DNA from: a virus
Lineage: Duplodnaviria; Caudoviricetes
Virus record (IMG/VR): IMGVR_UViG_3300007514_000009
Location: 1 to 59,180 of that record
Strand: one strand, 5' to 3'
Length of the DNA: 59,180 nucleotides
Positions 1-59,180 of the stretch are shown here, piece by piece. Each line of letters opens with the position of its first letter. The first letter of the stretch is position 1. The notes below the pieces were generated by a model. The model had not been told where the DNA came from, made no database searches, and saw only the letters and a program-made list of their open reading frames with translations. The position numbers and the translations under genes were made by a program.

Positions 1-5
1 GGAGA

Positions 6-1373
6 GTGGCTCAAATGAGCATGAAAATCCGTAAGATAAGCGGCAATCCCCGTGATATTGGCAACATATGGAGGCCGAGGACGCAGGAGATGACTGGGGG
101 GTTCAATCCCCGTGAGATGGGTAATTATGGTGATTTAGATGTCAATCCGAATGAAAATGCCGACGGGCTTTCTCACCATACTCGTCAAACGCCTGAAGAT
201 GGCGAAAGCACCGATCAGCGAAACCCCAAACTGCGACGAGATAAAGCATTGAGAGAATTGATACCGGGGCTTAGACACATTAGCATCCGCCCAGAAGATA
301 TGGATAGTGCCACAGATAGAAGCCCTATGATGGAATCTGAGAATAAATTGCTTGAATCGGGTCTGGGTGTGGATTTGGGGGCCAATGGCCTATCCTTAGC
401 GGCAGGGGCCAATGTCGGCACGGTTCGCAGCGGCACTCCGCACGTTAGTTATGGTCATCCTTCTCGTGGGCGCATGATGGTTCGCACAAGTTATGATGTT
501 GTATTCTCTGATATACTGAAAGGCCGGAGGAAATACAAAGGCAGACGGTATCAAGGGGACGAGGATAGTGAGGACGATGAGCGAAAATCCAAAGCGAAGA
601 AAAAACGGGAACGACGACGAAAAGGAAAGAAGGGGAAGAAAGCCGGTGGAAAACACCAGTCAAGTGGAGGACGAGAAATCAAGTCAAAATCTAAGCGTCG
701 AGCCGCATCTGCACGACGGCAACTCCTCGCTTCTGCACGACGACAATCGTTCCACCCCAACGTCCATAGCATTCCGTTGAGAATGCGTGGTTCCACGATG
801 TCTGAGGGGATTCCTCTTAGAATCAGAGATCCTGTTGCATGGCAACGCAAACTGGCCAATGAGCGAGATAGGAGAAGCGAAGGGGCTATGCCGCGAGGGA
901 TGACTCACCACAGGTCATCTGAGGCTGGCGTCCATCAGGGGGCTACGAGAGGGAGTGTAATAGGGGGCAGAAAGGGCAGAAGCGCAAAACTCCCCTCCTC
1001 TGTAAAGGTCGGGACGAGCATGAGAGCAGGAGCCTCCGCTGACCGTATGACTGCTGATGCAATAGGCGACCCATTAGGGACTTCTGATTACTTGACTGTT
1101 AAATCGGAGGTTATATCCAAGAAAAAGCACGGATTGACGCGCACCGAACTTATCGCTTTCAAGAATAAGGTCGAGAGAATGCTGAAGTTAATCGAGAAAC
1201 TTACAAAATCATCTCCAGAGTTAGAATGGGAGGCAAAGCGAGGGGGTCAAGCCAGTGAGGACAGAGCATCTGCTCCTATTGGCCCTTGCACCTTGAATGA
1301 GGAGATGAAAGCCGCATATCTCTTTGATGATACATCACTCGCTATACACGCAGGGTTAGCCAGTAAGAGGTGA
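6..1373 (+). CDS. Arg/Lys-rich, largely disordered protein (455 aa); putative internal head/DNA-binding protein
   Basis: Long ORF with a GTG start at the window edge, so the start is uncertain. It has a highly basic tract (KKKRERRRKGKKGKK) and several hydrophobic-x-K-[SG] sites (ILKG, TVKS, LTKS). An AGGTGA SD-like sequence at its end precedes the next gene. Confidence 0.75.
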   Translation: MAQMSMKIRKISGNPRDIGNIWRPRTQEMTGGFNPREMGNYGDLDVNPNENADGLSHHTRQTPEDGESTDQRNPKLRRDKALRELIPGLRHISIRPEDMDSATDRSPMMESENKLLESGLGVDLGANGLSLAAGANVGTVRSGTPHVSYGHPSRGRMMVRTSYDVVFSDILKGRRKYKGRRYQGDEDSEDDERKSKAKKKRERRRKGKKGKKAGGKHQSSGGREIKSKSKRRAASARRQLLASARRQSFHPNVHSIPLRMRGSTMSEGIPLRIRDPVAWQRKLANERDRRSEGAMPRGMTHHRSSEAGVHQGATRGSVIGGRKGRSAKLPSSVKVGTSMRAGASADRMTADAIGDPLGTSDYLTVKSEVISKKKHGLTRTELIAFKNKVERMLKLIEKLTKSSPELEWEAKRGGQASEDRASAPIGPCTLNEEMKAAYLFDDTSLAIHAGLASKR

Positions 1374-1377
1374 TTGG

Positions 1378-3219
1378 ATGACATGGTTCCTCGATATGGA
1401 TCACTTTAGTATCTCAAAATCTGTTGTAGTGGCTGATATAGACAACCTCATCGCGGCTATTCTTGGCATACAGGGGCCAGCCACTGCTGAAGCATTGGCA
1501 CAGATAACCCCCGGCCTTCATCATCCAATGCAGGATTTTGAAGGGCAGGAGATGAATCCGTATGAGGCAGATGCCGTCGAAATGGCCATCAGAACTGGGC
1601 ATCTCGCAGAACATTATGCTAAGATAATCCATAGTGGGCCGGGAACGCAGGGATACGAACAGGCCGTTCAAGAGGCATTGATGATTGGGCGGCCAATGGT
1701 TAATCATGCGGCACAGGAGCAGAATCGGTTGAACCAAGACAAGTTCAATCCCGCCCCTGTGCCATTCAGGGCCGATGGCTCTTTAGATCCCGCATATCAA
1801 CAAACAGTAGTTTCATCTCTCGCAAAACAAACTGGCATTAGAGGCCGCGGGCGCAGTGATACATCTTTCAACCCATTCGACCCCGAAACTGGACAAGTAG
1901 TCACTCATCTGGTGAGCGGATATAGTCACGGAAATATCGAAGGATATTCACGATGGTATGAACCCGCTGCGAAACAGTTGGGTTATATCGAGAAGAAATG
2001 GAATAAGAAAACCGGAAAAGAATTGGGGCAACGGCGGTGGTTGATTCCAGCCCATTATGTCCATCGGAACCTCATAAGCATAAATGACCGGAATATGCTA
2101 TCGAGAGTTGGTGAGATGGTTAAGGGCTTTCAAGAACAAGGATACACCCATGAGCAAATCAAGCAAGGAGTCCTTGATGACCCTCTGATATACCATTACA
2201 CGCATCAAAGCCAACACGATCCTTCTTCGACTCATGGTCGGAATGGCCGTAAGGCAGGGGAGGCGCAGATGATTAGAGAAACACCACCCGAAGGCGTGGA
2301 AGATCAGATTACAGGGCCGGATGGCAGTATAATCCACCCCAATATGCGAGAAAGCAACTTCTGGCAGTGGCTTACTGCCCCGAAGGGGGCCGTCGGGGGG
2401 CAGAGGGAATACTCAAACCCAAAACTCAACGGAGGGATTTCACAGGCTCTGCAACAACATCATGGATGGACGCCAGAGGAGGTGAAGATGGTCTTTGACA
2501 GAGCAAGGCCGACGAAGGCCAATGGAGGCACGATGCCCGGTAGGAATGTGCGTGAGCGCATTCTCGCTTCGATATACCATCACGAGATGAGAGATGGAGT
2601 TGCACCTCAGTGGTATCAGGGGCAACATTTTGAGCATATACCGCAACAACCAGCCGCACAACCCACTGCACCCCCTCCGACTATTGCTCAACCGCCCGTT
2701 TCTGCGCCTCCGACCTCCGTTTATGCTCCTCCTGCCCCTGTTTCCGCGCCTCCTGCCCCTGTTTCGGCCCCTTTGCCGCCCGATCCGCGTCAGATGACTA
2801 CTCCATCTCAAGAACGATTATTCGGTATAACATCAAATAGCCCCCCTGCCTCTGCTCGTTCCGTTATACCGCGGGGGAAGGGGGAACAAACAAGAATGTC
2901 AAGGCTGGCAGAACTGTTAGGCCGCCTCTCCGCATCGGACATTTTTCACCGTTCGGACGAATATCGCCCTGTGATCGAGGAATACATCGAAGATGTGCAA
3001 ATGGAACTCGCAAAGGCGGTTATAGAGGACAAATTACCAATCAAGAAGATGGAGGTCGAGTCCCCATATGACGTGGCTATACTCTCAAGTCAGATTCAGA
3101 AACCATCAAGTGCGGTTATTGCGATATACCACACTCGTGGTGACTGGCGGAATATCGCCAAAACATTCGGCGTTCCGCATGACTCAGTGCAATTAGTGAA
3201 GGTGTCTTTACATGGATGA
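1378..3219 (+). CDS. Hypothetical protein (613 aa) with a Pro-rich linker and a C-terminal HTH-like segment
   Basis: Long ORF with an SD (ggtga) upstream. PAPVSAPP repeats lie at about 2640-2790. The C-terminal WRNIAKTFGVPHDSVQLVK resembles a helix-turn-helix. Confidence 0.8.
   Translation: MTWFLDMDHFSISKSVVVADIDNLIAAILGIQGPATAEALAQITPGLHHPMQDFEGQEMNPYEADAVEMAIRTGHLAEHYAKIIHSGPGTQGYEQAVQEALMIGRPMVNHAAQEQNRLNQDKFNPAPVPFRADGSLDPAYQQTVVSSLAKQTGIRGRGRSDTSFNPFDPETGQVVTHLVSGYSHGNIEGYSRWYEPAAKQLGYIEKKWNKKTGKELGQRRWLIPAHYVHRNLISINDRNMLSRVGEMVKGFQEQGYTHEQIKQGVLDDPLIYHYTHQSQHDPSSTHGRNGRKAGEAQMIRETPPEGVEDQITGPDGSIIHPNMRESNFWQWLTAPKGAVGGQREYSNPKLNGGISQALQQHHGWTPEEVKMVFDRARPTKANGGTMPGRNVRERILASIYHHEMRDGVAPQWYQGQHFEHIPQQPAAQPTAPPPTIAQPPVSAPPTSVYAPPAPVSAPPAPVSAPLPPDPRQMTTPSQERLFGITSNSPPASARSVIPRGKGEQTRMSRLAELLGRLSASDIFHRSDEYRPVIEEYIEDVQMELAKAVIEDKLPIKKMEVESPYDVAILSSQIQKPSSAVIAIYHTRGDWRNIAKTFGVPHDSVQLVKVSLHG
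2694..2775 (+). repeat. Imperfect tandem repeat encoding PVSAPP/PAPVSAP
   Basis: cccgtttctgcgcctcc / cctgcccctgtttccgcgcctcctgcccctgtttcggccc. Confidence 0.7.
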
Positions 3220-4114
3220 TATGATTTTAGCCGCACGGCTGTTTGAGAAGGGCGATATGACTCAGAAAGCGTATATCCCTCAACTTAGAGGCGGTTCTGG
3301 TCTTATGGAATATGGCAAGAATCTCGCTACTGGTGCGGCGAGGAACGTAGTGGGAGCGGTGCGAGACAAGTTAGACCCGCTCGCGGAGCAGGGTCAAAGG
3401 GCGCGGCATCCCGGTTTGCCAGCCGAAGGCGCACCACTCCCTAACACTCCTTCACAGGCGGCGAATCTTGCAGCCATAGACCCATCACGGGTAGCCGCAC
3501 CACCCACACCGGCCGCAACTGCCCCTGTGAATCAACCCGTTGGAGGGCCACAGCAAGACACCAATAATGATGGGCAACTTACAGCCGATGATACTCAGGA
3601 GCGAACTATGAACACAGAGGTGAAGCAGACGCTCGCACCCGATGGTTCTGTGGATACCACTCAAACTACTCACACTACAACAGATAAGAATGCAGATGGA
3701 TTGGATGATACCACTGGTCAGCCAGTCAATTCGCCCGACCCTAATACCAATGCTACACCCACACCTACTACACCAGCGGCCAAACCCGCTACACCGGCCA
3801 AACCGACAGCGACTCAGAATATGGCTGGAAGGCAACAGGTGGCTAACGCTCAGAAACTAACCGAAACGGGTCACGGGGGGTTGTTGGCCAACATAGCGGG
3901 GTTCGGATTACCTGCAATGTATGGTGCGTATCAACGCCGTAAGGGACACAAACAATTAGCAAATCTGGCCGCAGGGGCTGGTGGGCAAACAAATGCCAAT
4001 ATGATTCGTGCTGACGGAACGGAGTTCTTGGACGATTACTGGAATCTCCAGAAAGCCAGAATGGAGGCCCGTGAGCGAGGAACCACGGAGGCCATTCGCA
4101 ATGCCTACCGATGA
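3212..4114 (+). CDS. Hypothetical Pro/Thr/Gln-rich protein (300 aa), possible internal/ejected virion protein
   Basis: ORF overlaps the previous stop. It has a disordered centre and a Gly/Ala hydrophobic patch (GGLLANIAGFGLPAMYGA), with FEKG and LQKA sites near the two ends. Confidence 0.75.
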   Translation: MDDMILAARLFEKGDMTQKAYIPQLRGGSGLMEYGKNLATGAARNVVGAVRDKLDPLAEQGQRARHPGLPAEGAPLPNTPSQAANLAAIDPSRVAAPPTPAATAPVNQPVGGPQQDTNNDGQLTADDTQERTMNTEVKQTLAPDGSVDTTQTTHTTTDKNADGLDDTTGQPVNSPDPNTNATPTPTTPAAKPATPAKPTATQNMAGRQQVANAQKLTETGHGGLLANIAGFGLPAMYGAYQRRKGHKQLANLAAGAGGQTNANMIRADGTEFLDDYWNLQKARMEARERGTTEAIRNAYR

Positions 4115-5645
4115 CTTATTTGAAGCCGCGTGGGAGGCTGTGTATGATGTCGAAAAGGGATTTTTCGATGATTTCAAGGCCGCAAGGCAGCATTACAACA
4201 CGCAGAGAGTCGCGCAGGACGCACACAACAGAGTATATGCCAATGCACTCCAGCAATTATGGAGAGAGAAAGCCCCCGGCCTCCCTACTATGGATGAGTA
4301 TCGGGCCGCCTTGCACAACGATGCGCTTTACCCAGAATCGGCACAAATAACAGAGGACGACTCCCCAGACGACTCCCCAGACGACCCTCCAATGGGCGTG
4401 GAACAAGCATTACAGATTCTCGCACCGGATCCACCCGAAGGTGTCGTAGTGCCGGATGTTGATGAGATAGTCGTGCCAAAAGAGGCCGAACAAATTAGTG
4501 AGCCTCCGGTGGAAACGGGCGAATCAACCCCTCCATCAGAGCGTATAACAGAACAAATCAGTAAGCCTCCAAAACCGCCTGAAGGCGCAACGGCTCCAGA
4601 GCCGGGTGATATTGTTGATACGACTGAAACCCTGCCTGAATCTGAGCCGGAGCCACTTGATGATGATGCGACCCCTACGAATGAATCGGAATTAGATGAT
4701 TTTGCCGAAGAAGTTGCAGGTCAGCCCAGACCGACAGAGCAAACGGGCTTTCAATTCCCAACGTCGCAAGACAAATTGACTGGCCATAAGCACAAAGGAG
4801 GTCTGAGACAAGCCCAGACGAGTCTCACTGATTCGCCAATGGAGGCATTACAACACGCAGAGAAAGTCCCTTTGATGGATGTTCAAGGCAATCCTGTCAA
4901 AATGGGCAAACGGACTGGTTGGTATGCTCGTATGAGTAAATCCGGCAGAGGTGTGGAGGTGTTCAACGAAGCAGAACCAAAGGAGGCATGGCCAGTTGAG
5001 GATGTTATGAGGACTGCTGGTGTGACTAATCAGTGGGGCAGCCCTGTGAATCTTCCAAGTGGCACACCCCAATTACCCACAAAGAAAATCGGCCCTGCAA
5101 CAAGCGGGAATTGGATTCATCCCGCCAAAAGAAAAGCGAAACATATGCAGGATCATTCAACAAGAGGTATGACCGAAATGCGCGATGGAGAACGGGTATT
5201 AGGAGAAGCAGGGCTGAAGGAGATGGATAAGCGACGGAGAGCCGTGGAGAGTGAAACCCGAAACCGGAAACCCGTAGGAACGGGCGTCTATTATCCAATG
5301 CCCGGAACCTATGCATTAGATCGAAAAACGGGCGAGAAGATCGCAAGCGAATCAATGGCTGTGGATGATGCATGGACTGTTGTGAAGAACCCTCACGCTA
5401 ATCCATTCACTGATTTCAATAGTGTTCTTGCTATCAATGAGCAGAAACCGCCCGAAAGAGCATTTACACCCTCAGACCCAATAATCATGAAGGAGGAAAC
5501 GCCGTTGCAGAAACTCAGACAGAATGGATTTGATATGAATCAGGGCGATAATTTGTCGTTATTGCCGTCCAATATGCTTCTGGATGAGGATATGGGGATA
5601 CAGGATAATATGAGTCTGCTACCTACGGGGTGGCGGAATGAGTGA
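4101..5645 (+). CDS. Acidic/Pro-rich protein (~514 aa) carrying the FxxAW..K motif at the N-terminus and internally
   Basis: The ATG at 4101 follows GGAGG (4087-4091) and is preferred over the track start at 4008. N-terminus is MPTDDLFEAAWEAVYDVEKG; internal AVDDAWTVVKN lies at about 5358-5390. Confidence 0.8.
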   Translation: MPTDDLFEAAWEAVYDVEKGFFDDFKAARQHYNTQRVAQDAHNRVYANALQQLWREKAPGLPTMDEYRAALHNDALYPESAQITEDDSPDDSPDDPPMGVEQALQILAPDPPEGVVVPDVDEIVVPKEAEQISEPPVETGESTPPSERITEQISKPPKPPEGATAPEPGDIVDTTETLPESEPEPLDDDATPTNESELDDFAEEVAGQPRPTEQTGFQFPTSQDKLTGHKHKGGLRQAQTSLTDSPMEALQHAEKVPLMDVQGNPVKMGKRTGWYARMSKSGRGVEVFNEAEPKEAWPVEDVMRTAGVTNQWGSPVNLPSGTPQLPTKKIGPATSGNWIHPAKRKAKHMQDHSTRGMTEMRDGERVLGEAGLKEMDKRRRAVESETRNRKPVGTGVYYPMPGTYALDRKTGEKIASESMAVDDAWTVVKNPHANPFTDFNSVLAINEQKPPERAFTPSDPIIMKEETPLQKLRQNGFDMNQGDNLSLLPSNMLLDEDMGIQDNMSLLPTGWRNE

Positions 5646-7053
5646 GGGCGTCCTTCAACTAACCAGTAAAGTCGATTTCGACATGGGGAAGCGCGATTTT
5701 CGATTCTTCTTTGAGGACATATGTGGCTTTCAATTGACGCCTTTTCACAAAGAGTGGTTCGACAATTCCGAGTCGAATAACAAAATCTGTATCATAGCCA
5801 GCCGTGACCACGGCAAATCAGTATTCTTCAGAGTCTATATCCTATGGAAGATGGCGTATAACCCCGGAACAGAGGTTCTATTCTTCAGTCACAGCCAACA
5901 TCAGTCCATAGACCATATGGGCAAGATGGATGAGTTGATTATGACAACACCCGCGTTGGCTCATCTCAAACCTGCTCGTGGTTGGGCTAAACAATTATTC
6001 CGATTCACCAACAAGTCCTCCATCCGCGCTATGTCTATCGGCAAAGCGGTTCGTGGGGCGCACCCTGACATAGTGGTGCTTGACGATATACTGTCCAGTG
6101 AAGCCGATACTCAACTCAAGTCGATATCGACGTGGTTTTACACCGCACTGCTACCCGTTCTTCACCACTCTGCCCAGTTATGTGTAGTGGGGACTCCGTT
6201 CTCATTTACAGATCTCTATTCCGAATTGAGGGGTTTGAATGGGTATTGCGTCAATGAGTATCCTGCAATTAACGAAGAAACAGGTGATTGCTTATGGCCT
6301 GAAAGATGGAACTTGGACGCATTGAACGTGAGAAGGGGCGAAATGACCTCCATTGCATTTACTCGTGAATATCTGTGCAAACCCATAGCCAGTGAATCCA
6401 GTCTATTCCCAGAGGAGATGCTTGAATTGGCAAAGGACGATTCGATGGCACTGTCCTATTATCCTGTTTCAGATGAATCATTGAATTATTACGTTGGTTG
6501 GGATCCTGCAATAAGCGCAGATAGAAGGGCGGACTATACTTGCATGATGGTTATAGCGATGGACGAGAATCGGCACAAACGCATCGTTCATGTCCATCAT
6601 GAGAAAGGGATGGATTTCAATTCACAGATAGACAAGATAATCGAACTCAATGCCCGATTCAACCCCGTTATAATCGAATTGGAAACTAACAACTTTGCTA
6701 TGGCATTCAATCAAGTATTGAGAGAAATCAGTGATTTGCCCATTAAGCCATTCAATATGAATCGTATGAAGAAGGAAGCATTGATTCATTCGCTTCAACT
6801 TCATTTTGAACAGAAACATCTCGCTATTCCGTTCTTGGATGAAGGTTCCACGAAGCGTCATATGACGGCCCTTATGTCTGAATTATCTTACTTCACGATG
6901 CTCGATAATGGTAAGATGGAAAGCCTCGGAGCGCACGATGATATGGTAATCGCGCTCGCACTTGCTGTGCAAGCCACGAAGGAGTATCGAGAGAATATAG
7001 TTATCCTCGACGGTGCGGTCTGGCAAAAGCGATTAGGGTGGTCAGATGCATAG
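5638..7053 (+). CDS. terL: Terminase large subunit
   Basis: Walker A-like ASRDHGKS, Walker B IVVLDD, coupling motif VVGTP, FTREYLC, RNase H-like nuclease YVGWDPA and C-terminal HDDMVIALALA. Confidence 0.96.
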   Translation: MSEGVLQLTSKVDFDMGKRDFRFFFEDICGFQLTPFHKEWFDNSESNNKICIIASRDHGKSVFFRVYILWKMAYNPGTEVLFFSHSQHQSIDHMGKMDELIMTTPALAHLKPARGWAKQLFRFTNKSSIRAMSIGKAVRGAHPDIVVLDDILSSEADTQLKSISTWFYTALLPVLHHSAQLCVVGTPFSFTDLYSELRGLNGYCVNEYPAINEETGDCLWPERWNLDALNVRRGEMTSIAFTREYLCKPIASESSLFPEEMLELAKDDSMALSYYPVSDESLNYYVGWDPAISADRRADYTCMMVIAMDENRHKRIVHVHHEKGMDFNSQIDKIIELNARFNPVIIELETNNFAMAFNQVLREISDLPIKPFNMNRMKKEALIHSLQLHFEQKHLAIPFLDEGSTKRHMTALMSELSYFTMLDNGKMESLGAHDDMVIALALAVQATKEYRENIVILDGAVWQKRLGWSDA

Positions 7054-8296
7054 AGATTACCTCATACCAATGCAAGGCATTGAAAGCCTCGCTGACTCGC
7101 TGTATAAACTGAATGAGGAGGAGCAATTGGCCGCCGACGAAACAAGGATGGCCCAAGAGCGGCTTACAGCAGCGCAAGAAAAGCAGCGAAACGCCGCCCA
7201 AAAGCCAGTTGATACTCGTCAAGATGCAGATATAGAGGGGATGGATATGGAAGGAAGTGGCCCCCCGACGGATCAAGAAGGCACGACTCTGCCCCCAGAA
7301 GCCCCATTACCTCCATTCCAGCGTTCATGGTTCATTGAAAACTTCGGAGTCACAGGGAGCGAATTGACGGAGATTTTAGTCAAAGCCAATGATTTAGTGA
7401 CTTTGGATGCTATTCAGCCCCTGCTTAGACTGGAAAAAGAGGCGATACTCGCGCACTTTGTCGGTGTCTCTCCTTCTTTGGTGAATGATTTGCCGATGAC
7501 AGATAAGGATTACGACGCATTGAATAAGAATGCAGAGCGGTTGGATTTGCCGTTTAGGAGATTCGTCAAGTGTTGGACTTCTTCGGATGACGGGGGTAAG
7601 GCAGATGCAGAGAGTTTGTGGCGCACTACTATTGACAAATCTGAACGCTTGTCTAATAGAGAACGGAATATACTGCTCAAATGCAAAGTCATTCTCGACC
7701 AAAGAGGTGCTTTGAACGCCCAGACACTAAAATCATATGGCGTTCAAGCCAGTCCTGCCGAGATATCATCACTCATCAAATCACATGGTTTCCTATACGA
7801 TATCATATCAGTAGGCCAATTTAGCAAATCAGTAGGCCGTGGGCTATTCTATGACGTGAGAAGGCGTGAGGTATTGCTCAAAGATGCAGATCGTTTCATA
7901 GCCGGATTGATAGAAAACAACAGTATATTCAAGATGGACGCACGTTTCTATCCTCGACTTGAAGTAAGATTTGCAGCCCCTACTGCATCATGGTATGCTT
8001 CGGCTCTTAAGCGAGAAATGGGAGTTGAGAACATCAAAACTCAAGGGATGAATCTTATCTTTGAGGGAGAACAAGCAGTTTTGAAGGCATTGGAAGTATC
8101 TATGCCTCATCTTAATGGCAATTCGCCCGATGCCACAAGGATGCTGAAAGCGTTGCAGGGTGATGAAAATGCACTCATTATTGTAGCATATGACTCCTCT
8201 AAACCGGAAGATAGGAGCCGAATACTACGAAAACACAATATCTCAACCGATGACTTGGAAAACATACGAGAGGAGGTGATGGCTGTTGGCAGTTGA
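7046..8296 (+). CDS. Protein with an acidic N-terminus, a wHTH-like middle and a degenerate LAGLIDADG-fold C-terminal domain
   Basis: FIAGLIENNSIF...PRLEVRF...ALKREMGV...VLKALEVSMPHL follows the LAGLIDADG domain pattern but lacks the DADG. The gene is coupled between terL and the portal. Confidence 0.7.
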   Translation: MHRDYLIPMQGIESLADSLYKLNEEEQLAADETRMAQERLTAAQEKQRNAAQKPVDTRQDADIEGMDMEGSGPPTDQEGTTLPPEAPLPPFQRSWFIENFGVTGSELTEILVKANDLVTLDAIQPLLRLEKEAILAHFVGVSPSLVNDLPMTDKDYDALNKNAERLDLPFRRFVKCWTSSDDGGKADAESLWRTTIDKSERLSNRERNILLKCKVILDQRGALNAQTLKSYGVQASPAEISSLIKSHGFLYDIISVGQFSKSVGRGLFYDVRRREVLLKDADRFIAGLIENNSIFKMDARFYPRLEVRFAAPTASWYASALKREMGVENIKTQGMNLIFEGEQAVLKALEVSMPHLNGNSPDATRMLKALQGDENALIIVAYDSSKPEDRSRILRKHNISTDDLENIREEVMAVGS

Positions 8297-9965
8297 TGAA
8301 AAGAGAATGGAACGGCTATTCTCAGCCATTGGAATGGATATGGAGCGTCATAGCACTCCTATCCCTTCTATGCCTCTATTCACTGCTGGTGTCCAAGAGC
8401 CTCCTTTGCTTCAAGGGATTACCATTCCTGCTCTTTATGCTGCTGCCTATGAGTGCATGGTTTTACGCTCGATTCTTCAGCATTTATCTGTTGAAACATT
8501 CCGAAAGGGATGGGATTGGAAGGCGAAGTTTGTAGTAAGGTGTAAGGGGTGCGAACAGGAATACCAGCAACAGGTCGATGAATGCAAATCATGTGGTGGC
8601 GAGGTGAGGAAGGCAGATCGTGGCCAGATAGAGTATGCCGAAGGAGTATTGAACAACAATAACCGAATGACTCAGACTTTCATAGATATCCTCAGAGAAG
8701 TGGAGATGGATTTGAACATAGTCGATGATGCGTATCTCGTATTGACGAAGGAATACTTCGTTGATCCCGATTCCAAGAAACCGATGTTCTTCAGAATCAG
8801 GGAGGTATCGAGAGCAGACCCTATATTCATGCGTATTATGTCTGATAAGCGGGGAATAAGAGGCGGAACCCAATATACGAGCCTCATAGACCGTTCTTAC
8901 AGAACAAGTGACCCCACGAAGGCTTGCCCGATTTCAGGGATGCCTGTCGTCCCTATCCATTACATCAATCTCGCGGGCGTAGGTAATGGGCAAGTCTATA
9001 CTGAAGGTGAAATTATCCACATTAGTAAGTGGTCGCCATCGAAACTGTATGGGCGTAGTCCTGTCGCTACCATGTGGCGGCAAGTGAATACACTCATCGC
9101 TATGGATAACTATGTCTATTCTGCATATCAGAAGCGCAGAATGCCTCGTGGAGTCATGGTAATCAAATCATCCAATATGGAAACAGTTGAGAGGACAGCG
9201 AGGAACATTCAGGAGCATCTTGAGCGTGACCCTAACTACATCCCGACTATCGGTGTCGAAACCGAGTCTGGTCGAGGTGGGCTTGAGTATGTCCGTATGA
9301 TGGATACGCTTGAGGAACTCCAATATATCCCTATCAAAGACGACATTCGTCAGCGTATATCGGCATTCTATGGTGTATCTAACGTGTTCATGAATGATGT
9401 TTCAGGCGGCGGCTTGAATAATGAGGGTATGCAGATTGTAGTCAGTAATAGGTCGATTTCATACTCTCAATCAGTGTATAACAGGCTTGCATTCCCTCAA
9501 TTACTGGACGCATTCGGCATAACTGAATGGGAAATCACATTGACTCCTCATGAGGAGGAGGATGAAATCATGCAACTACGCCGCGATGAGATGGCTATCC
9601 GCAACATGATGCAGATGAAGCAGTCTGGTTATGAGGCGAAACTGCGCGATCAGATAGACGATAAGTATCTCACATTCGACTTCAGGGAACCAACTGAGGA
9701 AGAAGTGGAGGCGGCGAAGCAAGAGCAGATGGCCGCAGAGGCGGCTAAGGGTGGAGGTGGAGGCGCACCTCCGGCGGCTCCCGTTCAGAAATCTGATGAA
9801 CCATGTCCGACCTGTGGAAAAGAGATTAAACCCCATAATCAATGGCCGTGTGCTTGCTACACAGGATGGCGAGAAACAGCAGATTGCCCGAAATGTAAGA
9901 CTGAGGAAGATGTCGCCACTCTCGATGAGTTTGGCGGTATGTGTGAAGATTGCAGGGGTGAATAG
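8286..9965 (+). CDS. Portal protein with a Zn-ribbon insertion and a C-terminal Cys-rich extension
   Basis: Position after terL. Portal-like motifs EIIHI..W.PSKLYGRSPV, MPRGVMVI and IRQRISAFYGV. The TTG start lies 6 nt after a GGAGGTGA SD. CKGC..CKSC insertion. Confidence 0.93.
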   Translation: MAVDEKRMERLFSAIGMDMERHSTPIPSMPLFTAGVQEPPLLQGITIPALYAAAYECMVLRSILQHLSVETFRKGWDWKAKFVVRCKGCEQEYQQQVDECKSCGGEVRKADRGQIEYAEGVLNNNNRMTQTFIDILREVEMDLNIVDDAYLVLTKEYFVDPDSKKPMFFRIREVSRADPIFMRIMSDKRGIRGGTQYTSLIDRSYRTSDPTKACPISGMPVVPIHYINLAGVGNGQVYTEGEIIHISKWSPSKLYGRSPVATMWRQVNTLIAMDNYVYSAYQKRRMPRGVMVIKSSNMETVERTARNIQEHLERDPNYIPTIGVETESGRGGLEYVRMMDTLEELQYIPIKDDIRQRISAFYGVSNVFMNDVSGGGLNNEGMQIVVSNRSISYSQSVYNRLAFPQLLDAFGITEWEITLTPHEEEDEIMQLRRDEMAIRNMMQMKQSGYEAKLRDQIDDKYLTFDFREPTEEEVEAAKQEQMAAEAAKGGGGGAPPAAPVQKSDEPCPTCGKEIKPHNQWPCACYTGWRETADCPKCKTEEDVATLDEFGGMCEDCRGE

Positions 9966-10286
9966 ATGACAGCATTCGACCAAGCGTGGAGTGTGGTGAA
10001 GCGGGGTCTGCTCGATGATATCCACGGAGAGAGCGTAGTGATGTCGGCACTTTCACCCACTCAAGGAACTGAATTGAAGCCCATACGCACCCGTCATAAG
10101 CGTCATCAACGATTCTCACGCACAGGGAGAGGCAGATCTCCAGACCACATCAAGAGGAGAGAGGGCGGCCCTTCGCTTGGGAATACCAAAGGCCGAGTTT
10201 CGGATATAGGAAAACCCAAAGAAACCGCCGCTGAAGCATCTGTGAAAGCGAAACTAAGGAATGCGGGAGTCGAGGGGTCGAGGTAA
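9966..10286 (+). CDS. Small basic protein with N-terminal MTAFDQAWSVVK motif (putative capsid cargo)
   Basis: The ATG directly abuts the portal stop, with a GGGGTGA SD. The body is Arg/His/Lys-rich. Confidence 0.8.
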   Translation: MTAFDQAWSVVKRGLLDDIHGESVVMSALSPTQGTELKPIRTRHKRHQRFSRTGRGRSPDHIKRREGGPSLGNTKGRVSDIGKPKETAAEASVKAKLRNAGVEGSR

Positions 10287-10306
10287 AGGCTAATGAACGA
10301 TTGACT
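10284..10306 (+). promoter_or_regulatory. Candidate archaeal-type promoter (taaaggCTAATGAAcGATTGac)
   Basis: Intergenic AT-rich box plus GATTG about 37 nt upstream of ATG 10327, similar to the other intergenic elements. Confidence 0.4.
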
Positions 10307-10326
10307 TACAGGGGGGAACGATTACA

Positions 10327-10671
10327 ATGAGCGATGGCTTTGATATACTGGTCAAGATGAATCCAATGGCGAGGCGAGCAATTGCTTGTCTTGAGGCCGT
10401 TGAGAAGGCTACCCTGCTGAATAACCGCGATGATATTGAAAAGAATCTGGAGGTTGCGCGAAACGCCATCTCTATGATGTTTGACGATTTAGGGTTGCAT
10501 GACAATTTAGTCAAGGCTGGTAATCAAAGTCCAACAGATTCGCAAACTGGAATCATAATGAAGTATGATAACACCGAGAGCGACATTAACGCCAATGACA
10601 ATGCAATCGCACTCGGAGTAGTTCGCGCCGGACGGACGAGCAATGTATTCCGTCCTCATGAAGTGTATTGA
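10327..10671 (+). CDS. Hypothetical protein (114 aa), N-terminus MSDGFDILVK
   Basis: ORF in the head cluster with LVKM, LVKA and IMKY sites. Confidence 0.8.
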   Translation: MSDGFDILVKMNPMARRAIACLEAVEKATLLNNRDDIEKNLEVARNAISMMFDDLGLHDNLVKAGNQSPTDSQTGIIMKYDNTESDINANDNAIALGVVRAGRTSNVFRPHEVY

Positions 10672-10681
10672 GGGTGGTTTA

Positions 10682-11170
10682 GTGTCGTATTCAACAAGAG
10701 GTTCGATTTCTGAGCGAATGAGAGCGTTGCGTGTCGATAATGGCGGCCCCATTCGCAAACAAGCACCTATGGCGGGGCCACCACAACCAAGCCCCGCTCA
10801 ACCAATGCCACCAGATCCGGCTATGGCATCAATGCAACAGCAGATGCCAATGAATACCCCCGGCCCCAATGGTATGCAGGGTGCAGGTATGGCTCCTTTA
10901 CTGGCAATAGCCGGTGAAATCGAAGGAATCATGGATGCATCCATAATGACGATGGCATCAGCAGAAGAATTGCTTTCAGTATCTCGTGACGCGGATGCGG
11001 GCGACCTTGCTATGGCTTCTCAGGCATTGCACAGTTTGGAGGGGACACTCAAGCAGATTAAGCACACCGAGTTGGGGATAGTAGCCGAATTATTCCGTAA
11101 GGTGCAAGCAGGAATAGAAAAGAATCAAGCAGAGGGGCAACTTTCGACGCTAATGGGTGGTGGGGTGTAA
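10682..11170 (+). CDS. Hypothetical Met/Pro/Gln-rich helical protein
   Basis: GTG at 10682 follows gagggtgg and is in frame with the track ORF at 10643. TAATG overlap with the next gene. Confidence 0.7.
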   Translation: MSYSTRGSISERMRALRVDNGGPIRKQAPMAGPPQPSPAQPMPPDPAMASMQQQMPMNTPGPNGMQGAGMAPLLAIAGEIEGIMDASIMTMASAEELLSVSRDADAGDLAMASQALHSLEGTLKQIKHTELGIVAELFRKVQAGIEKNQAEGQLSTLMGGGV

Positions 11171-11490
11171 TGACTGACGATACTCAACAAGCGATGGAAC
11201 TTGTGAAAGAAGTGCTTGCAGAACTCAAAACCGTCAAAGGGCGGGTTGAGCAACTTGAAGCGGAGAACCTCAGATTGACAAAGGCCGTTGAGGATCCACA
11301 GATAATGATGCAAAAGCAGGGCTGGATGAAGTTCGTCACCCCTCATGCTGATGAAACATTCGATCCACTCAACCGCGATGCCGATGTAGGCGGCACAGGG
11401 CCGTTTTCAGGCAGTGGAGATATAATCGCTAAATCACGCTTCGATGAGTTGCAGGAGTGGGAAGATGCTGAAAGGGAGATGAGAGGATGA
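11170..11490 (+). CDS. Coiled-coil protein (106 aa)
   Basis: Heptad pattern LVKEVLAELKTVKGRVEQLEAENLRL; translationally coupled at both ends. Confidence 0.8.
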   Translation: MTDDTQQAMELVKEVLAELKTVKGRVEQLEAENLRLTKAVEDPQIMMQKQGWMKFVTPHADETFDPLNRDADVGGTGPFSGSGDIIAKSRFDELQEWEDAEREMRG

Positions 11491-12101
11491 CGATGAAGTT
11501 CTCTGACCCTCTGACGGAAACCCCTGAAGGGAGGCTTCTCGCTATCAGCAGAGGCTTACTGAAGGCTGTTGAGAAGAATACTAATTGTATGCACAAAGCA
11601 GGTAAGACCTGTAAGAACTGCTACAAATCAGACCGAGGAGATGGCCCCAAACCGAAGTTGCCCAGTCCGAAGGGGAATAAGAATAAACTCAAGTCCGATG
11701 CAACAAGCGAGTTCCTAAGAGAACGCGGCATCATTGCGAAGTATGAGCAGGAGCATTCTGTGGATAACCAAGTGCCTCAATTCATGGAGATTTCAGGGCA
11801 AACAGAGATTAGAGCGGCAGGATACACTACCAATCAACGACTCCCCCACATAGGAGAGGGCAACGCTCTCAAACCTATTAGTGAAGTTGCTAAGATGCCC
11901 AAAGTATCCCAAACTGGGTATGATGCAAAGGGTTCTTCGCTTCATATGCACATGAATGATGGAAGCAATGGCGTTCTTGATGATAATCGCGCCCCCATTG
12001 AGGAATCATTGGCTGAATTGAGGGTAATGAAAGCGGGCGGTCAATTAGGCATTGTTGAGGAAATTGCGGGGTTGGTCGAAGAAGTCTATACCCGCCTATG
12101 A
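11487..12101 (+). CDS. Hypothetical protein (204 aa) with a short C/H metal-binding insert
   Basis: ATGA overlap; CMHKAGKTCKNC; LLKA, IAKY and VMKA sites. Confidence 0.8.
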   Translation: MTMKFSDPLTETPEGRLLAISRGLLKAVEKNTNCMHKAGKTCKNCYKSDRGDGPKPKLPSPKGNKNKLKSDATSEFLRERGIIAKYEQEHSVDNQVPQFMEISGQTEIRAAGYTTNQRLPHIGEGNALKPISEVAKMPKVSQTGYDAKGSSLHMHMNDGSNGVLDDNRAPIEESLAELRVMKAGGQLGIVEEIAGLVEEVYTRL

Positions 12102-12110
12102 GGTGGGAAT

Positions 12111-15100
12111 ATGGCTGAAGATCTCCCAAGAAACCGCACGGATGTCGTCCTATCATGCATAATTGGGCTTGAACCCCCTGTCGTTAGGTATCTCGATTCG
12201 CTGAATGGCCAGCCATTCACTAAGGCTGACATGGCCGCATTGGCCTCTGCTTCTGGCGTTGCGCCATATTCAATGAGGGACTTGAACGAGCCTATCCCTC
12301 CTTCGGAGATGGTTATCCCTCAAGATTTCCAATCATACCTTGCAGGACATAGCAGGATTTCCACATCATATTCTAACGATTGGCCGATGGCCGATGGGAG
12401 TAATCGCTTTGGCGAGCATCATCCGTTTGGGATGGCTTCTAATTGCTGCCCACTTCTTCATGGAGCGGCTCATGGAGAACCAGAGTATATTCCGCTCCTA
12501 TTCGATTTCATTGGAGAGGCTGCTGAACAGCACCGGGACGCCGAGCGGCAGAATAAGTTGCATCATGATGAGACTTCGCTTTACGGGCAGCCTACCGAAT
12601 CAATGCTCGATCTGTATAAGCGAGGCAGGGAGCAAAGCGGATATGGCGATGACGATGAATGGGAGGCTGCTAAAACCGATGAATTAACTCATAGATTCGG
12701 TTTATTGCCCTATTTGTTTGGTTTGGAATGGAATACAGAGGAGCAAAGGGATGCGTTTTTCGACATCATTGGGACGATGGCCTCATCGGAAAAGGCCGAT
12801 TCTCCCAATGCGAGAAAGGCGATGAATGATATTCAGCGAAAAACAGGCATTACATGGGATAGGGCATTGCGTAGTTGGAGAGATAGATTCACTCCGATGA
12901 AGGCATGGTGGATGCGGCCGAGCGACCAACACGGCCCCACTTCATCAGGAGATAACTCGATTACATCACCATATGTTGAGGGTGAAAAAGGGCATAATCA
13001 CCATTGGTGGGAGCCATTTCAGGCATGGGGTGGTGTCGGCAGAGATAGCGAATCATTGTATTCTTTGTTATCACAATCCTATCCCAAGATATTCAATGAC
13101 GGTTGGTTAGGTCGTTTTCTAACTGACGGGGTTGAGATAGAGGGGCCGCATATGCTCAGTGGTTCTCATTTTCCGGCCACTAATTCTAATTCCGGCTATG
13201 AATCGACCCTTACCAGACCATCGACAAATCTTGACTTTGAACGGCGGCAATCGAACTGGCGGCACGTCGCCAATGGGCATCAAAATCATCCATCGAATCC
13301 CCAAGAAGGTATGATGAATATCCCTGCGGATGCTTTGCAGATGAGTAAATTGGGGCGTAATATCGCATCAATTTCGGAAATGGGGACTCCGCGAAGCGGC
13401 CGTTTGCGCGAGAACCACCCTAATTCACAACAAGAATATCACGATCTTCACAACCGCCACTACTTGAACACTGATGAAGCACTGATGGGGCTTGTCGGAG
13501 AAATGGCCAGTAAGATTGGAAAGGAACATGGAATTGAGCATTTGGTATCGAATGGCACGGACATCAACCAAAACACCGTTGCTGCGGGCAATCGCGCTCA
13601 GTTAGCCGCCGCCGCCAATTATCGTTTGATGCGAAAGAAAGGGATTTCGCCTAAGAGCATCGACATACCGATGGTGAGTGGTAAGGGCGGTCTAACGACG
13701 GAAGCGGGCAAGTTTGGCCCGGTTCATCCCACATCAGAAGCCATAGCCCCCCCTATATTCAATACAGGCAATACCGATGCATGGAGTCATGATATGCCCG
13801 CTACGCTCGCATGGAGGTGGGATAGAGATTTAGATGATGTATCATTCTCAGTCAAAGATGAACCATTCACAATAGCCCAGAGAACACCTCATGCTGGTTT
13901 CCATTCAAAGATAGACCCTTCATTTGCGACTAAGCAAGTGACTAACAAGCAACGGGAAATCAACGCCCTGTCCAATCACCCGTATGGATACTCATCCTTA
14001 TCTTTCGATTTACACAAATCCGATGATGATTATGAGCCAACAGGGGTGTTTGAATCCCTCATTGAACCGGGACATATCCTACGGGATCTTGATGATATTG
14101 ATGGGTTGAAGGGCTTTAGCGGAGAATGGGTGGTTCAAAAGAAGCCCAAAGGAAAGCACGTTCTCGTCAAGAAATCTGGGAAAAGCATTGAACCGATGAG
14201 TCTGCCCAGTAAAGTGAAGAAATCACTCAAAGATAGCATCAAGGGCGATATGATAATCGACGGCTATGTCGATGGAGATGTCCTCACAGTTGTTGATTTA
14301 TTGGTGCATAAGGACACGGATATGCACATGGAACCACTATCAGATAGGGTCGATGTTTTGAGGACATTGTATCAAAGCACAGACAATGTGCATTTTCCAT
14401 CGCCCATTTCATGCGTTAGCACGGACGAAGAAGGGCTAATCAAGACAATAGCCAATTTCGATAGAGATAACCTATTGATTCGTGATGCCCATTCGACATT
14501 CATGAAAGGCAAAGAGGTTCATCCTAAATGGATACTATACGCGCAAGATGATATTAGCAAACAAATCCCACTCCCTCCATTACCCGAACTTAGCATACGA
14601 GGCTCAGAGATCATATTGGAATATCCTTCAATCTATCAACCAGTGGTGGTTAAGACAGAAATGGATGCGATAGGAATGTTTGTTTCGGGATACGAGGGGT
14701 TGCCCCATCTTGTCAAACAGGCACAGACTCAATTCGGGATATGGAGTCCCGTAGCGGCTCTTTTCATGAAAGAAGGTGCTGCCGGAGGTGCTACTGGTGC
14801 ATTTACATCGGGCGATGTAGGGGGTGGTTCAAAGGCACTCCATTCTATTCCGTCTGCCAGAAAGCGACCAGTAAAGCGAAAATCGCTCGACAAAGCCCCA
14901 GAGGTTGTCACGGAAGGAGAAGGCGATGATGACGATATTGTATCCGCTATCATGAGAAGGGCGCGAAAAGCAATCACTGATGATGATAAGGCTTTGACTG
15001 AGGAAGATTTGTTGTCAAGTGTTGATGGTTTGAGGGCTGAACATCTGAAGCGTTTTGCTGGTGAATATGGCCTTGAACAGACTGAAGATGGTCTATGGAC

Positions 15101-15482
15101 AGTTAATGAGGCCATAGATGATGATGTAGTTGAAATGCCGGATGAAATCGAGAAGTTTGCATTTCCGCGTATGAATCGCGCTTCGCCCGATGGAGGAGCG
15201 TGGTCGGGAATGCAAGCAGATATCACAATGCCCACTGGCCCGACGGAGATTACTGATGAGGAGAATACTACTTTTGGCGATCCGCGACAAGGAGAGGAAC
15301 AGGCGGATGCCACTGAATTATTCAAACCAATGCAGATTCGTATTCAAACTGAGGATGGCGATGCCATTCTTGAAGTGAATGAAAATCGTGCAATTGTGCG
15401 CTTTCCGCGTAAAGAGAAAGGGTTTGAGGAAAACGAGAAGGATGTCGAACCCGCTATTCGGGATGATGATGCGTTGTTATGA
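12111..15482 (+). CDS. Large head-region protein (1123 aa) containing a degenerate ATP-dependent ligase (adenylation)-like domain
   Basis: GAGGTG SD. Segment ~14066-14545 shows a ligase-like motif order: WVVQKKPKG (I), IIDGY (III), VVDLL (IIIa), PLSDRVDVL, NLLIRD (IV), HPKW (V). Confidence 0.8.
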   Translation: MAEDLPRNRTDVVLSCIIGLEPPVVRYLDSLNGQPFTKADMAALASASGVAPYSMRDLNEPIPPSEMVIPQDFQSYLAGHSRISTSYSNDWPMADGSNRFGEHHPFGMASNCCPLLHGAAHGEPEYIPLLFDFIGEAAEQHRDAERQNKLHHDETSLYGQPTESMLDLYKRGREQSGYGDDDEWEAAKTDELTHRFGLLPYLFGLEWNTEEQRDAFFDIIGTMASSEKADSPNARKAMNDIQRKTGITWDRALRSWRDRFTPMKAWWMRPSDQHGPTSSGDNSITSPYVEGEKGHNHHWWEPFQAWGGVGRDSESLYSLLSQSYPKIFNDGWLGRFLTDGVEIEGPHMLSGSHFPATNSNSGYESTLTRPSTNLDFERRQSNWRHVANGHQNHPSNPQEGMMNIPADALQMSKLGRNIASISEMGTPRSGRLRENHPNSQQEYHDLHNRHYLNTDEALMGLVGEMASKIGKEHGIEHLVSNGTDINQNTVAAGNRAQLAAAANYRLMRKKGISPKSIDIPMVSGKGGLTTEAGKFGPVHPTSEAIAPPIFNTGNTDAWSHDMPATLAWRWDRDLDDVSFSVKDEPFTIAQRTPHAGFHSKIDPSFATKQVTNKQREINALSNHPYGYSSLSFDLHKSDDDYEPTGVFESLIEPGHILRDLDDIDGLKGFSGEWVVQKKPKGKHVLVKKSGKSIEPMSLPSKVKKSLKDSIKGDMIIDGYVDGDVLTVVDLLVHKDTDMHMEPLSDRVDVLRTLYQSTDNVHFPSPISCVSTDEEGLIKTIANFDRDNLLIRDAHSTFMKGKEVHPKWILYAQDDISKQIPLPPLPELSIRGSEIILEYPSIYQPVVVKTEMDAIGMFVSGYEGLPHLVKQAQTQFGIWSPVAALFMKEGAAGGATGAFTSGDVGGGSKALHSIPSARKRPVKRKSLDKAPEVVTEGEGDDDDIVSAIMRRARKAITDDDKALTEEDLLSSVDGLRAEHLKRFAGEYGLEQTEDGLWTVNEAIDDDVVEMPDEIEKFAFPRMNRASPDGGAWSGMQADITMPTGPTEITDEENTTFGDPRQGEEQADATELFKPMQIRIQTEDGDAILEVNENRAIVRFPRKEKGFEENEKDVEPAIRDDDALL

Positions 15483-15499
15483 CTGACAGGGCTATCATG

Positions 15500-15522
15500 A
15501 GGTCATTCATATAGGATTGGAC
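15500..15522 (+). promoter_or_regulatory. Candidate TATA-box promoter (TTCATATAGGATTGG) for the protease-MCP operon
   Basis: TTCATATA at 15506-15513, 33 nt before ATG 15539, with no SD (leaderless-type). Confidence 0.55.
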
Positions 15523-15538
15523 TGAAACGTGCTGTTCA

Positions 15539-16918
15539 ATGGCTACGGCACAGATGCTCCAACCCTCCATTAGTTGGTCTGCTTTCGGTTCTGATTTCAT
15601 CTTGAAGCAGGATGCAGATGGCGATTTGTATGTAGCCGGATACGCAAGCGTGGATATGGTGGATAAGCAGGGAGACAGGATCCCTTCAGCCGCATTGAAA
15701 AAGGCATTCAATAGTTTCATGAATAACAAGGCGTATAGAAACGTGCAACTCGCGCACAGTGGAATACAAGTGGGTGAAGTTGTTGATTCCTATTCAGATT
15801 CACAAGGTCGTGTATGGAAATCCGAAGTGGATGACATGGGCCTATTCGTCGTATGCAAGATACGCAGCGACATTCAGAAAGCACGAGAAGTGCAAAAGCA
15901 GGTGCGCGACGGAGAACTCCGCGCCTTTTCAATTGGCGGACAGGCATTGTTCCGCGTCACAAAAACCACTCCCGAATTAGGAACCCACCGTGAGATCACC
16001 GACCTTGAGTTGCATGAAATCACCCTTTGTAAGAAGGGCATCAACCCAGAGGCGCGATACACAATCCTAAAGATGGACGAAACTGAAGAAGTGAGCAAAA
16101 TGACAGACAGCGAAGCATTGACTGAAATAAGAGATAATCTGGCCGATGTGCTAAAGGCACTCGACAAGAACGAGGAAAAGACTGAGGAGAAGTCCGAGGA
16201 GAAGTCCGAAGAAAAGACTGAGGAGAAGTCCGATACCGAGAAGTCGCACGATGATGGTGCGGTTGCTTACATCGACACTCTTGAGAAGTTCGCACACGAG
16301 CAGGGAGTTAATCTCGATGCTGTTCGCGCACACTTCGGATTGGAGAAGGCATACCTGCAAGAAGGCAGTGGTGGCTACTCGCACCGTGGAATGGGCGACG
16401 AGGTTGGAAGTGGCGAAAGCGCATCCGAGCCTACATACCCATCACTATCGGCTCCCGGTGGCAACAAGTATGTCATCAAGCAACCCGGTGTAGGCAATAT
16501 GGCTTACAACGGGCCAAAGGGCAACAAGAATGTCATCAAGGCCGATGAAATCACACCAGAAGGACTGGAGCGTGGCTACCGTGCATACGCTTCCATCCGC
16601 GATGAGGACGCATTGAAGGCTCTTGTCAAGCAAGACTGGGAGAATCGCTACGACGCTGAGACTGCTCAAGCACTTGAAGTCCAGAAGGCAAACGATTACT
16701 CCGGTCAGATTGCGGCACTAAAGGCTGAATTGGCCAGTGTCAAAACTGAGTCCGCTGAAATCCAGAAGTCTGCATCACCCGCAGTAAGTGACATACGCAT
16801 TCCAAGCCACGACGAGTTCGCCGCAATGGGGACTGGTCTTGATGGATGGAGAGCCACAGAGGAGTTGGCTCGCCGCGCTCTAAGGGGCGACGACCCGGAG
16901 GTCGCAAACCGAGGCTAA
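15539..16918 (+). CDS. Prohead maturation protease (HK97/herpes-like fold) fused to a C-terminal scaffold
   Basis: VAGYASV..VDKQGD, LAH (catalytic His), RAFSIGG (catalytic Ser), LHEITL...INPEA. The C-terminus is acidic and coiled-coil. The gene sits immediately upstream of the MCP. Confidence 0.92.
   Translation: MATAQMLQPSISWSAFGSDFILKQDADGDLYVAGYASVDMVDKQGDRIPSAALKKAFNSFMNNKAYRNVQLAHSGIQVGEVVDSYSDSQGRVWKSEVDDMGLFVVCKIRSDIQKAREVQKQVRDGELRAFSIGGQALFRVTKTTPELGTHREITDLELHEITLCKKGINPEARYTILKMDETEEVSKMTDSEALTEIRDNLADVLKALDKNEEKTEEKSEEKSEEKTEEKSDTEKSHDDGAVAYIDTLEKFAHEQGVNLDAVRAHFGLEKAYLQEGSGGYSHRGMGDEVGSGESASEPTYPSLSAPGGNKYVIKQPGVGNMAYNGPKGNKNVIKADEITPEGLERGYRAYASIRDEDALKALVKQDWENRYDAETAQALEVQKANDYSGQIAALKAELASVKTESAEIQKSASPAVSDIRIPSHDEFAAMGTGLDGWRATEELARRALRGDDPEVANRG
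16172..16246 (+). repeat. 12-bp tandem repeat encoding EEK(T/S)
   Basis: gaggaaaagact gaggagaagtcc gaggagaagtcc gaagaaaagact gaggagaagtcc. Confidence 0.85.
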
Positions 16919-16956
16919 TCGCTTCGTGGAAATGGAGATAACAGGAGGAAATAGAA

Positions 16957-18117
16957 ATGAGTGGATCAAGAGGATACATCAGGACAATAGAGGACATGGA
17001 GAGGCTATACTACGGTGCGGGCGCAGGTGCGAACGCATGGGCTTACTCTGGAACAGACTTGCTAAAGGCTGACTCGCCATTGGTAAGTAGCACAACAGGA
17101 ACCTACCAAGCGATCTTTGGACGCAAAGTATGGTCACAACTCAATCAGGAGTTCAATGCATTTAGCATACTCCCCAAGAAGCCGTGGGAGAAGTCTGGAT
17201 GGAGGGTCGTCACCGACAAGCCTGACAGGGCAAAGGGTGGCGGTGTTGCTGAGAATGCAACCCTACCAGAATCGACCAAGCCGACCTTCGCAGAGGTCAG
17301 CACCAAGCCTAAGACCGTGGCTCACACCTTCGACCTAAGCGAGACAGCAATGTTCCTCGCCGACAAGGACGACGGACTTGGAGATGCAAGAGCAGTAATG
17401 AAGATGGAGATGGCAAAGCACCACGCCGAGCATATCAACGTCATGCTCTTGCAGGATCTCGATACCCCCGCAGGGAACAACTACGAATCCCTCGACAGGT
17501 GTCTTTCATCGGCTTTCGTTGAGACAGCCTCCTTTGGAGATGTCAGCGCAATAACCGATCACAACCAATACAACATCACCCGCTCCACTGGTTCAGCACG
17601 TCAGTGGTATGATTCCAACGTGGATGCAGGTTCGACTGGGACAGAGAGAGCATTGAGCCTCAATGTCATGGACGGAATGTTCCGAAGCGTTTGGGAGCGT
17701 GGTGGTCAGCCAAAGGTCATCCTAACTGGCTACGACACACTGGAGAAGGTTCAGCAACTACTCCAGCCACAGCAGAGATTCACTGAGATGAAGCGCGTCG
17801 TTCCCGGCGTGAATGGAGTCAAGGGTGTTCCGGGTATGGAGGCGGGCTTCGTGGTCGCTACCTACAACGGCGTCCCACTAATTCCATCGAAGGATGTCCA
17901 TGCCGAATCCGGCGGACTATCCCGAATGTATTACATCGACTCTGATTACCTATACTTCTCGACAGCCAAGCCTACACTATACCACGAGTCGGGCATTGAA
18001 ACCGGAGATCCTTTCGGAATCAACAGACTCGGACAGATGGGTATGTTCCACACAATGGGCGAACTATGGCAACTGTTCTATGGAGCGCATGGCAAAGTGA
18101 GGGACTTGAGTGCCTGA
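16957..18117 (+). CDS. Major capsid protein (HK97 fold), magrovirus-like
   Basis: 386 aa, following the protease, with a strong AGGAGG SD. E-loop-like GGVAENATLPESTKPTF and C-terminal YNGVPLIPSKD...MYYIDSDY...TMGEL. The sequence pattern is recognised as an archaeal tailed-virus MCP. Confidence 0.93.
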   Translation: MSGSRGYIRTIEDMERLYYGAGAGANAWAYSGTDLLKADSPLVSSTTGTYQAIFGRKVWSQLNQEFNAFSILPKKPWEKSGWRVVTDKPDRAKGGGVAENATLPESTKPTFAEVSTKPKTVAHTFDLSETAMFLADKDDGLGDARAVMKMEMAKHHAEHINVMLLQDLDTPAGNNYESLDRCLSSAFVETASFGDVSAITDHNQYNITRSTGSARQWYDSNVDAGSTGTERALSLNVMDGMFRSVWERGGQPKVILTGYDTLEKVQQLLQPQQRFTEMKRVVPGVNGVKGVPGMEAGFVVATYNGVPLIPSKDVHAESGGLSRMYYIDSDYLYFSTAKPTLYHESGIETGDPFGINRLGQMGMFHTMGELWQLFYGAHGKVRDLSA

Positions 18118-18153
18118 TATTCGGATCGAGAGGAAAATAAGGAGGAATAAGAA

Positions 18154-18531
18154 ATGGCAAACACAAACCTGACAGGAAATGGAACAATAGTCTTTGACAG
18201 TCGCCTTTGGGGCGGAACAAGCGAGGACGATACAGCATGGCTACAAAGCCCAATCGGAAGCAACAGCGCGACAGGGACAATCAGTCTCGGTATCGTTGAT
18301 GTAGTAGTGACTGACGGAGATGCGGCTCTCGCATACGACTTGGCACTATCGACTAACGCAATTGTCGGAGCAGAACTCATAGGCATACTAAGCGCACACA
18401 ACATCACAACCGCGGCAGGAAACGCCTTCACAGTTGCAGGAAATGTATCAACGACTACTTTGCTCAAACTGACACCGGCTTCCGGCGGTCAGGATGGCGA
18501 CACAGTTAGGATCACATTCCTATACCGATGA
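18154..18531 (+). CDS. Putative capsid decoration/minor capsid protein (125 aa, beta-rich)
   Basis: Directly after the MCP with a strong AGGAGG SD; Thr/Gly/Ala-rich, beta-strand pattern. Confidence 0.7.
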   Translation: MANTNLTGNGTIVFDSRLWGGTSEDDTAWLQSPIGSNSATGTISLGIVDVVVTDGDAALAYDLALSTNAIVGAELIGILSAHNITTAAGNAFTVAGNVSTTTLLKLTPASGGQDGDTVRITFLYR

Positions 18532-18542
18532 GGTAGGCCAAG

Positions 18543-19010
18543 ATGGCTCTAAGGCTTCGGTATATTGGCGCAAGACCCTACACCGAGTTTATGGTGAATG
18601 GAGTAATGGTCGGCTTTTCGCGTGGTATGGAACGCGATGACATTGATGACGATTGGATCAGGGAGCAGATAATCCCGGCAATCGCTAATGGCGTAAAGAT
18701 GTGGGAGGTCGATGACCTTTCATCTCAAGCAATGGCTTCGGTTCTGGTTGAACCTGAGCCAGAGCCTGAACCTGCCGCGATTGTCGTGCCAGAGCCAGCA
18801 GTTAGCGAGATAGTCGAGGAAGTCGAGGAAGTCGAGGAAACAGTCGCCACTTCAGGCGATGTTCTCCTTGATGGCGGTTTTGACCAATCAATGACACGGG
18901 CGCAAATGATGTCTTGGTGTTCAGAGCGAGGGATATCCGTGCAAAATACTGATACCAAAGCATCATTGACTGATAAGGCCCGTGAGTTTATCACGGGGGC
19001 TTCTGAGTGA
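18543..19010 (+). CDS. Protein with an acidic EP linker and a C-terminal HeH/Rho-N/LEM-like domain
   Basis: C-terminal SMTRAQMMSWCSERGI...TKASLTDKA fits the helix-extension-helix pattern. Confidence 0.75.
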   Translation: MALRLRYIGARPYTEFMVNGVMVGFSRGMERDDIDDDWIREQIIPAIANGVKMWEVDDLSSQAMASVLVEPEPEPEPAAIVVPEPAVSEIVEEVEEVEETVATSGDVLLDGGFDQSMTRAQMMSWCSERGISVQNTDTKASLTDKAREFITGASE

Positions 19011-19534
19011 CCGACTCATACAACGACATAGATGATGGCGTAGGCCGTTATGCAAGTCGCACTCGCATCAATCGCAGAATCCTAACTCTGTCCGCAGATG
19101 GCACTAATTCCCTCAATGGGACATTAGACCTCAATGGTAAAATCGGGCGGATAGTGCTTGATTGTTCAAGAGTGACTTGCGGTTCCAATACAGCAACTGG
19201 CGGATCGCTCAAGATTACAATGGATGTCGAGGATACGGGCGGAACAGAATACCCTTACTGCGATACAATAGCGGGGCTTGATGTAAGAACGGCAAGCAAT
19301 ACACCATTGAACTTTCAAACATCAGAAGGCGGCAACATGAATGCCGATGGAGGGGCTACAAGTGGAGTTCATTTCACAGTATCTGCCCCTGCTAATTCAA
19401 CTACTGGTGGCGTGACGATTGATGAGGCCGCATCGTGGAATGGGCTTGTCTGTGGGCAGGTGAGATTTACGGTTGCGACCTCAAATAGCACATTTTCGGC
19501 TGGTTCAATCAGACTCATCATTATTCATGAATAA
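19007..19534 (+). CDS. Beta-rich putative virion structural protein (175 aa)
   Basis: GTGA overlap; Gly/Thr/Ser-rich, jelly-roll-like alternating pattern. Confidence 0.7.
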   Translation: MTDSYNDIDDGVGRYASRTRINRRILTLSADGTNSLNGTLDLNGKIGRIVLDCSRVTCGSNTATGGSLKITMDVEDTGGTEYPYCDTIAGLDVRTASNTPLNFQTSEGGNMNADGGATSGVHFTVSAPANSTTGGVTIDEAASWNGLVCGQVRFTVATSNSTFSAGSIRLIIIHE

Positions 19535-19558
19535 CCGAACGGTTATAGAGGATTGAAC
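19535..19558 (+). promoter_or_regulatory. Candidate promoter CCGAAC-GG-TTATAGAGGATTG
   Basis: BRE-like CCGAAC plus TTATAGA 32 nt upstream of ATG 19575. Confidence 0.55.
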
Positions 19559-19574
19559 AGAGAGGGATTGCTAT

Positions 19575-19886
19575 ATGGCACTGACTGTCCTTCAACTCGG
19601 CCGCACGAATGTCACTGGAAACCGACTGACTGTTGCACTCAAAATTACCCCAGACAGTTCATGGCTCGCAGCAGGGGAGTCATTGGATCTCACAACTTAT
19701 GTCTCTAATATCGAAACTGTCCATATCGAGAGTCCGGGTGGTTATGTATTCAATTATGACCGCACTAACAAGAAACTGCTTGCATATGAAGCAGGGGCTG
19801 ATGGTGCGGCTCTCGATGCAGTAGCAGATTCGACTAATTTGTCGTCGCTGTCAGTGTATCTCTCGGTCACGGGTGGGCGAGCCTGA
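19575..19886 (+). CDS. Small putative virion protein (103 aa)
   Basis: MAL- start, beta-rich, GYVFNYDRTNKKLLAY. Confidence 0.75.
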   Translation: MALTVLQLGRTNVTGNRLTVALKITPDSSWLAAGESLDLTTYVSNIETVHIESPGGYVFNYDRTNKKLLAYEAGADGAALDAVADSTNLSSLSVYLSVTGGRA

Positions 19887-19899
19887 GTGGGGCTTGCCT

Positions 19900-20214
19900 A
19901 TGAGTCTGCAACTCGATGACATTTGCTTTGAAGAAGCACACGAGATAGAACGCCGCCGTAAGGTGCGTATGGCTGAGATAGCCAACCCCGAAGGCTCATC
20001 TATTGGCGAGGACGATTCGCCGTTCAGTAGCCGTAATTTAAGTAAGGCTGAGACTATTCACATTCCATTGACTGGCAAACAGCGATATGATATACAGAAC
20101 ATAGGGACTGGAACGCGCTGTATGTCGTGTGGTCTGTTGCATTTCTGTTGGACTCCCCACTGTGCAGGGTGTGGTGGGCCAATGGATTACAATTTGGGGG
20201 CGCACAGCAGATGA
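19900..20214 (+). CDS. Zn-ribbon protein (~104 aa)
   Basis: ATG at 19900 is preferred over the track start at 19873; CMSCG...HCAGCG. Confidence 0.75.
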   Translation: MSLQLDDICFEEAHEIERRRKVRMAEIANPEGSSIGEDDSPFSSRNLSKAETIHIPLTGKQRYDIQNIGTGTRCMSCGLLHFCWTPHCAGCGGPMDYNLGAHSR

Positions 20215-20438
20215 CGGACTTCAACAAGATCTGGGAAGATATCGTCAAAGGCACTGTTGCCTGTCGGGTATGCGGTGAAATGGGGGATACTAATGAGATA
20301 TGCCCTCAGAGTTCCCCCGACTCAAGCGGAAATCAGAGGACTATGGGGAATTGCGATAGGCGTCGTAATTCTGAGATTCCTCGACATAGCCATATGGTTA
20401 GGCAGAGGCGAAAGCAAAAGAAGGAGAGGGGTGGATGA
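20211..20438 (+). CDS. Small basic Cys-containing protein with N-terminal MTDFNKIWEDIVK motif (75 aa)
   Basis: ATGA overlap with the upstream stop, in frame with track ORF 20127. CRVC...C...C followed by an Arg/Lys tail. Confidence 0.7.
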   Translation: MTDFNKIWEDIVKGTVACRVCGEMGDTNEICPQSSPDSSGNQRTMGNCDRRRNSEIPRHSHMVRQRRKQKKERGG

Positions 20439-20441
20439 GTA

Positions 20442-22025
20442 ATGCCAAGAGTATTCAATCCGGGCCATAGACCCAATCAGCCACTCTATCCAGACGATCT
20501 GGCTTACACTACGGTTGCTAATATCGAAGCATACCTCCAACTGCCTGAACAGAAACCGACTTTGCTTGCGGCTGATACAAGTGTGGCCAGTAGCACAATA
20601 CGAATACCAGTCAATAATGAAGATTATCGGCGTTGGGGCTTTGCTTCTGGTGATGTTGTCACGATTTATGACGATGTTGATGCGTTGGGGAGTAGCGTCA
20701 CGCTTACTGGTGTGGCATCATCCGGTGCTTCGGGTATCATCAATCTTCTGGCAGCAAATCCCGGCACAGCATATACTAAAGCGAATAACGCTACCATTCA
20801 ACCTCAATCAATACTCACGAACAGCAAACAACGCGGCATAACCAAGTCACAGGTCGAAGATATCATTCGTCGGAGACAGGATTACATTGATCGCATAACA
20901 CGACAGGCATGGCGGCCCCGTATTGTTGTCGATGAATACAAAAACTTCACCACATTCAAGCCATATCGTCGCCGATACTACACAGATTATGTTGGAGCGG
21001 TTTATCTGAACCATCGTTCCGTGCAAAGGGTATTGCGAATGGGGGTTTGGCAAGGCGACAAGTATCGTGAATTGGCGGCATCGAGAGTCAAATTGCTGGT
21101 TCAGAACACTCATCAACTCACAGGAACTCCTAAGATATTCCTTTGTCCGAACATAGCCCACACTGCGATTCTATCCAGTGGGACTACTTCTTCAACGTGG
21201 CAGAAGGATTTTGGCCCGAAGTCCGTCGCAACGGAAATAGCGAATCTCATCAATCAGGACACAGAATCAGGAAAAGTGGCCGTGCAAGTGGGGTCAATGA
21301 CTGAAAATGGCAAAGCATTGAATGTCAGTCACGAGTTTTTGGCTACGGCTAACAGTGACGAGGGCGATGGCCAGATTCATATCAGCAGTATGCGCTCAAC
21401 CGATGAAGGCGAGCAGACCACCATTGCTTTCACTACATCGAACTGCTTTGTTGCATCGTTAGGCACGGATGTCAGTGCGAATGTCCAAACCACGGGTTCT
21501 TCCTTTGCTGTCGATGACGGTTCGGTTTTCGTGGAAGGAAATGGTTTGTATTATTTCGACGGCTCCAATGGTGCGCTTCATGTTGCTCGTTGCACGAGAA
21601 GTGGAGATACTATCACCATAGCCGATGATTTGACTTCATCATTCCAATCCAACCTTACTAATGTCACAGTATTGAAGCAGATCAAACTCCTGAGCGATTC
21701 AGTCGATGAGCAAAGGCAGAAGGATTGGTGGTCGATGGAGGATGAAGGAGCAATTCTGTTCAACAACCAGTATCCATTCTTTGAGAATCACAGCCTCAAG
21801 ATTTCCTACATCTATGGGGAGCGGTATCTCGATAAGGCCATAGAGGATGCTTGCACCAAATTAGTGGCGATAGATGTAATGATGACCGATGATTACTCTG
21901 CTTTATTCCCCGAAGGGACACAAAACGTCGATCTGAATGCCAAAATACAGAAGTTAGAAGAAGAAGTCAAGCGGATTCTCGTCCCGTATCAAGAGAGCAT
22001 TATCGTAGCAGGTATGGGTGGTTGA
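20442..22025 (+). CDS. Head-tail adaptor (neck) protein with large inserted domains
   Basis: N-terminal YTTVANIEAYL, IIRRRQDYIDRIT, and C-terminal ISYIYG...IEDACTKLVA...VKRIL are adaptor-like. It is 527 aa because of insertions. Confidence 0.75.
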   Translation: MPRVFNPGHRPNQPLYPDDLAYTTVANIEAYLQLPEQKPTLLAADTSVASSTIRIPVNNEDYRRWGFASGDVVTIYDDVDALGSSVTLTGVASSGASGIINLLAANPGTAYTKANNATIQPQSILTNSKQRGITKSQVEDIIRRRQDYIDRITRQAWRPRIVVDEYKNFTTFKPYRRRYYTDYVGAVYLNHRSVQRVLRMGVWQGDKYRELAASRVKLLVQNTHQLTGTPKIFLCPNIAHTAILSSGTTSSTWQKDFGPKSVATEIANLINQDTESGKVAVQVGSMTENGKALNVSHEFLATANSDEGDGQIHISSMRSTDEGEQTTIAFTTSNCFVASLGTDVSANVQTTGSSFAVDDGSVFVEGNGLYYFDGSNGALHVARCTRSGDTITIADDLTSSFQSNLTNVTVLKQIKLLSDSVDEQRQKDWWSMEDEGAILFNNQYPFFENHSLKISYIYGERYLDKAIEDACTKLVAIDVMMTDDYSALFPEGTQNVDLNAKIQKLEEEVKRILVPYQESIIVAGMGG

Positions 22026-22028
22026 ACT

Positions 22029-22292
22029 GTGGATGATTACAGTAAGATGGTAAAACGGAGAGGAAAGGCATTAGACGCCCTCTCCAAAGCAATAGATGAC
22101 CTTATCCTCAAAGAACCGGCTATGGCTAAAGTCATAGAACAGAGGGAGAGAGAGGGGCCGCTACCAGCGGGAATTGAGATGTCGGACGAGGACATCAATA
22201 GATTGGTTGAGATTCAGATGAAACAGAATCCTTACCGAATGGCTTTAGAACAAAGACGGAGAGAGTTGGACGAGGTGATTCAGAATGGCTGA
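22029..22292 (+). CDS. Hypothetical helical protein (87 aa)
   Basis: GTG start after ggtggt; its 3' end carries the GAGGTGA SD for the next gene. Confidence 0.65.
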   Translation: MDDYSKMVKRRGKALDALSKAIDDLILKEPAMAKVIEQREREGPLPAGIEMSDEDINRLVEIQMKQNPYRMALEQRRRELDEVIQNG

Positions 22293-25200
22293 TGCGATAT
22301 CTGCGGTGCGTGATCTGATTGAATCTAATTGGACTAAGCCGCCGAAACCGTCTATTGAGGATATCGCTGTTCTTGACAGAGGCGACGCCAAGCGCGTTAG
22401 GATGTTGGATAACGATGTTATTCGTATCTTTGAGACTGCTCACAATGAAGCGCAACCTGAGTTGCTCTATGATTATGTGAATAGACACGTCAATATCACT
22501 CTCGATGTGAGGACGGTCAAGAGCAGGGAACGATTATCGGAACTTAGAACCGAGGTTCGTAGGATTCTCCACGCATTCAGAAAGGGCGACGGGGTTAATT
22601 TTGACCGTTTGATATTCAAGACAAGGACTGATCTCTCAGATCGGTCAAAAAAACTGTTCAGATATACAATTCAAGCAGAAGTAGTGACTTTTGCTTTGGT
22701 TGCAGGGACTGACGATACAGTAGTAAATCCATTTACTGGTGTCGTTTCGGCAAGCACTACCTATCAAACATATGATACAGGTCTGACAGAGATAGCGAAC
22801 CTCACACCGACCAACGGCTATGTCATCATTGGCGATGGTTCATCATGGACTACTTCGGCAGTGGCTGGCGACATAACTGCCGTCACAGCCGGGACGGGGT
22901 TGAGTGGTGGTGGGGTGACAGGCGATGTCACATTGAATGTCAGTGGCCTCACCGTATCAGAATTAGCCGCAGGTAGCCTTCAGATAAGTTCTGAGGCGTT
23001 TGCAGACAACGACACTACCCTGATGACCTCGGCGGCAATACAGGACAAGATACTGTCCTATGGCTATACCACGGCAGTAGGTGATATTACGGCCGTCACG
23101 GCCGGGTCTGGGCTGACTGGAGGGGGGTCAAGTGGCGACCTCACAGTCACTCTCGATCTCAAAGACGAAGATAACATGGCCTCCAATTCTGCAACACACG
23201 CGGCATCTCAGCAATCAATCAAGGCGTATGTGGATGCAGAAGTCGCGGGATTAGTCGATTCTGCCCCGGCGGCATTGAATACCTTGAACGAATTAGCCGC
23301 TTCGCTAAATGACGATGCCAACTTTTCGACTACGATTTCCACCGCATTGGGCCTTAGAGTCCGGGTGGATACCAACGGTCAATCCCTGACGAACACCCAG
23401 AAGGCCAATGCTCGCACAAACATAGCCGTTGATGTCGCGGGAACTGATAACTCAACTAATGTCACATTAGCAGGAAGCAGAGACTATCTCACTATTAGCG
23501 GGCAGGAGATAACTCGTGGCGTAATCGACATCTCGGATGATACAAATCTTGCTGTATCGGCTCCAATCACACTTTCTGGAGACACTATCGGCCTTGCAGA
23601 TCCAGCAAATCTAAGTCAATTAACAGAGAGTTCGGATGCTACGGACGACAAGATACTCCTTTGGGACGAATCAGCATCCTCTTGGAAATACATGACAGTT
23701 GATGATTTACAGGATTCCATAGATACCTCGACCCTCGCGGCCAATGACGCTACAATTACCCTAACCGCAGGGACGGGGTTGAGTGGTGGTGGTGATTTTA
23801 CCACGAATCAAAGTGGTAATGAAACTCTCACATTCAATGTCGGCGGCCTCACAATCGCAGAATTGGCCGCAGGTGCTATTCTCCTCTCGTCAGAGTCCTT
23901 TGTCGATTCGGATACTCAGTTGATGACTGCTAAGGCGATAGCAGATAAGATTGAGTCATATGGCTACACTACTCAAGTAGGTGATATCACTGGAGTCACC
24001 GCCGGGGCTGGCCTCAGTGGGGGAGGCAATTCTGGTGCGCTTACGCTAAATCTGAGTCATTTGGGCATTGAATCCCTATCTGACCCCAATGATGACCGTA
24101 TCTTGTTCTGGGATGACTCGGCAGGGGCAACAGCATTCTTGGATATCGGTAGCAATTTAACCATAACTGGCACGACAATCGCGGCTACGGATACCAATAC
24201 AACCTATTCGGCTGGCACGGGCCTCACTTTATCCGGCACAACATTCAGCGTATCGGATCCCGCGAATCTGGATGAATTGACTGAATCGGATGATAATCCA
24301 TCCGACAAGATACTCCTATGGGATGAATCTGCATCCGTATGGAAACACATGACGATAGATAATCTCGGCGATGCATTAGATGTCAGCACTACTTTGAATG
24401 CACTGACTGATGTGACGATAAGTAATCCAGCGGCAGGTCATGTCCTCGTCTATGACAATACCAATTCTATTTTTGAAAACACACCCTTGACAGCAGGTAG
24501 CAACATTTCGATAACTAATGCAGATGGCTCGATAACCCTCGCATCAACAGATACAAACACTCAACTTTCAACAGAACAAGTCCAAGACATTGTTGGAGCA
24601 ATGTTCTCATCCAATACAGAAACGCGCATTTCTGCGACATATGAGGATGGCGATGGCACAATAGATCTCGTTGTCGATGACATGACTACGAACACCCAAC
24701 TCTCAACTGAACAGGTGCAGGATATTGTCGGAGCAATGTTCTCATCCAATACAGAAACGAGGGTTTCTGCGACATATGAGGACGGAGATGGAACCATTGA
24801 CCTCGTTGTCGATGACATGACTGCGAATACAAATCAACTGACTACTTTTGTGATACGAGATGATGATGATGACTCCAAGACTGTCGCCCATAACAAATAT
24901 CTCAAGTTCGCATCTGCCACTGGGGCCGCGGGGACGAATTGGTCGGGTTCCGGCACTACTGGCGACCCGTGGATTATGACAATAACAAATCCAGATACCA
25001 CTTATTCAGTGGGCGATGGCGGCCTCACTCAAAACAATTTCACGAATACTCTGAAAACGAAACTGGACGGCATAGAAGTGTCGGCGGATGTGACAGATAA
25101 AGCGAATGTCGGTTCTGCATTGGCATCTCTTGATGGGACTGATACCCTATACATCGGCGATGCAGGAAATGATGCGACAATTAGAGTCCGAGGTAATTTC

Positions 25201-28200
25201 TATGTGGATGGAACGACCACAAGCGTGAATCAAACAGAAGTGAATGTGCAAAACGCATTCGTGTTTGAGGGAGCAACCTCTGATAATTATGAGACTACTC
25301 TGACTATTACCGATCCAACCGCAGATAGAACGATTACATTGCCTAATGCAAGCGGCACGATTTCTCTATCAGATACTCAACTTTCAACAGAACAGGTGCA
25401 GGATATTGTAGGTGCTATGTTTGCTTCCAATACAGAAACGCGGATTTCAGCAACATACGAAGATGGTGACGGGACTATTGACCTCGTTGTCGATGACATG
25501 ACTGCGAACACCCAACTTTCAACAGAACAGGTGCAGGATATTGTAGGCGCAATGTTCTCTGGAAATACGGAAACCAACACCGCCGTCACCTATGATGATA
25601 GCGACGGGACTATTGATGTAGTCACAACCTTAGATGGCGGGCCTCTTTCCACTGAAGCCATCCAAGATATTGTAGGTGCAATGTTCTCAAGCAATACAGA
25701 AACGAGTATTACCGCAACTTATCAAGACAGCGACGGAACAATAGATCTTGTCGTTTTGCCGGGTTCCGATCAAGGTGTTGTCGTCAATACAGGCGGGGCA
25801 TTGAATACCACTTCCTATATGCATCTTGCCTTCGGTGGCAGTTCAAGCGGCGACCCACGCGGTATTGCTCTTGGGCATACTACGGGTGGAAATAATTTTC
25901 CCGGTTGGGTCACGACCTACAATGACAATAATTTACTGTTAGACACCAATAAGGGAACGAATACTGGAAAAATAGAGATTTTTGAGGGGTCGAATAACAA
26001 TATCGCCATAACACCTCACGGAACAGGTAAGATAATTCTTGATGGTTTATCATGGCCCAATGCCGATGGAACGGCAAACTATGTCCTCCAAACCAATGGA
26101 TCAGGTGCGCTTTCGTGGGCGGCGCAGACCAGCAACACATGGCGAACTGTCACGGTAGCGGGTAATGCGAGTCTAACCGATAGTGAGGCTTTGACTTTTA
26201 ATGCTGGCTCTAATGTATCCATTACCGAACAGAACGGGTCTGTGACTATTGCTTCCACAGATACCAATACCACATATAGCGCAGGAAATGGCCTGACTCT
26301 ATCTGGCACTACATTCACACTTGCAGATCCGGCTACTGGCACAACAATTGATGAATCGACTGCGGATCCTGCTGATAGATTGCCAATTTGGGATGAAAGT
26401 GCTTCTTCATGGAAATACATCACTATTGATGATTTGCAGGATGAGATAGACACTGCATCAGGAGGCACAGTCACGGAAGTCACCGTAGGAGGTGGCCTCG
26501 ATATCTCAAATGGCACATCAACACCGAGTATTACTCTCGATTTCGCGGAACTTTCTGCATCAGGCACTCTTGTAGGCACTGATGATTTAGTTGTAATTGA
26601 TGATGCTGCAACCCGTAAAACCCAGATAGACACTATCCCCCTCTCGATTTTCAGCAACGACGCGGGATGGACATCGAATACAGGCGACATTACTGGAGTC
26701 ACGGCCGGGGCGGGGTTGAGTGGTGGGGGGGCCAGCGGCTCAGTCACCCTCTCATTAGATGACCCTGCGAATCTTTCTCAACTGACTGAATCGACTGACG
26801 CCACCGATGACAAGATCCTGCTTTGGGATGAAGATGCGGGTTCATGGAAATACATGACATTAGATGACCTTCAAGATTCGATAGACACCACAGCATCGGG
26901 TGGCGCGGGAGAGGCATTCAAGACTATCTCAGTGAGCGGTCAGGACGATGTAGTAGCGGATGGGGCAACAGACACTCTAACGCTCGCAGGTGGCTCAAAT
27001 GTCACCATCACTACTACTGCTGGTTCAGATACCATCACCTTTGCATCGGCAGATACGAACACTCAACTCACGGATGAATATGTCCAAGATTTGGTTGGGG
27101 CCATGTTCAGTAGCAATACGGAAACTAATACGACAGTCACATATCAAGACGGCGACGGAACGATAGATGTAGTCACGACTCTTGATGGCGCACCCCTCAC
27201 GACAGAGGCGGTTCAAGACATAGTAGGGGCTATGTTCTCATCGAATACTGAAACACGAGTTGCCGTCACATATCAAGACGGAGATGGAACCATTGATGTT
27301 GTTGTCGATGACATGACGGCGAATGACAACACTTGGAGAACAGTCACAGCGGGCGGCAATACTCTCTCCACAAGTGAAACCCTCGCCTTCACCGCCGGGT
27401 CAAATGTGACTATTACTGAGAGTGGGGGTGCGGTCACGATTGCTTCGACAGATACCGACACTAACACATGGAGGACAGTCACAGCAGGGGGCAACACTCT
27501 CTCCACCAGCGAAACCCTCGCCTTTACTGCCGGGTCGAATGTGTCTATTACCGAGAGCGGAGGTGCAGTCACAATCGCTTCAACTGATACAAATACCACA
27601 TATTCAGTAGGAGATGGTGGGCTTACTGAATACAACTTTACAAGCACTCTTAGGAGCAAACTTCTCGGTGTCGAATCGGATGCTGATATCACAGATAAGG
27701 CCAATGTTAGCGCAGCCCTCGCTTCACTCACAGGCGATGACACACTTTACATTGGAGATTCGGGGGATGATACTACTGTAAGAGTTCGTGGTAATTTCTA
27801 TGTGGATGGAACAACAACCAGTGTGAATCAAACCGAAGTGAATGTGCAAAATGCCTTCGTCTTTGAGGGGGCTACTGCCGATGCTTATGAAACAACATTG
27901 ACTATCACAGATCCAACAGCAGATAGAACGATTACGCTACCTAATGCAAGTGGAACTGTATCGCTGTCTGATACTCAACTCTCAACCGAGCAAGTTCAGG
28001 ACATAGTAGGTGCAATGTTTAGCAGCAATACAGAAACGCGCATTTCCGCTACCTACGAAGATGGCGACGGGACGATTGATCTTGTTGTCGATGATATGAC
28101 CGCGAATGACAATACATGGCGAACAGTCACGGCAGGTGGTAATACTCTATCCACCAGTGAAACCCTTGCCTTTACTGCGGGTTCCAACGTGACCATTACT

Positions 28201-31200
28201 GAAAGCGGCGGGGCTGTCACGATTGCTTCGGCAGATACGAACACCCAATTATCCACCGAGGCTGTTCAGGATATCGTAGGTGCAATGTTCAGTAGCAATA
28301 CAGAAACACGAGTAGCAGTCACATACCAAGATGGCGACGGGACGATTGATCTCGTAGTTGATGACATGACTGCTAATGACAATACATGGCGAACTGTCAC
28401 GGCAGGAGGCAACACCCTATCAACAAGCGAAACACTGGCTTTCACAGCCGGATCCAATGTGACTATCACAGAAAGCGGAGGCGCGGTGACGATTGCCGCT
28501 ACGGGTGATGTGACGACAACAGCCACGCAGACTCTCACGAATAAGACATACGGCCCGTTATCGTCGGGTTATGTCGTCATGGGTGCTTCCAATGATACCC
28601 TCGCTATCACTTCCAATGGGGCGCACAATCTCCATCTATCCACGAATAGCAATTCCAATTCAGGCAGTATTCTCATTCAACAAGGCGCGAACCAACCCAT
28701 AAGCATCACACCCAATGGGTCAGGAGATGTAATCCTTGATGGGTTGAAGTGGCCTCAAGCAGATGGAACAGCGAACTATGTCCTGAAAACTGACGGGAAT
28801 GCTCAGTTATCATGGGTTGCTCAAACATCCGACACGAACACGACCTATTCAGGAGGGACGGGGCTTACACTCTCAAGCACCACCTTCAATGTCGATGCCG
28901 CACAGACGCAGATAACGAGCATTGGGACGATAGGCACGGGAGTATGGCAGGGAACGGCCATAGCGCAAGCATACATAGCAGATCAGGCCATCAATGAGGC
29001 CAAACTGCAAGTTTCTAATTCTCCAACCAACGGGTATGTCCTGACGGCTCAATCCGGCAACACGGGTGGTCTGACTTGGGCGGCGGCGAGTAGTGGTGGT
29101 GCTTCTGCATTAGATGGATTATCAGATGCTAAATCGGAAGGAACGGATTTCTCCGGTTCATTACTCATAGGCCATCAAACGCATGGGACTCTAAGTTCGG
29201 CGGATCACAATACAGGAGTAGGAATAGCCGCTATGGATGCAATAACTTCAGGTGATAGAAACACAGCATTGGGCCACCAAGCATTAAGCGGATTAACGGG
29301 TGGTGGTGATAATACCGCTATTGGAAAAGACGCTCTATTGGCTAACAACAATCACGGTAGCGTGGCTATTGGTGCTTATGCGGCTCATGCTCTATCTAAC
29401 GGCAAAGGATATACTGTGGTAATTGGAAGTCAATGGAACAACAATGCTTTCGACGCTGAAAAGGCGGTGGCAATAGGAAGAACTGCATTAAGCAACACAA
29501 CAGCAGATTATACTGTTGGTATAGGTTCTTCTGCGGGATATGGCATAACTTCGGGTTCAGGGAATATAGCCATTGGAAAAGATGCAGGGTATAATGTTGG
29601 AACAGGTGCAAGAAACATCGCTATTGGTTATCAAGCGATGGATGGTGCTTCTAACGATAGCGACAACATAGCAATTGGATATGATGCCCTCGGTGGTGCT
29701 GTTAATGGTGGTGAGAAGAACCTCGCCATTGGAAACTACACCCTCGATGCTTTGACCTCCGGCGACCAAAATGTAGCACTTGGGTATAATGCGGGTGGTG
29801 GGATTACCGAAGGTCACTCCAATGTAGCAATAGGACATGACGCTCTTACTGCGACCTTGATTTACGGAGAAAATGTAGCAATAGGACAGAATGCCTTGAA
29901 GCAATTAACAGGCAACAGTTATGCGAATACTGCTATTGGAAGAATGTCCTCCACCGTTATGACTTACGGTGAGGAAAATACGACAATAGGATATTATTCG
30001 GGTGCGGCTCTTGCTAATGGGGCGCATAGAAACATCTTGATTGGTAGTTATGCCGGAGATAACATCACTACGGGAGATAACAATGTAGTTATTGGAAAGG
30101 CTGATGTGACAGCAACAGGCTCAGACCAACTCTCGATCTCATCGGGTGATGGTAGCCCGGTTTGGATTACAGGTGGTTCAGACGGTTTTGTTAATTTCCC
30201 TGCATCTAAAATCAAACTCAACGATTCTTACGGATCTGATGGTCAGGTTCTCACTTCAACAGGTTCAGGCGTTGCGTGGGAAGCAGTAAGTGGCGGTATA
30301 GCAAGTTTAGCCGCAGATAGCACACCACAGTTAGGTGGCAATCTGGATGTTGATGGTAATGATATTGTCTCAACCTCAAATGGCCCGATAGACATCAACC
30401 CACATGGAACGGGTAAAGTCAGAATAAACACAACAAGCACAGATGGCCTGAAGTTTGATGTTAGAGGCAACAGCAATGAGACTGTTGCTAATTTCAGGAT
30501 TTCAACTACATCCACTACTTCAAACGCTTTTGCCGCTTTACAGTTAATTTCGGGAACAACAGGAACAAGCGGAACAGGTCAGGGTGCAAGACTACAATTT
30601 AGAACAGGTAATGATGGTTATGCGGGCTATACCGCAGGTGCAATTTATTCTTCGCGTGTTGATGACAGCAATCATCATTTGCATATTGCACCACAAGGAA
30701 CAGGTAATGTATCGTTAGGTAATTTCACTTTCAATGCTGACCAAAGCGTAGGTTCGGGTCAAGATAACTATGTTTTGACCTATGACCATTCGGCAGAGAC
30801 AATTGGATTAGAAGCAGCAGGTGGTGGTGGTGCTTCTGCATTAGATGATTTATCAGATGCTAAGACATTTGCTACCGATAACATCGGAATTGGCGAAAAC
30901 ACCATGTCTGCCGAAAATACAGGAGCGCAATACAATTATGCTTTCGGTAAAGGGGCATTACAAGACCTTACAACAGGAGATAGAAACAATGCCTTCGGTT
31001 TGTATGCTCTTGGTGATATTACTACTACTTCATACAATGTGGCTATGGGTGATTTTGCCGCAAGAAACGCTACCGGAACAGGAAATACTGCTATTGGGAG
31101 AGATGCCGGAAGAAACATAACTACGGGTTCATACAACACTTATCTTGGTTATCAGGCGGGTAGTCCTAATGGCGCACAATCAGGAACAGGCGACCACAAC

Positions 31201-34200
31201 ATAGGTATTGGGCGTTTAGCCGCAAGAGAAATGCGATCAGGAACCCGAAATATCGCTATTGGTGCTTATGCTTTAGATGCCGCAGACACGGAATCCGATA
31301 ACATCGCCATCGGCTACGATGCGTTGGGTGGTGCTGTTGCGGGTGGTGAGAAGAACCTCGCCATTGGAAACTACACTCTCGATGCTTTGACGAGTGGGGA
31401 GAAGAACATCGCCATAGGTCACAACTCAGGAACAGGGCTAACAACCGGCTCAAATAACATCGCCATAGGATATGCCGTCTTAGATGCGGCAACTACCGAG
31501 AGTCACAACATAGGCATAGGATATGCCGCGCTTGGTGGTGCTTCGCTTTCAGGCGGCATAAACAACATGGCTCTCGGAAGTTATACTCTTGATGGCCTAA
31601 CAAGTGGAGATAACAATTTAGCAGTAGGTTATGATGCCGGAGGCTCAATTTCAACAGGTAGTCATAACACCACATTAGGCTACCAATCGGGGCGTTTGAT
31701 TCAAGCCGGAGATAAGAACATAACACTCGGATGGACTGCCGGAAATAACATCACTTCGGGCGACAACAATGTCGTTATCGGCGCGGCAGATGTAGCGAGT
31801 GCAACAGGCGACGACCAACTTTCCATATCATCAGGAGATGGTAGCCCTGTATGGATAACAGGGACAAGCGCAGGTGCAGTCAATCTTCCTAACTCGATAC
31901 TCACAATCGCCGGGTCTGTTGGATCCGATGGTCAAGTCCTGACTTCGACAGGTAGTGCTGTCGCTTGGGAAGATGCGGGCGGCGGCGGTGCTTCTGCTCT
32001 TAGTGGCTTGAGTGATGTTCTGATTGATGCTACCAATTGGACTAATGGATTCCTCATTCAACCGGATAGTGACGGTTCAGCACCAACGACAGGGACATTG
32101 AATGGGGCTTCTAACAATGTAGGCATTGGTTCAGATGCCCTGATGCAAATTACTTCCGGCGATCATAACATTGTCTTTGGAATGGAAGCGGGTCGTGGAA
32201 TCACAAGTGGTCAGCGAAACATATCAATCGGAGGGAATAGCAATTGGACAGGCGGAACTCAATCATACAATGTGGCCGTTGGCTACAATTCAATGAGTGG
32301 GGCGCAAAATGGAGCCGATAACAATGTGGCCGTTGGGTATGCGGCATTAGCAGGTTCATTGACGGCAGATGAGATAGTCGCTGTTGGAAATTATGCGGGA
32401 ACGGCACATACATCCGGTTCAGAAGCGGTCTATATTGGTGGAGATGCAGGGAGAGCGAACACCACAGGCTCAAGGAACATAGCGATTGGGTATCAGGCTT
32501 ATGATGGCGCAGATACGGAATCCGACAACATAGCAATTGGTCATTCTGCCCTCGGTGGTGCTGTCGCGGGTGGCGAGAAGAACATCGCTATTGGGAACTA
32601 TGCCGGAGATGCTGTGACATCAGGTGATGAAAGCGTATTGCTCGGATATAGGGCGGGGTCTGCTCAAACAACAGGCACTAAAATGGTGGCTATTGGGGCT
32701 GATGCGCTTTATCAAGGAACGGCTCAAAACTTCATGACCGCCGTAGGACATAGTGCCGGATATAGTCAAACAGGAACAGAAGGTGTCTTGATTGGTTCAG
32801 ATGCGGGTTATAATGGTGGTGCTTCGCATGGTGCTGTTCATGTCGGCAGACAAGCGGGCTACAACGCTACCGGAAACGACAATGTATCGGTTGGTCGCTT
32901 CGCCATGTTTAGTGCTTCATCGAGCAATACGGGTGAGAAGAATGTCGCAATAGGGAGAGCCGCGCTATACGGTCTTTCAAGCGGCCACAGAAATATCGCA
33001 ATCGGTTATGCGGCTCTCGATAATGCAGACACCGAATCAGATAACATCGCAATCGGTCATGACGCTCTCGGTGGTGCTGTTGCTGGTGGTGAGAAGAATG
33101 TCGTCATAGGAAACTATGCCGGTGATGCGCTAACAAGTGCTGATGGATCAGTAATGGTTGGTCATCAATCGGGAACAGCCGTAAGTTCAGGAGGATTAAA
33201 CACCCTTGTTGGTTATCAAACCGGAAGCCAAGTATCAACAGGAATTGGAAACACCATGCTTGGCTATCAGGCAGGGGGTTATGGAAATCATCAGTATTCG
33301 ATAGGAATTGGCTATGGAGCGATGCAAAGTGCCGATAACACGGGCGATCACAATATCGCAATAGGCTCATGGGCCATGCAGAATGGCGCATTGACGGGCG
33401 ATTACAATGTCGGATTAGGCTACAAGGCGGGCTACAATCTCGGTGCGGCGGCGCATAAGAACATCACCATAGGGCATCAATCCGGCGACAATATCACCAC
33501 CGGAGATTTCAATGTGATTATCGGTGGTGGCGATGCCGCAAGTGCAACAGGCGATAGTCAATTACTAATCTCATCAGGAGATGGCGGGGTTAGTTGGATT
33601 ACAGGAACGAGTGCAGGTGTAGTCAATATCCCCGGTTCTTTGACCGTGGCCGGATCTGCTGTCGGTGGTGCTTCTGACCTTGATGGCCTGTCTGATGCTA
33701 AGAAATCGGGAACTAACTTCACCGACAGCCTTCTCATCGGCCATCAATCAACAGGCACTCTATCGAATGCGATATTCAATGTGGCGGTTGGAACAACTGC
33801 GATGACGAGCATTACTTCCGCCGCGAACAATACTGCTGTTGGGTCTTATGCGGGACAACTGACGAGTTCCGGCCAGAACAACACCTACATTGGCTACAAG
33901 GCGGGCAGATACCTCACCACAGACAACTACAACACGGTTCTTGGGTATAGTGCATTGGGGTCGAACAATACCCGAACAGGAGAAACTGCATACAATGTCG
34001 TCATCGGTGCTTTCGCGGCAGATGCGGTCACAACTGCAAACAACTTAGTCGCGGTTGGTTATGGCGCACTTGGGTCGAACACATCGGGTCATACCAATAC
34101 TGCCATAGGGCAGAACGCCCAAACTGCAAATCTTACCGGACTATACAACACCAGTCTCGGATATGATACGCTCAAAGGAAACACCACAGGCTCACGGAAC

Positions 34201-35181
34201 ATAGCGATAGGCCACAAAGCGTTAGACGCGCCCGATACAGAATCCGACAACATAGCAATCGGCTACGATGCTCTCGGTGGTGCTGTTGCTGGCGGTGAGA
34301 AGAATATCGCTATTGGAAATTACACCCTCGATGCTTTGACGAGTAGCGACCAAACAGTAGCAATAGGACATGAAGCAGGTTCAGCGATAACAACCGGCTC
34401 ATGGAATACAGCAGTTGGAGATTCCTCGATGAAAAGCGTGAATACCGGCTACAAGAATACAGCACTCGGTTATCAATCCTTGAAAGCAACAACAGGCAGT
34501 AGCAATACAGCCGTTGGTTCAGAAGCAATTAGAGGTTCGGGAACCGGCCCTCAAAATACTGCTGTCGGCGCACAGGCTGGTTATGCGATGACCGATGGCT
34601 CAAATAATACCTTTCTCGGATTCCAAGCCGGAAATAACATCACGACAGGCCACAACAATGTCGTCATAGGAATGGCTGATGTGTCGGCAACAGGTAGCGA
34701 CCAATTATCCATATCATCAGGTGACGGTAGCCCCGTTTGGATTCAGGGCGATCAATACGGCAAGGTTGTTGGTAATCTTGTTCCCTTGACCTACACAAGA
34801 GGCGATTTGGATACTAACGCATACGACTTCCGTGTTCCTACTGAGTCAGGTTCATCTGCTACTCCTAACGCTTATCCAATGCCATTTGCAGGTAAAGTCC
34901 TGTATGCGTCATTCCAATTTTCTGGAGGCAGTATTTCGGGAACCGATGCCAATGTCATTAGGGTCAGAAGGAACGGCGGTTCATCCGGCTCGGACATTGA
35001 AGATGTGACCATGACTATTGGTGATGGTGCGTGGAGAAACACACAAGGCACTTCATACACTTGGCATAGTAGGTTTGATTTTGATTTCGACGCCGGAGAC
35101 ATCCTGCAAGTGAAGCGACAAAGCGGCTCAACAGATTTGAATAAAGGAGTAGCGACCCTGTGGGTGCAGTATAGATGGTGA
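22285..35181 (+). CDS. Giant repetitive fibre/adhesin (4298 aa) with an N-terminal tail-terminator/neck-like domain
   Basis: Single 12.9-kb ORF with a GAGGTGA SD. The first ~140 aa form a compact charged domain. This is followed by multiple shaft repeat families, four blocks of N-x-A-[IV]-G (YadA-head-like beta-roll) repeats and a C-terminal globular domain. Confidence 0.9.
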   Translation: MADAISAVRDLIESNWTKPPKPSIEDIAVLDRGDAKRVRMLDNDVIRIFETAHNEAQPELLYDYVNRHVNITLDVRTVKSRERLSELRTEVRRILHAFRKGDGVNFDRLIFKTRTDLSDRSKKLFRYTIQAEVVTFALVAGTDDTVVNPFTGVVSASTTYQTYDTGLTEIANLTPTNGYVIIGDGSSWTTSAVAGDITAVTAGTGLSGGGVTGDVTLNVSGLTVSELAAGSLQISSEAFADNDTTLMTSAAIQDKILSYGYTTAVGDITAVTAGSGLTGGGSSGDLTVTLDLKDEDNMASNSATHAASQQSIKAYVDAEVAGLVDSAPAALNTLNELAASLNDDANFSTTISTALGLRVRVDTNGQSLTNTQKANARTNIAVDVAGTDNSTNVTLAGSRDYLTISGQEITRGVIDISDDTNLAVSAPITLSGDTIGLADPANLSQLTESSDATDDKILLWDESASSWKYMTVDDLQDSIDTSTLAANDATITLTAGTGLSGGGDFTTNQSGNETLTFNVGGLTIAELAAGAILLSSESFVDSDTQLMTAKAIADKIESYGYTTQVGDITGVTAGAGLSGGGNSGALTLNLSHLGIESLSDPNDDRILFWDDSAGATAFLDIGSNLTITGTTIAATDTNTTYSAGTGLTLSGTTFSVSDPANLDELTESDDNPSDKILLWDESASVWKHMTIDNLGDALDVSTTLNALTDVTISNPAAGHVLVYDNTNSIFENTPLTAGSNISITNADGSITLASTDTNTQLSTEQVQDIVGAMFSSNTETRISATYEDGDGTIDLVVDDMTTNTQLSTEQVQDIVGAMFSSNTETRVSATYEDGDGTIDLVVDDMTANTNQLTTFVIRDDDDDSKTVAHNKYLKFASATGAAGTNWSGSGTTGDPWIMTITNPDTTYSVGDGGLTQNNFTNTLKTKLDGIEVSADVTDKANVGSALASLDGTDTLYIGDAGNDATIRVRGNFYVDGTTTSVNQTEVNVQNAFVFEGATSDNYETTLTITDPTADRTITLPNASGTISLSDTQLSTEQVQDIVGAMFASNTETRISATYEDGDGTIDLVVDDMTANTQLSTEQVQDIVGAMFSGNTETNTAVTYDDSDGTIDVVTTLDGGPLSTEAIQDIVGAMFSSNTETSITATYQDSDGTIDLVVLPGSDQGVVVNTGGALNTTSYMHLAFGGSSSGDPRGIALGHTTGGNNFPGWVTTYNDNNLLLDTNKGTNTGKIEIFEGSNNNIAITPHGTGKIILDGLSWPNADGTANYVLQTNGSGALSWAAQTSNTWRTVTVAGNASLTDSEALTFNAGSNVSITEQNGSVTIASTDTNTTYSAGNGLTLSGTTFTLADPATGTTIDESTADPADRLPIWDESASSWKYITIDDLQDEIDTASGGTVTEVTVGGGLDISNGTSTPSITLDFAELSASGTLVGTDDLVVIDDAATRKTQIDTIPLSIFSNDAGWTSNTGDITGVTAGAGLSGGGASGSVTLSLDDPANLSQLTESTDATDDKILLWDEDAGSWKYMTLDDLQDSIDTTASGGAGEAFKTISVSGQDDVVADGATDTLTLAGGSNVTITTTAGSDTITFASADTNTQLTDEYVQDLVGAMFSSNTETNTTVTYQDGDGTIDVVTTLDGAPLTTEAVQDIVGAMFSSNTETRVAVTYQDGDGTIDVVVDDMTANDNTWRTVTAGGNTLSTSETLAFTAGSNVTITESGGAVTIASTDTDTNTWRTVTAGGNTLSTSETLAFTAGSNVSITESGGAVTIASTDTNTTYSVGDGGLTEYNFTSTLRSKLLGVESDADITDKANVSAALASLTGDDTLYIGDSGDDTTVRVRGNFYVDGTTTSVNQTEVNVQNAFVFEGATADAYETTLTITDPTADRTITLPNASGTVSLSDTQLSTEQVQDIVGAMFSSNTETRISATYEDGDGTIDLVVDDMTANDNTWRTVTAGGNTLSTSETLAFTAGSNVTITESGGAVTIASADTNTQLSTEAVQDIVGAMFSSNTETRVAVTYQDGDGTIDLVVDDMTANDNTWRTVTAGGNTLSTSETLAFTAGSNVTITESGGAVTIAATGDVTTTATQTLTNKTYGPLSSGYVVMGASNDTLAITSNGAHNLHLSTNSNSNSGSILIQQGANQPISITPNGSGDVILDGLKWPQADGTANYVLKTDGNAQLSWVAQTSDTNTTYSGGTGLTLSSTTFNVDAAQTQITSIGTIGTGVWQGTAIAQAYIADQAINEAKLQVSNSPTNGYVLTAQSGNTGGLTWAAASSGGASALDGLSDAKSEGTDFSGSLLIGHQTHGTLSSADHNTGVGIAAMDAITSGDRNTALGHQALSGLTGGGDNTAIGKDALLANNNHGSVAIGAYAAHALSNGKGYTVVIGSQWNNNAFDAEKAVAIGRTALSNTTADYTVGIGSSAGYGITSGSGNIAIGKDAGYNVGTGARNIAIGYQAMDGASNDSDNIAIGYDALGGAVNGGEKNLAIGNYTLDALTSGDQNVALGYNAGGGITEGHSNVAIGHDALTATLIYGENVAIGQNALKQLTGNSYANTAIGRMSSTVMTYGEENTTIGYYSGAALANGAHRNILIGSYAGDNITTGDNNVVIGKADVTATGSDQLSISSGDGSPVWITGGSDGFVNFPASKIKLNDSYGSDGQVLTSTGSGVAWEAVSGGIASLAADSTPQLGGNLDVDGNDIVSTSNGPIDINPHGTGKVRINTTSTDGLKFDVRGNSNETVANFRISTTSTTSNAFAALQLISGTTGTSGTGQGARLQFRTGNDGYAGYTAGAIYSSRVDDSNHHLHIAPQGTGNVSLGNFTFNADQSVGSGQDNYVLTYDHSAETIGLEAAGGGGASALDDLSDAKTFATDNIGIGENTMSAENTGAQYNYAFGKGALQDLTTGDRNNAFGLYALGDITTTSYNVAMGDFAARNATGTGNTAIGRDAGRNITTGSYNTYLGYQAGSPNGAQSGTGDHNIGIGRLAAREMRSGTRNIAIGAYALDAADTESDNIAIGYDALGGAVAGGEKNLAIGNYTLDALTSGEKNIAIGHNSGTGLTTGSNNIAIGYAVLDAATTESHNIGIGYAALGGASLSGGINNMALGSYTLDGLTSGDNNLAVGYDAGGSISTGSHNTTLGYQSGRLIQAGDKNITLGWTAGNNITSGDNNVVIGAADVASATGDDQLSISSGDGSPVWITGTSAGAVNLPNSILTIAGSVGSDGQVLTSTGSAVAWEDAGGGGASALSGLSDVLIDATNWTNGFLIQPDSDGSAPTTGTLNGASNNVGIGSDALMQITSGDHNIVFGMEAGRGITSGQRNISIGGNSNWTGGTQSYNVAVGYNSMSGAQNGADNNVAVGYAALAGSLTADEIVAVGNYAGTAHTSGSEAVYIGGDAGRANTTGSRNIAIGYQAYDGADTESDNIAIGHSALGGAVAGGEKNIAIGNYAGDAVTSGDESVLLGYRAGSAQTTGTKMVAIGADALYQGTAQNFMTAVGHSAGYSQTGTEGVLIGSDAGYNGGASHGAVHVGRQAGYNATGNDNVSVGRFAMFSASSSNTGEKNVAIGRAALYGLSSGHRNIAIGYAALDNADTESDNIAIGHDALGGAVAGGEKNVVIGNYAGDALTSADGSVMVGHQSGTAVSSGGLNTLVGYQTGSQVSTGIGNTMLGYQAGGYGNHQYSIGIGYGAMQSADNTGDHNIAIGSWAMQNGALTGDYNVGLGYKAGYNLGAAAHKNITIGHQSGDNITTGDFNVIIGGGDAASATGDSQLLISSGDGGVSWITGTSAGVVNIPGSLTVAGSAVGGASDLDGLSDAKKSGTNFTDSLLIGHQSTGTLSNAIFNVAVGTTAMTSITSAANNTAVGSYAGQLTSSGQNNTYIGYKAGRYLTTDNYNTVLGYSALGSNNTRTGETAYNVVIGAFAADAVTTANNLVAVGYGALGSNTSGHTNTAIGQNAQTANLTGLYNTSLGYDTLKGNTTGSRNIAIGHKALDAPDTESDNIAIGYDALGGAVAGGEKNIAIGNYTLDALTSSDQTVAIGHEAGSAITTGSWNTAVGDSSMKSVNTGYKNTALGYQSLKATTGSSNTAVGSEAIRGSGTGPQNTAVGAQAGYAMTDGSNNTFLGFQAGNNITTGHNNVVIGMADVSATGSDQLSISSGDGSPVWIQGDQYGKVVGNLVPLTYTRGDLDTNAYDFRVPTESGSSATPNAYPMPFAGKVLYASFQFSGGSISGTDANVIRVRRNGGSSGSDIEDVTMTIGDGAWRNTQGTSYTWHSRFDFDFDAGDILQVKRQSGSTDLNKGVATLWVQYRW
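24550..28500 (+). repeat. Dispersed intragenic repeats: 9x QD[IL]VGAMF..NTET..TY.D.DGTID and 5x NTWRTVT..GN
   Basis: Counted in the translation. QDIVGAMF-type copies are near 24560, 24700, 25380, 25510, 25645, 27065, 27195, 27975 and 28245. TWRTVT copies are near 26135, 27330, 27465, 28112 and 28382. Confidence 0.85.
29095..34750 (+). repeat. Four super-repeat blocks of NxAIG beta-roll repeats
   Basis: Each block starts GGAS[AD]L.GLSD-like (~29095, 30825, 31985, 33664) and ends ISSGDG..WI (~30140, 31830, 33570, 34715). SDNIAIG..ALGGAV.GGEKN occurs 5 times. Confidence 0.85.
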
Positions 35182-35182
35182 T

Positions 35183-35395
35183 ATGATGGAATGGGATGAG
35201 TTTAGAGGAATCAGGCAGGGGCTACTTATGGTGATGGACAGGTATCAATTATCGATCATATACGATGGTTTGTCCGATGCCCAACGAACTGAATTGGCCC
35301 AATACAGGATTGATTTGTTAGATCTGCCGCAGAACTACGATACACCCGAAGAAGCCTTCGCCAACATACCTGTCGCACCGACATGGTTTAATTGA
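35183..35395 (+). CDS. Tail fibre assembly chaperone-like protein (Phage_tail_APC-like)
   Basis: W..R..R..LL..D.....D.LS..QR.EL..YR..L.DLPQ......P..P pattern, directly after the fibre gene. Confidence 0.8.
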   Translation: MMEWDEFRGIRQGLLMVMDRYQLSIIYDGLSDAQRTELAQYRIDLLDLPQNYDTPEEAFANIPVAPTWFN

Positions 35396-35417
35396 ATGGG
35401 ACACAGGGGGTTAGCAT

Positions 35418-35744
35418 ATGGCCCTGCGTATATCCTATGACTGCCCGACGCAAATTACCTGTGAAGCCGCGCATTGCATTATCCGAGAGGCTCGCATCGA
35501 TAAGAAGAAAGCGGAATACGACCAAGAAGGGGAAGAAATCAGCCCTTCAACATGGCCAGTGACCTATTCGGGGTTAATCTTTGCATCTGAGGATGCGTAT
35601 CTTGGCGATGCCTCTCCAGTTGGCGGTTTCAATTTCAACTTCTCTATGAACAATAACGTGGGCGCGACGCAACACAATCTCATCAAGCAATCATACTTGG
35701 ATCTCAAGACACAAGCAGGTTTTGAGGACAGCGAGGACTGTTAG
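35418..35744 (+). CDS. Fibre-associated protein (108 aa)
   Basis: MAL...QSYLDLKT..GFEDSEDC pattern typical of genes following phage fibres; TTTAATTGAA box 31 nt upstream. Confidence 0.7.
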   Translation: MALRISYDCPTQITCEAAHCIIREARIDKKKAEYDQEGEEISPSTWPVTYSGLIFASEDAYLGDASPVGGFNFNFSMNNNVGATQHNLIKQSYLDLKTQAGFEDSEDC

Positions 35745-35762
35745 TCCTAACAGTTTATGAAC
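35737..35762 (+). promoter_or_regulatory. 18-bp palindrome (ACTGTTAG-TC-CTAACAGT) abutting a TATA-like box TTTATGAA
   Basis: Perfect 8-bp inverted arms at 35737-35744 and 35747-35754. The TATA-like box starts at 35754, 30 nt before ATG 35784. Confidence 0.5.
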
Positions 35763-35783
35763 CAGTTATACCTCGGCGACCTC

Positions 35784-36065
35784 ATGTCCGATGAGGAAAT
35801 AGTTGAGGAGAACGAGGAACAAGAGGCACAGAGTTATACCGCAGTGGAGATAATCAAGGCACTTCAGATTACAAATGCTGACCGTCTTGCGTTTCTAAGC
35901 GTATTTGAGCGATTTGCAGTAGGCGTCGATGGAGCATTGTCGAAATTGAGAGCAGATGTAGCCGAATTGAATGCGGGGATAAACGCCAGAAACGAAGGCG
36001 AAGAAGCCGTTATACCGACAGACGTTCCTGAATCGGACGACGAAGCGGACGACGATTCTGAGTAA
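35784..36065 (+). CDS. Acidic coiled-coil protein (~93 aa)
   Basis: ATG 35784 (MSDEEIVEE) is preferred over 35757, which lies within the promoter-like box. Confidence 0.7.
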   Translation: MSDEEIVEENEEQEAQSYTAVEIIKALQITNADRLAFLSVFERFAVGVDGALSKLRADVAELNAGINARNEGEEAVIPTDVPESDDEADDDSE

Positions 36066-36124
36066 TTTCAAGTGCCTCCCGAACTGCTTAAGGATGATTG
36101 ACCGTCCAAGCAGTCTTGAGAACT

Positions 36125-38314
36125 ATGGCGAATGCACTATTCAAGGGAGATCTCGCAGAGGTTTCATTCGGAAAGGAAACCGGGTTTGCACTTACTGGAA
36201 CTGGCTCCGCTACGGGTTGGCAACACAGCGCATCTGCGGGCAATACCAGCACAATACTGATTGGGACTGGCGCGTATTTTCATACAGGTTCAGGCACTGA
36301 TGTCGAATTACCTGACAATATCCTCGTTGGATGCACAATGAAGATTACCGGCGGCACATCATTCGGTAGCGATGATTATGCATCCACACGCAGAGTGTAT
36401 TACATCACTGCAAATGACACAACAGCCGGAACCATCACGATACAACCAAGTTTGGCCACAGCAACAAGCACCAATGCGGGAACCGGCGATATTCTCTTGA
36501 TCGAGTCATTCAAAGCCCCCACTTTCGATGCGGCAATGAGTGATGCGACGAACAGCCAGAAGGTTATGACCGACCAGTTCATCGGTTTGCTCAATGAGTT
36601 TCAATTGCCTGAGCCTGAGATTGACGTGAGAAAACAGCACGTCATTGGCATGGGCAGGGATGTGAATGTTATTACGAGTGGCAGGGAAACGCTTGACGGC
36701 GGATCTCTCCAATTGAATGCACATACGCTCAGGTGGCTGAAATACGCTCTTGGAGGTCATACGGCTAAGAGTCAGGGGTCAATGGCCACCTACTCATCAA
36801 GCACGAATACGACTACACATCCGTTCAATATCGTCACTTCGGATCCATCAAGCACTGGCCGTGCTGAGAAGATTTCAAACGGGAATGCAGTCGATATCAG
36901 CGCAGTAGCGGGTTCAACTAACTTCACGGGTTTGGACGGCTTGAGTGGAATAGCGGCAGGAGATAACCTGCTCATCGGTGCAGATGTAGCGAGCGTCAGT
37001 AGCACCACAGCAACAATGACGGGCAATTCATTGAATCACTTTTCGGTTAAGAATACGGCAGGTGGCGTTCTCAAGGTAGGGAATGGTAGCGGAACTGTCC
37101 TATATGGGTCATATACGGGCATTTCAAGCAACGATCTGCAAGGCATAGCAGATATTGACACAGGAGCGGCGACAGCGGCTCTCGTAGCCAGCAAATGTAT
37201 TGTCCTACTCCCTCCCTTAGCCGCCGCTTGTTCCATTGGAGATATCCGCCTCAATGTAGGCGCAACGCTCCGTGCGTTGTTCTCAGCAGGGGACTATGTT
37301 CAGATAATCGACAAAGACACTCATCAAATCCCCGGCGAATCGACTGATGGGACACCTGCAACATTATTCAAGCACGAAATACGCCGAGTGATAGCCGCTT
37401 CTGGCGATTTCATCTATGTCGAGGAGCCTTTCACTTTCGCACACGCAGTCAATTCGTGTGGAATAGACCGACTTGTCTATTCATCTGATAACAGTCTGGG
37501 GAGCGCACATATCGCCTCCACAGGAGAGTTGCAGAACGGCGTCAGTCACACAATCTTCGGCCATTCAACCCTACCTTCCTTCACGATTGAGCAATCATTC
37601 CGCAATAGCGATGTGACCCCCGGAGGGGAACAGTTGCTTAGGCTGTATAGCGGATGTAAGGTGCAAGACGCTGAAGTGACAGCAGATACCGAGGGCGAAT
37701 TGAAACTTACAGCGAATTACCGTGCGGCAAGGCATTATACCGACACAGGCAGTATGTTTGCCCCTCACCGTATGTTCGACAACACTGCCAATACCGCCAC
37801 AAATAGAAAGGTATGCGGTATAGCCGTGGATGGAGAAAAGCCGTATCTATTCCAAGACATCAGCGTTGAGGTATTCGGCAAGCCAGTGCTTCGCGGCACA
37901 GAGTTCTCCCTTTCAGTGGATAATGGCAACACGGACAGGTGGTTCATCCGAGGATATGAAGGGACTACCAGCGACACCGATCAAGTGTCGCACGGTGGCA
38001 CTCAAATGCCATTGGATATCACAGAAGCGCAGCGCAACTACACATTCGCATTCAAGGCGATGATCGAAGATGATGTGCTATGGGAGGAATTGAGAACCCG
38101 GAGGCATCATCAGAATACAAATGATATCACAATCCGACTAAAGAAGGTAGGCAGTCACGCTACAAGGCAATCCGCAGTGATTACTATTGAAGATTACACT
38201 ATTACCAAAGCAGATCATCAAGTTCCGAGCGACAAGGGGCCAATTATCGCTGAAGTCGAATTGGTCGTTCGGCATCTTAAGGTGACAGAAGAATCACCAT
38301 ACTACATCCTATGA
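36125..38314 (+). CDS. Major tail tube protein with large insertions
   Basis: ATG 36125 (MANALFKGDLAEVSFGKE). Tube-like segments LPEPEID.RKQH.IG..RD, LKYALG, LPSFTIEQS, RLYSGCKV..AEVTA..EGELKL and EFSLSVDN. Located upstream of the chaperones and tape measure. Confidence 0.82.
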   Translation: MANALFKGDLAEVSFGKETGFALTGTGSATGWQHSASAGNTSTILIGTGAYFHTGSGTDVELPDNILVGCTMKITGGTSFGSDDYASTRRVYYITANDTTAGTITIQPSLATATSTNAGTGDILLIESFKAPTFDAAMSDATNSQKVMTDQFIGLLNEFQLPEPEIDVRKQHVIGMGRDVNVITSGRETLDGGSLQLNAHTLRWLKYALGGHTAKSQGSMATYSSSTNTTTHPFNIVTSDPSSTGRAEKISNGNAVDISAVAGSTNFTGLDGLSGIAAGDNLLIGADVASVSSTTATMTGNSLNHFSVKNTAGGVLKVGNGSGTVLYGSYTGISSNDLQGIADIDTGAATAALVASKCIVLLPPLAAACSIGDIRLNVGATLRALFSAGDYVQIIDKDTHQIPGESTDGTPATLFKHEIRRVIAASGDFIYVEEPFTFAHAVNSCGIDRLVYSSDNSLGSAHIASTGELQNGVSHTIFGHSTLPSFTIEQSFRNSDVTPGGEQLLRLYSGCKVQDAEVTADTEGELKLTANYRAARHYTDTGSMFAPHRMFDNTANTATNRKVCGIAVDGEKPYLFQDISVEVFGKPVLRGTEFSLSVDNGNTDRWFIRGYEGTTSDTDQVSHGGTQMPLDITEAQRNYTFAFKAMIEDDVLWEELRTRRHHQNTNDITIRLKKVGSHATRQSAVITIEDYTITKADHQVPSDKGPIIAEVELVVRHLKVTEESPYYIL

Positions 38315-38353
38315 GGCAAGCATTCAATAACTGATACAAGGGGCGTTATACAC

Positions 38354-38779
38354 ATGAGACTGAGCGGATTCATTACCGTCAATGGGGTCAGAGTAAGATT
38401 AGATTGGACATTATCTGGTGACAAGATCATCGAAGGGCCGGGAGTAAGCGCAAGCGAAATTGAATTATCAATGCCTCTCGCCACCCCGCTCAGTAGTGTA
38501 GTCCCAGAGGCAGATTCAGTCCATATGACTTACAATGACGGTTATGAAGCACATACCGTCACCGAATTGAGAACCATGTTGTCCCAACGAGGAGAACCGA
38601 TATACGGCAACAAGGCAGATTTGATAGCACGACTGAGGGGATGGGATGCCGCAAACCCCGAAGGTCTGAACGAAGTTTTGGTCGAAGAACCAGAAGAACC
38701 AGCAGTTGATGAGTCTGCTGACGAAAGCGAAACAATAGAGGAGGAAAATGAGGTGATTGATGATGGCGGAAGTGAATGA
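38354..38779 (+). CDS. SAP-domain protein with an acidic tail
   Basis: TVTELRTMLSQRGEPIYGNKADLIARL is a canonical SAP motif; TTCAATAA box 31 nt upstream. Confidence 0.82.
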   Translation: MRLSGFITVNGVRVRLDWTLSGDKIIEGPGVSASEIELSMPLATPLSSVVPEADSVHMTYNDGYEAHTVTELRTMLSQRGEPIYGNKADLIARLRGWDAANPEGLNEVLVEEPEEPAVDESADESETIEEENEVIDDGGSE

Positions 38780-39119
38780 TTTTCTGGCGAGTAATTCGCC
38801 TGTTCGACATGAAGTGGAGACACCAGTGGGCGTTTTGGTCGTCTATGTCACTCCAATGACATGGATTCAGCAACAAGAGGCGATATCGCAGTTTGTCGAT
38901 TTCATCATTGACGGCGACGATATGCGGCCTTCTATCGACTTTGGTGGCTATTGGAAATATGTCTTGAGTAATTGTGTTAGCAAAACCGAACCAAAGATGT
39001 CCAAGAAGGATCTCCTTAATCTCAGCCCAGAAGTGGGTCAAGCGATTATCCAAGTCCTCCCGAATATCGAGGGTCTGATGGGCGCAATGGCTGGCGGTGA
39101 GCCAGACCCTTTGGAATAA
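38760..39119 (+). CDS. Tail assembly chaperone (lambda gpG-like)
   Basis: GAGGTGA SD. About 119 aa, located between tube and tape measure, ending in the slippery C CCT TTG before TAA. Confidence 0.75.
   Translation: MMAEVNDFLASNSPVRHEVETPVGVLVVYVTPMTWIQQQEAISQFVDFIIDGDDMRPSIDFGGYWKYVLSNCVSKTEPKMSKKDLLNLSPEVGQAIIQVLPNIEGLMGAMAGGEPDPLE
39107..39113 (+). promoter_or_regulatory. -1 programmed ribosomal frameshift heptamer C CCT TTG
   Basis: X XXY YYZ in the chaperone frame. The -1 frame (TTT GGA ATA ACC TAC TCC GAA CTT CTC CGT TAT GTG...) is open and continuous with ORF 39143-39475. Confidence 0.75.
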
Positions 39120-39475
39120 CCTACTCCGAACTTCTCCGTTATGTGGAGTCAGAAGGGGAGTATAATCCATTCACCCCCTCGCAAACAGCAGTGATTTCGT
39201 TCCAGACCATTGCATTCATACTTGGCACACACTTCAATTCTCCTCCTCATTTATGGGATAATCAGCCGAAAGACCGCGTTTATCTTGATTATCTGTTCGT
39301 CAGACTGGCTCAGGCGCAACAAGCAAAACAAATGGAAATATCTCAACAAGAGTCGGAGCGGTATAACGCTACGCAGAGTAAGAGCCATAGAGGAAAGTCA
39401 ATCAGAACAACAAGTGATAGTGCTGAACTTGAAGATTTCTTCGATAGGGTAAATCAGGATCTGAGGACTGAATAA
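39110..39475 (+). CDS. Frameshifted C-terminal part of the tail chaperone (gpGT-like)
   Basis: Open -1 frame from the slippery site, with no convincing SD of its own. TAATG overlap with the tape measure gene. Confidence 0.7.
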   Translation, partial: FGITYSELLRYVESEGEYNPFTPSQTAVISFQTIAFILGTHFNSPPHLWDNQPKDRVYLDYLFVRLAQAQQAKQMEISQQESERYNATQSKSHRGKSIRTTSDSAELEDFFDRVNQDLRTE

Positions 39476-41697
39476 TGGCAAACCAACCAATGGATGACTT
39501 CATCCGAGATCAATACAAGGCTGCCGTTGCTGTCAAGTCCCATGCAAAAAGCAACGCTCTGTTGTATGTCAAGACCGTCGCATTACAGAAGGCGTTTGGC
39601 CCATTATACCGTATGTGGTTGAATGTTAAAGCAACAATGAAAGCGATAGTGGGGATTGCTAACCCCTTCAATACGGCGTTCCAAGTGATAAATAAAACGG
39701 CAAAGGTGACTAAAGCGATATTCACGCCTGTATTGAAGATATTTAATGGCTTGAAAATAGCCATGTTATTCATGGTGGGCATAATTCTCTCGTTTGGGGC
39801 AGTGATGCTCCTAATGGCAGGTAGTGTAAGCAAGGCCGGAGAACAGTTCCCCGTTTTCACCGATAATCTCCACCGGATCAAAGATGCGGCAAAGAGTGTA
39901 ATAGACCGATTCACAGAATTGTATGAATACGTCCAAAGTGCGGATTTCGCCCCTCATGCTGATGCTATGAAAGCGGCTTTCACTGACGCAGCGAACATCA
40001 TCAGTGGGGCCATTGCTACAATTATGGAGGTTCTGGCACAGGTCATTATAACGATAACAAAACTCGATTGGTCGCCAGTAGTAAATGCCGTCAAGGGCAT
40101 AGGAGATAGATTGCTTGCTCTCGGCGGGATTATCCTCGGACTCGATTGGGCGGGCTTGTCATCTGCGGCTTCGGATGCAGCGGATTCAATGTGGGAGGCA
40201 GATTATAGTGGCCTCTCCAACGCTATATCGTTAGTCACGGGTGCTATATCGACATTAGCAATAGGCATAAGCAGATTCAATTGGTCTGGTTTTTCCTCTG
40301 CGGCGTTTTCGGTTTTCAAAGAAATACTGGCTCTCACCAATAGTGTCCTAACAGGTGGAGCCGCGCTCTTTGAGACTTATTTGGACACGGTGATTGATGT
40401 TTTTCTGACGATTGGTGATGCTTGGGTCGAAACAGCAACCATATTCATGGACACCATTGCTCAAGTGCTGGAGATTGCCGGGGGGCTTGATTTCTCCCCT
40501 ATACTCGCACCCGCGATGATGCTGTTCAGTATATTCGCAGCCTTAGTCATGGACTTCGGCGTCGGGTTTATGACTTTCATGGGTGATATGTTTGCGCTGT
40601 TCGGCACATTGATGGCTTATCTCGCAGATACAGGAGTCTTACAGGCTCTCATTGACATTATCGGCAACTTAGGTATGGCGGCGATGGCCATAATCGGCGC
40701 GATTGTATATGCGCTCGATGAAATGGGCATTAACTTCGGCAGTATCTTCGGATTCATGAGTGCTGTAATCAGTGGTTTTATCACGTTCCTCATGGATAGC
40801 GGCCTGTTAGCGTTCTTTGTTGAAGTGATTGAAGTGGTCGCTCATCTTTTGGTTGTAGTGGGCTTCCTCGCAGCGGGGGCTATTGCGTTAATCGGAAAAG
40901 TGCTTGGATATTTGACTGGGCCTACATGGCAAATACTGTCTGGGATCGTTGGTGTAATAGTTGGCTTACTTACAGGAGCGATAGCATTAGTGTTGCTCCC
41001 CTTCCGTCTATTCTTCAAGATAGTTTCGGGTTTGGTCAAGGTATTCGTCGCTTTACTAACTCGTGGGCCGAAAGCAGCGTTTGGAGAACTTGGCAAGTTG
41101 CTCGGCGATTTGGGCGGCATCGTCATAACGACGTTCAAAGGCGTAGGAAGGAGTCTCCGTTCGGTTTTCAAGGGCATTATCGACGCCGTATCCGGCGGAT
41201 TCAAATTACTGTTCTCTCCAATTCAGGCGATAATTGATGCAGTGAAGTGGGTTATCGGCAAGTTAGGTGGAATCAAGGACAAAGCAGTGGAAGTAGTCAA
41301 AAAAATCCCCGGATACAAATCCGCAAAGAAGGTCGGCGGGGCGGCGAAGAAGGCTTGGGGTGCTGTTTTCGGCGCAAAGGGCGGTATCTTTCGTGGAGCG
41401 AAGAAAGGGTATCGGGCAATTCTGCATGGCACTGAAGCAGTAGTCCCTCTGCCCGATGGCAAATCAATTCCGGTTAATCTTTCAGGGGCATTCGATTCTG
41501 CTGGTATCATAGAAGCCGTGAATGCATTAAGAAAGGAAATGGCCCATACAGATACCGAGGGCAGTGCAGTCACTATCAATATAGCAATAGACGGAGCAGG
41601 AAAACCCGACGACGTAGCAAGTGCTGTAAGCCGCGAACTCCAGAAGGTGTTTAGGACACGGGCCAGATCCGGTGGCTTCGGGAGGGGATTCTTCTAA
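39475..41697 (+). CDS. Tape measure protein (740 aa)
   Basis: Ala/Gly/Ile-rich amphipathic helices, [LA]D[WFY]S-type repeats, hydrophobic segments and C-terminal AKGG...LHGTEAVVPL. Position follows the chaperones. Confidence 0.88.
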   Translation: MANQPMDDFIRDQYKAAVAVKSHAKSNALLYVKTVALQKAFGPLYRMWLNVKATMKAIVGIANPFNTAFQVINKTAKVTKAIFTPVLKIFNGLKIAMLFMVGIILSFGAVMLLMAGSVSKAGEQFPVFTDNLHRIKDAAKSVIDRFTELYEYVQSADFAPHADAMKAAFTDAANIISGAIATIMEVLAQVIITITKLDWSPVVNAVKGIGDRLLALGGIILGLDWAGLSSAASDAADSMWEADYSGLSNAISLVTGAISTLAIGISRFNWSGFSSAAFSVFKEILALTNSVLTGGAALFETYLDTVIDVFLTIGDAWVETATIFMDTIAQVLEIAGGLDFSPILAPAMMLFSIFAALVMDFGVGFMTFMGDMFALFGTLMAYLADTGVLQALIDIIGNLGMAAMAIIGAIVYALDEMGINFGSIFGFMSAVISGFITFLMDSGLLAFFVEVIEVVAHLLVVVGFLAAGAIALIGKVLGYLTGPTWQILSGIVGVIVGLLTGAIALVLLPFRLFFKIVSGLVKVFVALLTRGPKAAFGELGKLLGDLGGIVITTFKGVGRSLRSVFKGIIDAVSGGFKLLFSPIQAIIDAVKWVIGKLGGIKDKAVEVVKKIPGYKSAKKVGGAAKKAWGAVFGAKGGIFRGAKKGYRAILHGTEAVVPLPDGKSIPVNLSGAFDSAGIIEAVNALRKEMAHTDTEGSAVTINIAIDGAGKPDDVASAVSRELQKVFRTRARSGGFGRGFF

Positions 41698-42935
41698 TGC
41701 CAAAGATTCAGATTATCCGCAGAGACAGTAGTGTCATTGAATTAGATGCGTCGGACATCAATTTTGATTACACGAGAGGTTCGGTGTCTCATGCTATGCC
41801 CGTTATTGCTACCCGTATAGGACTCGATATGAATCAGACCCAGATAGGCATTAGCGTTGAGGGAATCCTACGGGACGACACTATGGAATCAGGAGGGGCT
41901 GGTGCTTCAATGACATGGGATCTCTCGCTGAATGGTAGTCAGAATATGTTTGCGGCGTGGTCGCAACTGAATACGTCATGGGCAAATACCCGTTCTGATT
42001 CTATTGGAGCGCAGATATCCTTCAAAAGCACAGGGCAGATTAACGAAGGACTTGGAGAGGATATCACAGTGAAATTGTATGACGGCAGTGGCGGGACTTC
42101 AAGTAATGTGAATGCAACAAACAGCATCATCTATGTCCGAACCGATCAAGCAACGAGTAGTGATGACTTAGCCAACAAAATAGTCATAGCCCTCAATGCC
42201 GCGACAGTCAAGGTTGGTGGCTCTAATGCTACTATTCAGTCCATATTCACCATAACCCAATCAGCAGGGCAACAACAAACACTATCACAAGGCGATCAAA
42301 GTGGTTCTGGTTTCGATGGAGAGAAAATTACCATCAAGAATACAGTGCAAGGCATCGCAGGGAATCATACCGTTGTTGTATCGAAGGATACTTCCGGGCA
42401 GACATGGGATACGCAATTTAGCGTGACTAATATGACTGGAGGCTCATCTGCAAAGAAAATGAGTATGGGAGATAAGGTTCAGGATTTACTGAACATGGCG
42501 AATATGAGCGCGGGGGGTGCGCTGGCATCACCCAGTCTCGCAGTCGGTTCTGTGCTTGAGATTCCGAGCAGTGTGGCCTCAGTGGATGCTTCAAGCCTCC
42601 TTCGCGTGGATGATATGAACACTGTCAAGAAATACGTTGTTGGCTTGCGAGTCCCATATGAATCACTCGTCACGGATACCACGGGCAATCAGATACTAAG
42701 GCAATTTCTCATACCCGCAGGAATAAACACAGATTTTCCTGCTGAATCGAACACCTATGAATACGATCCCACTTCAACAGTGAATAACGAAGTGACCCGC
42801 CCCAATCCGTTTCTGGAACAAGGCGTCGCCATCCCTGTTATGCTCAAAACCTTCAATCCATCATACTCCGCGGGAGATGGGTATTGGGATTACAAGATGA
42901 CATTCGATGCCGTGGAGCAATTGGTGGGTCTATGA
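41697..42935 (+). CDS. Distal tail (Dit-like) protein with an inserted domain
   Basis: Immediately follows the TMP. N-terminal ISVEGIL and C-terminal F.PSYSAGDGYWDYKMTF fit the tube/Dit beta-sandwich. Confidence 0.65.
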   Translation: MPKIQIIRRDSSVIELDASDINFDYTRGSVSHAMPVIATRIGLDMNQTQIGISVEGILRDDTMESGGAGASMTWDLSLNGSQNMFAAWSQLNTSWANTRSDSIGAQISFKSTGQINEGLGEDITVKLYDGSGGTSSNVNATNSIIYVRTDQATSSDDLANKIVIALNAATVKVGGSNATIQSIFTITQSAGQQQTLSQGDQSGSGFDGEKITIKNTVQGIAGNHTVVVSKDTSGQTWDTQFSVTNMTGGSSAKKMSMGDKVQDLLNMANMSAGGALASPSLAVGSVLEIPSSVASVDASSLLRVDDMNTVKKYVVGLRVPYESLVTDTTGNQILRQFLIPAGINTDFPAESNTYEYDPTSTVNNEVTRPNPFLEQGVAIPVMLKTFNPSYSAGDGYWDYKMTFDAVEQLVGL

Positions 42936-42936
42936 T

Positions 42937-45900
42937 ATGGGTATAGTGAGATATCATGGAAACGCACTCCGGCTTAATGGATTCACAGATGGGTTAGTGG
43001 TTCCAACGGGAAGGCACAGAGAAGCAGGGATTGACCTTCGCCCCGCCGAATCAACTCAAACAGTGAAGGCAGCAAAGAGCCATGCCACTAAGGTCGGGCG
43101 TAAGCATATCGACTCTCTCTCTAATCCACTCAATGCGATAAGAGGGGGCTTTACTCTTGATGCCTACATCATACCCGATTACGGCGGAGTCATCATCGAC
43201 AAACCCGGCTCATTCCGATTGAAGTATGGTGATGCACTATCCACAGGTAAATTAGTGTTTGAAGTCCATACAGCGAAACGCCCCTATACTCTCTCCACGT
43301 CATTTGATGTGCCTGTCAAAACGCAGAGTAATTCTGGAGTCTATTCTTCCTCCTCTAATGCCCACAGACCACACGATCTCACTTTGGGAGAGCAGGGGCT
43401 GATACTCGTCACCGCTCAATATACAAAATCCAATTTGAGATGTTTCATCAATGGAGATTTAGTCGCTGAATTGAGCCTCGGCGGCGATGAGTCCTCATTG
43501 GCTCAGTCATCATCAGACATATTCATCGGGGGGCGAGGTGGTGAGTTTCGCGGAGTTATTGAAAGCATACGCATCATAAATGGCGAAAGCCCCCCCAAAT
43601 TACAACCACTGACTAAGACAGAGAATACAGTAGGTCTATGGGACTTTGACGATGAATACGATATACCCGCTGTGTATTTCTTTGACAACGCTCACAATGG
43701 GGTAGCGCATCAGGGCCGTGACGGCCCAGATACTCATGATGGGTTGTTGGACATCCCTATGGTGGCTATCGGCTACGCTTTCAATGCGGCTGGCTACTTC
43801 AGTTTGCGCGAGTATTCAGCGAATCCGGGGGGCGTGACAGACCGTTATACCGGACTTGAGAAGTTAGCCGCTTTGACGCAGGGCATCGCTTTAGAGGAGG
43901 TCAGAAACCAAACATGGTTCGGAGGGACTCTTGACCTCACCGATCAAACTTACTTCGGCGCAGGGGGCCAAGCGGTCAAATCGTGTATCCTTAATGCAGT
44001 AATCAATCACTCTGGCACAAGTCCGACATCAGGAGTCACCGACCCACCAGATACCAAGAATGTCCTATGGTCTGACGACAGCCTCATTGGTAGTGTATCA
44101 ACCACAGCAACACTGAATCCTTCAGTTAATCGAATAGAGCGTATTAGGATAACAGGGCTGGACTTCTCGACAAACCCTCAAAGAATCAACTTCACCTCAG
44201 TGCATCTGGCTAACGATGCGGCGAATGGGACAGTGGATAACCTTCCTGAAACACAGGGACTTCTTTTCTCTCACACTGATGACACCCCTGTATGGTTCTC
44301 GATAGGGAGTGCCGACCTCCTGATAGACCCCGGAAACGATAGTGTGGATGCAGGGGTGTCGGGGCAGAGGACACGAGCAAAGGACACTTTCACACTGGCG
44401 CACTTTACGCAGGGTCAGCGTTTTAGAGATATGTCTGGTTATGATAACGATGCATACTTCTTCTCGACCCAAAGTAGGATTACAGATTCCACTGATGCTA
44501 ATACGCTCTATGATTCATCAGTGTTGTATGCGGGGATGGGGGCTGTCACCTCATACACTCTGGTTCAAGGTAATTCTCACCTGAAGAAACTCCCCGATCC
44601 GCTGGAACAAGTAGTCAAACAGACCATTCAAGGCATCACAAACACCTTTTCCTATACTCACGATGATGTTTCTATCCAATCACTGGTATCGGAGAATCAA
44701 CAAGTCAGAGTCACAGAACCCGTATTTCATGGTGAGATTCTGAAGGTAATCAATAAAACGACCACAGTTGGGGCCACGGATTCAGGCAGTATTAGCAACA
44801 ATGCATTCAATCGGATCGTGGTTGAACATGGCGTTGGGTTCTATGATACGGGTTTGAACCCAGACGCTAACGTATCCGCATCCACACGAGATGAGATTGT
44901 AGCAATCGCAGTGGAGGACATCAAACCCTTCATGCTCAAAGGTTTGGATACCGAACATACCGCCGACATATCAGGGGGCGTCCCCTCTAATGACAATTAT
45001 ATCAGGCATCTAACGCCAGACAGTAAAACGCGAATAGCGGTTATTGAATCCCCATCAGCACTGGTATCCGCAGGTGGGCCGAGTAAGGTCTTGGTGCATT
45101 ATGACGCCATCGACCTCACGGGAGAGGTAGTAGCGGGTTCGGGATTGGCCAGCGGAGGAGTTAGCACCAAGTTCCGTGCCGACCATGCAACGGGCAACAA
45201 ACCATATCTTGTCGTCAAGAAAACCATACCATCGGGTAGCGAGGTCTATGGGTCAAGAACAGTCTCTGATTATCTCAGGAGGCCAGTGACAAGCACCAGC
45301 ACGACTGCCGTCCAACTAACTATCACCGCACCGGGAGGGTTGGTTAGCCTCCCCACCACCACCTTCAATGACAAACCCACATCTCACTCACTTTCATCCA
45401 ACCCTACGGGCGACATCACCCCCTCCCCCTTCATCAACACAGAAGATACGGTTCTGGGCGTTGGGACGGGCATTAGAGGCTACGGAAGGCCAAAGAGTGT
45501 CCCAAGCACCAATACCCCCGATGAAACGGCCAGTAGCGACTATCATTTGATGCACCTCATGGGGCGCACTGGACTGGATCACAAGTCACATACTGCATCC
45601 AAAGTATTGCCATCCTCATTCCGTAGGGGCGGCCTATCTATTTTCGACATCATCGACAACGAATTGAGTGGTAATGAAAATCTGGTTTTGATCCACCCTA
45701 TTGAACGCAATAGGTTCGCCATGCTTGATGATATTGCACATAATTCAAACTCTCCTACTGATACAATGTCCGCATCTGTCGAGAAGAATCTGATGAGAGG
45801 CAGAATTGAGGAGATTGCACCGCAGACAAGCGCGATGCAAGACTCAAGCATTGTTATCGAAGGTCGCTCCTTATTGATGGATATCATTGACCATCGTTCC

Positions 45901-48900
45901 GATAGAGATTTCAATCTCGGAGAAGGCTCGCCAGTGAAAGAAATTGGGGATTTGGGGACGCCTACGGTGACGATGACTCTCGGTGGTTTGGGACAAGGGG
46001 GCGTGGATATACGGCCCACATACGCCGAGCATCCTTTTCTCCCCGGTTGGAAGGACAAGGTAGTGGGAGCGGGCAACGCTTCAGTTAGGAACGATAAGCA
46101 GACATCCACTTACTATGCATCAACACGGGCCTTGACTGAGATTCCTTTGTTCCCATCTATGTTCTATGATGTCGAAAAGCGATTGTCATCCAGTAATGAT
46201 TCAAGGACGGCATTGCCTTCGACTCATGCATTCAAGATGTCGGTTGATTGCACTATGGCTACGAATAGACCACAGATGGCGCAGTATGAATCACGCTTTG
46301 CGATAGATTGGGGGTTAAGGGGTCGCGTGTCGTCCATAGAAGTCACGGATCAAATGTATGATTTGCTATTCACCAGTGGCCGTTGGCTCATTCGTTGTCA
46401 GCGACCATCCGTGCAAGCAGTGGTGACTGTCGCACCATCAGGGGCAACCCTCACAGTCGATGATTACTCGGCGTTTCTCAAAGCCACAGGCGAACGAGGG
46501 GATTTAGGATATCAAGGAACGAATACTGATTATAACGACGATACTTCGTTCTATGTCACTATCGGAGAAGGTGTCCTGAATAGCGGCTACGGCATTGTTG
46601 CCAAAGCCGCCATTGGTGGTTCGGCGAATACCCTAACTTTGACTACATCAGAGATATGGAATCCTCTTGACACTTCATCCAATCCCAATGTGAATGTAAT
46701 CACAGTGGGTATGACCGTAGTCCTCGGAGGGTATGCGATGTTGGATATGTCTCTGGGATCTAACCATTCATCTCCAATCATCATTGCGAAATCTGAACTT
46801 GATTTACAGGACGACAACTCCTACGACTCAGGCGGGCCTAAGATGGCCACGCAAATTGCTACATCTATCAAAGCCCTGTTGGGTAAGACCTCAGATGCCG
46901 TTCATGCGGATCCAGATAACGACAAACGATACTTGATTCTTGACGGGCCTAACATGGAAGCGTTTGAATGGGATTTGGAGGAGGCAAACGAATCATCCAA
47001 CGATAGACAGTTAGTTCCACCTATTTTGTGCAAAGCGGTTCATTACTCGCTGGAGGGAAAAACGAGTGATGGTTCATCATTGGCGTATGTGCGCCCACTC
47101 GACCTTGACTTCTCGGATGTGGCTCTGAAAATGGATGATTTTGAGGAGTGCGTGAGTGAAGTCATCCGCCGAATCAATATGGCGGGCCACCCTCAAGCCA
47201 AGAATGCTGATGGAGGTAGCGCGTTCGACCCCCCTCCAATGTTCCCTCTCGTGACTGCCAACAAAGATACTGGAACGCATATGGGCTATGTCCGAGCATT
47301 CATTGGCTCGGAAACTGAGAGTCGGGATGGCGAAAAGGGATTCACCATAGTCATCCATAACACTGTGCCGGGTGCATCGGGGAGAAACTTCTGTGTATGG
47401 CTCAACAACAACACACCCTACGCATACCGCCCCACTAAGGTAATTGGTTATGGTGGATTACTGGCAACCAATAGCAGGTTATACCACCCTAACTCATTCC
47501 CTGCGCCTTTACCTATCGGAGCAGATGGTGAAACATTCGTGCCTATTTCCACCTTCCGTGGCGCACCACACGGTAGTGCTTTAGATTCCGCGGGGAATGT
47601 TCGTTCGTATGACGGGCTTGGGAGTATCTTCACAGCGACTACGATAACCCCTGCACTCGTCAATTCTCAGACTGGGGCCACCTCCACCGTGGATATGCTA
47701 ACCTACAACAATACTACTTTCAATGACAGCACCACTCATTTCACCACGATAGCGATATCCACGTCTGAGGATTACATCAAACGAATCACTAAGATCCCAT
47801 CGTCACTCTCTAAGGGCATTATACGAGTTAATGGACGCTTGGCGGATTTTGAAGGATTGTCGCAGAAATCAGCCACTGGGACTGGTTCGCCATTTACCTA
47901 TGGAACTAATTGTTTCTTCTTACAGAACGTGACGCCAAGAAAGGACATCAAAGGATTCCGCAAGGAGTTCCTTGATGATAGTGGCGCGTTGATGGAAGGG
48001 GTCGAAATAGAGATTATCTATCCGGGTATTGATTCTCATGGGATAGTGTTCTTTGGCGGGGGTCACACGGGCGTCACTTTTGATATCAGTGATGGGACAG
48101 CCAATGATTACAGTGGGGATAACCCTCACCACTATGCCGTAGGCCCAACTGGATTCTCTGGTTTTCAGAATCTGCACCAAGTCAGCACAGCGGCTGCGGT
48201 GCTTGATTTCACACATATCACCAATAATGATACTATCAATGACAACACCTTAGCCGGAATACATCACAAATTAAGGATTGATTCAGATGGCGAGGTCAAG
48301 AGCAACGCATTGGCCTATCTCCGATTGAATACCAACTTAACCAGTGCTACTGGCTCTGCGAAGAACCAAGTCAATGATTTGCTGACTGAGGATTTGTATG
48401 GATCTCCCGTGCGTGTCACAGTTCAAGGCAGTAGCAACCCATTCTCTTATCACGCAGCGGGGCCAAGTCAATATGAAGTCGATGGGGGACTTGGGTTTGA
48501 GGGAAAACAGGCCATTGCATTCCATCATGCTACTGGGGGGCAGACCAACGCCGAGTATGGCCCGTTATCAGAACTGGATGTTAGAGAGGATTTTTCGATT
48601 AGTGTTTGGTTTAGGCCAAGCGCGGCAGGACAATTTACTGCTGATGAGCATACTGCTTCTGGGCCATTAGTATCAGGATTGGATTCAGGTGGTCGTCCGT
48701 GGGGGCTATACTTGTTGGGAAAGAACTCTGCCGCTACTGGAAGTGGGACGACAGATTGGCAACAGATTGCCTTTGCATTCACATATCAAAGGGAAAATGG
48801 AGATTATCGGGTAGTGTATAACGATGTTAATGATGGCGGAATACGGATACATAGGACTGATGGCTGGACAAACATAATCGTGAGTAAGACTGCAAACGAC

Positions 48901-49410
48901 ACAGTGGTTATGCGTTGTGGGAATACTGGAGCCGACGGACTTCGCTTTGGAGTCACTACTTCCGGCACAGAAGATGTCACAACTATGATCGACTTACTGA
49001 GTGGAACGCAAGGAGGGAGTGACGAAATCACACTGTCTGCAATAGCAAATACAGTTGATCTCCCTGCGAATGAGTTTGTCACCAGTGCGTTAGGTGTTGA
49101 TTTGGGGAATACCCCTCAAGCAAATGCAACATTCCTCGGCCTTTCTGTGCATGAAAACATGAACAAATGGACGTGGAGTGGCGGGCCAACATACGGGGCA
49201 TTCAGAATCTATGAGGATGAAACTGCGGGTAGCGGAGATGTTGATATGCTCTGTGGGACATATGATGGAACAAATGGATATCACAAAGCAACCACTTCGA
49301 CTAATATCCAATGGCTATGGAACACCCATCTATCTGATGTTGCTATTTTCGGTCACGCTCTTTCTGCTACGGAGATGGATGAGATATTCGGTTCAAGGAG
49401 TGTATGGTAA
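42937..49410 (+). CDS. Giant tail-tip/baseplate protein (~2157 aa) with N- and C-terminal LamG/ConA-like domains
   Basis: ATG 42937. LamG-like LRCFING...IFIGG..GEFRGVIESIRI...NTVGLWDFD at the N-terminus, and FSISVWFRP...WTNIIV...LSDVAIF.HALSATE at the C-terminus. Hub-like LMRGRIEEI...IEGRS. Confidence 0.8.
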   Translation: MGIVRYHGNALRLNGFTDGLVVPTGRHREAGIDLRPAESTQTVKAAKSHATKVGRKHIDSLSNPLNAIRGGFTLDAYIIPDYGGVIIDKPGSFRLKYGDALSTGKLVFEVHTAKRPYTLSTSFDVPVKTQSNSGVYSSSSNAHRPHDLTLGEQGLILVTAQYTKSNLRCFINGDLVAELSLGGDESSLAQSSSDIFIGGRGGEFRGVIESIRIINGESPPKLQPLTKTENTVGLWDFDDEYDIPAVYFFDNAHNGVAHQGRDGPDTHDGLLDIPMVAIGYAFNAAGYFSLREYSANPGGVTDRYTGLEKLAALTQGIALEEVRNQTWFGGTLDLTDQTYFGAGGQAVKSCILNAVINHSGTSPTSGVTDPPDTKNVLWSDDSLIGSVSTTATLNPSVNRIERIRITGLDFSTNPQRINFTSVHLANDAANGTVDNLPETQGLLFSHTDDTPVWFSIGSADLLIDPGNDSVDAGVSGQRTRAKDTFTLAHFTQGQRFRDMSGYDNDAYFFSTQSRITDSTDANTLYDSSVLYAGMGAVTSYTLVQGNSHLKKLPDPLEQVVKQTIQGITNTFSYTHDDVSIQSLVSENQQVRVTEPVFHGEILKVINKTTTVGATDSGSISNNAFNRIVVEHGVGFYDTGLNPDANVSASTRDEIVAIAVEDIKPFMLKGLDTEHTADISGGVPSNDNYIRHLTPDSKTRIAVIESPSALVSAGGPSKVLVHYDAIDLTGEVVAGSGLASGGVSTKFRADHATGNKPYLVVKKTIPSGSEVYGSRTVSDYLRRPVTSTSTTAVQLTITAPGGLVSLPTTTFNDKPTSHSLSSNPTGDITPSPFINTEDTVLGVGTGIRGYGRPKSVPSTNTPDETASSDYHLMHLMGRTGLDHKSHTASKVLPSSFRRGGLSIFDIIDNELSGNENLVLIHPIERNRFAMLDDIAHNSNSPTDTMSASVEKNLMRGRIEEIAPQTSAMQDSSIVIEGRSLLMDIIDHRSDRDFNLGEGSPVKEIGDLGTPTVTMTLGGLGQGGVDIRPTYAEHPFLPGWKDKVVGAGNASVRNDKQTSTYYASTRALTEIPLFPSMFYDVEKRLSSSNDSRTALPSTHAFKMSVDCTMATNRPQMAQYESRFAIDWGLRGRVSSIEVTDQMYDLLFTSGRWLIRCQRPSVQAVVTVAPSGATLTVDDYSAFLKATGERGDLGYQGTNTDYNDDTSFYVTIGEGVLNSGYGIVAKAAIGGSANTLTLTTSEIWNPLDTSSNPNVNVITVGMTVVLGGYAMLDMSLGSNHSSPIIIAKSELDLQDDNSYDSGGPKMATQIATSIKALLGKTSDAVHADPDNDKRYLILDGPNMEAFEWDLEEANESSNDRQLVPPILCKAVHYSLEGKTSDGSSLAYVRPLDLDFSDVALKMDDFEECVSEVIRRINMAGHPQAKNADGGSAFDPPPMFPLVTANKDTGTHMGYVRAFIGSETESRDGEKGFTIVIHNTVPGASGRNFCVWLNNNTPYAYRPTKVIGYGGLLATNSRLYHPNSFPAPLPIGADGETFVPISTFRGAPHGSALDSAGNVRSYDGLGSIFTATTITPALVNSQTGATSTVDMLTYNNTTFNDSTTHFTTIAISTSEDYIKRITKIPSSLSKGIIRVNGRLADFEGLSQKSATGTGSPFTYGTNCFFLQNVTPRKDIKGFRKEFLDDSGALMEGVEIEIIYPGIDSHGIVFFGGGHTGVTFDISDGTANDYSGDNPHHYAVGPTGFSGFQNLHQVSTAAAVLDFTHITNNDTINDNTLAGIHHKLRIDSDGEVKSNALAYLRLNTNLTSATGSAKNQVNDLLTEDLYGSPVRVTVQGSSNPFSYHAAGPSQYEVDGGLGFEGKQAIAFHHATGGQTNAEYGPLSELDVREDFSISVWFRPSAAGQFTADEHTASGPLVSGLDSGGRPWGLYLLGKNSAATGSGTTDWQQIAFAFTYQRENGDYRVVYNDVNDGGIRIHRTDGWTNIIVSKTANDTVVMRCGNTGADGLRFGVTTSGTEDVTTMIDLLSGTQGGSDEITLSAIANTVDLPANEFVTSALGVDLGNTPQANATFLGLSVHENMNKWTWSGGPTYGAFRIYEDETAGSGDVDMLCGTYDGTNGYHKATTSTNIQWLWNTHLSDVAIFGHALSATEMDEIFGSRSVW

Positions 49411-52400
49411 TGGCTCGGTATCAGAAACTAATCTATCCTGCAAAGACTCAACCATTAGCGGCGGCGAATGGCTATCCCCCAAGTGGCTTCTTCGCCATGC
49501 ACATCACCTATCCAGATACCGAATACAGTGATGAGGTTATTGATTGGACGTATGGTGCTAACAGCGGCGGGCAATGGAGTCAGGGGCTAACTGTCGTAAT
49601 CAAAACCCCACTTGCTGTTTCCAGCGTTAGTTTGCCGACAGAAGCAGATAACGTCATTACTGTTGATCTCTCAAGTCCTGCGAGTCAAGTAGCGAATCTG
49701 GGGACGGAGAAGGCCGCACGGATAATCGCGGCTAAGATCAACAGCCGCAGAGTCAAACAAGTATCTGAGAGGCGTAAGACGCGACTCCTTCGGGCGAGGT
49801 ATGTCCGTATGTCGGGCAAGCCAACATACACAGGAAACGCATGGACGGCCGCCGCCGCACAAACACTACGAGTCAAGTTTGATGGGGGATATCGAAACGG
49901 ATTCCCTTCTGACCTGCCGCCCAGTGGCACGATTACCTACAACGACGGCAATCACACGAATCTCTCCCTATCCTATTCTGCTATCACAGGGAGCAGATAC
50001 GGGCCGAAGCGATTTGCATCATCCGCAACGAGTCAGGAGTCGATTGCCGACTTCACTATTACAGGAGGGACTCTTGAATCTCAAATTAACCAAGTGGGTA
50101 ATGAGAATCCAGTGTATCCCGATCAACTCAGTGGGGCTACATTCTCGATAGCAGGAGAACCAGAGAAGCACACCGTAGTCCTATCATGGGAACAAACCGA
50201 TGCCCGTGCTGATGGAGGATACTGGGCAGCGGCTAATGGTGGCCCAGTCATTCAAGGAATAGGAGCGGCGGTTCCCATATGGTATCTTACAGCAAAACCG
50301 ATGGACGGAGGCAACATGGGCCTCCCTGCGACCAATCATGATTCACGAGGCTCGACTGCTGTCGCGCATACTGAAGGTCATGGGTATGTCCGATTCAGTA
50401 TAGAGGGACTCAATTCATGCGACCTACCAGATATGCCCCCGCCCGATTACAATGTGAGCAACCCATCCATCTCTGGTATCACCAAAGCGGATTCGGATTC
50501 GGTGGGGTCAGGCTCAACTGGCACGGTCAAATTAGCAGAATTGGAATATGGGACTACGGTTCCAGCGTCAGGCAACGACTTGTTCTATCTCAAGAGCGCA
50601 TATCAGACCAAAGCCACTTCTAATTCCGACAATATGCTCACTGGTTCCCGTGACGAATTGAACAACATGACATATGGGACTAACTTTCTGACGAAGGGGA
50701 TTCAAGGAACGGGTAATCTGCATTACCCTCGTCCCATATTCTCAGCAAAGTCAGTCAATACTGAACGAGTCAATGGCCTCAGAATCAGCAACGAACATAT
50801 GGTCTTTGAGGACATCACCACTACTGACGATCAAGGCAACGCCCTGACTCTCAAAGGTGGTTCGCCATTGGGTGTGGTCATCAAGGATTTCGCTGTTCAG
50901 AATGTGCGAGAGGATATCTCCACGGGTAAGGAAGTGACAGGGCCATCAGCCCCCGACGGAAAAACAACACCGAATCTGAATATCCAATTACCCGACCCCT
51001 CGGAGATACCCGGAGAGATATTCGTCAGGAGCGGTCACGACAGGGTTCAGGCGTGGTCTAACCTAACGTGGGGGCTTGGGGGGCTGACGGCTCCTGACCC
51101 CCGTCCTGCGGGTGTCGCAGAGGCATCAGGGGGTGTATCTCAGTTCGATACACATGACAGGATGCTCATTTTTCACTGTAAAAGGCTCCTACACGGCGAT
51201 CTGACGGCCAAACATGGCCTCACCCCCCCTACCACCGCCGGAGCAGTCCCAAGCGGCTCCACGCGCCTCTATTCTGCACATCGTATTACCGACCACGCTG
51301 AGAGAGGGTCTGTCCTCACGCAGACGAACAACGGCACGGCCACTGGCTATCCCTACCCTCACCACCGCATTCGCTTCGCTCGTCAGGGCCACTCCTTCGT
51401 CACCCCCCTCACCCACCGAGGCACACCCTACGCCATGCGCCGACAGTTGCATAGGAGCCACGGTTCTGCGTATTCTCTGCTGTTTGAGGCAGAAACCGAA
51501 CACAAACACTTCGGCTTTGGCTCAGGAAAAGCCAGCAATACAAGCACCGTGTTTGAATTAGACACGCTGAAGGTCAAGGGGGAGTCTGGTTTCAGAGCAA
51601 CGGGATCTTTCTCCTCAGAGGGGCTACCTCTAACTGAATTGGACGGCTTCAGATTGCCTGATATCAAGGCGACTTACTCAGGAGTCACCCCAAAAACAGA
51701 CTTGGACTACCTCATTGCCCCCGGTCAGGAGCATACTGAAACGACAGGAGTTGGCCATCTCGTGAGGCGTGGTTCATTCACCGAGCAGAGCGGTAGGGAC
51801 GTAGGTGGGCCGACCAGATTGACCTTAGATGCTGCTTTACCATCAGCCACGCGATATAACGCCGCAAGCGAGTTCATGATTAACGGATTTATCCTCGGCG
51901 ACTACACGATGGGAGGAGGTAGGCCCGTGCCGAGTATAATCTCAGCAGGGTCGAGCAGTGTGTTTGTTTTGGGCTTGGAAGAAGGGGTGATAGCCCCCCG
52001 TGTAGGCACAGAATTAGCCACCGTCCCCCCCCTGCTATGTCACGATCCTGAGTATCTGAACATGGCCGCAAGAACACCGAATGCGGACGGTATATCTGCA
52101 AGTTATGGAGATTATGCCCTACTGGACAAGACCGACACCGGGACGGGTGCAACCCCTGATGCCTTCCTCTGTTCATGGCTCGCTGAATACAGTCACCCTG
52201 CTTTGCTCGGCACAGTCCGAGAGCATTTCACGACTTTCAGGTATCGAGAGGCCGGAATGCCCCGCTCACTCGACTACCCCCCCACCAAAGGACTGTATTT
52301 GAGGAACCATTCAAACCCAACCACCACTGCTTTGGCGGTGAATGCAGAACCGTTTGAGAGAATGTATGTTCTCCAGTGGTTGCAGAACTATGGATACAAC

Positions 52401-55400
52401 GGATTGAATGCTGGAGGGCATGGTGCAATAGTAGGTTTGAAGTCTGCGAATAGTGTCCTCATGGGTCATACCACTGTGCGAGAACCATCAGGCACTCTCC
52501 GCTTGCCTACCACATATCAGATCGAGAGGCTTTCAAGGGGTGAAGGTATAGGTGATGGGATAAACCCAGAGAAGTCTTGGGGGACTATACCCTACGATAA
52601 GGACACCGACAATGTAGTATTCACCAAACATATGGCAGTCATAGACTCGATGGTCGCATATGATATGAGCAGAAGGTTGCCAGTAAGAGCGTGGGGGTTC
52701 CGAACAGGGTCAGATGCATTGGATATGTTAGCAGGTGATCCGACTGAGAACCTAAGTGGTCAAGAACCTATATTCGGAAAGGCCAGATTTGATGGTGGCA
52801 TTCACGACTCGGTGCAGAAGATACCTCATTCCTCATCACCATATGGTTCGTCATGGGTATTCCCCTCTGCCTACAATGGTGTCGAGAGGTCTATACCCAT
52901 TGGTATGGTGCTGACTTCACACACCGCAGAGGCCACACCCTTCTCCAGTGTGGTGCGCGGGACTAATGCTAAACCCATATCTTCAGAACAACCTCTTGGC
53001 TTCGGGGCGTCATTAGGTATCGAATCACTTGGATTGGTCAAGCCTACTGCAATGGTGGCCGGAGGGTGGGAGGCCAAGATAGATTCCAATGCGGCTTCCA
53101 CTGCCCCATTAACAGGCATTCCGATGAACAAAGGCAGTGACCCATTCATTGACCTCGTTCAATACACAGGGGCATCATCTTTCGCACAGGCCAATTCTAA
53201 ATCAGCCGTTAGTTCGACACAGTATGGTGTTGGCGGGGGCTTCTATCACTTGCGAGGCAACGCCCTACACACTAACGCTTCTGCCGTCGATCACTCATCT
53301 TCCAATGTTCATTACCCCACGACAGGATGGGGGATAGCGACTCATTCTAATGCAACTATCAATTCACTAACTCCAACTCCCTTATCCGAGATAGCGGATC
53401 ATAGGCAGGTTCAGTCGAGGACAGAACCGCGGCTTGGATTTGTTATCCAAACAGAGAATGAGCGCAATACAAACAAGAATACTGCATACGCAGTGACTAC
53501 CACTAAGGCGGCATCGCTCAATACCGATTTGATTCTTGGGCAGCAATTCCCTATACTGCCGTCATGGTCTGTGAATGCACGTTTTACTACACACGCTATG
53601 ACGATTGACCCCAGTAGCCCGTCATCCCAAACCATCTCAAACCCCTATACACTCCCAACATGGAGTCCTGACACCAACGCTGCAAAGGGAGGCACTGACC
53701 CTGCTGCCCCTCTCGTTAGACCCAAGACCAGTGCGAAGGATGCATGGTCTGTTCGTGGTTCGGCAGACTTACCTCCGTGGGGGGGAACATACATTCTGCG
53801 TAAGACATATCTCAATCGGACAGAGGAGGGTTCGCTTGCTACGGAAGTCCATGCTACGTCGGGGAATGCGGCTACTTCAGCACCGAGGAGAAAAACCGTC
53901 GATTACTTCGTGCGGCCCGTGAGGCCACTGAAGTTGTTTGGTTTCGCGTCCGATTTGCTACAAGACGGATGGGTATTGGGAGCAAGGTCGTCAGTGGGTG
54001 AAGCCACATTAGAGTATCAAACATTCACAAGAGACAATAGATATGGAGTGTTTGAATCCGATCTGGAACAGACACTCGGTAATCTGCAATTCCTTACTTC
54101 ATCACAAGGGGCTTTTGAAATCGCATACCCCGATGCGAACGAGTATGATGTGGTATATCATTTGATTCCAAGTGCCTCGATGCTTCAATTCTTCAAATCG
54201 GATGCGGTTCGCAAATCCATAGATGGATACTTCAATCCAGAAGTGGAGCCACGATATTCACAGACCACTCACCCCGGTGGCGGAGAGGCGATTCACCAGT
54301 CTGAAACGAGGTATAGGAGCGATGGCTTAGGCACGAGTGGCGACTTCGCTAAACAGACTACACCAGAAGGTGGTTCGTATGCCCATATGGACACAGCCAT
54401 GCGAATGTTCCCTCAATTCAAGGTAGTCAATCACTCATCGAACAATGTGATGCTTGAGGACGCTTCGCTGTTGCCCCCTGCGGGAACACTGTTTGTTGTA
54501 GGTGCAAGAGAGATTCATTATACAGGCAAGACCAAGAATAAACTCACGGGAGTGACGAACAGCACGAGTATCAGCGATTTGACGGGACAGATATTGAGAT
54601 ACTATTCTAACAACGCATCGGATTCAGCCACGCCATCTGCCCTGACTGATATCCGCCCACTAACACTCCCTCATCTCGTGGCTCCAACCTTCATCGACAA
54701 TACATTGGGATTGGCGAAACAAGAATCGGGCATATGGAATAGATATGATTCGTCATCCAGTAAGGTGCATCCAACAGCATTATCCTATCGGGGGCTACTG
54801 GAATATGATCCAACGGATTTCCTCATGGTGAGCCAACGCCCATTCCTAATCGAGAATGGCAAAACAACCGCTCGCATCAAGAATATAACGTCAGCAATTA
54901 CAACCATGCGTGTCGATGGGGATGAAATCACTTCGACCAATTTTCCACCATATCTATTCGATCCTGCGGGTTTCACTCTTAGAATAGCAGGGGTTGAGAA
55001 AGATGAATTATCCACGGCCTTGCTGTTTAGGAACATTGAGGGAGACAGCCTCGTTGATGCAGGGCTGACTGAAGGCCCAGTGCTAATGGGACAGAAGGGT
55101 TTTGTTGGAGTAAGGACAAGTGATGCTGTTCTAACTCTCCTGAATGATGCGGGAACGGATGTAGCAGGATACAATGTGACGCCAACGAAGTCATTGCTCA
55201 ATAAGGATAGAGAAATATCCGCGACATTGGATGCACACCCCTCATTGCGTATAGCATCCGACCACTCCCCTGTATTTTCTGCCCGTAAGACACGGGGATT
55301 GAATATCATGGAACTGATACGCAATATGTCTCAGATAGATGGGAAACAGTTAGTGAATGAGCGAAATGGCGCACTGGTATATTCTTCAGACGCCTTTACG

Positions 55401-56129
55401 AATCGCGGCACACGGCTCAGTCTTGCGAGTGCGATACAGAAAATCAAGGTGAGTAAGATGTATGATTCTCCTAATGAAGTTGTAGTCATAGGCGATTCAA
55501 TGGCAGCAAATGAACGGGTGTTCGTAGTCATCCAAGATCTTGACCGAATGAAGAAGGACGCCAGTAAAGGGGGCAAAAGCAATCTGGTCAAAACTCTAAG
55601 GCAAGAGATACCCGGACTCAAGAGCAACGCAGAGGCATTGAAGTTAGGGAAGTCTATTCTTTCTCGTATTGAAAACAGCGTCCCTCTCGTGAAACTAAGG
55701 GGTGCAATCAAATCATCTTCTATTCAGCCGGGGGAGATAATTGCACTTGACCTCCCTGCTCACGGCCTTCGTGGGGACTATGTGGTGTTTGAGGCCAAGC
55801 ACAATTATGCTATGATGTCCAGTGATTTCACCGTAGCACAGTATGATAAGGGAATCGAAGGCATACTTTCTGACCTCCAAGCGGTTTCTGGCAACACCAT
55901 GCCCCTCGATGAGAGTGCAGGAAATACTGTTGATATAGCCGAGGTATCTATGTCTGGAAACATCCGAGTTGTTGCAGTTCATAGGATATACATCCGCAAT
56001 GTGAGTAATCAGGGCTTCATTATCGGTGCGAAACACTCTCAAGGAATGGGTAAAATCGGAGTGCGTGATAACAACAAGCGGGCGCGGGCCATCGGCACGA
56101 GCAAGTCAAAGTTCTATGAGGTGAAGTGA
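49410..56129 (+). CDS. Giant tail-tip/hub protein (~2239 aa)
   Basis: TAATG coupling. The C-terminal ~330 aa is Tal/hub-like (PNEVVVIGD...EALKLGKSIL...IQPGEII.L...YVVFEAKH). Confidence 0.78.
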   Translation: MARYQKLIYPAKTQPLAAANGYPPSGFFAMHITYPDTEYSDEVIDWTYGANSGGQWSQGLTVVIKTPLAVSSVSLPTEADNVITVDLSSPASQVANLGTEKAARIIAAKINSRRVKQVSERRKTRLLRARYVRMSGKPTYTGNAWTAAAAQTLRVKFDGGYRNGFPSDLPPSGTITYNDGNHTNLSLSYSAITGSRYGPKRFASSATSQESIADFTITGGTLESQINQVGNENPVYPDQLSGATFSIAGEPEKHTVVLSWEQTDARADGGYWAAANGGPVIQGIGAAVPIWYLTAKPMDGGNMGLPATNHDSRGSTAVAHTEGHGYVRFSIEGLNSCDLPDMPPPDYNVSNPSISGITKADSDSVGSGSTGTVKLAELEYGTTVPASGNDLFYLKSAYQTKATSNSDNMLTGSRDELNNMTYGTNFLTKGIQGTGNLHYPRPIFSAKSVNTERVNGLRISNEHMVFEDITTTDDQGNALTLKGGSPLGVVIKDFAVQNVREDISTGKEVTGPSAPDGKTTPNLNIQLPDPSEIPGEIFVRSGHDRVQAWSNLTWGLGGLTAPDPRPAGVAEASGGVSQFDTHDRMLIFHCKRLLHGDLTAKHGLTPPTTAGAVPSGSTRLYSAHRITDHAERGSVLTQTNNGTATGYPYPHHRIRFARQGHSFVTPLTHRGTPYAMRRQLHRSHGSAYSLLFEAETEHKHFGFGSGKASNTSTVFELDTLKVKGESGFRATGSFSSEGLPLTELDGFRLPDIKATYSGVTPKTDLDYLIAPGQEHTETTGVGHLVRRGSFTEQSGRDVGGPTRLTLDAALPSATRYNAASEFMINGFILGDYTMGGGRPVPSIISAGSSSVFVLGLEEGVIAPRVGTELATVPPLLCHDPEYLNMAARTPNADGISASYGDYALLDKTDTGTGATPDAFLCSWLAEYSHPALLGTVREHFTTFRYREAGMPRSLDYPPTKGLYLRNHSNPTTTALAVNAEPFERMYVLQWLQNYGYNGLNAGGHGAIVGLKSANSVLMGHTTVREPSGTLRLPTTYQIERLSRGEGIGDGINPEKSWGTIPYDKDTDNVVFTKHMAVIDSMVAYDMSRRLPVRAWGFRTGSDALDMLAGDPTENLSGQEPIFGKARFDGGIHDSVQKIPHSSSPYGSSWVFPSAYNGVERSIPIGMVLTSHTAEATPFSSVVRGTNAKPISSEQPLGFGASLGIESLGLVKPTAMVAGGWEAKIDSNAASTAPLTGIPMNKGSDPFIDLVQYTGASSFAQANSKSAVSSTQYGVGGGFYHLRGNALHTNASAVDHSSSNVHYPTTGWGIATHSNATINSLTPTPLSEIADHRQVQSRTEPRLGFVIQTENERNTNKNTAYAVTTTKAASLNTDLILGQQFPILPSWSVNARFTTHAMTIDPSSPSSQTISNPYTLPTWSPDTNAAKGGTDPAAPLVRPKTSAKDAWSVRGSADLPPWGGTYILRKTYLNRTEEGSLATEVHATSGNAATSAPRRKTVDYFVRPVRPLKLFGFASDLLQDGWVLGARSSVGEATLEYQTFTRDNRYGVFESDLEQTLGNLQFLTSSQGAFEIAYPDANEYDVVYHLIPSASMLQFFKSDAVRKSIDGYFNPEVEPRYSQTTHPGGGEAIHQSETRYRSDGLGTSGDFAKQTTPEGGSYAHMDTAMRMFPQFKVVNHSSNNVMLEDASLLPPAGTLFVVGAREIHYTGKTKNKLTGVTNSTSISDLTGQILRYYSNNASDSATPSALTDIRPLTLPHLVAPTFIDNTLGLAKQESGIWNRYDSSSSKVHPTALSYRGLLEYDPTDFLMVSQRPFLIENGKTTARIKNITSAITTMRVDGDEITSTNFPPYLFDPAGFTLRIAGVEKDELSTALLFRNIEGDSLVDAGLTEGPVLMGQKGFVGVRTSDAVLTLLNDAGTDVAGYNVTPTKSLLNKDREISATLDAHPSLRIASDHSPVFSARKTRGLNIMELIRNMSQIDGKQLVNERNGALVYSSDAFTNRGTRLSLASAIQKIKVSKMYDSPNEVVVIGDSMAANERVFVVIQDLDRMKKDASKGGKSNLVKTLRQEIPGLKSNAEALKLGKSILSRIENSVPLVKLRGAIKSSSIQPGEIIALDLPAHGLRGDYVVFEAKHNYAMMSSDFTVAQYDKGIEGILSDLQAVSGNTMPLDESAGNTVDIAEVSMSGNIRVVAVHRIYIRNVSNQGFIIGAKHSQGMGKIGVRDNNKRARAIGTSKSKFYEVK

Positions 56130-56773
56130 TGGTGTTTGAACGGGCATGGGCTGTCGCTAAGGGCGTTGATTTTCGATTACCTTCACCTTCTGATAAACCA
56201 CCATCATATCTTGACCGAGATGCAAACTTGGCGTTTCATGGTTCTCGACTCCCTAATTGGTATGCACACGAGAACCCGTGGGGGGATGATGAACTCTCGC
56301 CGGAAGATTTCGCTCAGTCCATAACAGATGAATTGCGTCGGAGAAAAGGAGAGTTAGTGATGGCTCCTCATATGGATTATGAGGTAGGAGATTTTGGGGA
56401 TGCTTTGGAGGACTTCACTTCAGGAGGCTTCTTTGAGCGTCGTGATGAGCGAGATTCAGTCTTATTGGAATTAGAGAGAGCGGGTATGGTTAGGGCGTTA
56501 ATGGATGCGGGCATTGTTAATCGAAGGGAAATATCCGACGCTCTCGATGAAACGACCTTTGCATCGGGGCGGGGTAAATGGAGTCCGGGTCAGATACAGA
56601 TAGGTGGCCCCCCTGTATTTCCTCGGCAAACATACAGGCACGGGCCATACGGCACGGAGTATGCACAGGATCAAAATGAAAGACATAGATTACAACGGGA
56701 GCATGAAGCAAAGTATCCTGAGCCACAAAGAAGGGGATGGCTAACAACTCAACTTGGTGGGCCGGAGGATTAG
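56129..56773 (+). CDS. Charged protein with N-terminal MVFERAWAVAK motif (putative capsid cargo)
   Basis: GAGGTGA SD and TGATG overlap. Its composition is unlike the flanking tail proteins. Confidence 0.8.
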   Translation: MVFERAWAVAKGVDFRLPSPSDKPPSYLDRDANLAFHGSRLPNWYAHENPWGDDELSPEDFAQSITDELRRRKGELVMAPHMDYEVGDFGDALEDFTSGGFFERRDERDSVLLELERAGMVRALMDAGIVNRREISDALDETTFASGRGKWSPGQIQIGGPPVFPRQTYRHGPYGTEYAQDQNERHRLQREHEAKYPEPQRRGWLTTQLGGPED

Positions 56774-56774
56774 T

Positions 56775-57116
56775 ATGCCTGTTCTCGACTCACTCAAGGC
56801 CGCATTGACGGATCACCTCGCCACCCTCGTCACCCGTATGACCCTCGGTGCGAGTGGGGGGGATGCGTCGAGCCGTGATGGTGGGGCGGGTAGCCCTCAG
56901 ATCACAGTCACCCCTCAAGTCACTAAGATAGACGACAGGACAGTGGCCGTGACCGCCACCTTCGATACACAGCAGTCCTCATCGCAGACCATCAAAGAGA
57001 TAGCACTGCATGGCGATACCGCTCTCGACACCCCTGCTTATCGCGCCACCTTTATGCCTATCAACAAGACCACCACCAATGAAGTGCGTGTGGATGTGCT
57101 GATGGAGGTGCGATGA
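56775..57116 (+). CDS. Small baseplate/fibre-attachment-like protein (113 aa)
   Basis: ATG 56775 after GGAGG. The MTLGASG...ATF...TIKEIALH...YRATF.PI.KT pattern resembles tail-collar/baseplate beta-sandwich proteins. Confidence 0.7.
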   Translation: MPVLDSLKAALTDHLATLVTRMTLGASGGDASSRDGGAGSPQITVTPQVTKIDDRTVAVTATFDTQQSSSQTIKEIALHGDTALDTPAYRATFMPINKTTTNEVRVDVLMEVR

Positions 57117-57226
57117 TGTGTGCTGTTTCTGGCTGTGATAAGCCCCGTTTCGTGCATACCACGCATGATTTTTGCGAAGTTCATTATCAGGAGTGGGTTG
57201 ATTCATATCTTCGGAGGGATAAGTAA
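57113..57226 (+). CDS. 37-aa C3H zinc-finger microprotein (not in the ORF track)
   Basis: MMCAVSGCDKPRFVHTTHDFCEVHYQEWVDSYLRRDK*. It has a GGAGGTG SD, an ATGA overlap upstream and a TAATG overlap downstream. Confidence 0.75.
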   Translation: MMCAVSGCDKPRFVHTTHDFCEVHYQEWVDSYLRRDK

Positions 57227-58347
57227 TGGCAAGTCTGGGACAGGGACACGAAACCGCATATCAATCATACCAGACTGACGGGTTGCGAGACACCGATGTT
57301 CTCGCCAGCCCCACGCTAACCAACTTTAACCAACGAGCATTGTTGAACGGAGTCATCCCCCTTACGCTGAACGCATACAATAGTGGCACACGCAACAACG
57401 CTATATCAGGGAACTGTGCCTGTGAAAAACAAGACTACAAAACGATAGATATCAAGGCAGGGACAGTCATAGTGGATGGCGTTATACACACCATTGCCGC
57501 GAGAGACATAGACATCACAACCTCTGCGTTATACGCTACTCACAGCACCCATTCTAACTTCACTGGCCTCAATGCCGCTAACGAGGAGGCCATACTACTG
57601 GTCTATTTTGACCCGGCCATAACTTCATCCTCTGGAAAGATTGGATTGATATGCGGGACTGTCATTGATACTTCCTCTGGCGTGTATCCGTCAAGCCCCT
57701 CTGCTCACTTGTCCAATCAGACTATTGTATTAGCATCGGCCCGTCTGCACTACGCTAACAGTCGGCAGGAGATAGCCTCGCTTGAGGACAAGAGGGTGTT
57801 TGTCCGACCCGGCCCCCTCACTCTCTCCTCAGTCATCAATTCAGGAGGAACAGCCACGAGTGATGTGAATAGTTTGATTTCAAATGTCACGGGCAATATG
57901 CCAATCACCGATCTTGGTTTCCTATTCGCTCGTGACCCCGCAGGACTCGGCGGGACTCCAGATGGCGCAGGTCAGACTCACTTGTTCTTCCAATCCGATC
58001 AACTGGTCACGGCACAAGCACCGACTGGTTCTGGTGGTGCGTATCAGATAACTCCCATCCATCGCACAGCAATCAAAACTGATACTTGGACAGGCGGTGC
58101 AAAAACCGTCACTCTATTGTATGACCCACTCCCCTCTGTGGAAACAACGAGTTCAAAGTTAGTCCAAGTCATGGCCTACGATACATCTCCCGGTTCAAAC
58201 ACAAAGCAATTCTTAGGCATACTCGTTCAAGGACAGGAGTTCTCAGTAGCGAACAACGTCGTGACTATCAACGCCGCAGGTGCGAACATTGGATATGGCG
58301 GTGCGTCGCATATTGAAATCACCTACACTCATGCGGGGCATACCTGA
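57226..58347 (+). CDS. Putative tail fibre/baseplate protein (373 aa)
   Basis: IDIKAGTVIVDG...ILLVY...IVLAS.....I..LEDKR pattern of fibre N-terminal/baseplate domains; Thr/Ser/Gly-rich. Confidence 0.7.
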   Translation: MASLGQGHETAYQSYQTDGLRDTDVLASPTLTNFNQRALLNGVIPLTLNAYNSGTRNNAISGNCACEKQDYKTIDIKAGTVIVDGVIHTIAARDIDITTSALYATHSTHSNFTGLNAANEEAILLVYFDPAITSSSGKIGLICGTVIDTSSGVYPSSPSAHLSNQTIVLASARLHYANSRQEIASLEDKRVFVRPGPLTLSSVINSGGTATSDVNSLISNVTGNMPITDLGFLFARDPAGLGGTPDGAGQTHLFFQSDQLVTAQAPTGSGGAYQITPIHRTAIKTDTWTGGAKTVTLLYDPLPSVETTSSKLVQVMAYDTSPGSNTKQFLGILVQGQEFSVANNVVTINAAGANIGYGGASHIEITYTHAGHT

Positions 58348-58544
58348 TGGTCAAACCATATAGGGACAAGATAAGTCAGGACTGCCCCAAGTGCAGCGAA
58401 CGTGTCTTGGCCATCAGAATCAATGGTTTCTATGCTGGTTCCCGTGACCGTATATTCCTCTGGGAATGCCCACTTTGCGAGGAAGTATGGCGAAAGACAC
58501 GCCCTAAACTCAAAGAAGAAGTGTCCGAGATTGAATTATCATGA
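58347..58544 (+). CDS. Zn-ribbon protein (65 aa)
   Basis: CPKC...WECPLC..VW; coupled at both ends. Confidence 0.8.
   Translation: MVKPYRDKISQDCPKCSERVLAIRINGFYAGSRDRIFLWECPLCEEVWRKTRPKLKEEVSEIELS

Positions 58545-59180: not shown

What the first reader, a model, noticed from the sequence alone, without database searches (positions are those of the whole stretch)
22285..22710. Giant fibre is fused to a tail-terminator-like neck domain rather than anchored at the baseplate
Seen: the gene occupies the slot between head-tail adaptor and tail tube where head-closure/terminator genes normally lie, and no separate terminator is evident. Its first ~140 aa (helix-PSI..-VIRIFE-NITLDVRT..RERL.EL..EVRRIL-FRYTIQAEV) match the alpha/beta pattern of gpU/gp17-like terminators, then switch abruptly to T/G/S/D-rich fibre sequence. 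Inference: very long fibres radiate from the neck. A hexameric terminator ring would have to be reconciled with trimeric beta-roll fibres (two trimers per ring). At 4298 aa versus a 740-aa tape measure, the fibre may exceed the tail in length, which could aid host capture in dilute seawater.
Basis: inference. Interest (0 to 1): 0.75.

Follow-up and report, generated by a model that had tools for sequence, protein, structure and literature searches.

The report
Tail terminator fused to giant fibre
In an uncultured marine virus, probably one that infects archaea, the small protein that caps the tail and joins it to the head is fused to a fibre of about 4,150 residues, so the fibre should be rooted at the neck rather than at the tail tip.

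Summary
ORF 22285..35181(+) encodes 4298 aa.

- **Terminator fold.** Residues 1-139 fold with high confidence (pLDDT 89.9). The top 35 structural matches are all phage or tailocin tail terminators (Z 15.8 to 7.3).
- **Only copy.** It is the only terminator-like sequence in the window. The same holds in 5 of 5 related genome records.
- **Position.** Relatives with the domain as a separate 141-144 aa protein place it directly upstream of the tail-tube gene.
- **Fusion is real and inherited.** Of the best 80 viral loci, 37 carry the fusion, and it maps to one branch of the tree.
- **Fibre.** A conserved ~19-residue linker leads into a shaft predicted to form a homotrimer (score 0.82, best control 0.10). 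Proximal parts are conserved and distal parts vary.
- **Virus.** It looks like a magrovirus-type archaeal siphovirus.

Not shown: the hexameric ring, two trimers per ring, fibre length and function. I rate it a new variant of known kinds (terminators and neck fibres). My searches found no report of such a fusion.

The parts
22285..35181 (+). Whole gene: tail terminator-fibre fusion, 4298 aa plus stop
   Evidence: ORF list and translation. Fused orthologues occur in 37 of the best 80 viral loci.
22285..22701 (+). aa 1-139: tail terminator (TrP) domain
   Evidence: AF2 pLDDT 89.9 with a 73-sequence alignment. VIA Z 15.8-7.3 to 35 terminator chains, Foldseek E 5e-8 to HFTV1. No internal repeats. 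It is 70-76% identical to stand-alone 141-144 aa proteins.
22702..22758 (+). aa 140-158: conserved linker between the terminator core and the trimeric shaft
   Evidence: Alignment A3 of 23 fused sequences, with N148 and P149 invariant. Low pLDDT in the monomer model. Confident trimer contacts begin at aa 158-160. No conserved slippery site.
22759..23544 (+). aa 159-420: proximal shaft, conserved in all fused relatives, predicted homotrimer
   Evidence: tblastn hit in 37 of 37 fused loci. Three copies score ipSAE 0.82 against a best control of 0.10. Tail-fibre PHROGs 1197, 7032, 2631 and 454 match. aa 309-359 match Bxb1 'Tail collar fibers gp4' at E 1e-6.
23545..29109 (+). aa 421-2275: repeated shaft modules
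   Evidence: Self-BLAST map: nine copies of a ~45-aa repeat, and a large duplication of aa 870-1050 with aa 1749-1920. Motif counts. Patchy conservation, 13-34 of 37 fused loci depending on the segment.
29110..34794 (+). aa 2276-4170: four modules of short Gly/Ala/Asn-rich repeats, each closed by a conserved ~80-aa end segment
   Evidence: Self-BLAST. 37 N-x-A-[IVL]-G motifs and four module ends. PHROGs 4636 'tail spike', 6002 and 23837 'virion structural protein' at E 1e-24 to 1e-43. Found in only 1 of 37 fused loci, L025.
34795..35178 (+). aa 4171-4298: unique C-terminal domain, candidate receptor-binding tip
   Evidence: No internal repeat. No Pfam or PHROG family. 0 of 37 fused loci. The role as tip is inference from its position.
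22029..22292 (+). 87-aa ORF overlapping the giant gene's start by 8 nt; unknown neck or connector candidate
   Evidence: Weak homologues at the same place in fused loci L012, L014 and L026. No family.
20442..22025 (+). 527-aa conserved ORF upstream; possible head-completion or connector protein (lead only)
   Evidence: 51-73% identical in both fused and stand-alone loci. phrog_17057, unknown function. Atlas feature scores of 0.85-0.87 to Phage_connect_1/HCP clusters, below the 0.9 bar.
35418..36065 (+). Two small ORFs (108 and 102 aa) between the fibre and the tube gene; candidate fibre accessory or assembly proteins
   Evidence: Absent from the stand-alone loci, where the terminator abuts the tube gene. 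Other fused loci carry different ORFs there: 649/652+189 aa in L012 and L026, 200+189 aa in L014. Function is inferred only.
36098..38314 (+). 738-aa tail tube protein candidate
   Evidence: Atlas feature score 0.97-0.98 to 'phage tail tube protein' clusters carrying PF18906 in 35-87% of members. No Pfam, PHROG or PDB sequence hit. Follows the stand-alone terminator by 7-12 nt in 6 of 6 stand-alone loci examined.
39475..41697 (+). 740-aa tape measure protein
   Evidence: phrog_1535 and nine further tape-measure PHROGs.

Best explanation
The gene encodes this virus's only tail terminator protein. This is the small alpha/beta protein that caps the finished tail tube and docks it to the head. Here its C-terminus has been extended by a fibre of about 4,150 residues.

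Shown:
- the terminator fold
- its positional orthology to stand-alone terminators that sit directly upstream of the tube gene
- the absence of a second terminator
- inheritance of the fusion in a diversified clade
- fibre-family homology of the extension

Predicted with controls: the extension forms a homotrimer from about residue 158.

Inferred:
- As in all solved terminators, six copies form the ring at the head-tail junction.
- Their six C-terminal linkers of about 19 residues leave the ring sideways.
- Three neighbouring chains zip into each fibre, giving two very long trimeric neck fibres per virion.
- The conserved proximal shaft is the invariant 'handle'. The swappable distal repeat modules and the unique C-terminal domain bind the host surface.
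- The fibres would therefore act as a first, long-range, reversible adsorption device.
- The two small downstream ORFs may assist fibre assembly.

The virus is most likely a magrovirus-type archaeal siphovirus.
For: **Fold.** AF2 pLDDT is 89.9 and pTM 0.83. The top 35 VIA rows are all terminators or collar proteins. They run from HFTV1 (Z 15.8, rmsd 2.6, 139 aligned) to P1 (Z 7.3), and unrelated folds start at Z 7.1. Foldseek gives 36 matches with E<=0.001, led by HFTV1 at 5e-8 and including lambda gpU at 5e-5. Weak sequence echoes point the same way: PF11367 in 2 of 73 relatives, and HFTV1 chain 9fkb_Pa matched over its full length at E 0.57.

**Synteny.** In 6 of 6 stand-alone loci examined, the order is 527-aa ORF, terminator, tube, chaperones, tape measure.

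**Single copy.** 1 of 663 six-frame segments of the window matches the terminator profile, at E 3.7e-43, and the next best is E 0.32. Each of 5 fused-clade records, one of them 100% complete, has exactly one match. In every case it lies at the N-terminus of a 1542-4052 aa open frame.

**Fusion is real.** 37 of 80 loci are fused. Complete ORFs measure 2571, 3211, 2855, 2855 and 3209 aa. The tree needs one change, on a branch with SH-aLRT 99. The junction is conserved.

**Fibre.** PHROG tail-fibre and tail-spike families match, as does a PDB collar-fibre motif. The trimer scores 0.82 against a best control of 0.10. Partner pLDDT is at least 89 and the runs agree in at least 92% of contacts. In calibration the mark was reached by 20 of 30 solved pairs and 1 of 23 single chains. 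My own alignment and three copies differ from that calibration.

**C-terminal add-ons are feasible.** phiTE, pyocin and Milano terminators send C-terminal arms outward to the sheath. Larger terminators with extra domains are noted.

**Virus identity.** The capsid protein matches only haloarchaeal siphoviruses and one Methanofastidiosa virus. A Cpn60/TCP1 chaperonin is found in 9 of 9 related records.
Against: No virion, protein or expression data exist. No RNA-holding run was listed.

The ring stoichiometry was not tested here. Only a three-copy model of the fibre was run, so dimers, hexamers or monomers were not compared. A pass may also reflect memory of solved trimeric fibre motifs.

The monomer model of aa 1-420 was poor (pLDDT 50.9). 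The path of the linker out of the ring is therefore unmodelled.

The T5 study suggests that a C-terminal tag on p142 may fold into the lumen. Outward exit is thus not guaranteed.

The window N-domain itself matches no Pfam family.

A hexamer feeding two trimers has C2 symmetry, not C6 or C3, which is unusual.

For the magrovirus label, PF00136 (PolB) was found in only 1 of 5 related records.
Confidence: 0.72

Rival explanations
1. The polyprotein is cut, or translation is partly stopped, at the junction. Most ring positions would then hold a plain ~140-aa terminator. The fibre would be either a separate molecule or present on only a few subunits, which removes the symmetry problem.
For: The linker carries invariant residues, N148 and P149, with no obvious structural reason. 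Stand-alone terminators end at the equivalent position. Mixed short and long products are known for other phage structural genes (general knowledge, recalled).
Against: No conserved slippery heptamer or conserved out-of-frame stop pattern was found at the junction in 15 sequences. No protease motif was identified. If the fibre were released, it would need another anchor, and none is evident.
Confidence: 0.15
2. The fusion protein is in the ring, but the extensions do not pair as two trimers. They could be six separate flexible strands, three dimers, or a disordered 'hair'.
For: Only the three-copy state was modelled. Bas63 whiskers and Goslar collar filaments are built from dimers. Two trimers on a six-fold ring break the symmetry.
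Against: Three copies gave pLDDT of about 90, against about 45 for the same residues as a monomer. The region matches families and a motif of known fibres.
Confidence: 0.12
3. The N-domain is a terminator-fold module reused as an anchor elsewhere, for example at the distal tail or on the tube. The true terminator would be an unrecognised protein.
For: The tube/terminator fold superfamily also occurs in baseplate proteins: 80alpha (Z 6.5), monocin tip (Z 6.4) and Mu baseplate (Z 5.5). Several small ORFs nearby have no assigned function.
Against: Terminators score Z 8.6-15.8, far above the baseplate chains. The domain is 70-76% identical to stand-alone proteins at the canonical terminator position. 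hhalign and hmmsearch find no other candidate.
Confidence: 0.05
4. The long ORF is an artefact, for example a lost stop codon, a chimeric assembly or collapsed repeats.
For: The source is a metagenomic assembly and the gene is repeat-rich. Logan contigs break inside the gene.
Against: 37 independent fused loci have a conserved junction. The junction is reproduced with 0 differences in X1 and X2 contigs. DNA repeats are only 65-84% identical. The exact repeat number could still be slightly off.
Confidence: 0.01

Closest known systems
Tail terminator proteins: lambda gpU, SPP1 gp17, T5 p142, HFTV1 gp29 (PDB 9fkb chain Pa)
   Same: Same fold over the whole domain (Z 11.5-15.8). Same size as the stand-alone relatives (141-144 aa). 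Same gene position before the tube gene. The solved examples form hexamers that cap the tube and bind the head connector (passages read).
   Different: Here the protein continues for about 4,150 more residues as a fibre. There is no significant sequence similarity to the Pfam terminator families.
Terminators with C-terminal additions: phiTE, pyocin R2, Milano, PVC16, T4 gp15, phiCD508
   Same: These show that the terminator core tolerates C-terminal arms or domains that reach the outside of the ring (passages). In the fold alignments the core covers only part of the longer chains, for example 1-131 of 272.
   Different: The known additions are tens to about 140 residues long and bind the sheath. 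This virus appears to have no sheath, and its addition is a fibre about 30 times longer.
Neck appendages: T4 fibritin whiskers, XM1 gp40, phi29 gp12, Bas63 collar/whiskers, Goslar gp126 collar filaments, PhiKZ whisker ring, Bxb1 'tail collar fibers gp4'
   Same: Fibrous structures at the head-tail junction, some touching the terminator (Goslar and Bas63). A fibre motif is shared with Bxb1 gp4 (E 1e-6). Proposed roles are sensing or first contact.
   Different: In the passages I read, these appendages are separate gene products docked non-covalently or by disulfides. None is fused to the terminator, and all are far shorter. I could not read how Bxb1 gp4 is anchored.
Long tail fibres and side fibres (T4, T5, Ur-lambda) with a conserved proximal part and exchangeable distal part
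   Same: Modular design: the proximal part occurs in 37 of 37 relatives and the distal modules in 0-1 of 37. Tail-fibre and tail-spike PHROG matches. Accessory ORFs lie downstream.
   Different: Those fibres are anchored to the baseplate or tail tip through a dedicated N-terminal domain. This one is anchored through the terminator.

Membership tests
Tail terminator protein (gpU / gp17 / p142 type) | Alpha/beta fold: a four-stranded antiparallel sheet flanked by two helices, about 130-160 aa | tested here: met
   AF2 model at pLDDT 89.9. The top 35 VIA rows are terminators at Z 15.8-7.3. Foldseek E 5e-8 to 1e-3.
Tail terminator protein (gpU / gp17 / p142 type) | Gene lies immediately upstream of the major tail (tube) gene | tested here: met
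   Stand-alone orthologues lie 7-12 nt upstream of the tube gene in 6 of 6 loci examined. In the window the fibre part and two small ORFs intervene.
Tail terminator protein (gpU / gp17 / p142 type) | Matches a curated sequence family (PF11367 Tail_completion_gp17 or similar) | tested here: inconclusive
   The window domain matches 0 Pfam families. 2 of 73 relatives match PF11367 at best E 0.0021. The profile against PDB gives HFTV1 at only E 0.57.
Tail terminator protein (gpU / gp17 / p142 type) | Forms a hexameric ring on the last tube ring and binds the head connector | not testable with these tools
Tail terminator protein (gpU / gp17 / p142 type) | One such gene per genome | tested here: met
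   One match among 663 six-frame segments of the window. One match in each of 5 fused-clade records.
Trimeric phage tail fibre | Sequence relationship to known fibre or spike families | tested here: met
   PHROGs 1197, 7032, 2631, 454, 892 and 4636. PDB fibre motif hits 9d93_La (E 1e-6) and 6v8i_BN (E 0.021).
Trimeric phage tail fibre | Homotrimer | tested here: met
   Prediction only. Three copies of aa 141-420 score 0.82 against a best control of 0.10. Other stoichiometries were not tried.
Trimeric phage tail fibre | N-terminal domain that docks to the baseplate or tail tip | tested here: not met
   The N-terminus is a terminator domain. Baseplate chains reach only Z 5.5-6.5.
Collar / whisker neck appendages (T4 wac, XM1 gp40, Bas63, Goslar gp126) | Separate gene product that docks on neck proteins | tested here: not met
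   A single continuous ORF, conserved as such in 37 loci.
   No such Pfam family at E<=1 on two repeat segments, nor at E<=0.01 on the whole protein. There are 37 short N-x-A-[IVL]-G motifs. No fold was predicted for this part.
Magroviruses (viruses of marine group II archaea) | Genome of about 65-100 kb, halovirus-like structural genes, chaperonin and archaeal-type replication genes (Philosof 2017, passages read) | tested here: inconclusive
   The capsid protein matches only haloarchaeal viruses and one Methanofastidiosa virus. Related records are 75-108 kb and 9 of 9 carry a chaperonin. PolB PF00136 was found in only 1 of 5. No direct comparison with published magrovirus genomes was possible.

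The most novel reading that the evidence does not exclude
A whole clade of abundant ocean archaeal viruses carries its main host-capture organ on the neck. It consists of two trimeric fibres grown directly out of the six-membered terminator ring. Each fibre is longer than the tail, and the distal modules are exchanged between lineages. Sister lineages with a bare terminator would do without it. This would be a new way of anchoring a receptor-binding fibre, by covalent fusion with a 6-to-2x3 symmetry break. It would also give a natural pair of genotypes for asking what neck fibres are for.
Probability: 0.4. Interest if true: 0.78.

Novelty: new variant of a known kind. Interest (0 to 1): 0.64.

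Why it matters
**A new way to anchor a neck fibre.** Neck fibres and whiskers are seen in more and more phage structures, yet their roles are mostly described as unknown. In the accounts I read they are separate proteins. Here the anchor is written into the gene. That fixes the copy number at six chains per virion and the attachment point at the terminator ring, without needing a structure.

**A concrete structural question.** How does a six-fold ring feed three-fold fibres?

**A natural comparison.** Bare-terminator lineages and fibre-bearing lineages occur within one virus group.

**A handle on host recognition.** If the magrovirus assignment holds, this is the first handle on how viruses of uncultured marine group II archaea recognise their hosts. 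The fibre tip could be expressed and used as a probe for host cells.

Tried and rejected
**Family and sequence searches with nothing useful**
- Pfam on the N-domain and its neighbours gave nothing useful.
- Whole-protein Pfam hits (THUMP, BTB_3) fall on the ~45-aa repeat with 0 passing stretches, so I treat them as spurious.
- tblastn of the N-domain against 50,697 cultured phage records found no match.
- PHROG hits for the N-domain were only to unknown-function phrog_19972.
- PDB sequence search with the 738-aa protein found no match.
- PHROGs on the 2167-aa, 2241-aa and 1123-aa ORFs found no match.
- Pfam and PHROGs on other extended terminator proteins (P0181, P0207, P0208, P0200) found no match.

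**Structure**
- The monomer AF2 model of aa 1-420 was too poor to use (pLDDT 50.9).

**Fibre homologues elsewhere**
- None in the rest of the window or in the 43 stand-alone loci at E<=1e-5.
- None in 4 stand-alone genome records. L072 was not held, and the tool warns that an empty answer without a positive control shows little.

**Other checks**
- A programmed frameshift at the junction has no support: no conserved slippery site.
- Sequencing runs: no RNA holder was listed. X3 and X4 contigs leave the junction uncovered.
- The apparent 'goes back 655' joint is the internal protein repeat just beyond the end of the stretch I laid, not a rearrangement.
- Earlier notes of this scan: none for this genome.

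**Literature**
- Searches for a terminator-fibre fusion found no such report.
- Three magrovirus papers were searched by term. The word 'fiber' had 0 occurrences in PMC5434244. 'tail fiber', 'tail fibre' and 'terminator' had 0 occurrences in PMC11706807 and PMC10160649.
- Their supplementary gene tables were closed and may annotate this gene.
Full report
**1. The observation**

The window holds one long ATG-initiated ORF, 22285..35181 on the + strand, encoding 4298 aa. Its start overlaps the preceding 87-aa ORF by 8 nt.

The first ~140 residues differ sharply from the rest:
- T+G+S+D is 23% in aa 1-140 and 44% in aa 141-4298.
- K+R+E is 24% in aa 1-140 and 6% in aa 141-4298.

This N-terminal part has no internal repeats, whereas almost everything after residue 180 is repeated somewhere in the protein.

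The surrounding genes are a head-tail module. In order they are:
- terminase and portal, further upstream
- protease (15539..16918)
- major capsid protein (16957..18117)
- six small ORFs
- a 527-aa ORF and an 87-aa ORF
- the giant ORF
- 108-aa and 102-aa ORFs
- a 738-aa protein
- three small ORFs
- the 740-aa tape measure (39475..41697)

The protein atlas places the 738-aa protein among 'phage tail tube protein' clusters. The feature score is 0.97-0.98, and PF18906 is present in 35-87% of cluster members.

**2. What the N-terminal domain is**

A full scan of 1.84 billion representative proteins with aa 1-147 found 112 relatives at E<=0.001. I aligned 73 sequences, including distant stand-alone proteins of 22-35% identity. 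AlphaFold2 on this alignment gave a confident model: pLDDT 89.9, pTM 0.83, with two long helices packed on a four-stranded sheet.

An exhaustive structural comparison with 48,161 PDB chains put 35 tail terminators or tailocin 'collar' terminators in the first 35 rows:

| Chain | Z |
|---|---|
| HFTV1 gp17-like protein (rmsd 2.6 A, 139 residues aligned) | 15.8 |
| Salmonella prophage protein 2gjv | 13.4 |
| Gene transfer agent | 13.1 |
| T5 p142 | 13.0 |
| Phage Chi | 12.8 |
| P74-26 | 12.5 |
| Mu | 12.1 |
| lambda gpU | 11.5 |
| T4 gp15 | 10.1 |

Unrelated folds begin at Z 7.1. Foldseek agrees, with 36 matches at E<=0.001 and HFTV1 at 5e-8. Baseplate members of the wider tube-fold superfamily reach only Z 5.5-6.5.

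Sequence-only methods barely see the relationship:
- The window domain matches no Pfam family.
- 2 of 73 relatives touch PF11367 at E 0.002 or weaker.
- The profile reaches the HFTV1 chain only at E 0.57.

**3. It is the virus's terminator, not an extra copy**

Stand-alone versions of the domain are common. 596 proteins of 80-258 aa match at E<=0.01. Most are 141-145 aa and about 70-75% identical. A few, such as P0003-P0005, are fragments of fused forms.

A scan of IMG/VR found 588 confirmed loci, of which the best 80 were kept. The ranking used a 250-aa query, so fused forms are favoured. Reading the frame from the match start in each gave these results:
- 37 loci have a long ORF. Five are complete, at 2571, 3211, 2855, 2855 and 3209 aa. 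The others run off the DNA held, at up to more than 3617 aa.
- 43 loci have a 141-144 aa ORF with its own stop.

In the six stand-alone loci I mapped, the order is 527-aa ORF, terminator, then the tube gene after 7-12 nt, then chaperone-like ORFs, tape measure and the 412-aa ORF. This is the canonical terminator position. The three fused loci I mapped keep the same order, with the fibre part and two variable ORFs inserted.

A profile HMM of the domain finds one match among 663 six-frame segments of the window, at E 3.7e-43 with the next best at E 0.32. hhalign against each neighbouring ORF finds nothing. In five fused-clade genome records, 71-100% complete by the collection's estimate, there is exactly one match each. 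It always lies at the start of a 1542-4052 aa open frame.

**4. The fusion is real, old and maintained**

The junction is conserved in 23 aligned fused sequences. Invariant residues continue past the terminator core: N148, P149, Q161, L167 and W188.

A maximum-likelihood tree of the domain was built from 84 rows (55 distinct sequences) with the quick method. It needs a single change between fused (38 rows) and stand-alone (43 rows). The stand-alone rows form one side of a branch with SH-aLRT 99. The three outgroup proteins are stand-alone, so gain of the fibre is the simpler reading. However, the outgroup branches are very long and the root is not secure.

Logan contigs of two runs reproduce window 21800-24300 with no differences across the junction. 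Both runs may be the source sample. DNA repeats in the gene are only 65-84% identical. This argues against collapsed or expanded repeats, although the exact repeat number is not proven.

**5. The fibre**

From the self-comparison, the motif counts and the linker evidence, the protein reads:

| Residues | Feature |
|---|---|
| 1-139 | terminator |
| 140-158 | linker |
| 159-720 | proximal shaft with duplicated blocks |
| 721-2275 | nine copies of a ~45-aa repeat, plus a large duplication (aa 870-1050 with aa 1749-1920) |
| 2276-4170 | four modules of short Gly/Ala/Asn-rich repeats, each closed by a conserved ~80-aa end segment |
| 4171-4298 | unique C-terminal domain |

Family matches support a fibre:
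- The proximal shaft matches tail-fibre PHROGs.
- The repeat modules match 'tail spike' and 'virion structural protein' PHROGs, at E down to 1e-43.
- aa 309-359 carry a motif shared with the chain deposited as 'Tail collar fibers, gp4' of mycobacteriophage Bxb1 (E 1e-6), and with the 80alpha upper fibre (E 0.021).

As a monomer the first 420 residues model poorly (pLDDT 50.9). As three copies of aa 141-420 the result is very different:
- The model scores 0.82 against a best control of 0.10.
- Partner pLDDT is at least 89.
- The three runs share at least 92% of contacts.
- Confident contacts start at residues 158-160.

In the tool's calibration that mark was reached by 20 of 30 solved pairs and 1 of 23 single chains. 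My alignment and copy number differ from the calibration, and likeness to solved trimeric fibres may help the score. This supports a trimer and does not prove one.

The fibre is modular across relatives. The proximal 280 residues are found in 37 of 37 fused loci. The repeat modules occur in 1 of 37 and the C-terminal domain in 0 of 37. Many of those loci are cut short, but none of the five complete ORFs has these distal parts.

Nothing like the fibre occurs elsewhere in the window or in the stand-alone loci. Four stand-alone genome records also gave no match, with the caveat that an empty answer there is weak.

**6. How it most likely works**

*Established by others.* Terminators form hexamers that cap the tube and present the surface for the head connector. 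This is stated for T5, lambda, SPP1, R4C and DT57C and for HFTV1. Terminator C-termini can reach the outside of the ring, as in phiTE, pyocin and Milano.

*Inferred here.* Six fusion chains sit in the ring, and their ~19-residue linkers run outward. Three neighbouring chains form each trimer, so a virion carries two fibres at the neck.

A rough geometric check rests on figures recalled from memory. With a ring about 9 nm across, neighbouring C-termini are about 4.5 nm apart. Nineteen extended residues span about 6 nm, so the arrangement is feasible.

Length estimates also rest on recalled figures. Known trimeric fibres run about 0.035-0.06 nm per residue, which would give roughly 145-250 nm for 4,150 residues. 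A 740-aa tape measure at about 0.15 nm per residue gives a tail of about 110 nm.

The variable distal half and unique tip suggest host binding, and long reach suggests first contact. The two small downstream ORFs, which are replaced by other ORFs in other fused lineages, are candidates for assembly helpers.

**7. What kind of virus**

The capsid protein matches only nine records among 50,697 cultured or deposited phage records. Eight are haloarchaeal siphoviruses of about 102-105 kb (HCTV-1, HVTV-1, HCTV-5 and relatives, 34% identity, E down to 1e-45). The ninth is a Methanofastidiosa virus. The best structural match of the terminator is also a haloarchaeal virus.

Related records are 75-108 kb, and 9 of 9 encode a Cpn60/TCP1 chaperonin. 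Against this, the PolB family was detected in only 1 of 5.

Passages of Philosof et al. 2017 (PMC5434244) describe magroviruses as 65-100 kb head-tailed viruses with homology to haloviruses and with chaperonins among their conserved genes. I therefore think a magrovirus-type archaeal virus is likely. I could not compare directly with published genomes.

**8. Comparison with what is known, and novelty**

*Same as known.* The terminator fold and position, the modular trimeric fibre, and the existence of neck appendages.

*Different.* In every neck appendage I read about, the fibre or collar is a separate protein docked on neck proteins. This covers T4 wac, XM1 gp40, phi29 gp12, the Bas63 collar and whiskers, Goslar gp126, the PhiKZ whisker ring and the Milano collar. 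Known terminator extensions are short and serve the sheath.

Six full-text searches found no report of a terminator-fibre fusion. The magrovirus papers I searched by term do not mention terminators or tail fibres.

I rate the finding a new variant of known kinds. It is not categorically new, because both parts and the general idea of neck fibres are known.

**9. Verdict**

The virion-level picture (ring of six, two trimers, reach, function) remains inference.

- Confidence in the overall explanation: 0.72.
- Confidence that the N-domain is the terminator and the fusion is genuine: above 0.9.
- Interest: 0.64.

Noticed in passing
window 38354-38779 (+): The 141-aa ORF just after the tube gene, at the place where tail assembly chaperones usually lie, carries a SAP domain (PF02037, E 7.3e-8, above the cut-off). 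SAP is a DNA-binding motif and is odd in a tail module.
   Followed up: no
window 22285-35181 (+): The 4298-aa protein has no cysteine at all. Some repeat copies are 95-98% identical as protein, whereas the longest DNA repeat families in the gene are only 65-84% identical over 205-300 nt. The two measures were not compared on the same copies.
   Followed up: partly
window 42907-49410 and 49404-56129 (+): Two more very large ORFs (2167 and 2241 aa) follow the 412-aa ORF after the tape measure, where distal tail or baseplate proteins are expected. Neither matches any PHROG and neither resembles the neck fibre.
   Followed up: partly
window 39475-41697 (+) versus loci L039, L042, L050, L060, L072, L078: The tape measure is 740 aa here but 475-576 aa in six stand-alone-terminator relatives. 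The fibre-bearing virus may therefore also have a longer tail. Other fused loci did not reach this gene.
   Followed up: no
proteins P0181, P0207, P0208, P0200, P0176: Distant relatives of the terminator domain (about 29-34% identity) also carry additions. P0181, P0207 and P0208 have ~330-aa C-terminal extensions, P0200 has a ~220-aa N-terminal extension, and P0176 has an internal insertion. None matches Pfam or PHROGs. Decorated terminators may be more widespread than the solved structures suggest.
   Followed up: partly
window 12111-15482 (+): A 1123-aa ORF lies between the portal region and the protease and has no Pfam or PHROG match. ORFs of similar size (813-1114 aa) sit at the same place in relatives.
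   Followed up: no
locus L039 10444-12891 versus window 36098-38314: In L039 the tube-protein homologue (815 aa) aligns with the window's protein only over its C-terminal ~400 residues, whereas other relatives align end to end. The N-terminal half of the tube protein seems exchangeable.
   Followed up: no
genome records G001-G009 (relatives): All nine related virus records encode a full-length Cpn60/TCP1-type chaperonin (E 1e-134 to 1e-157). The PolB family was detected in only one of five.
   Followed up: partly
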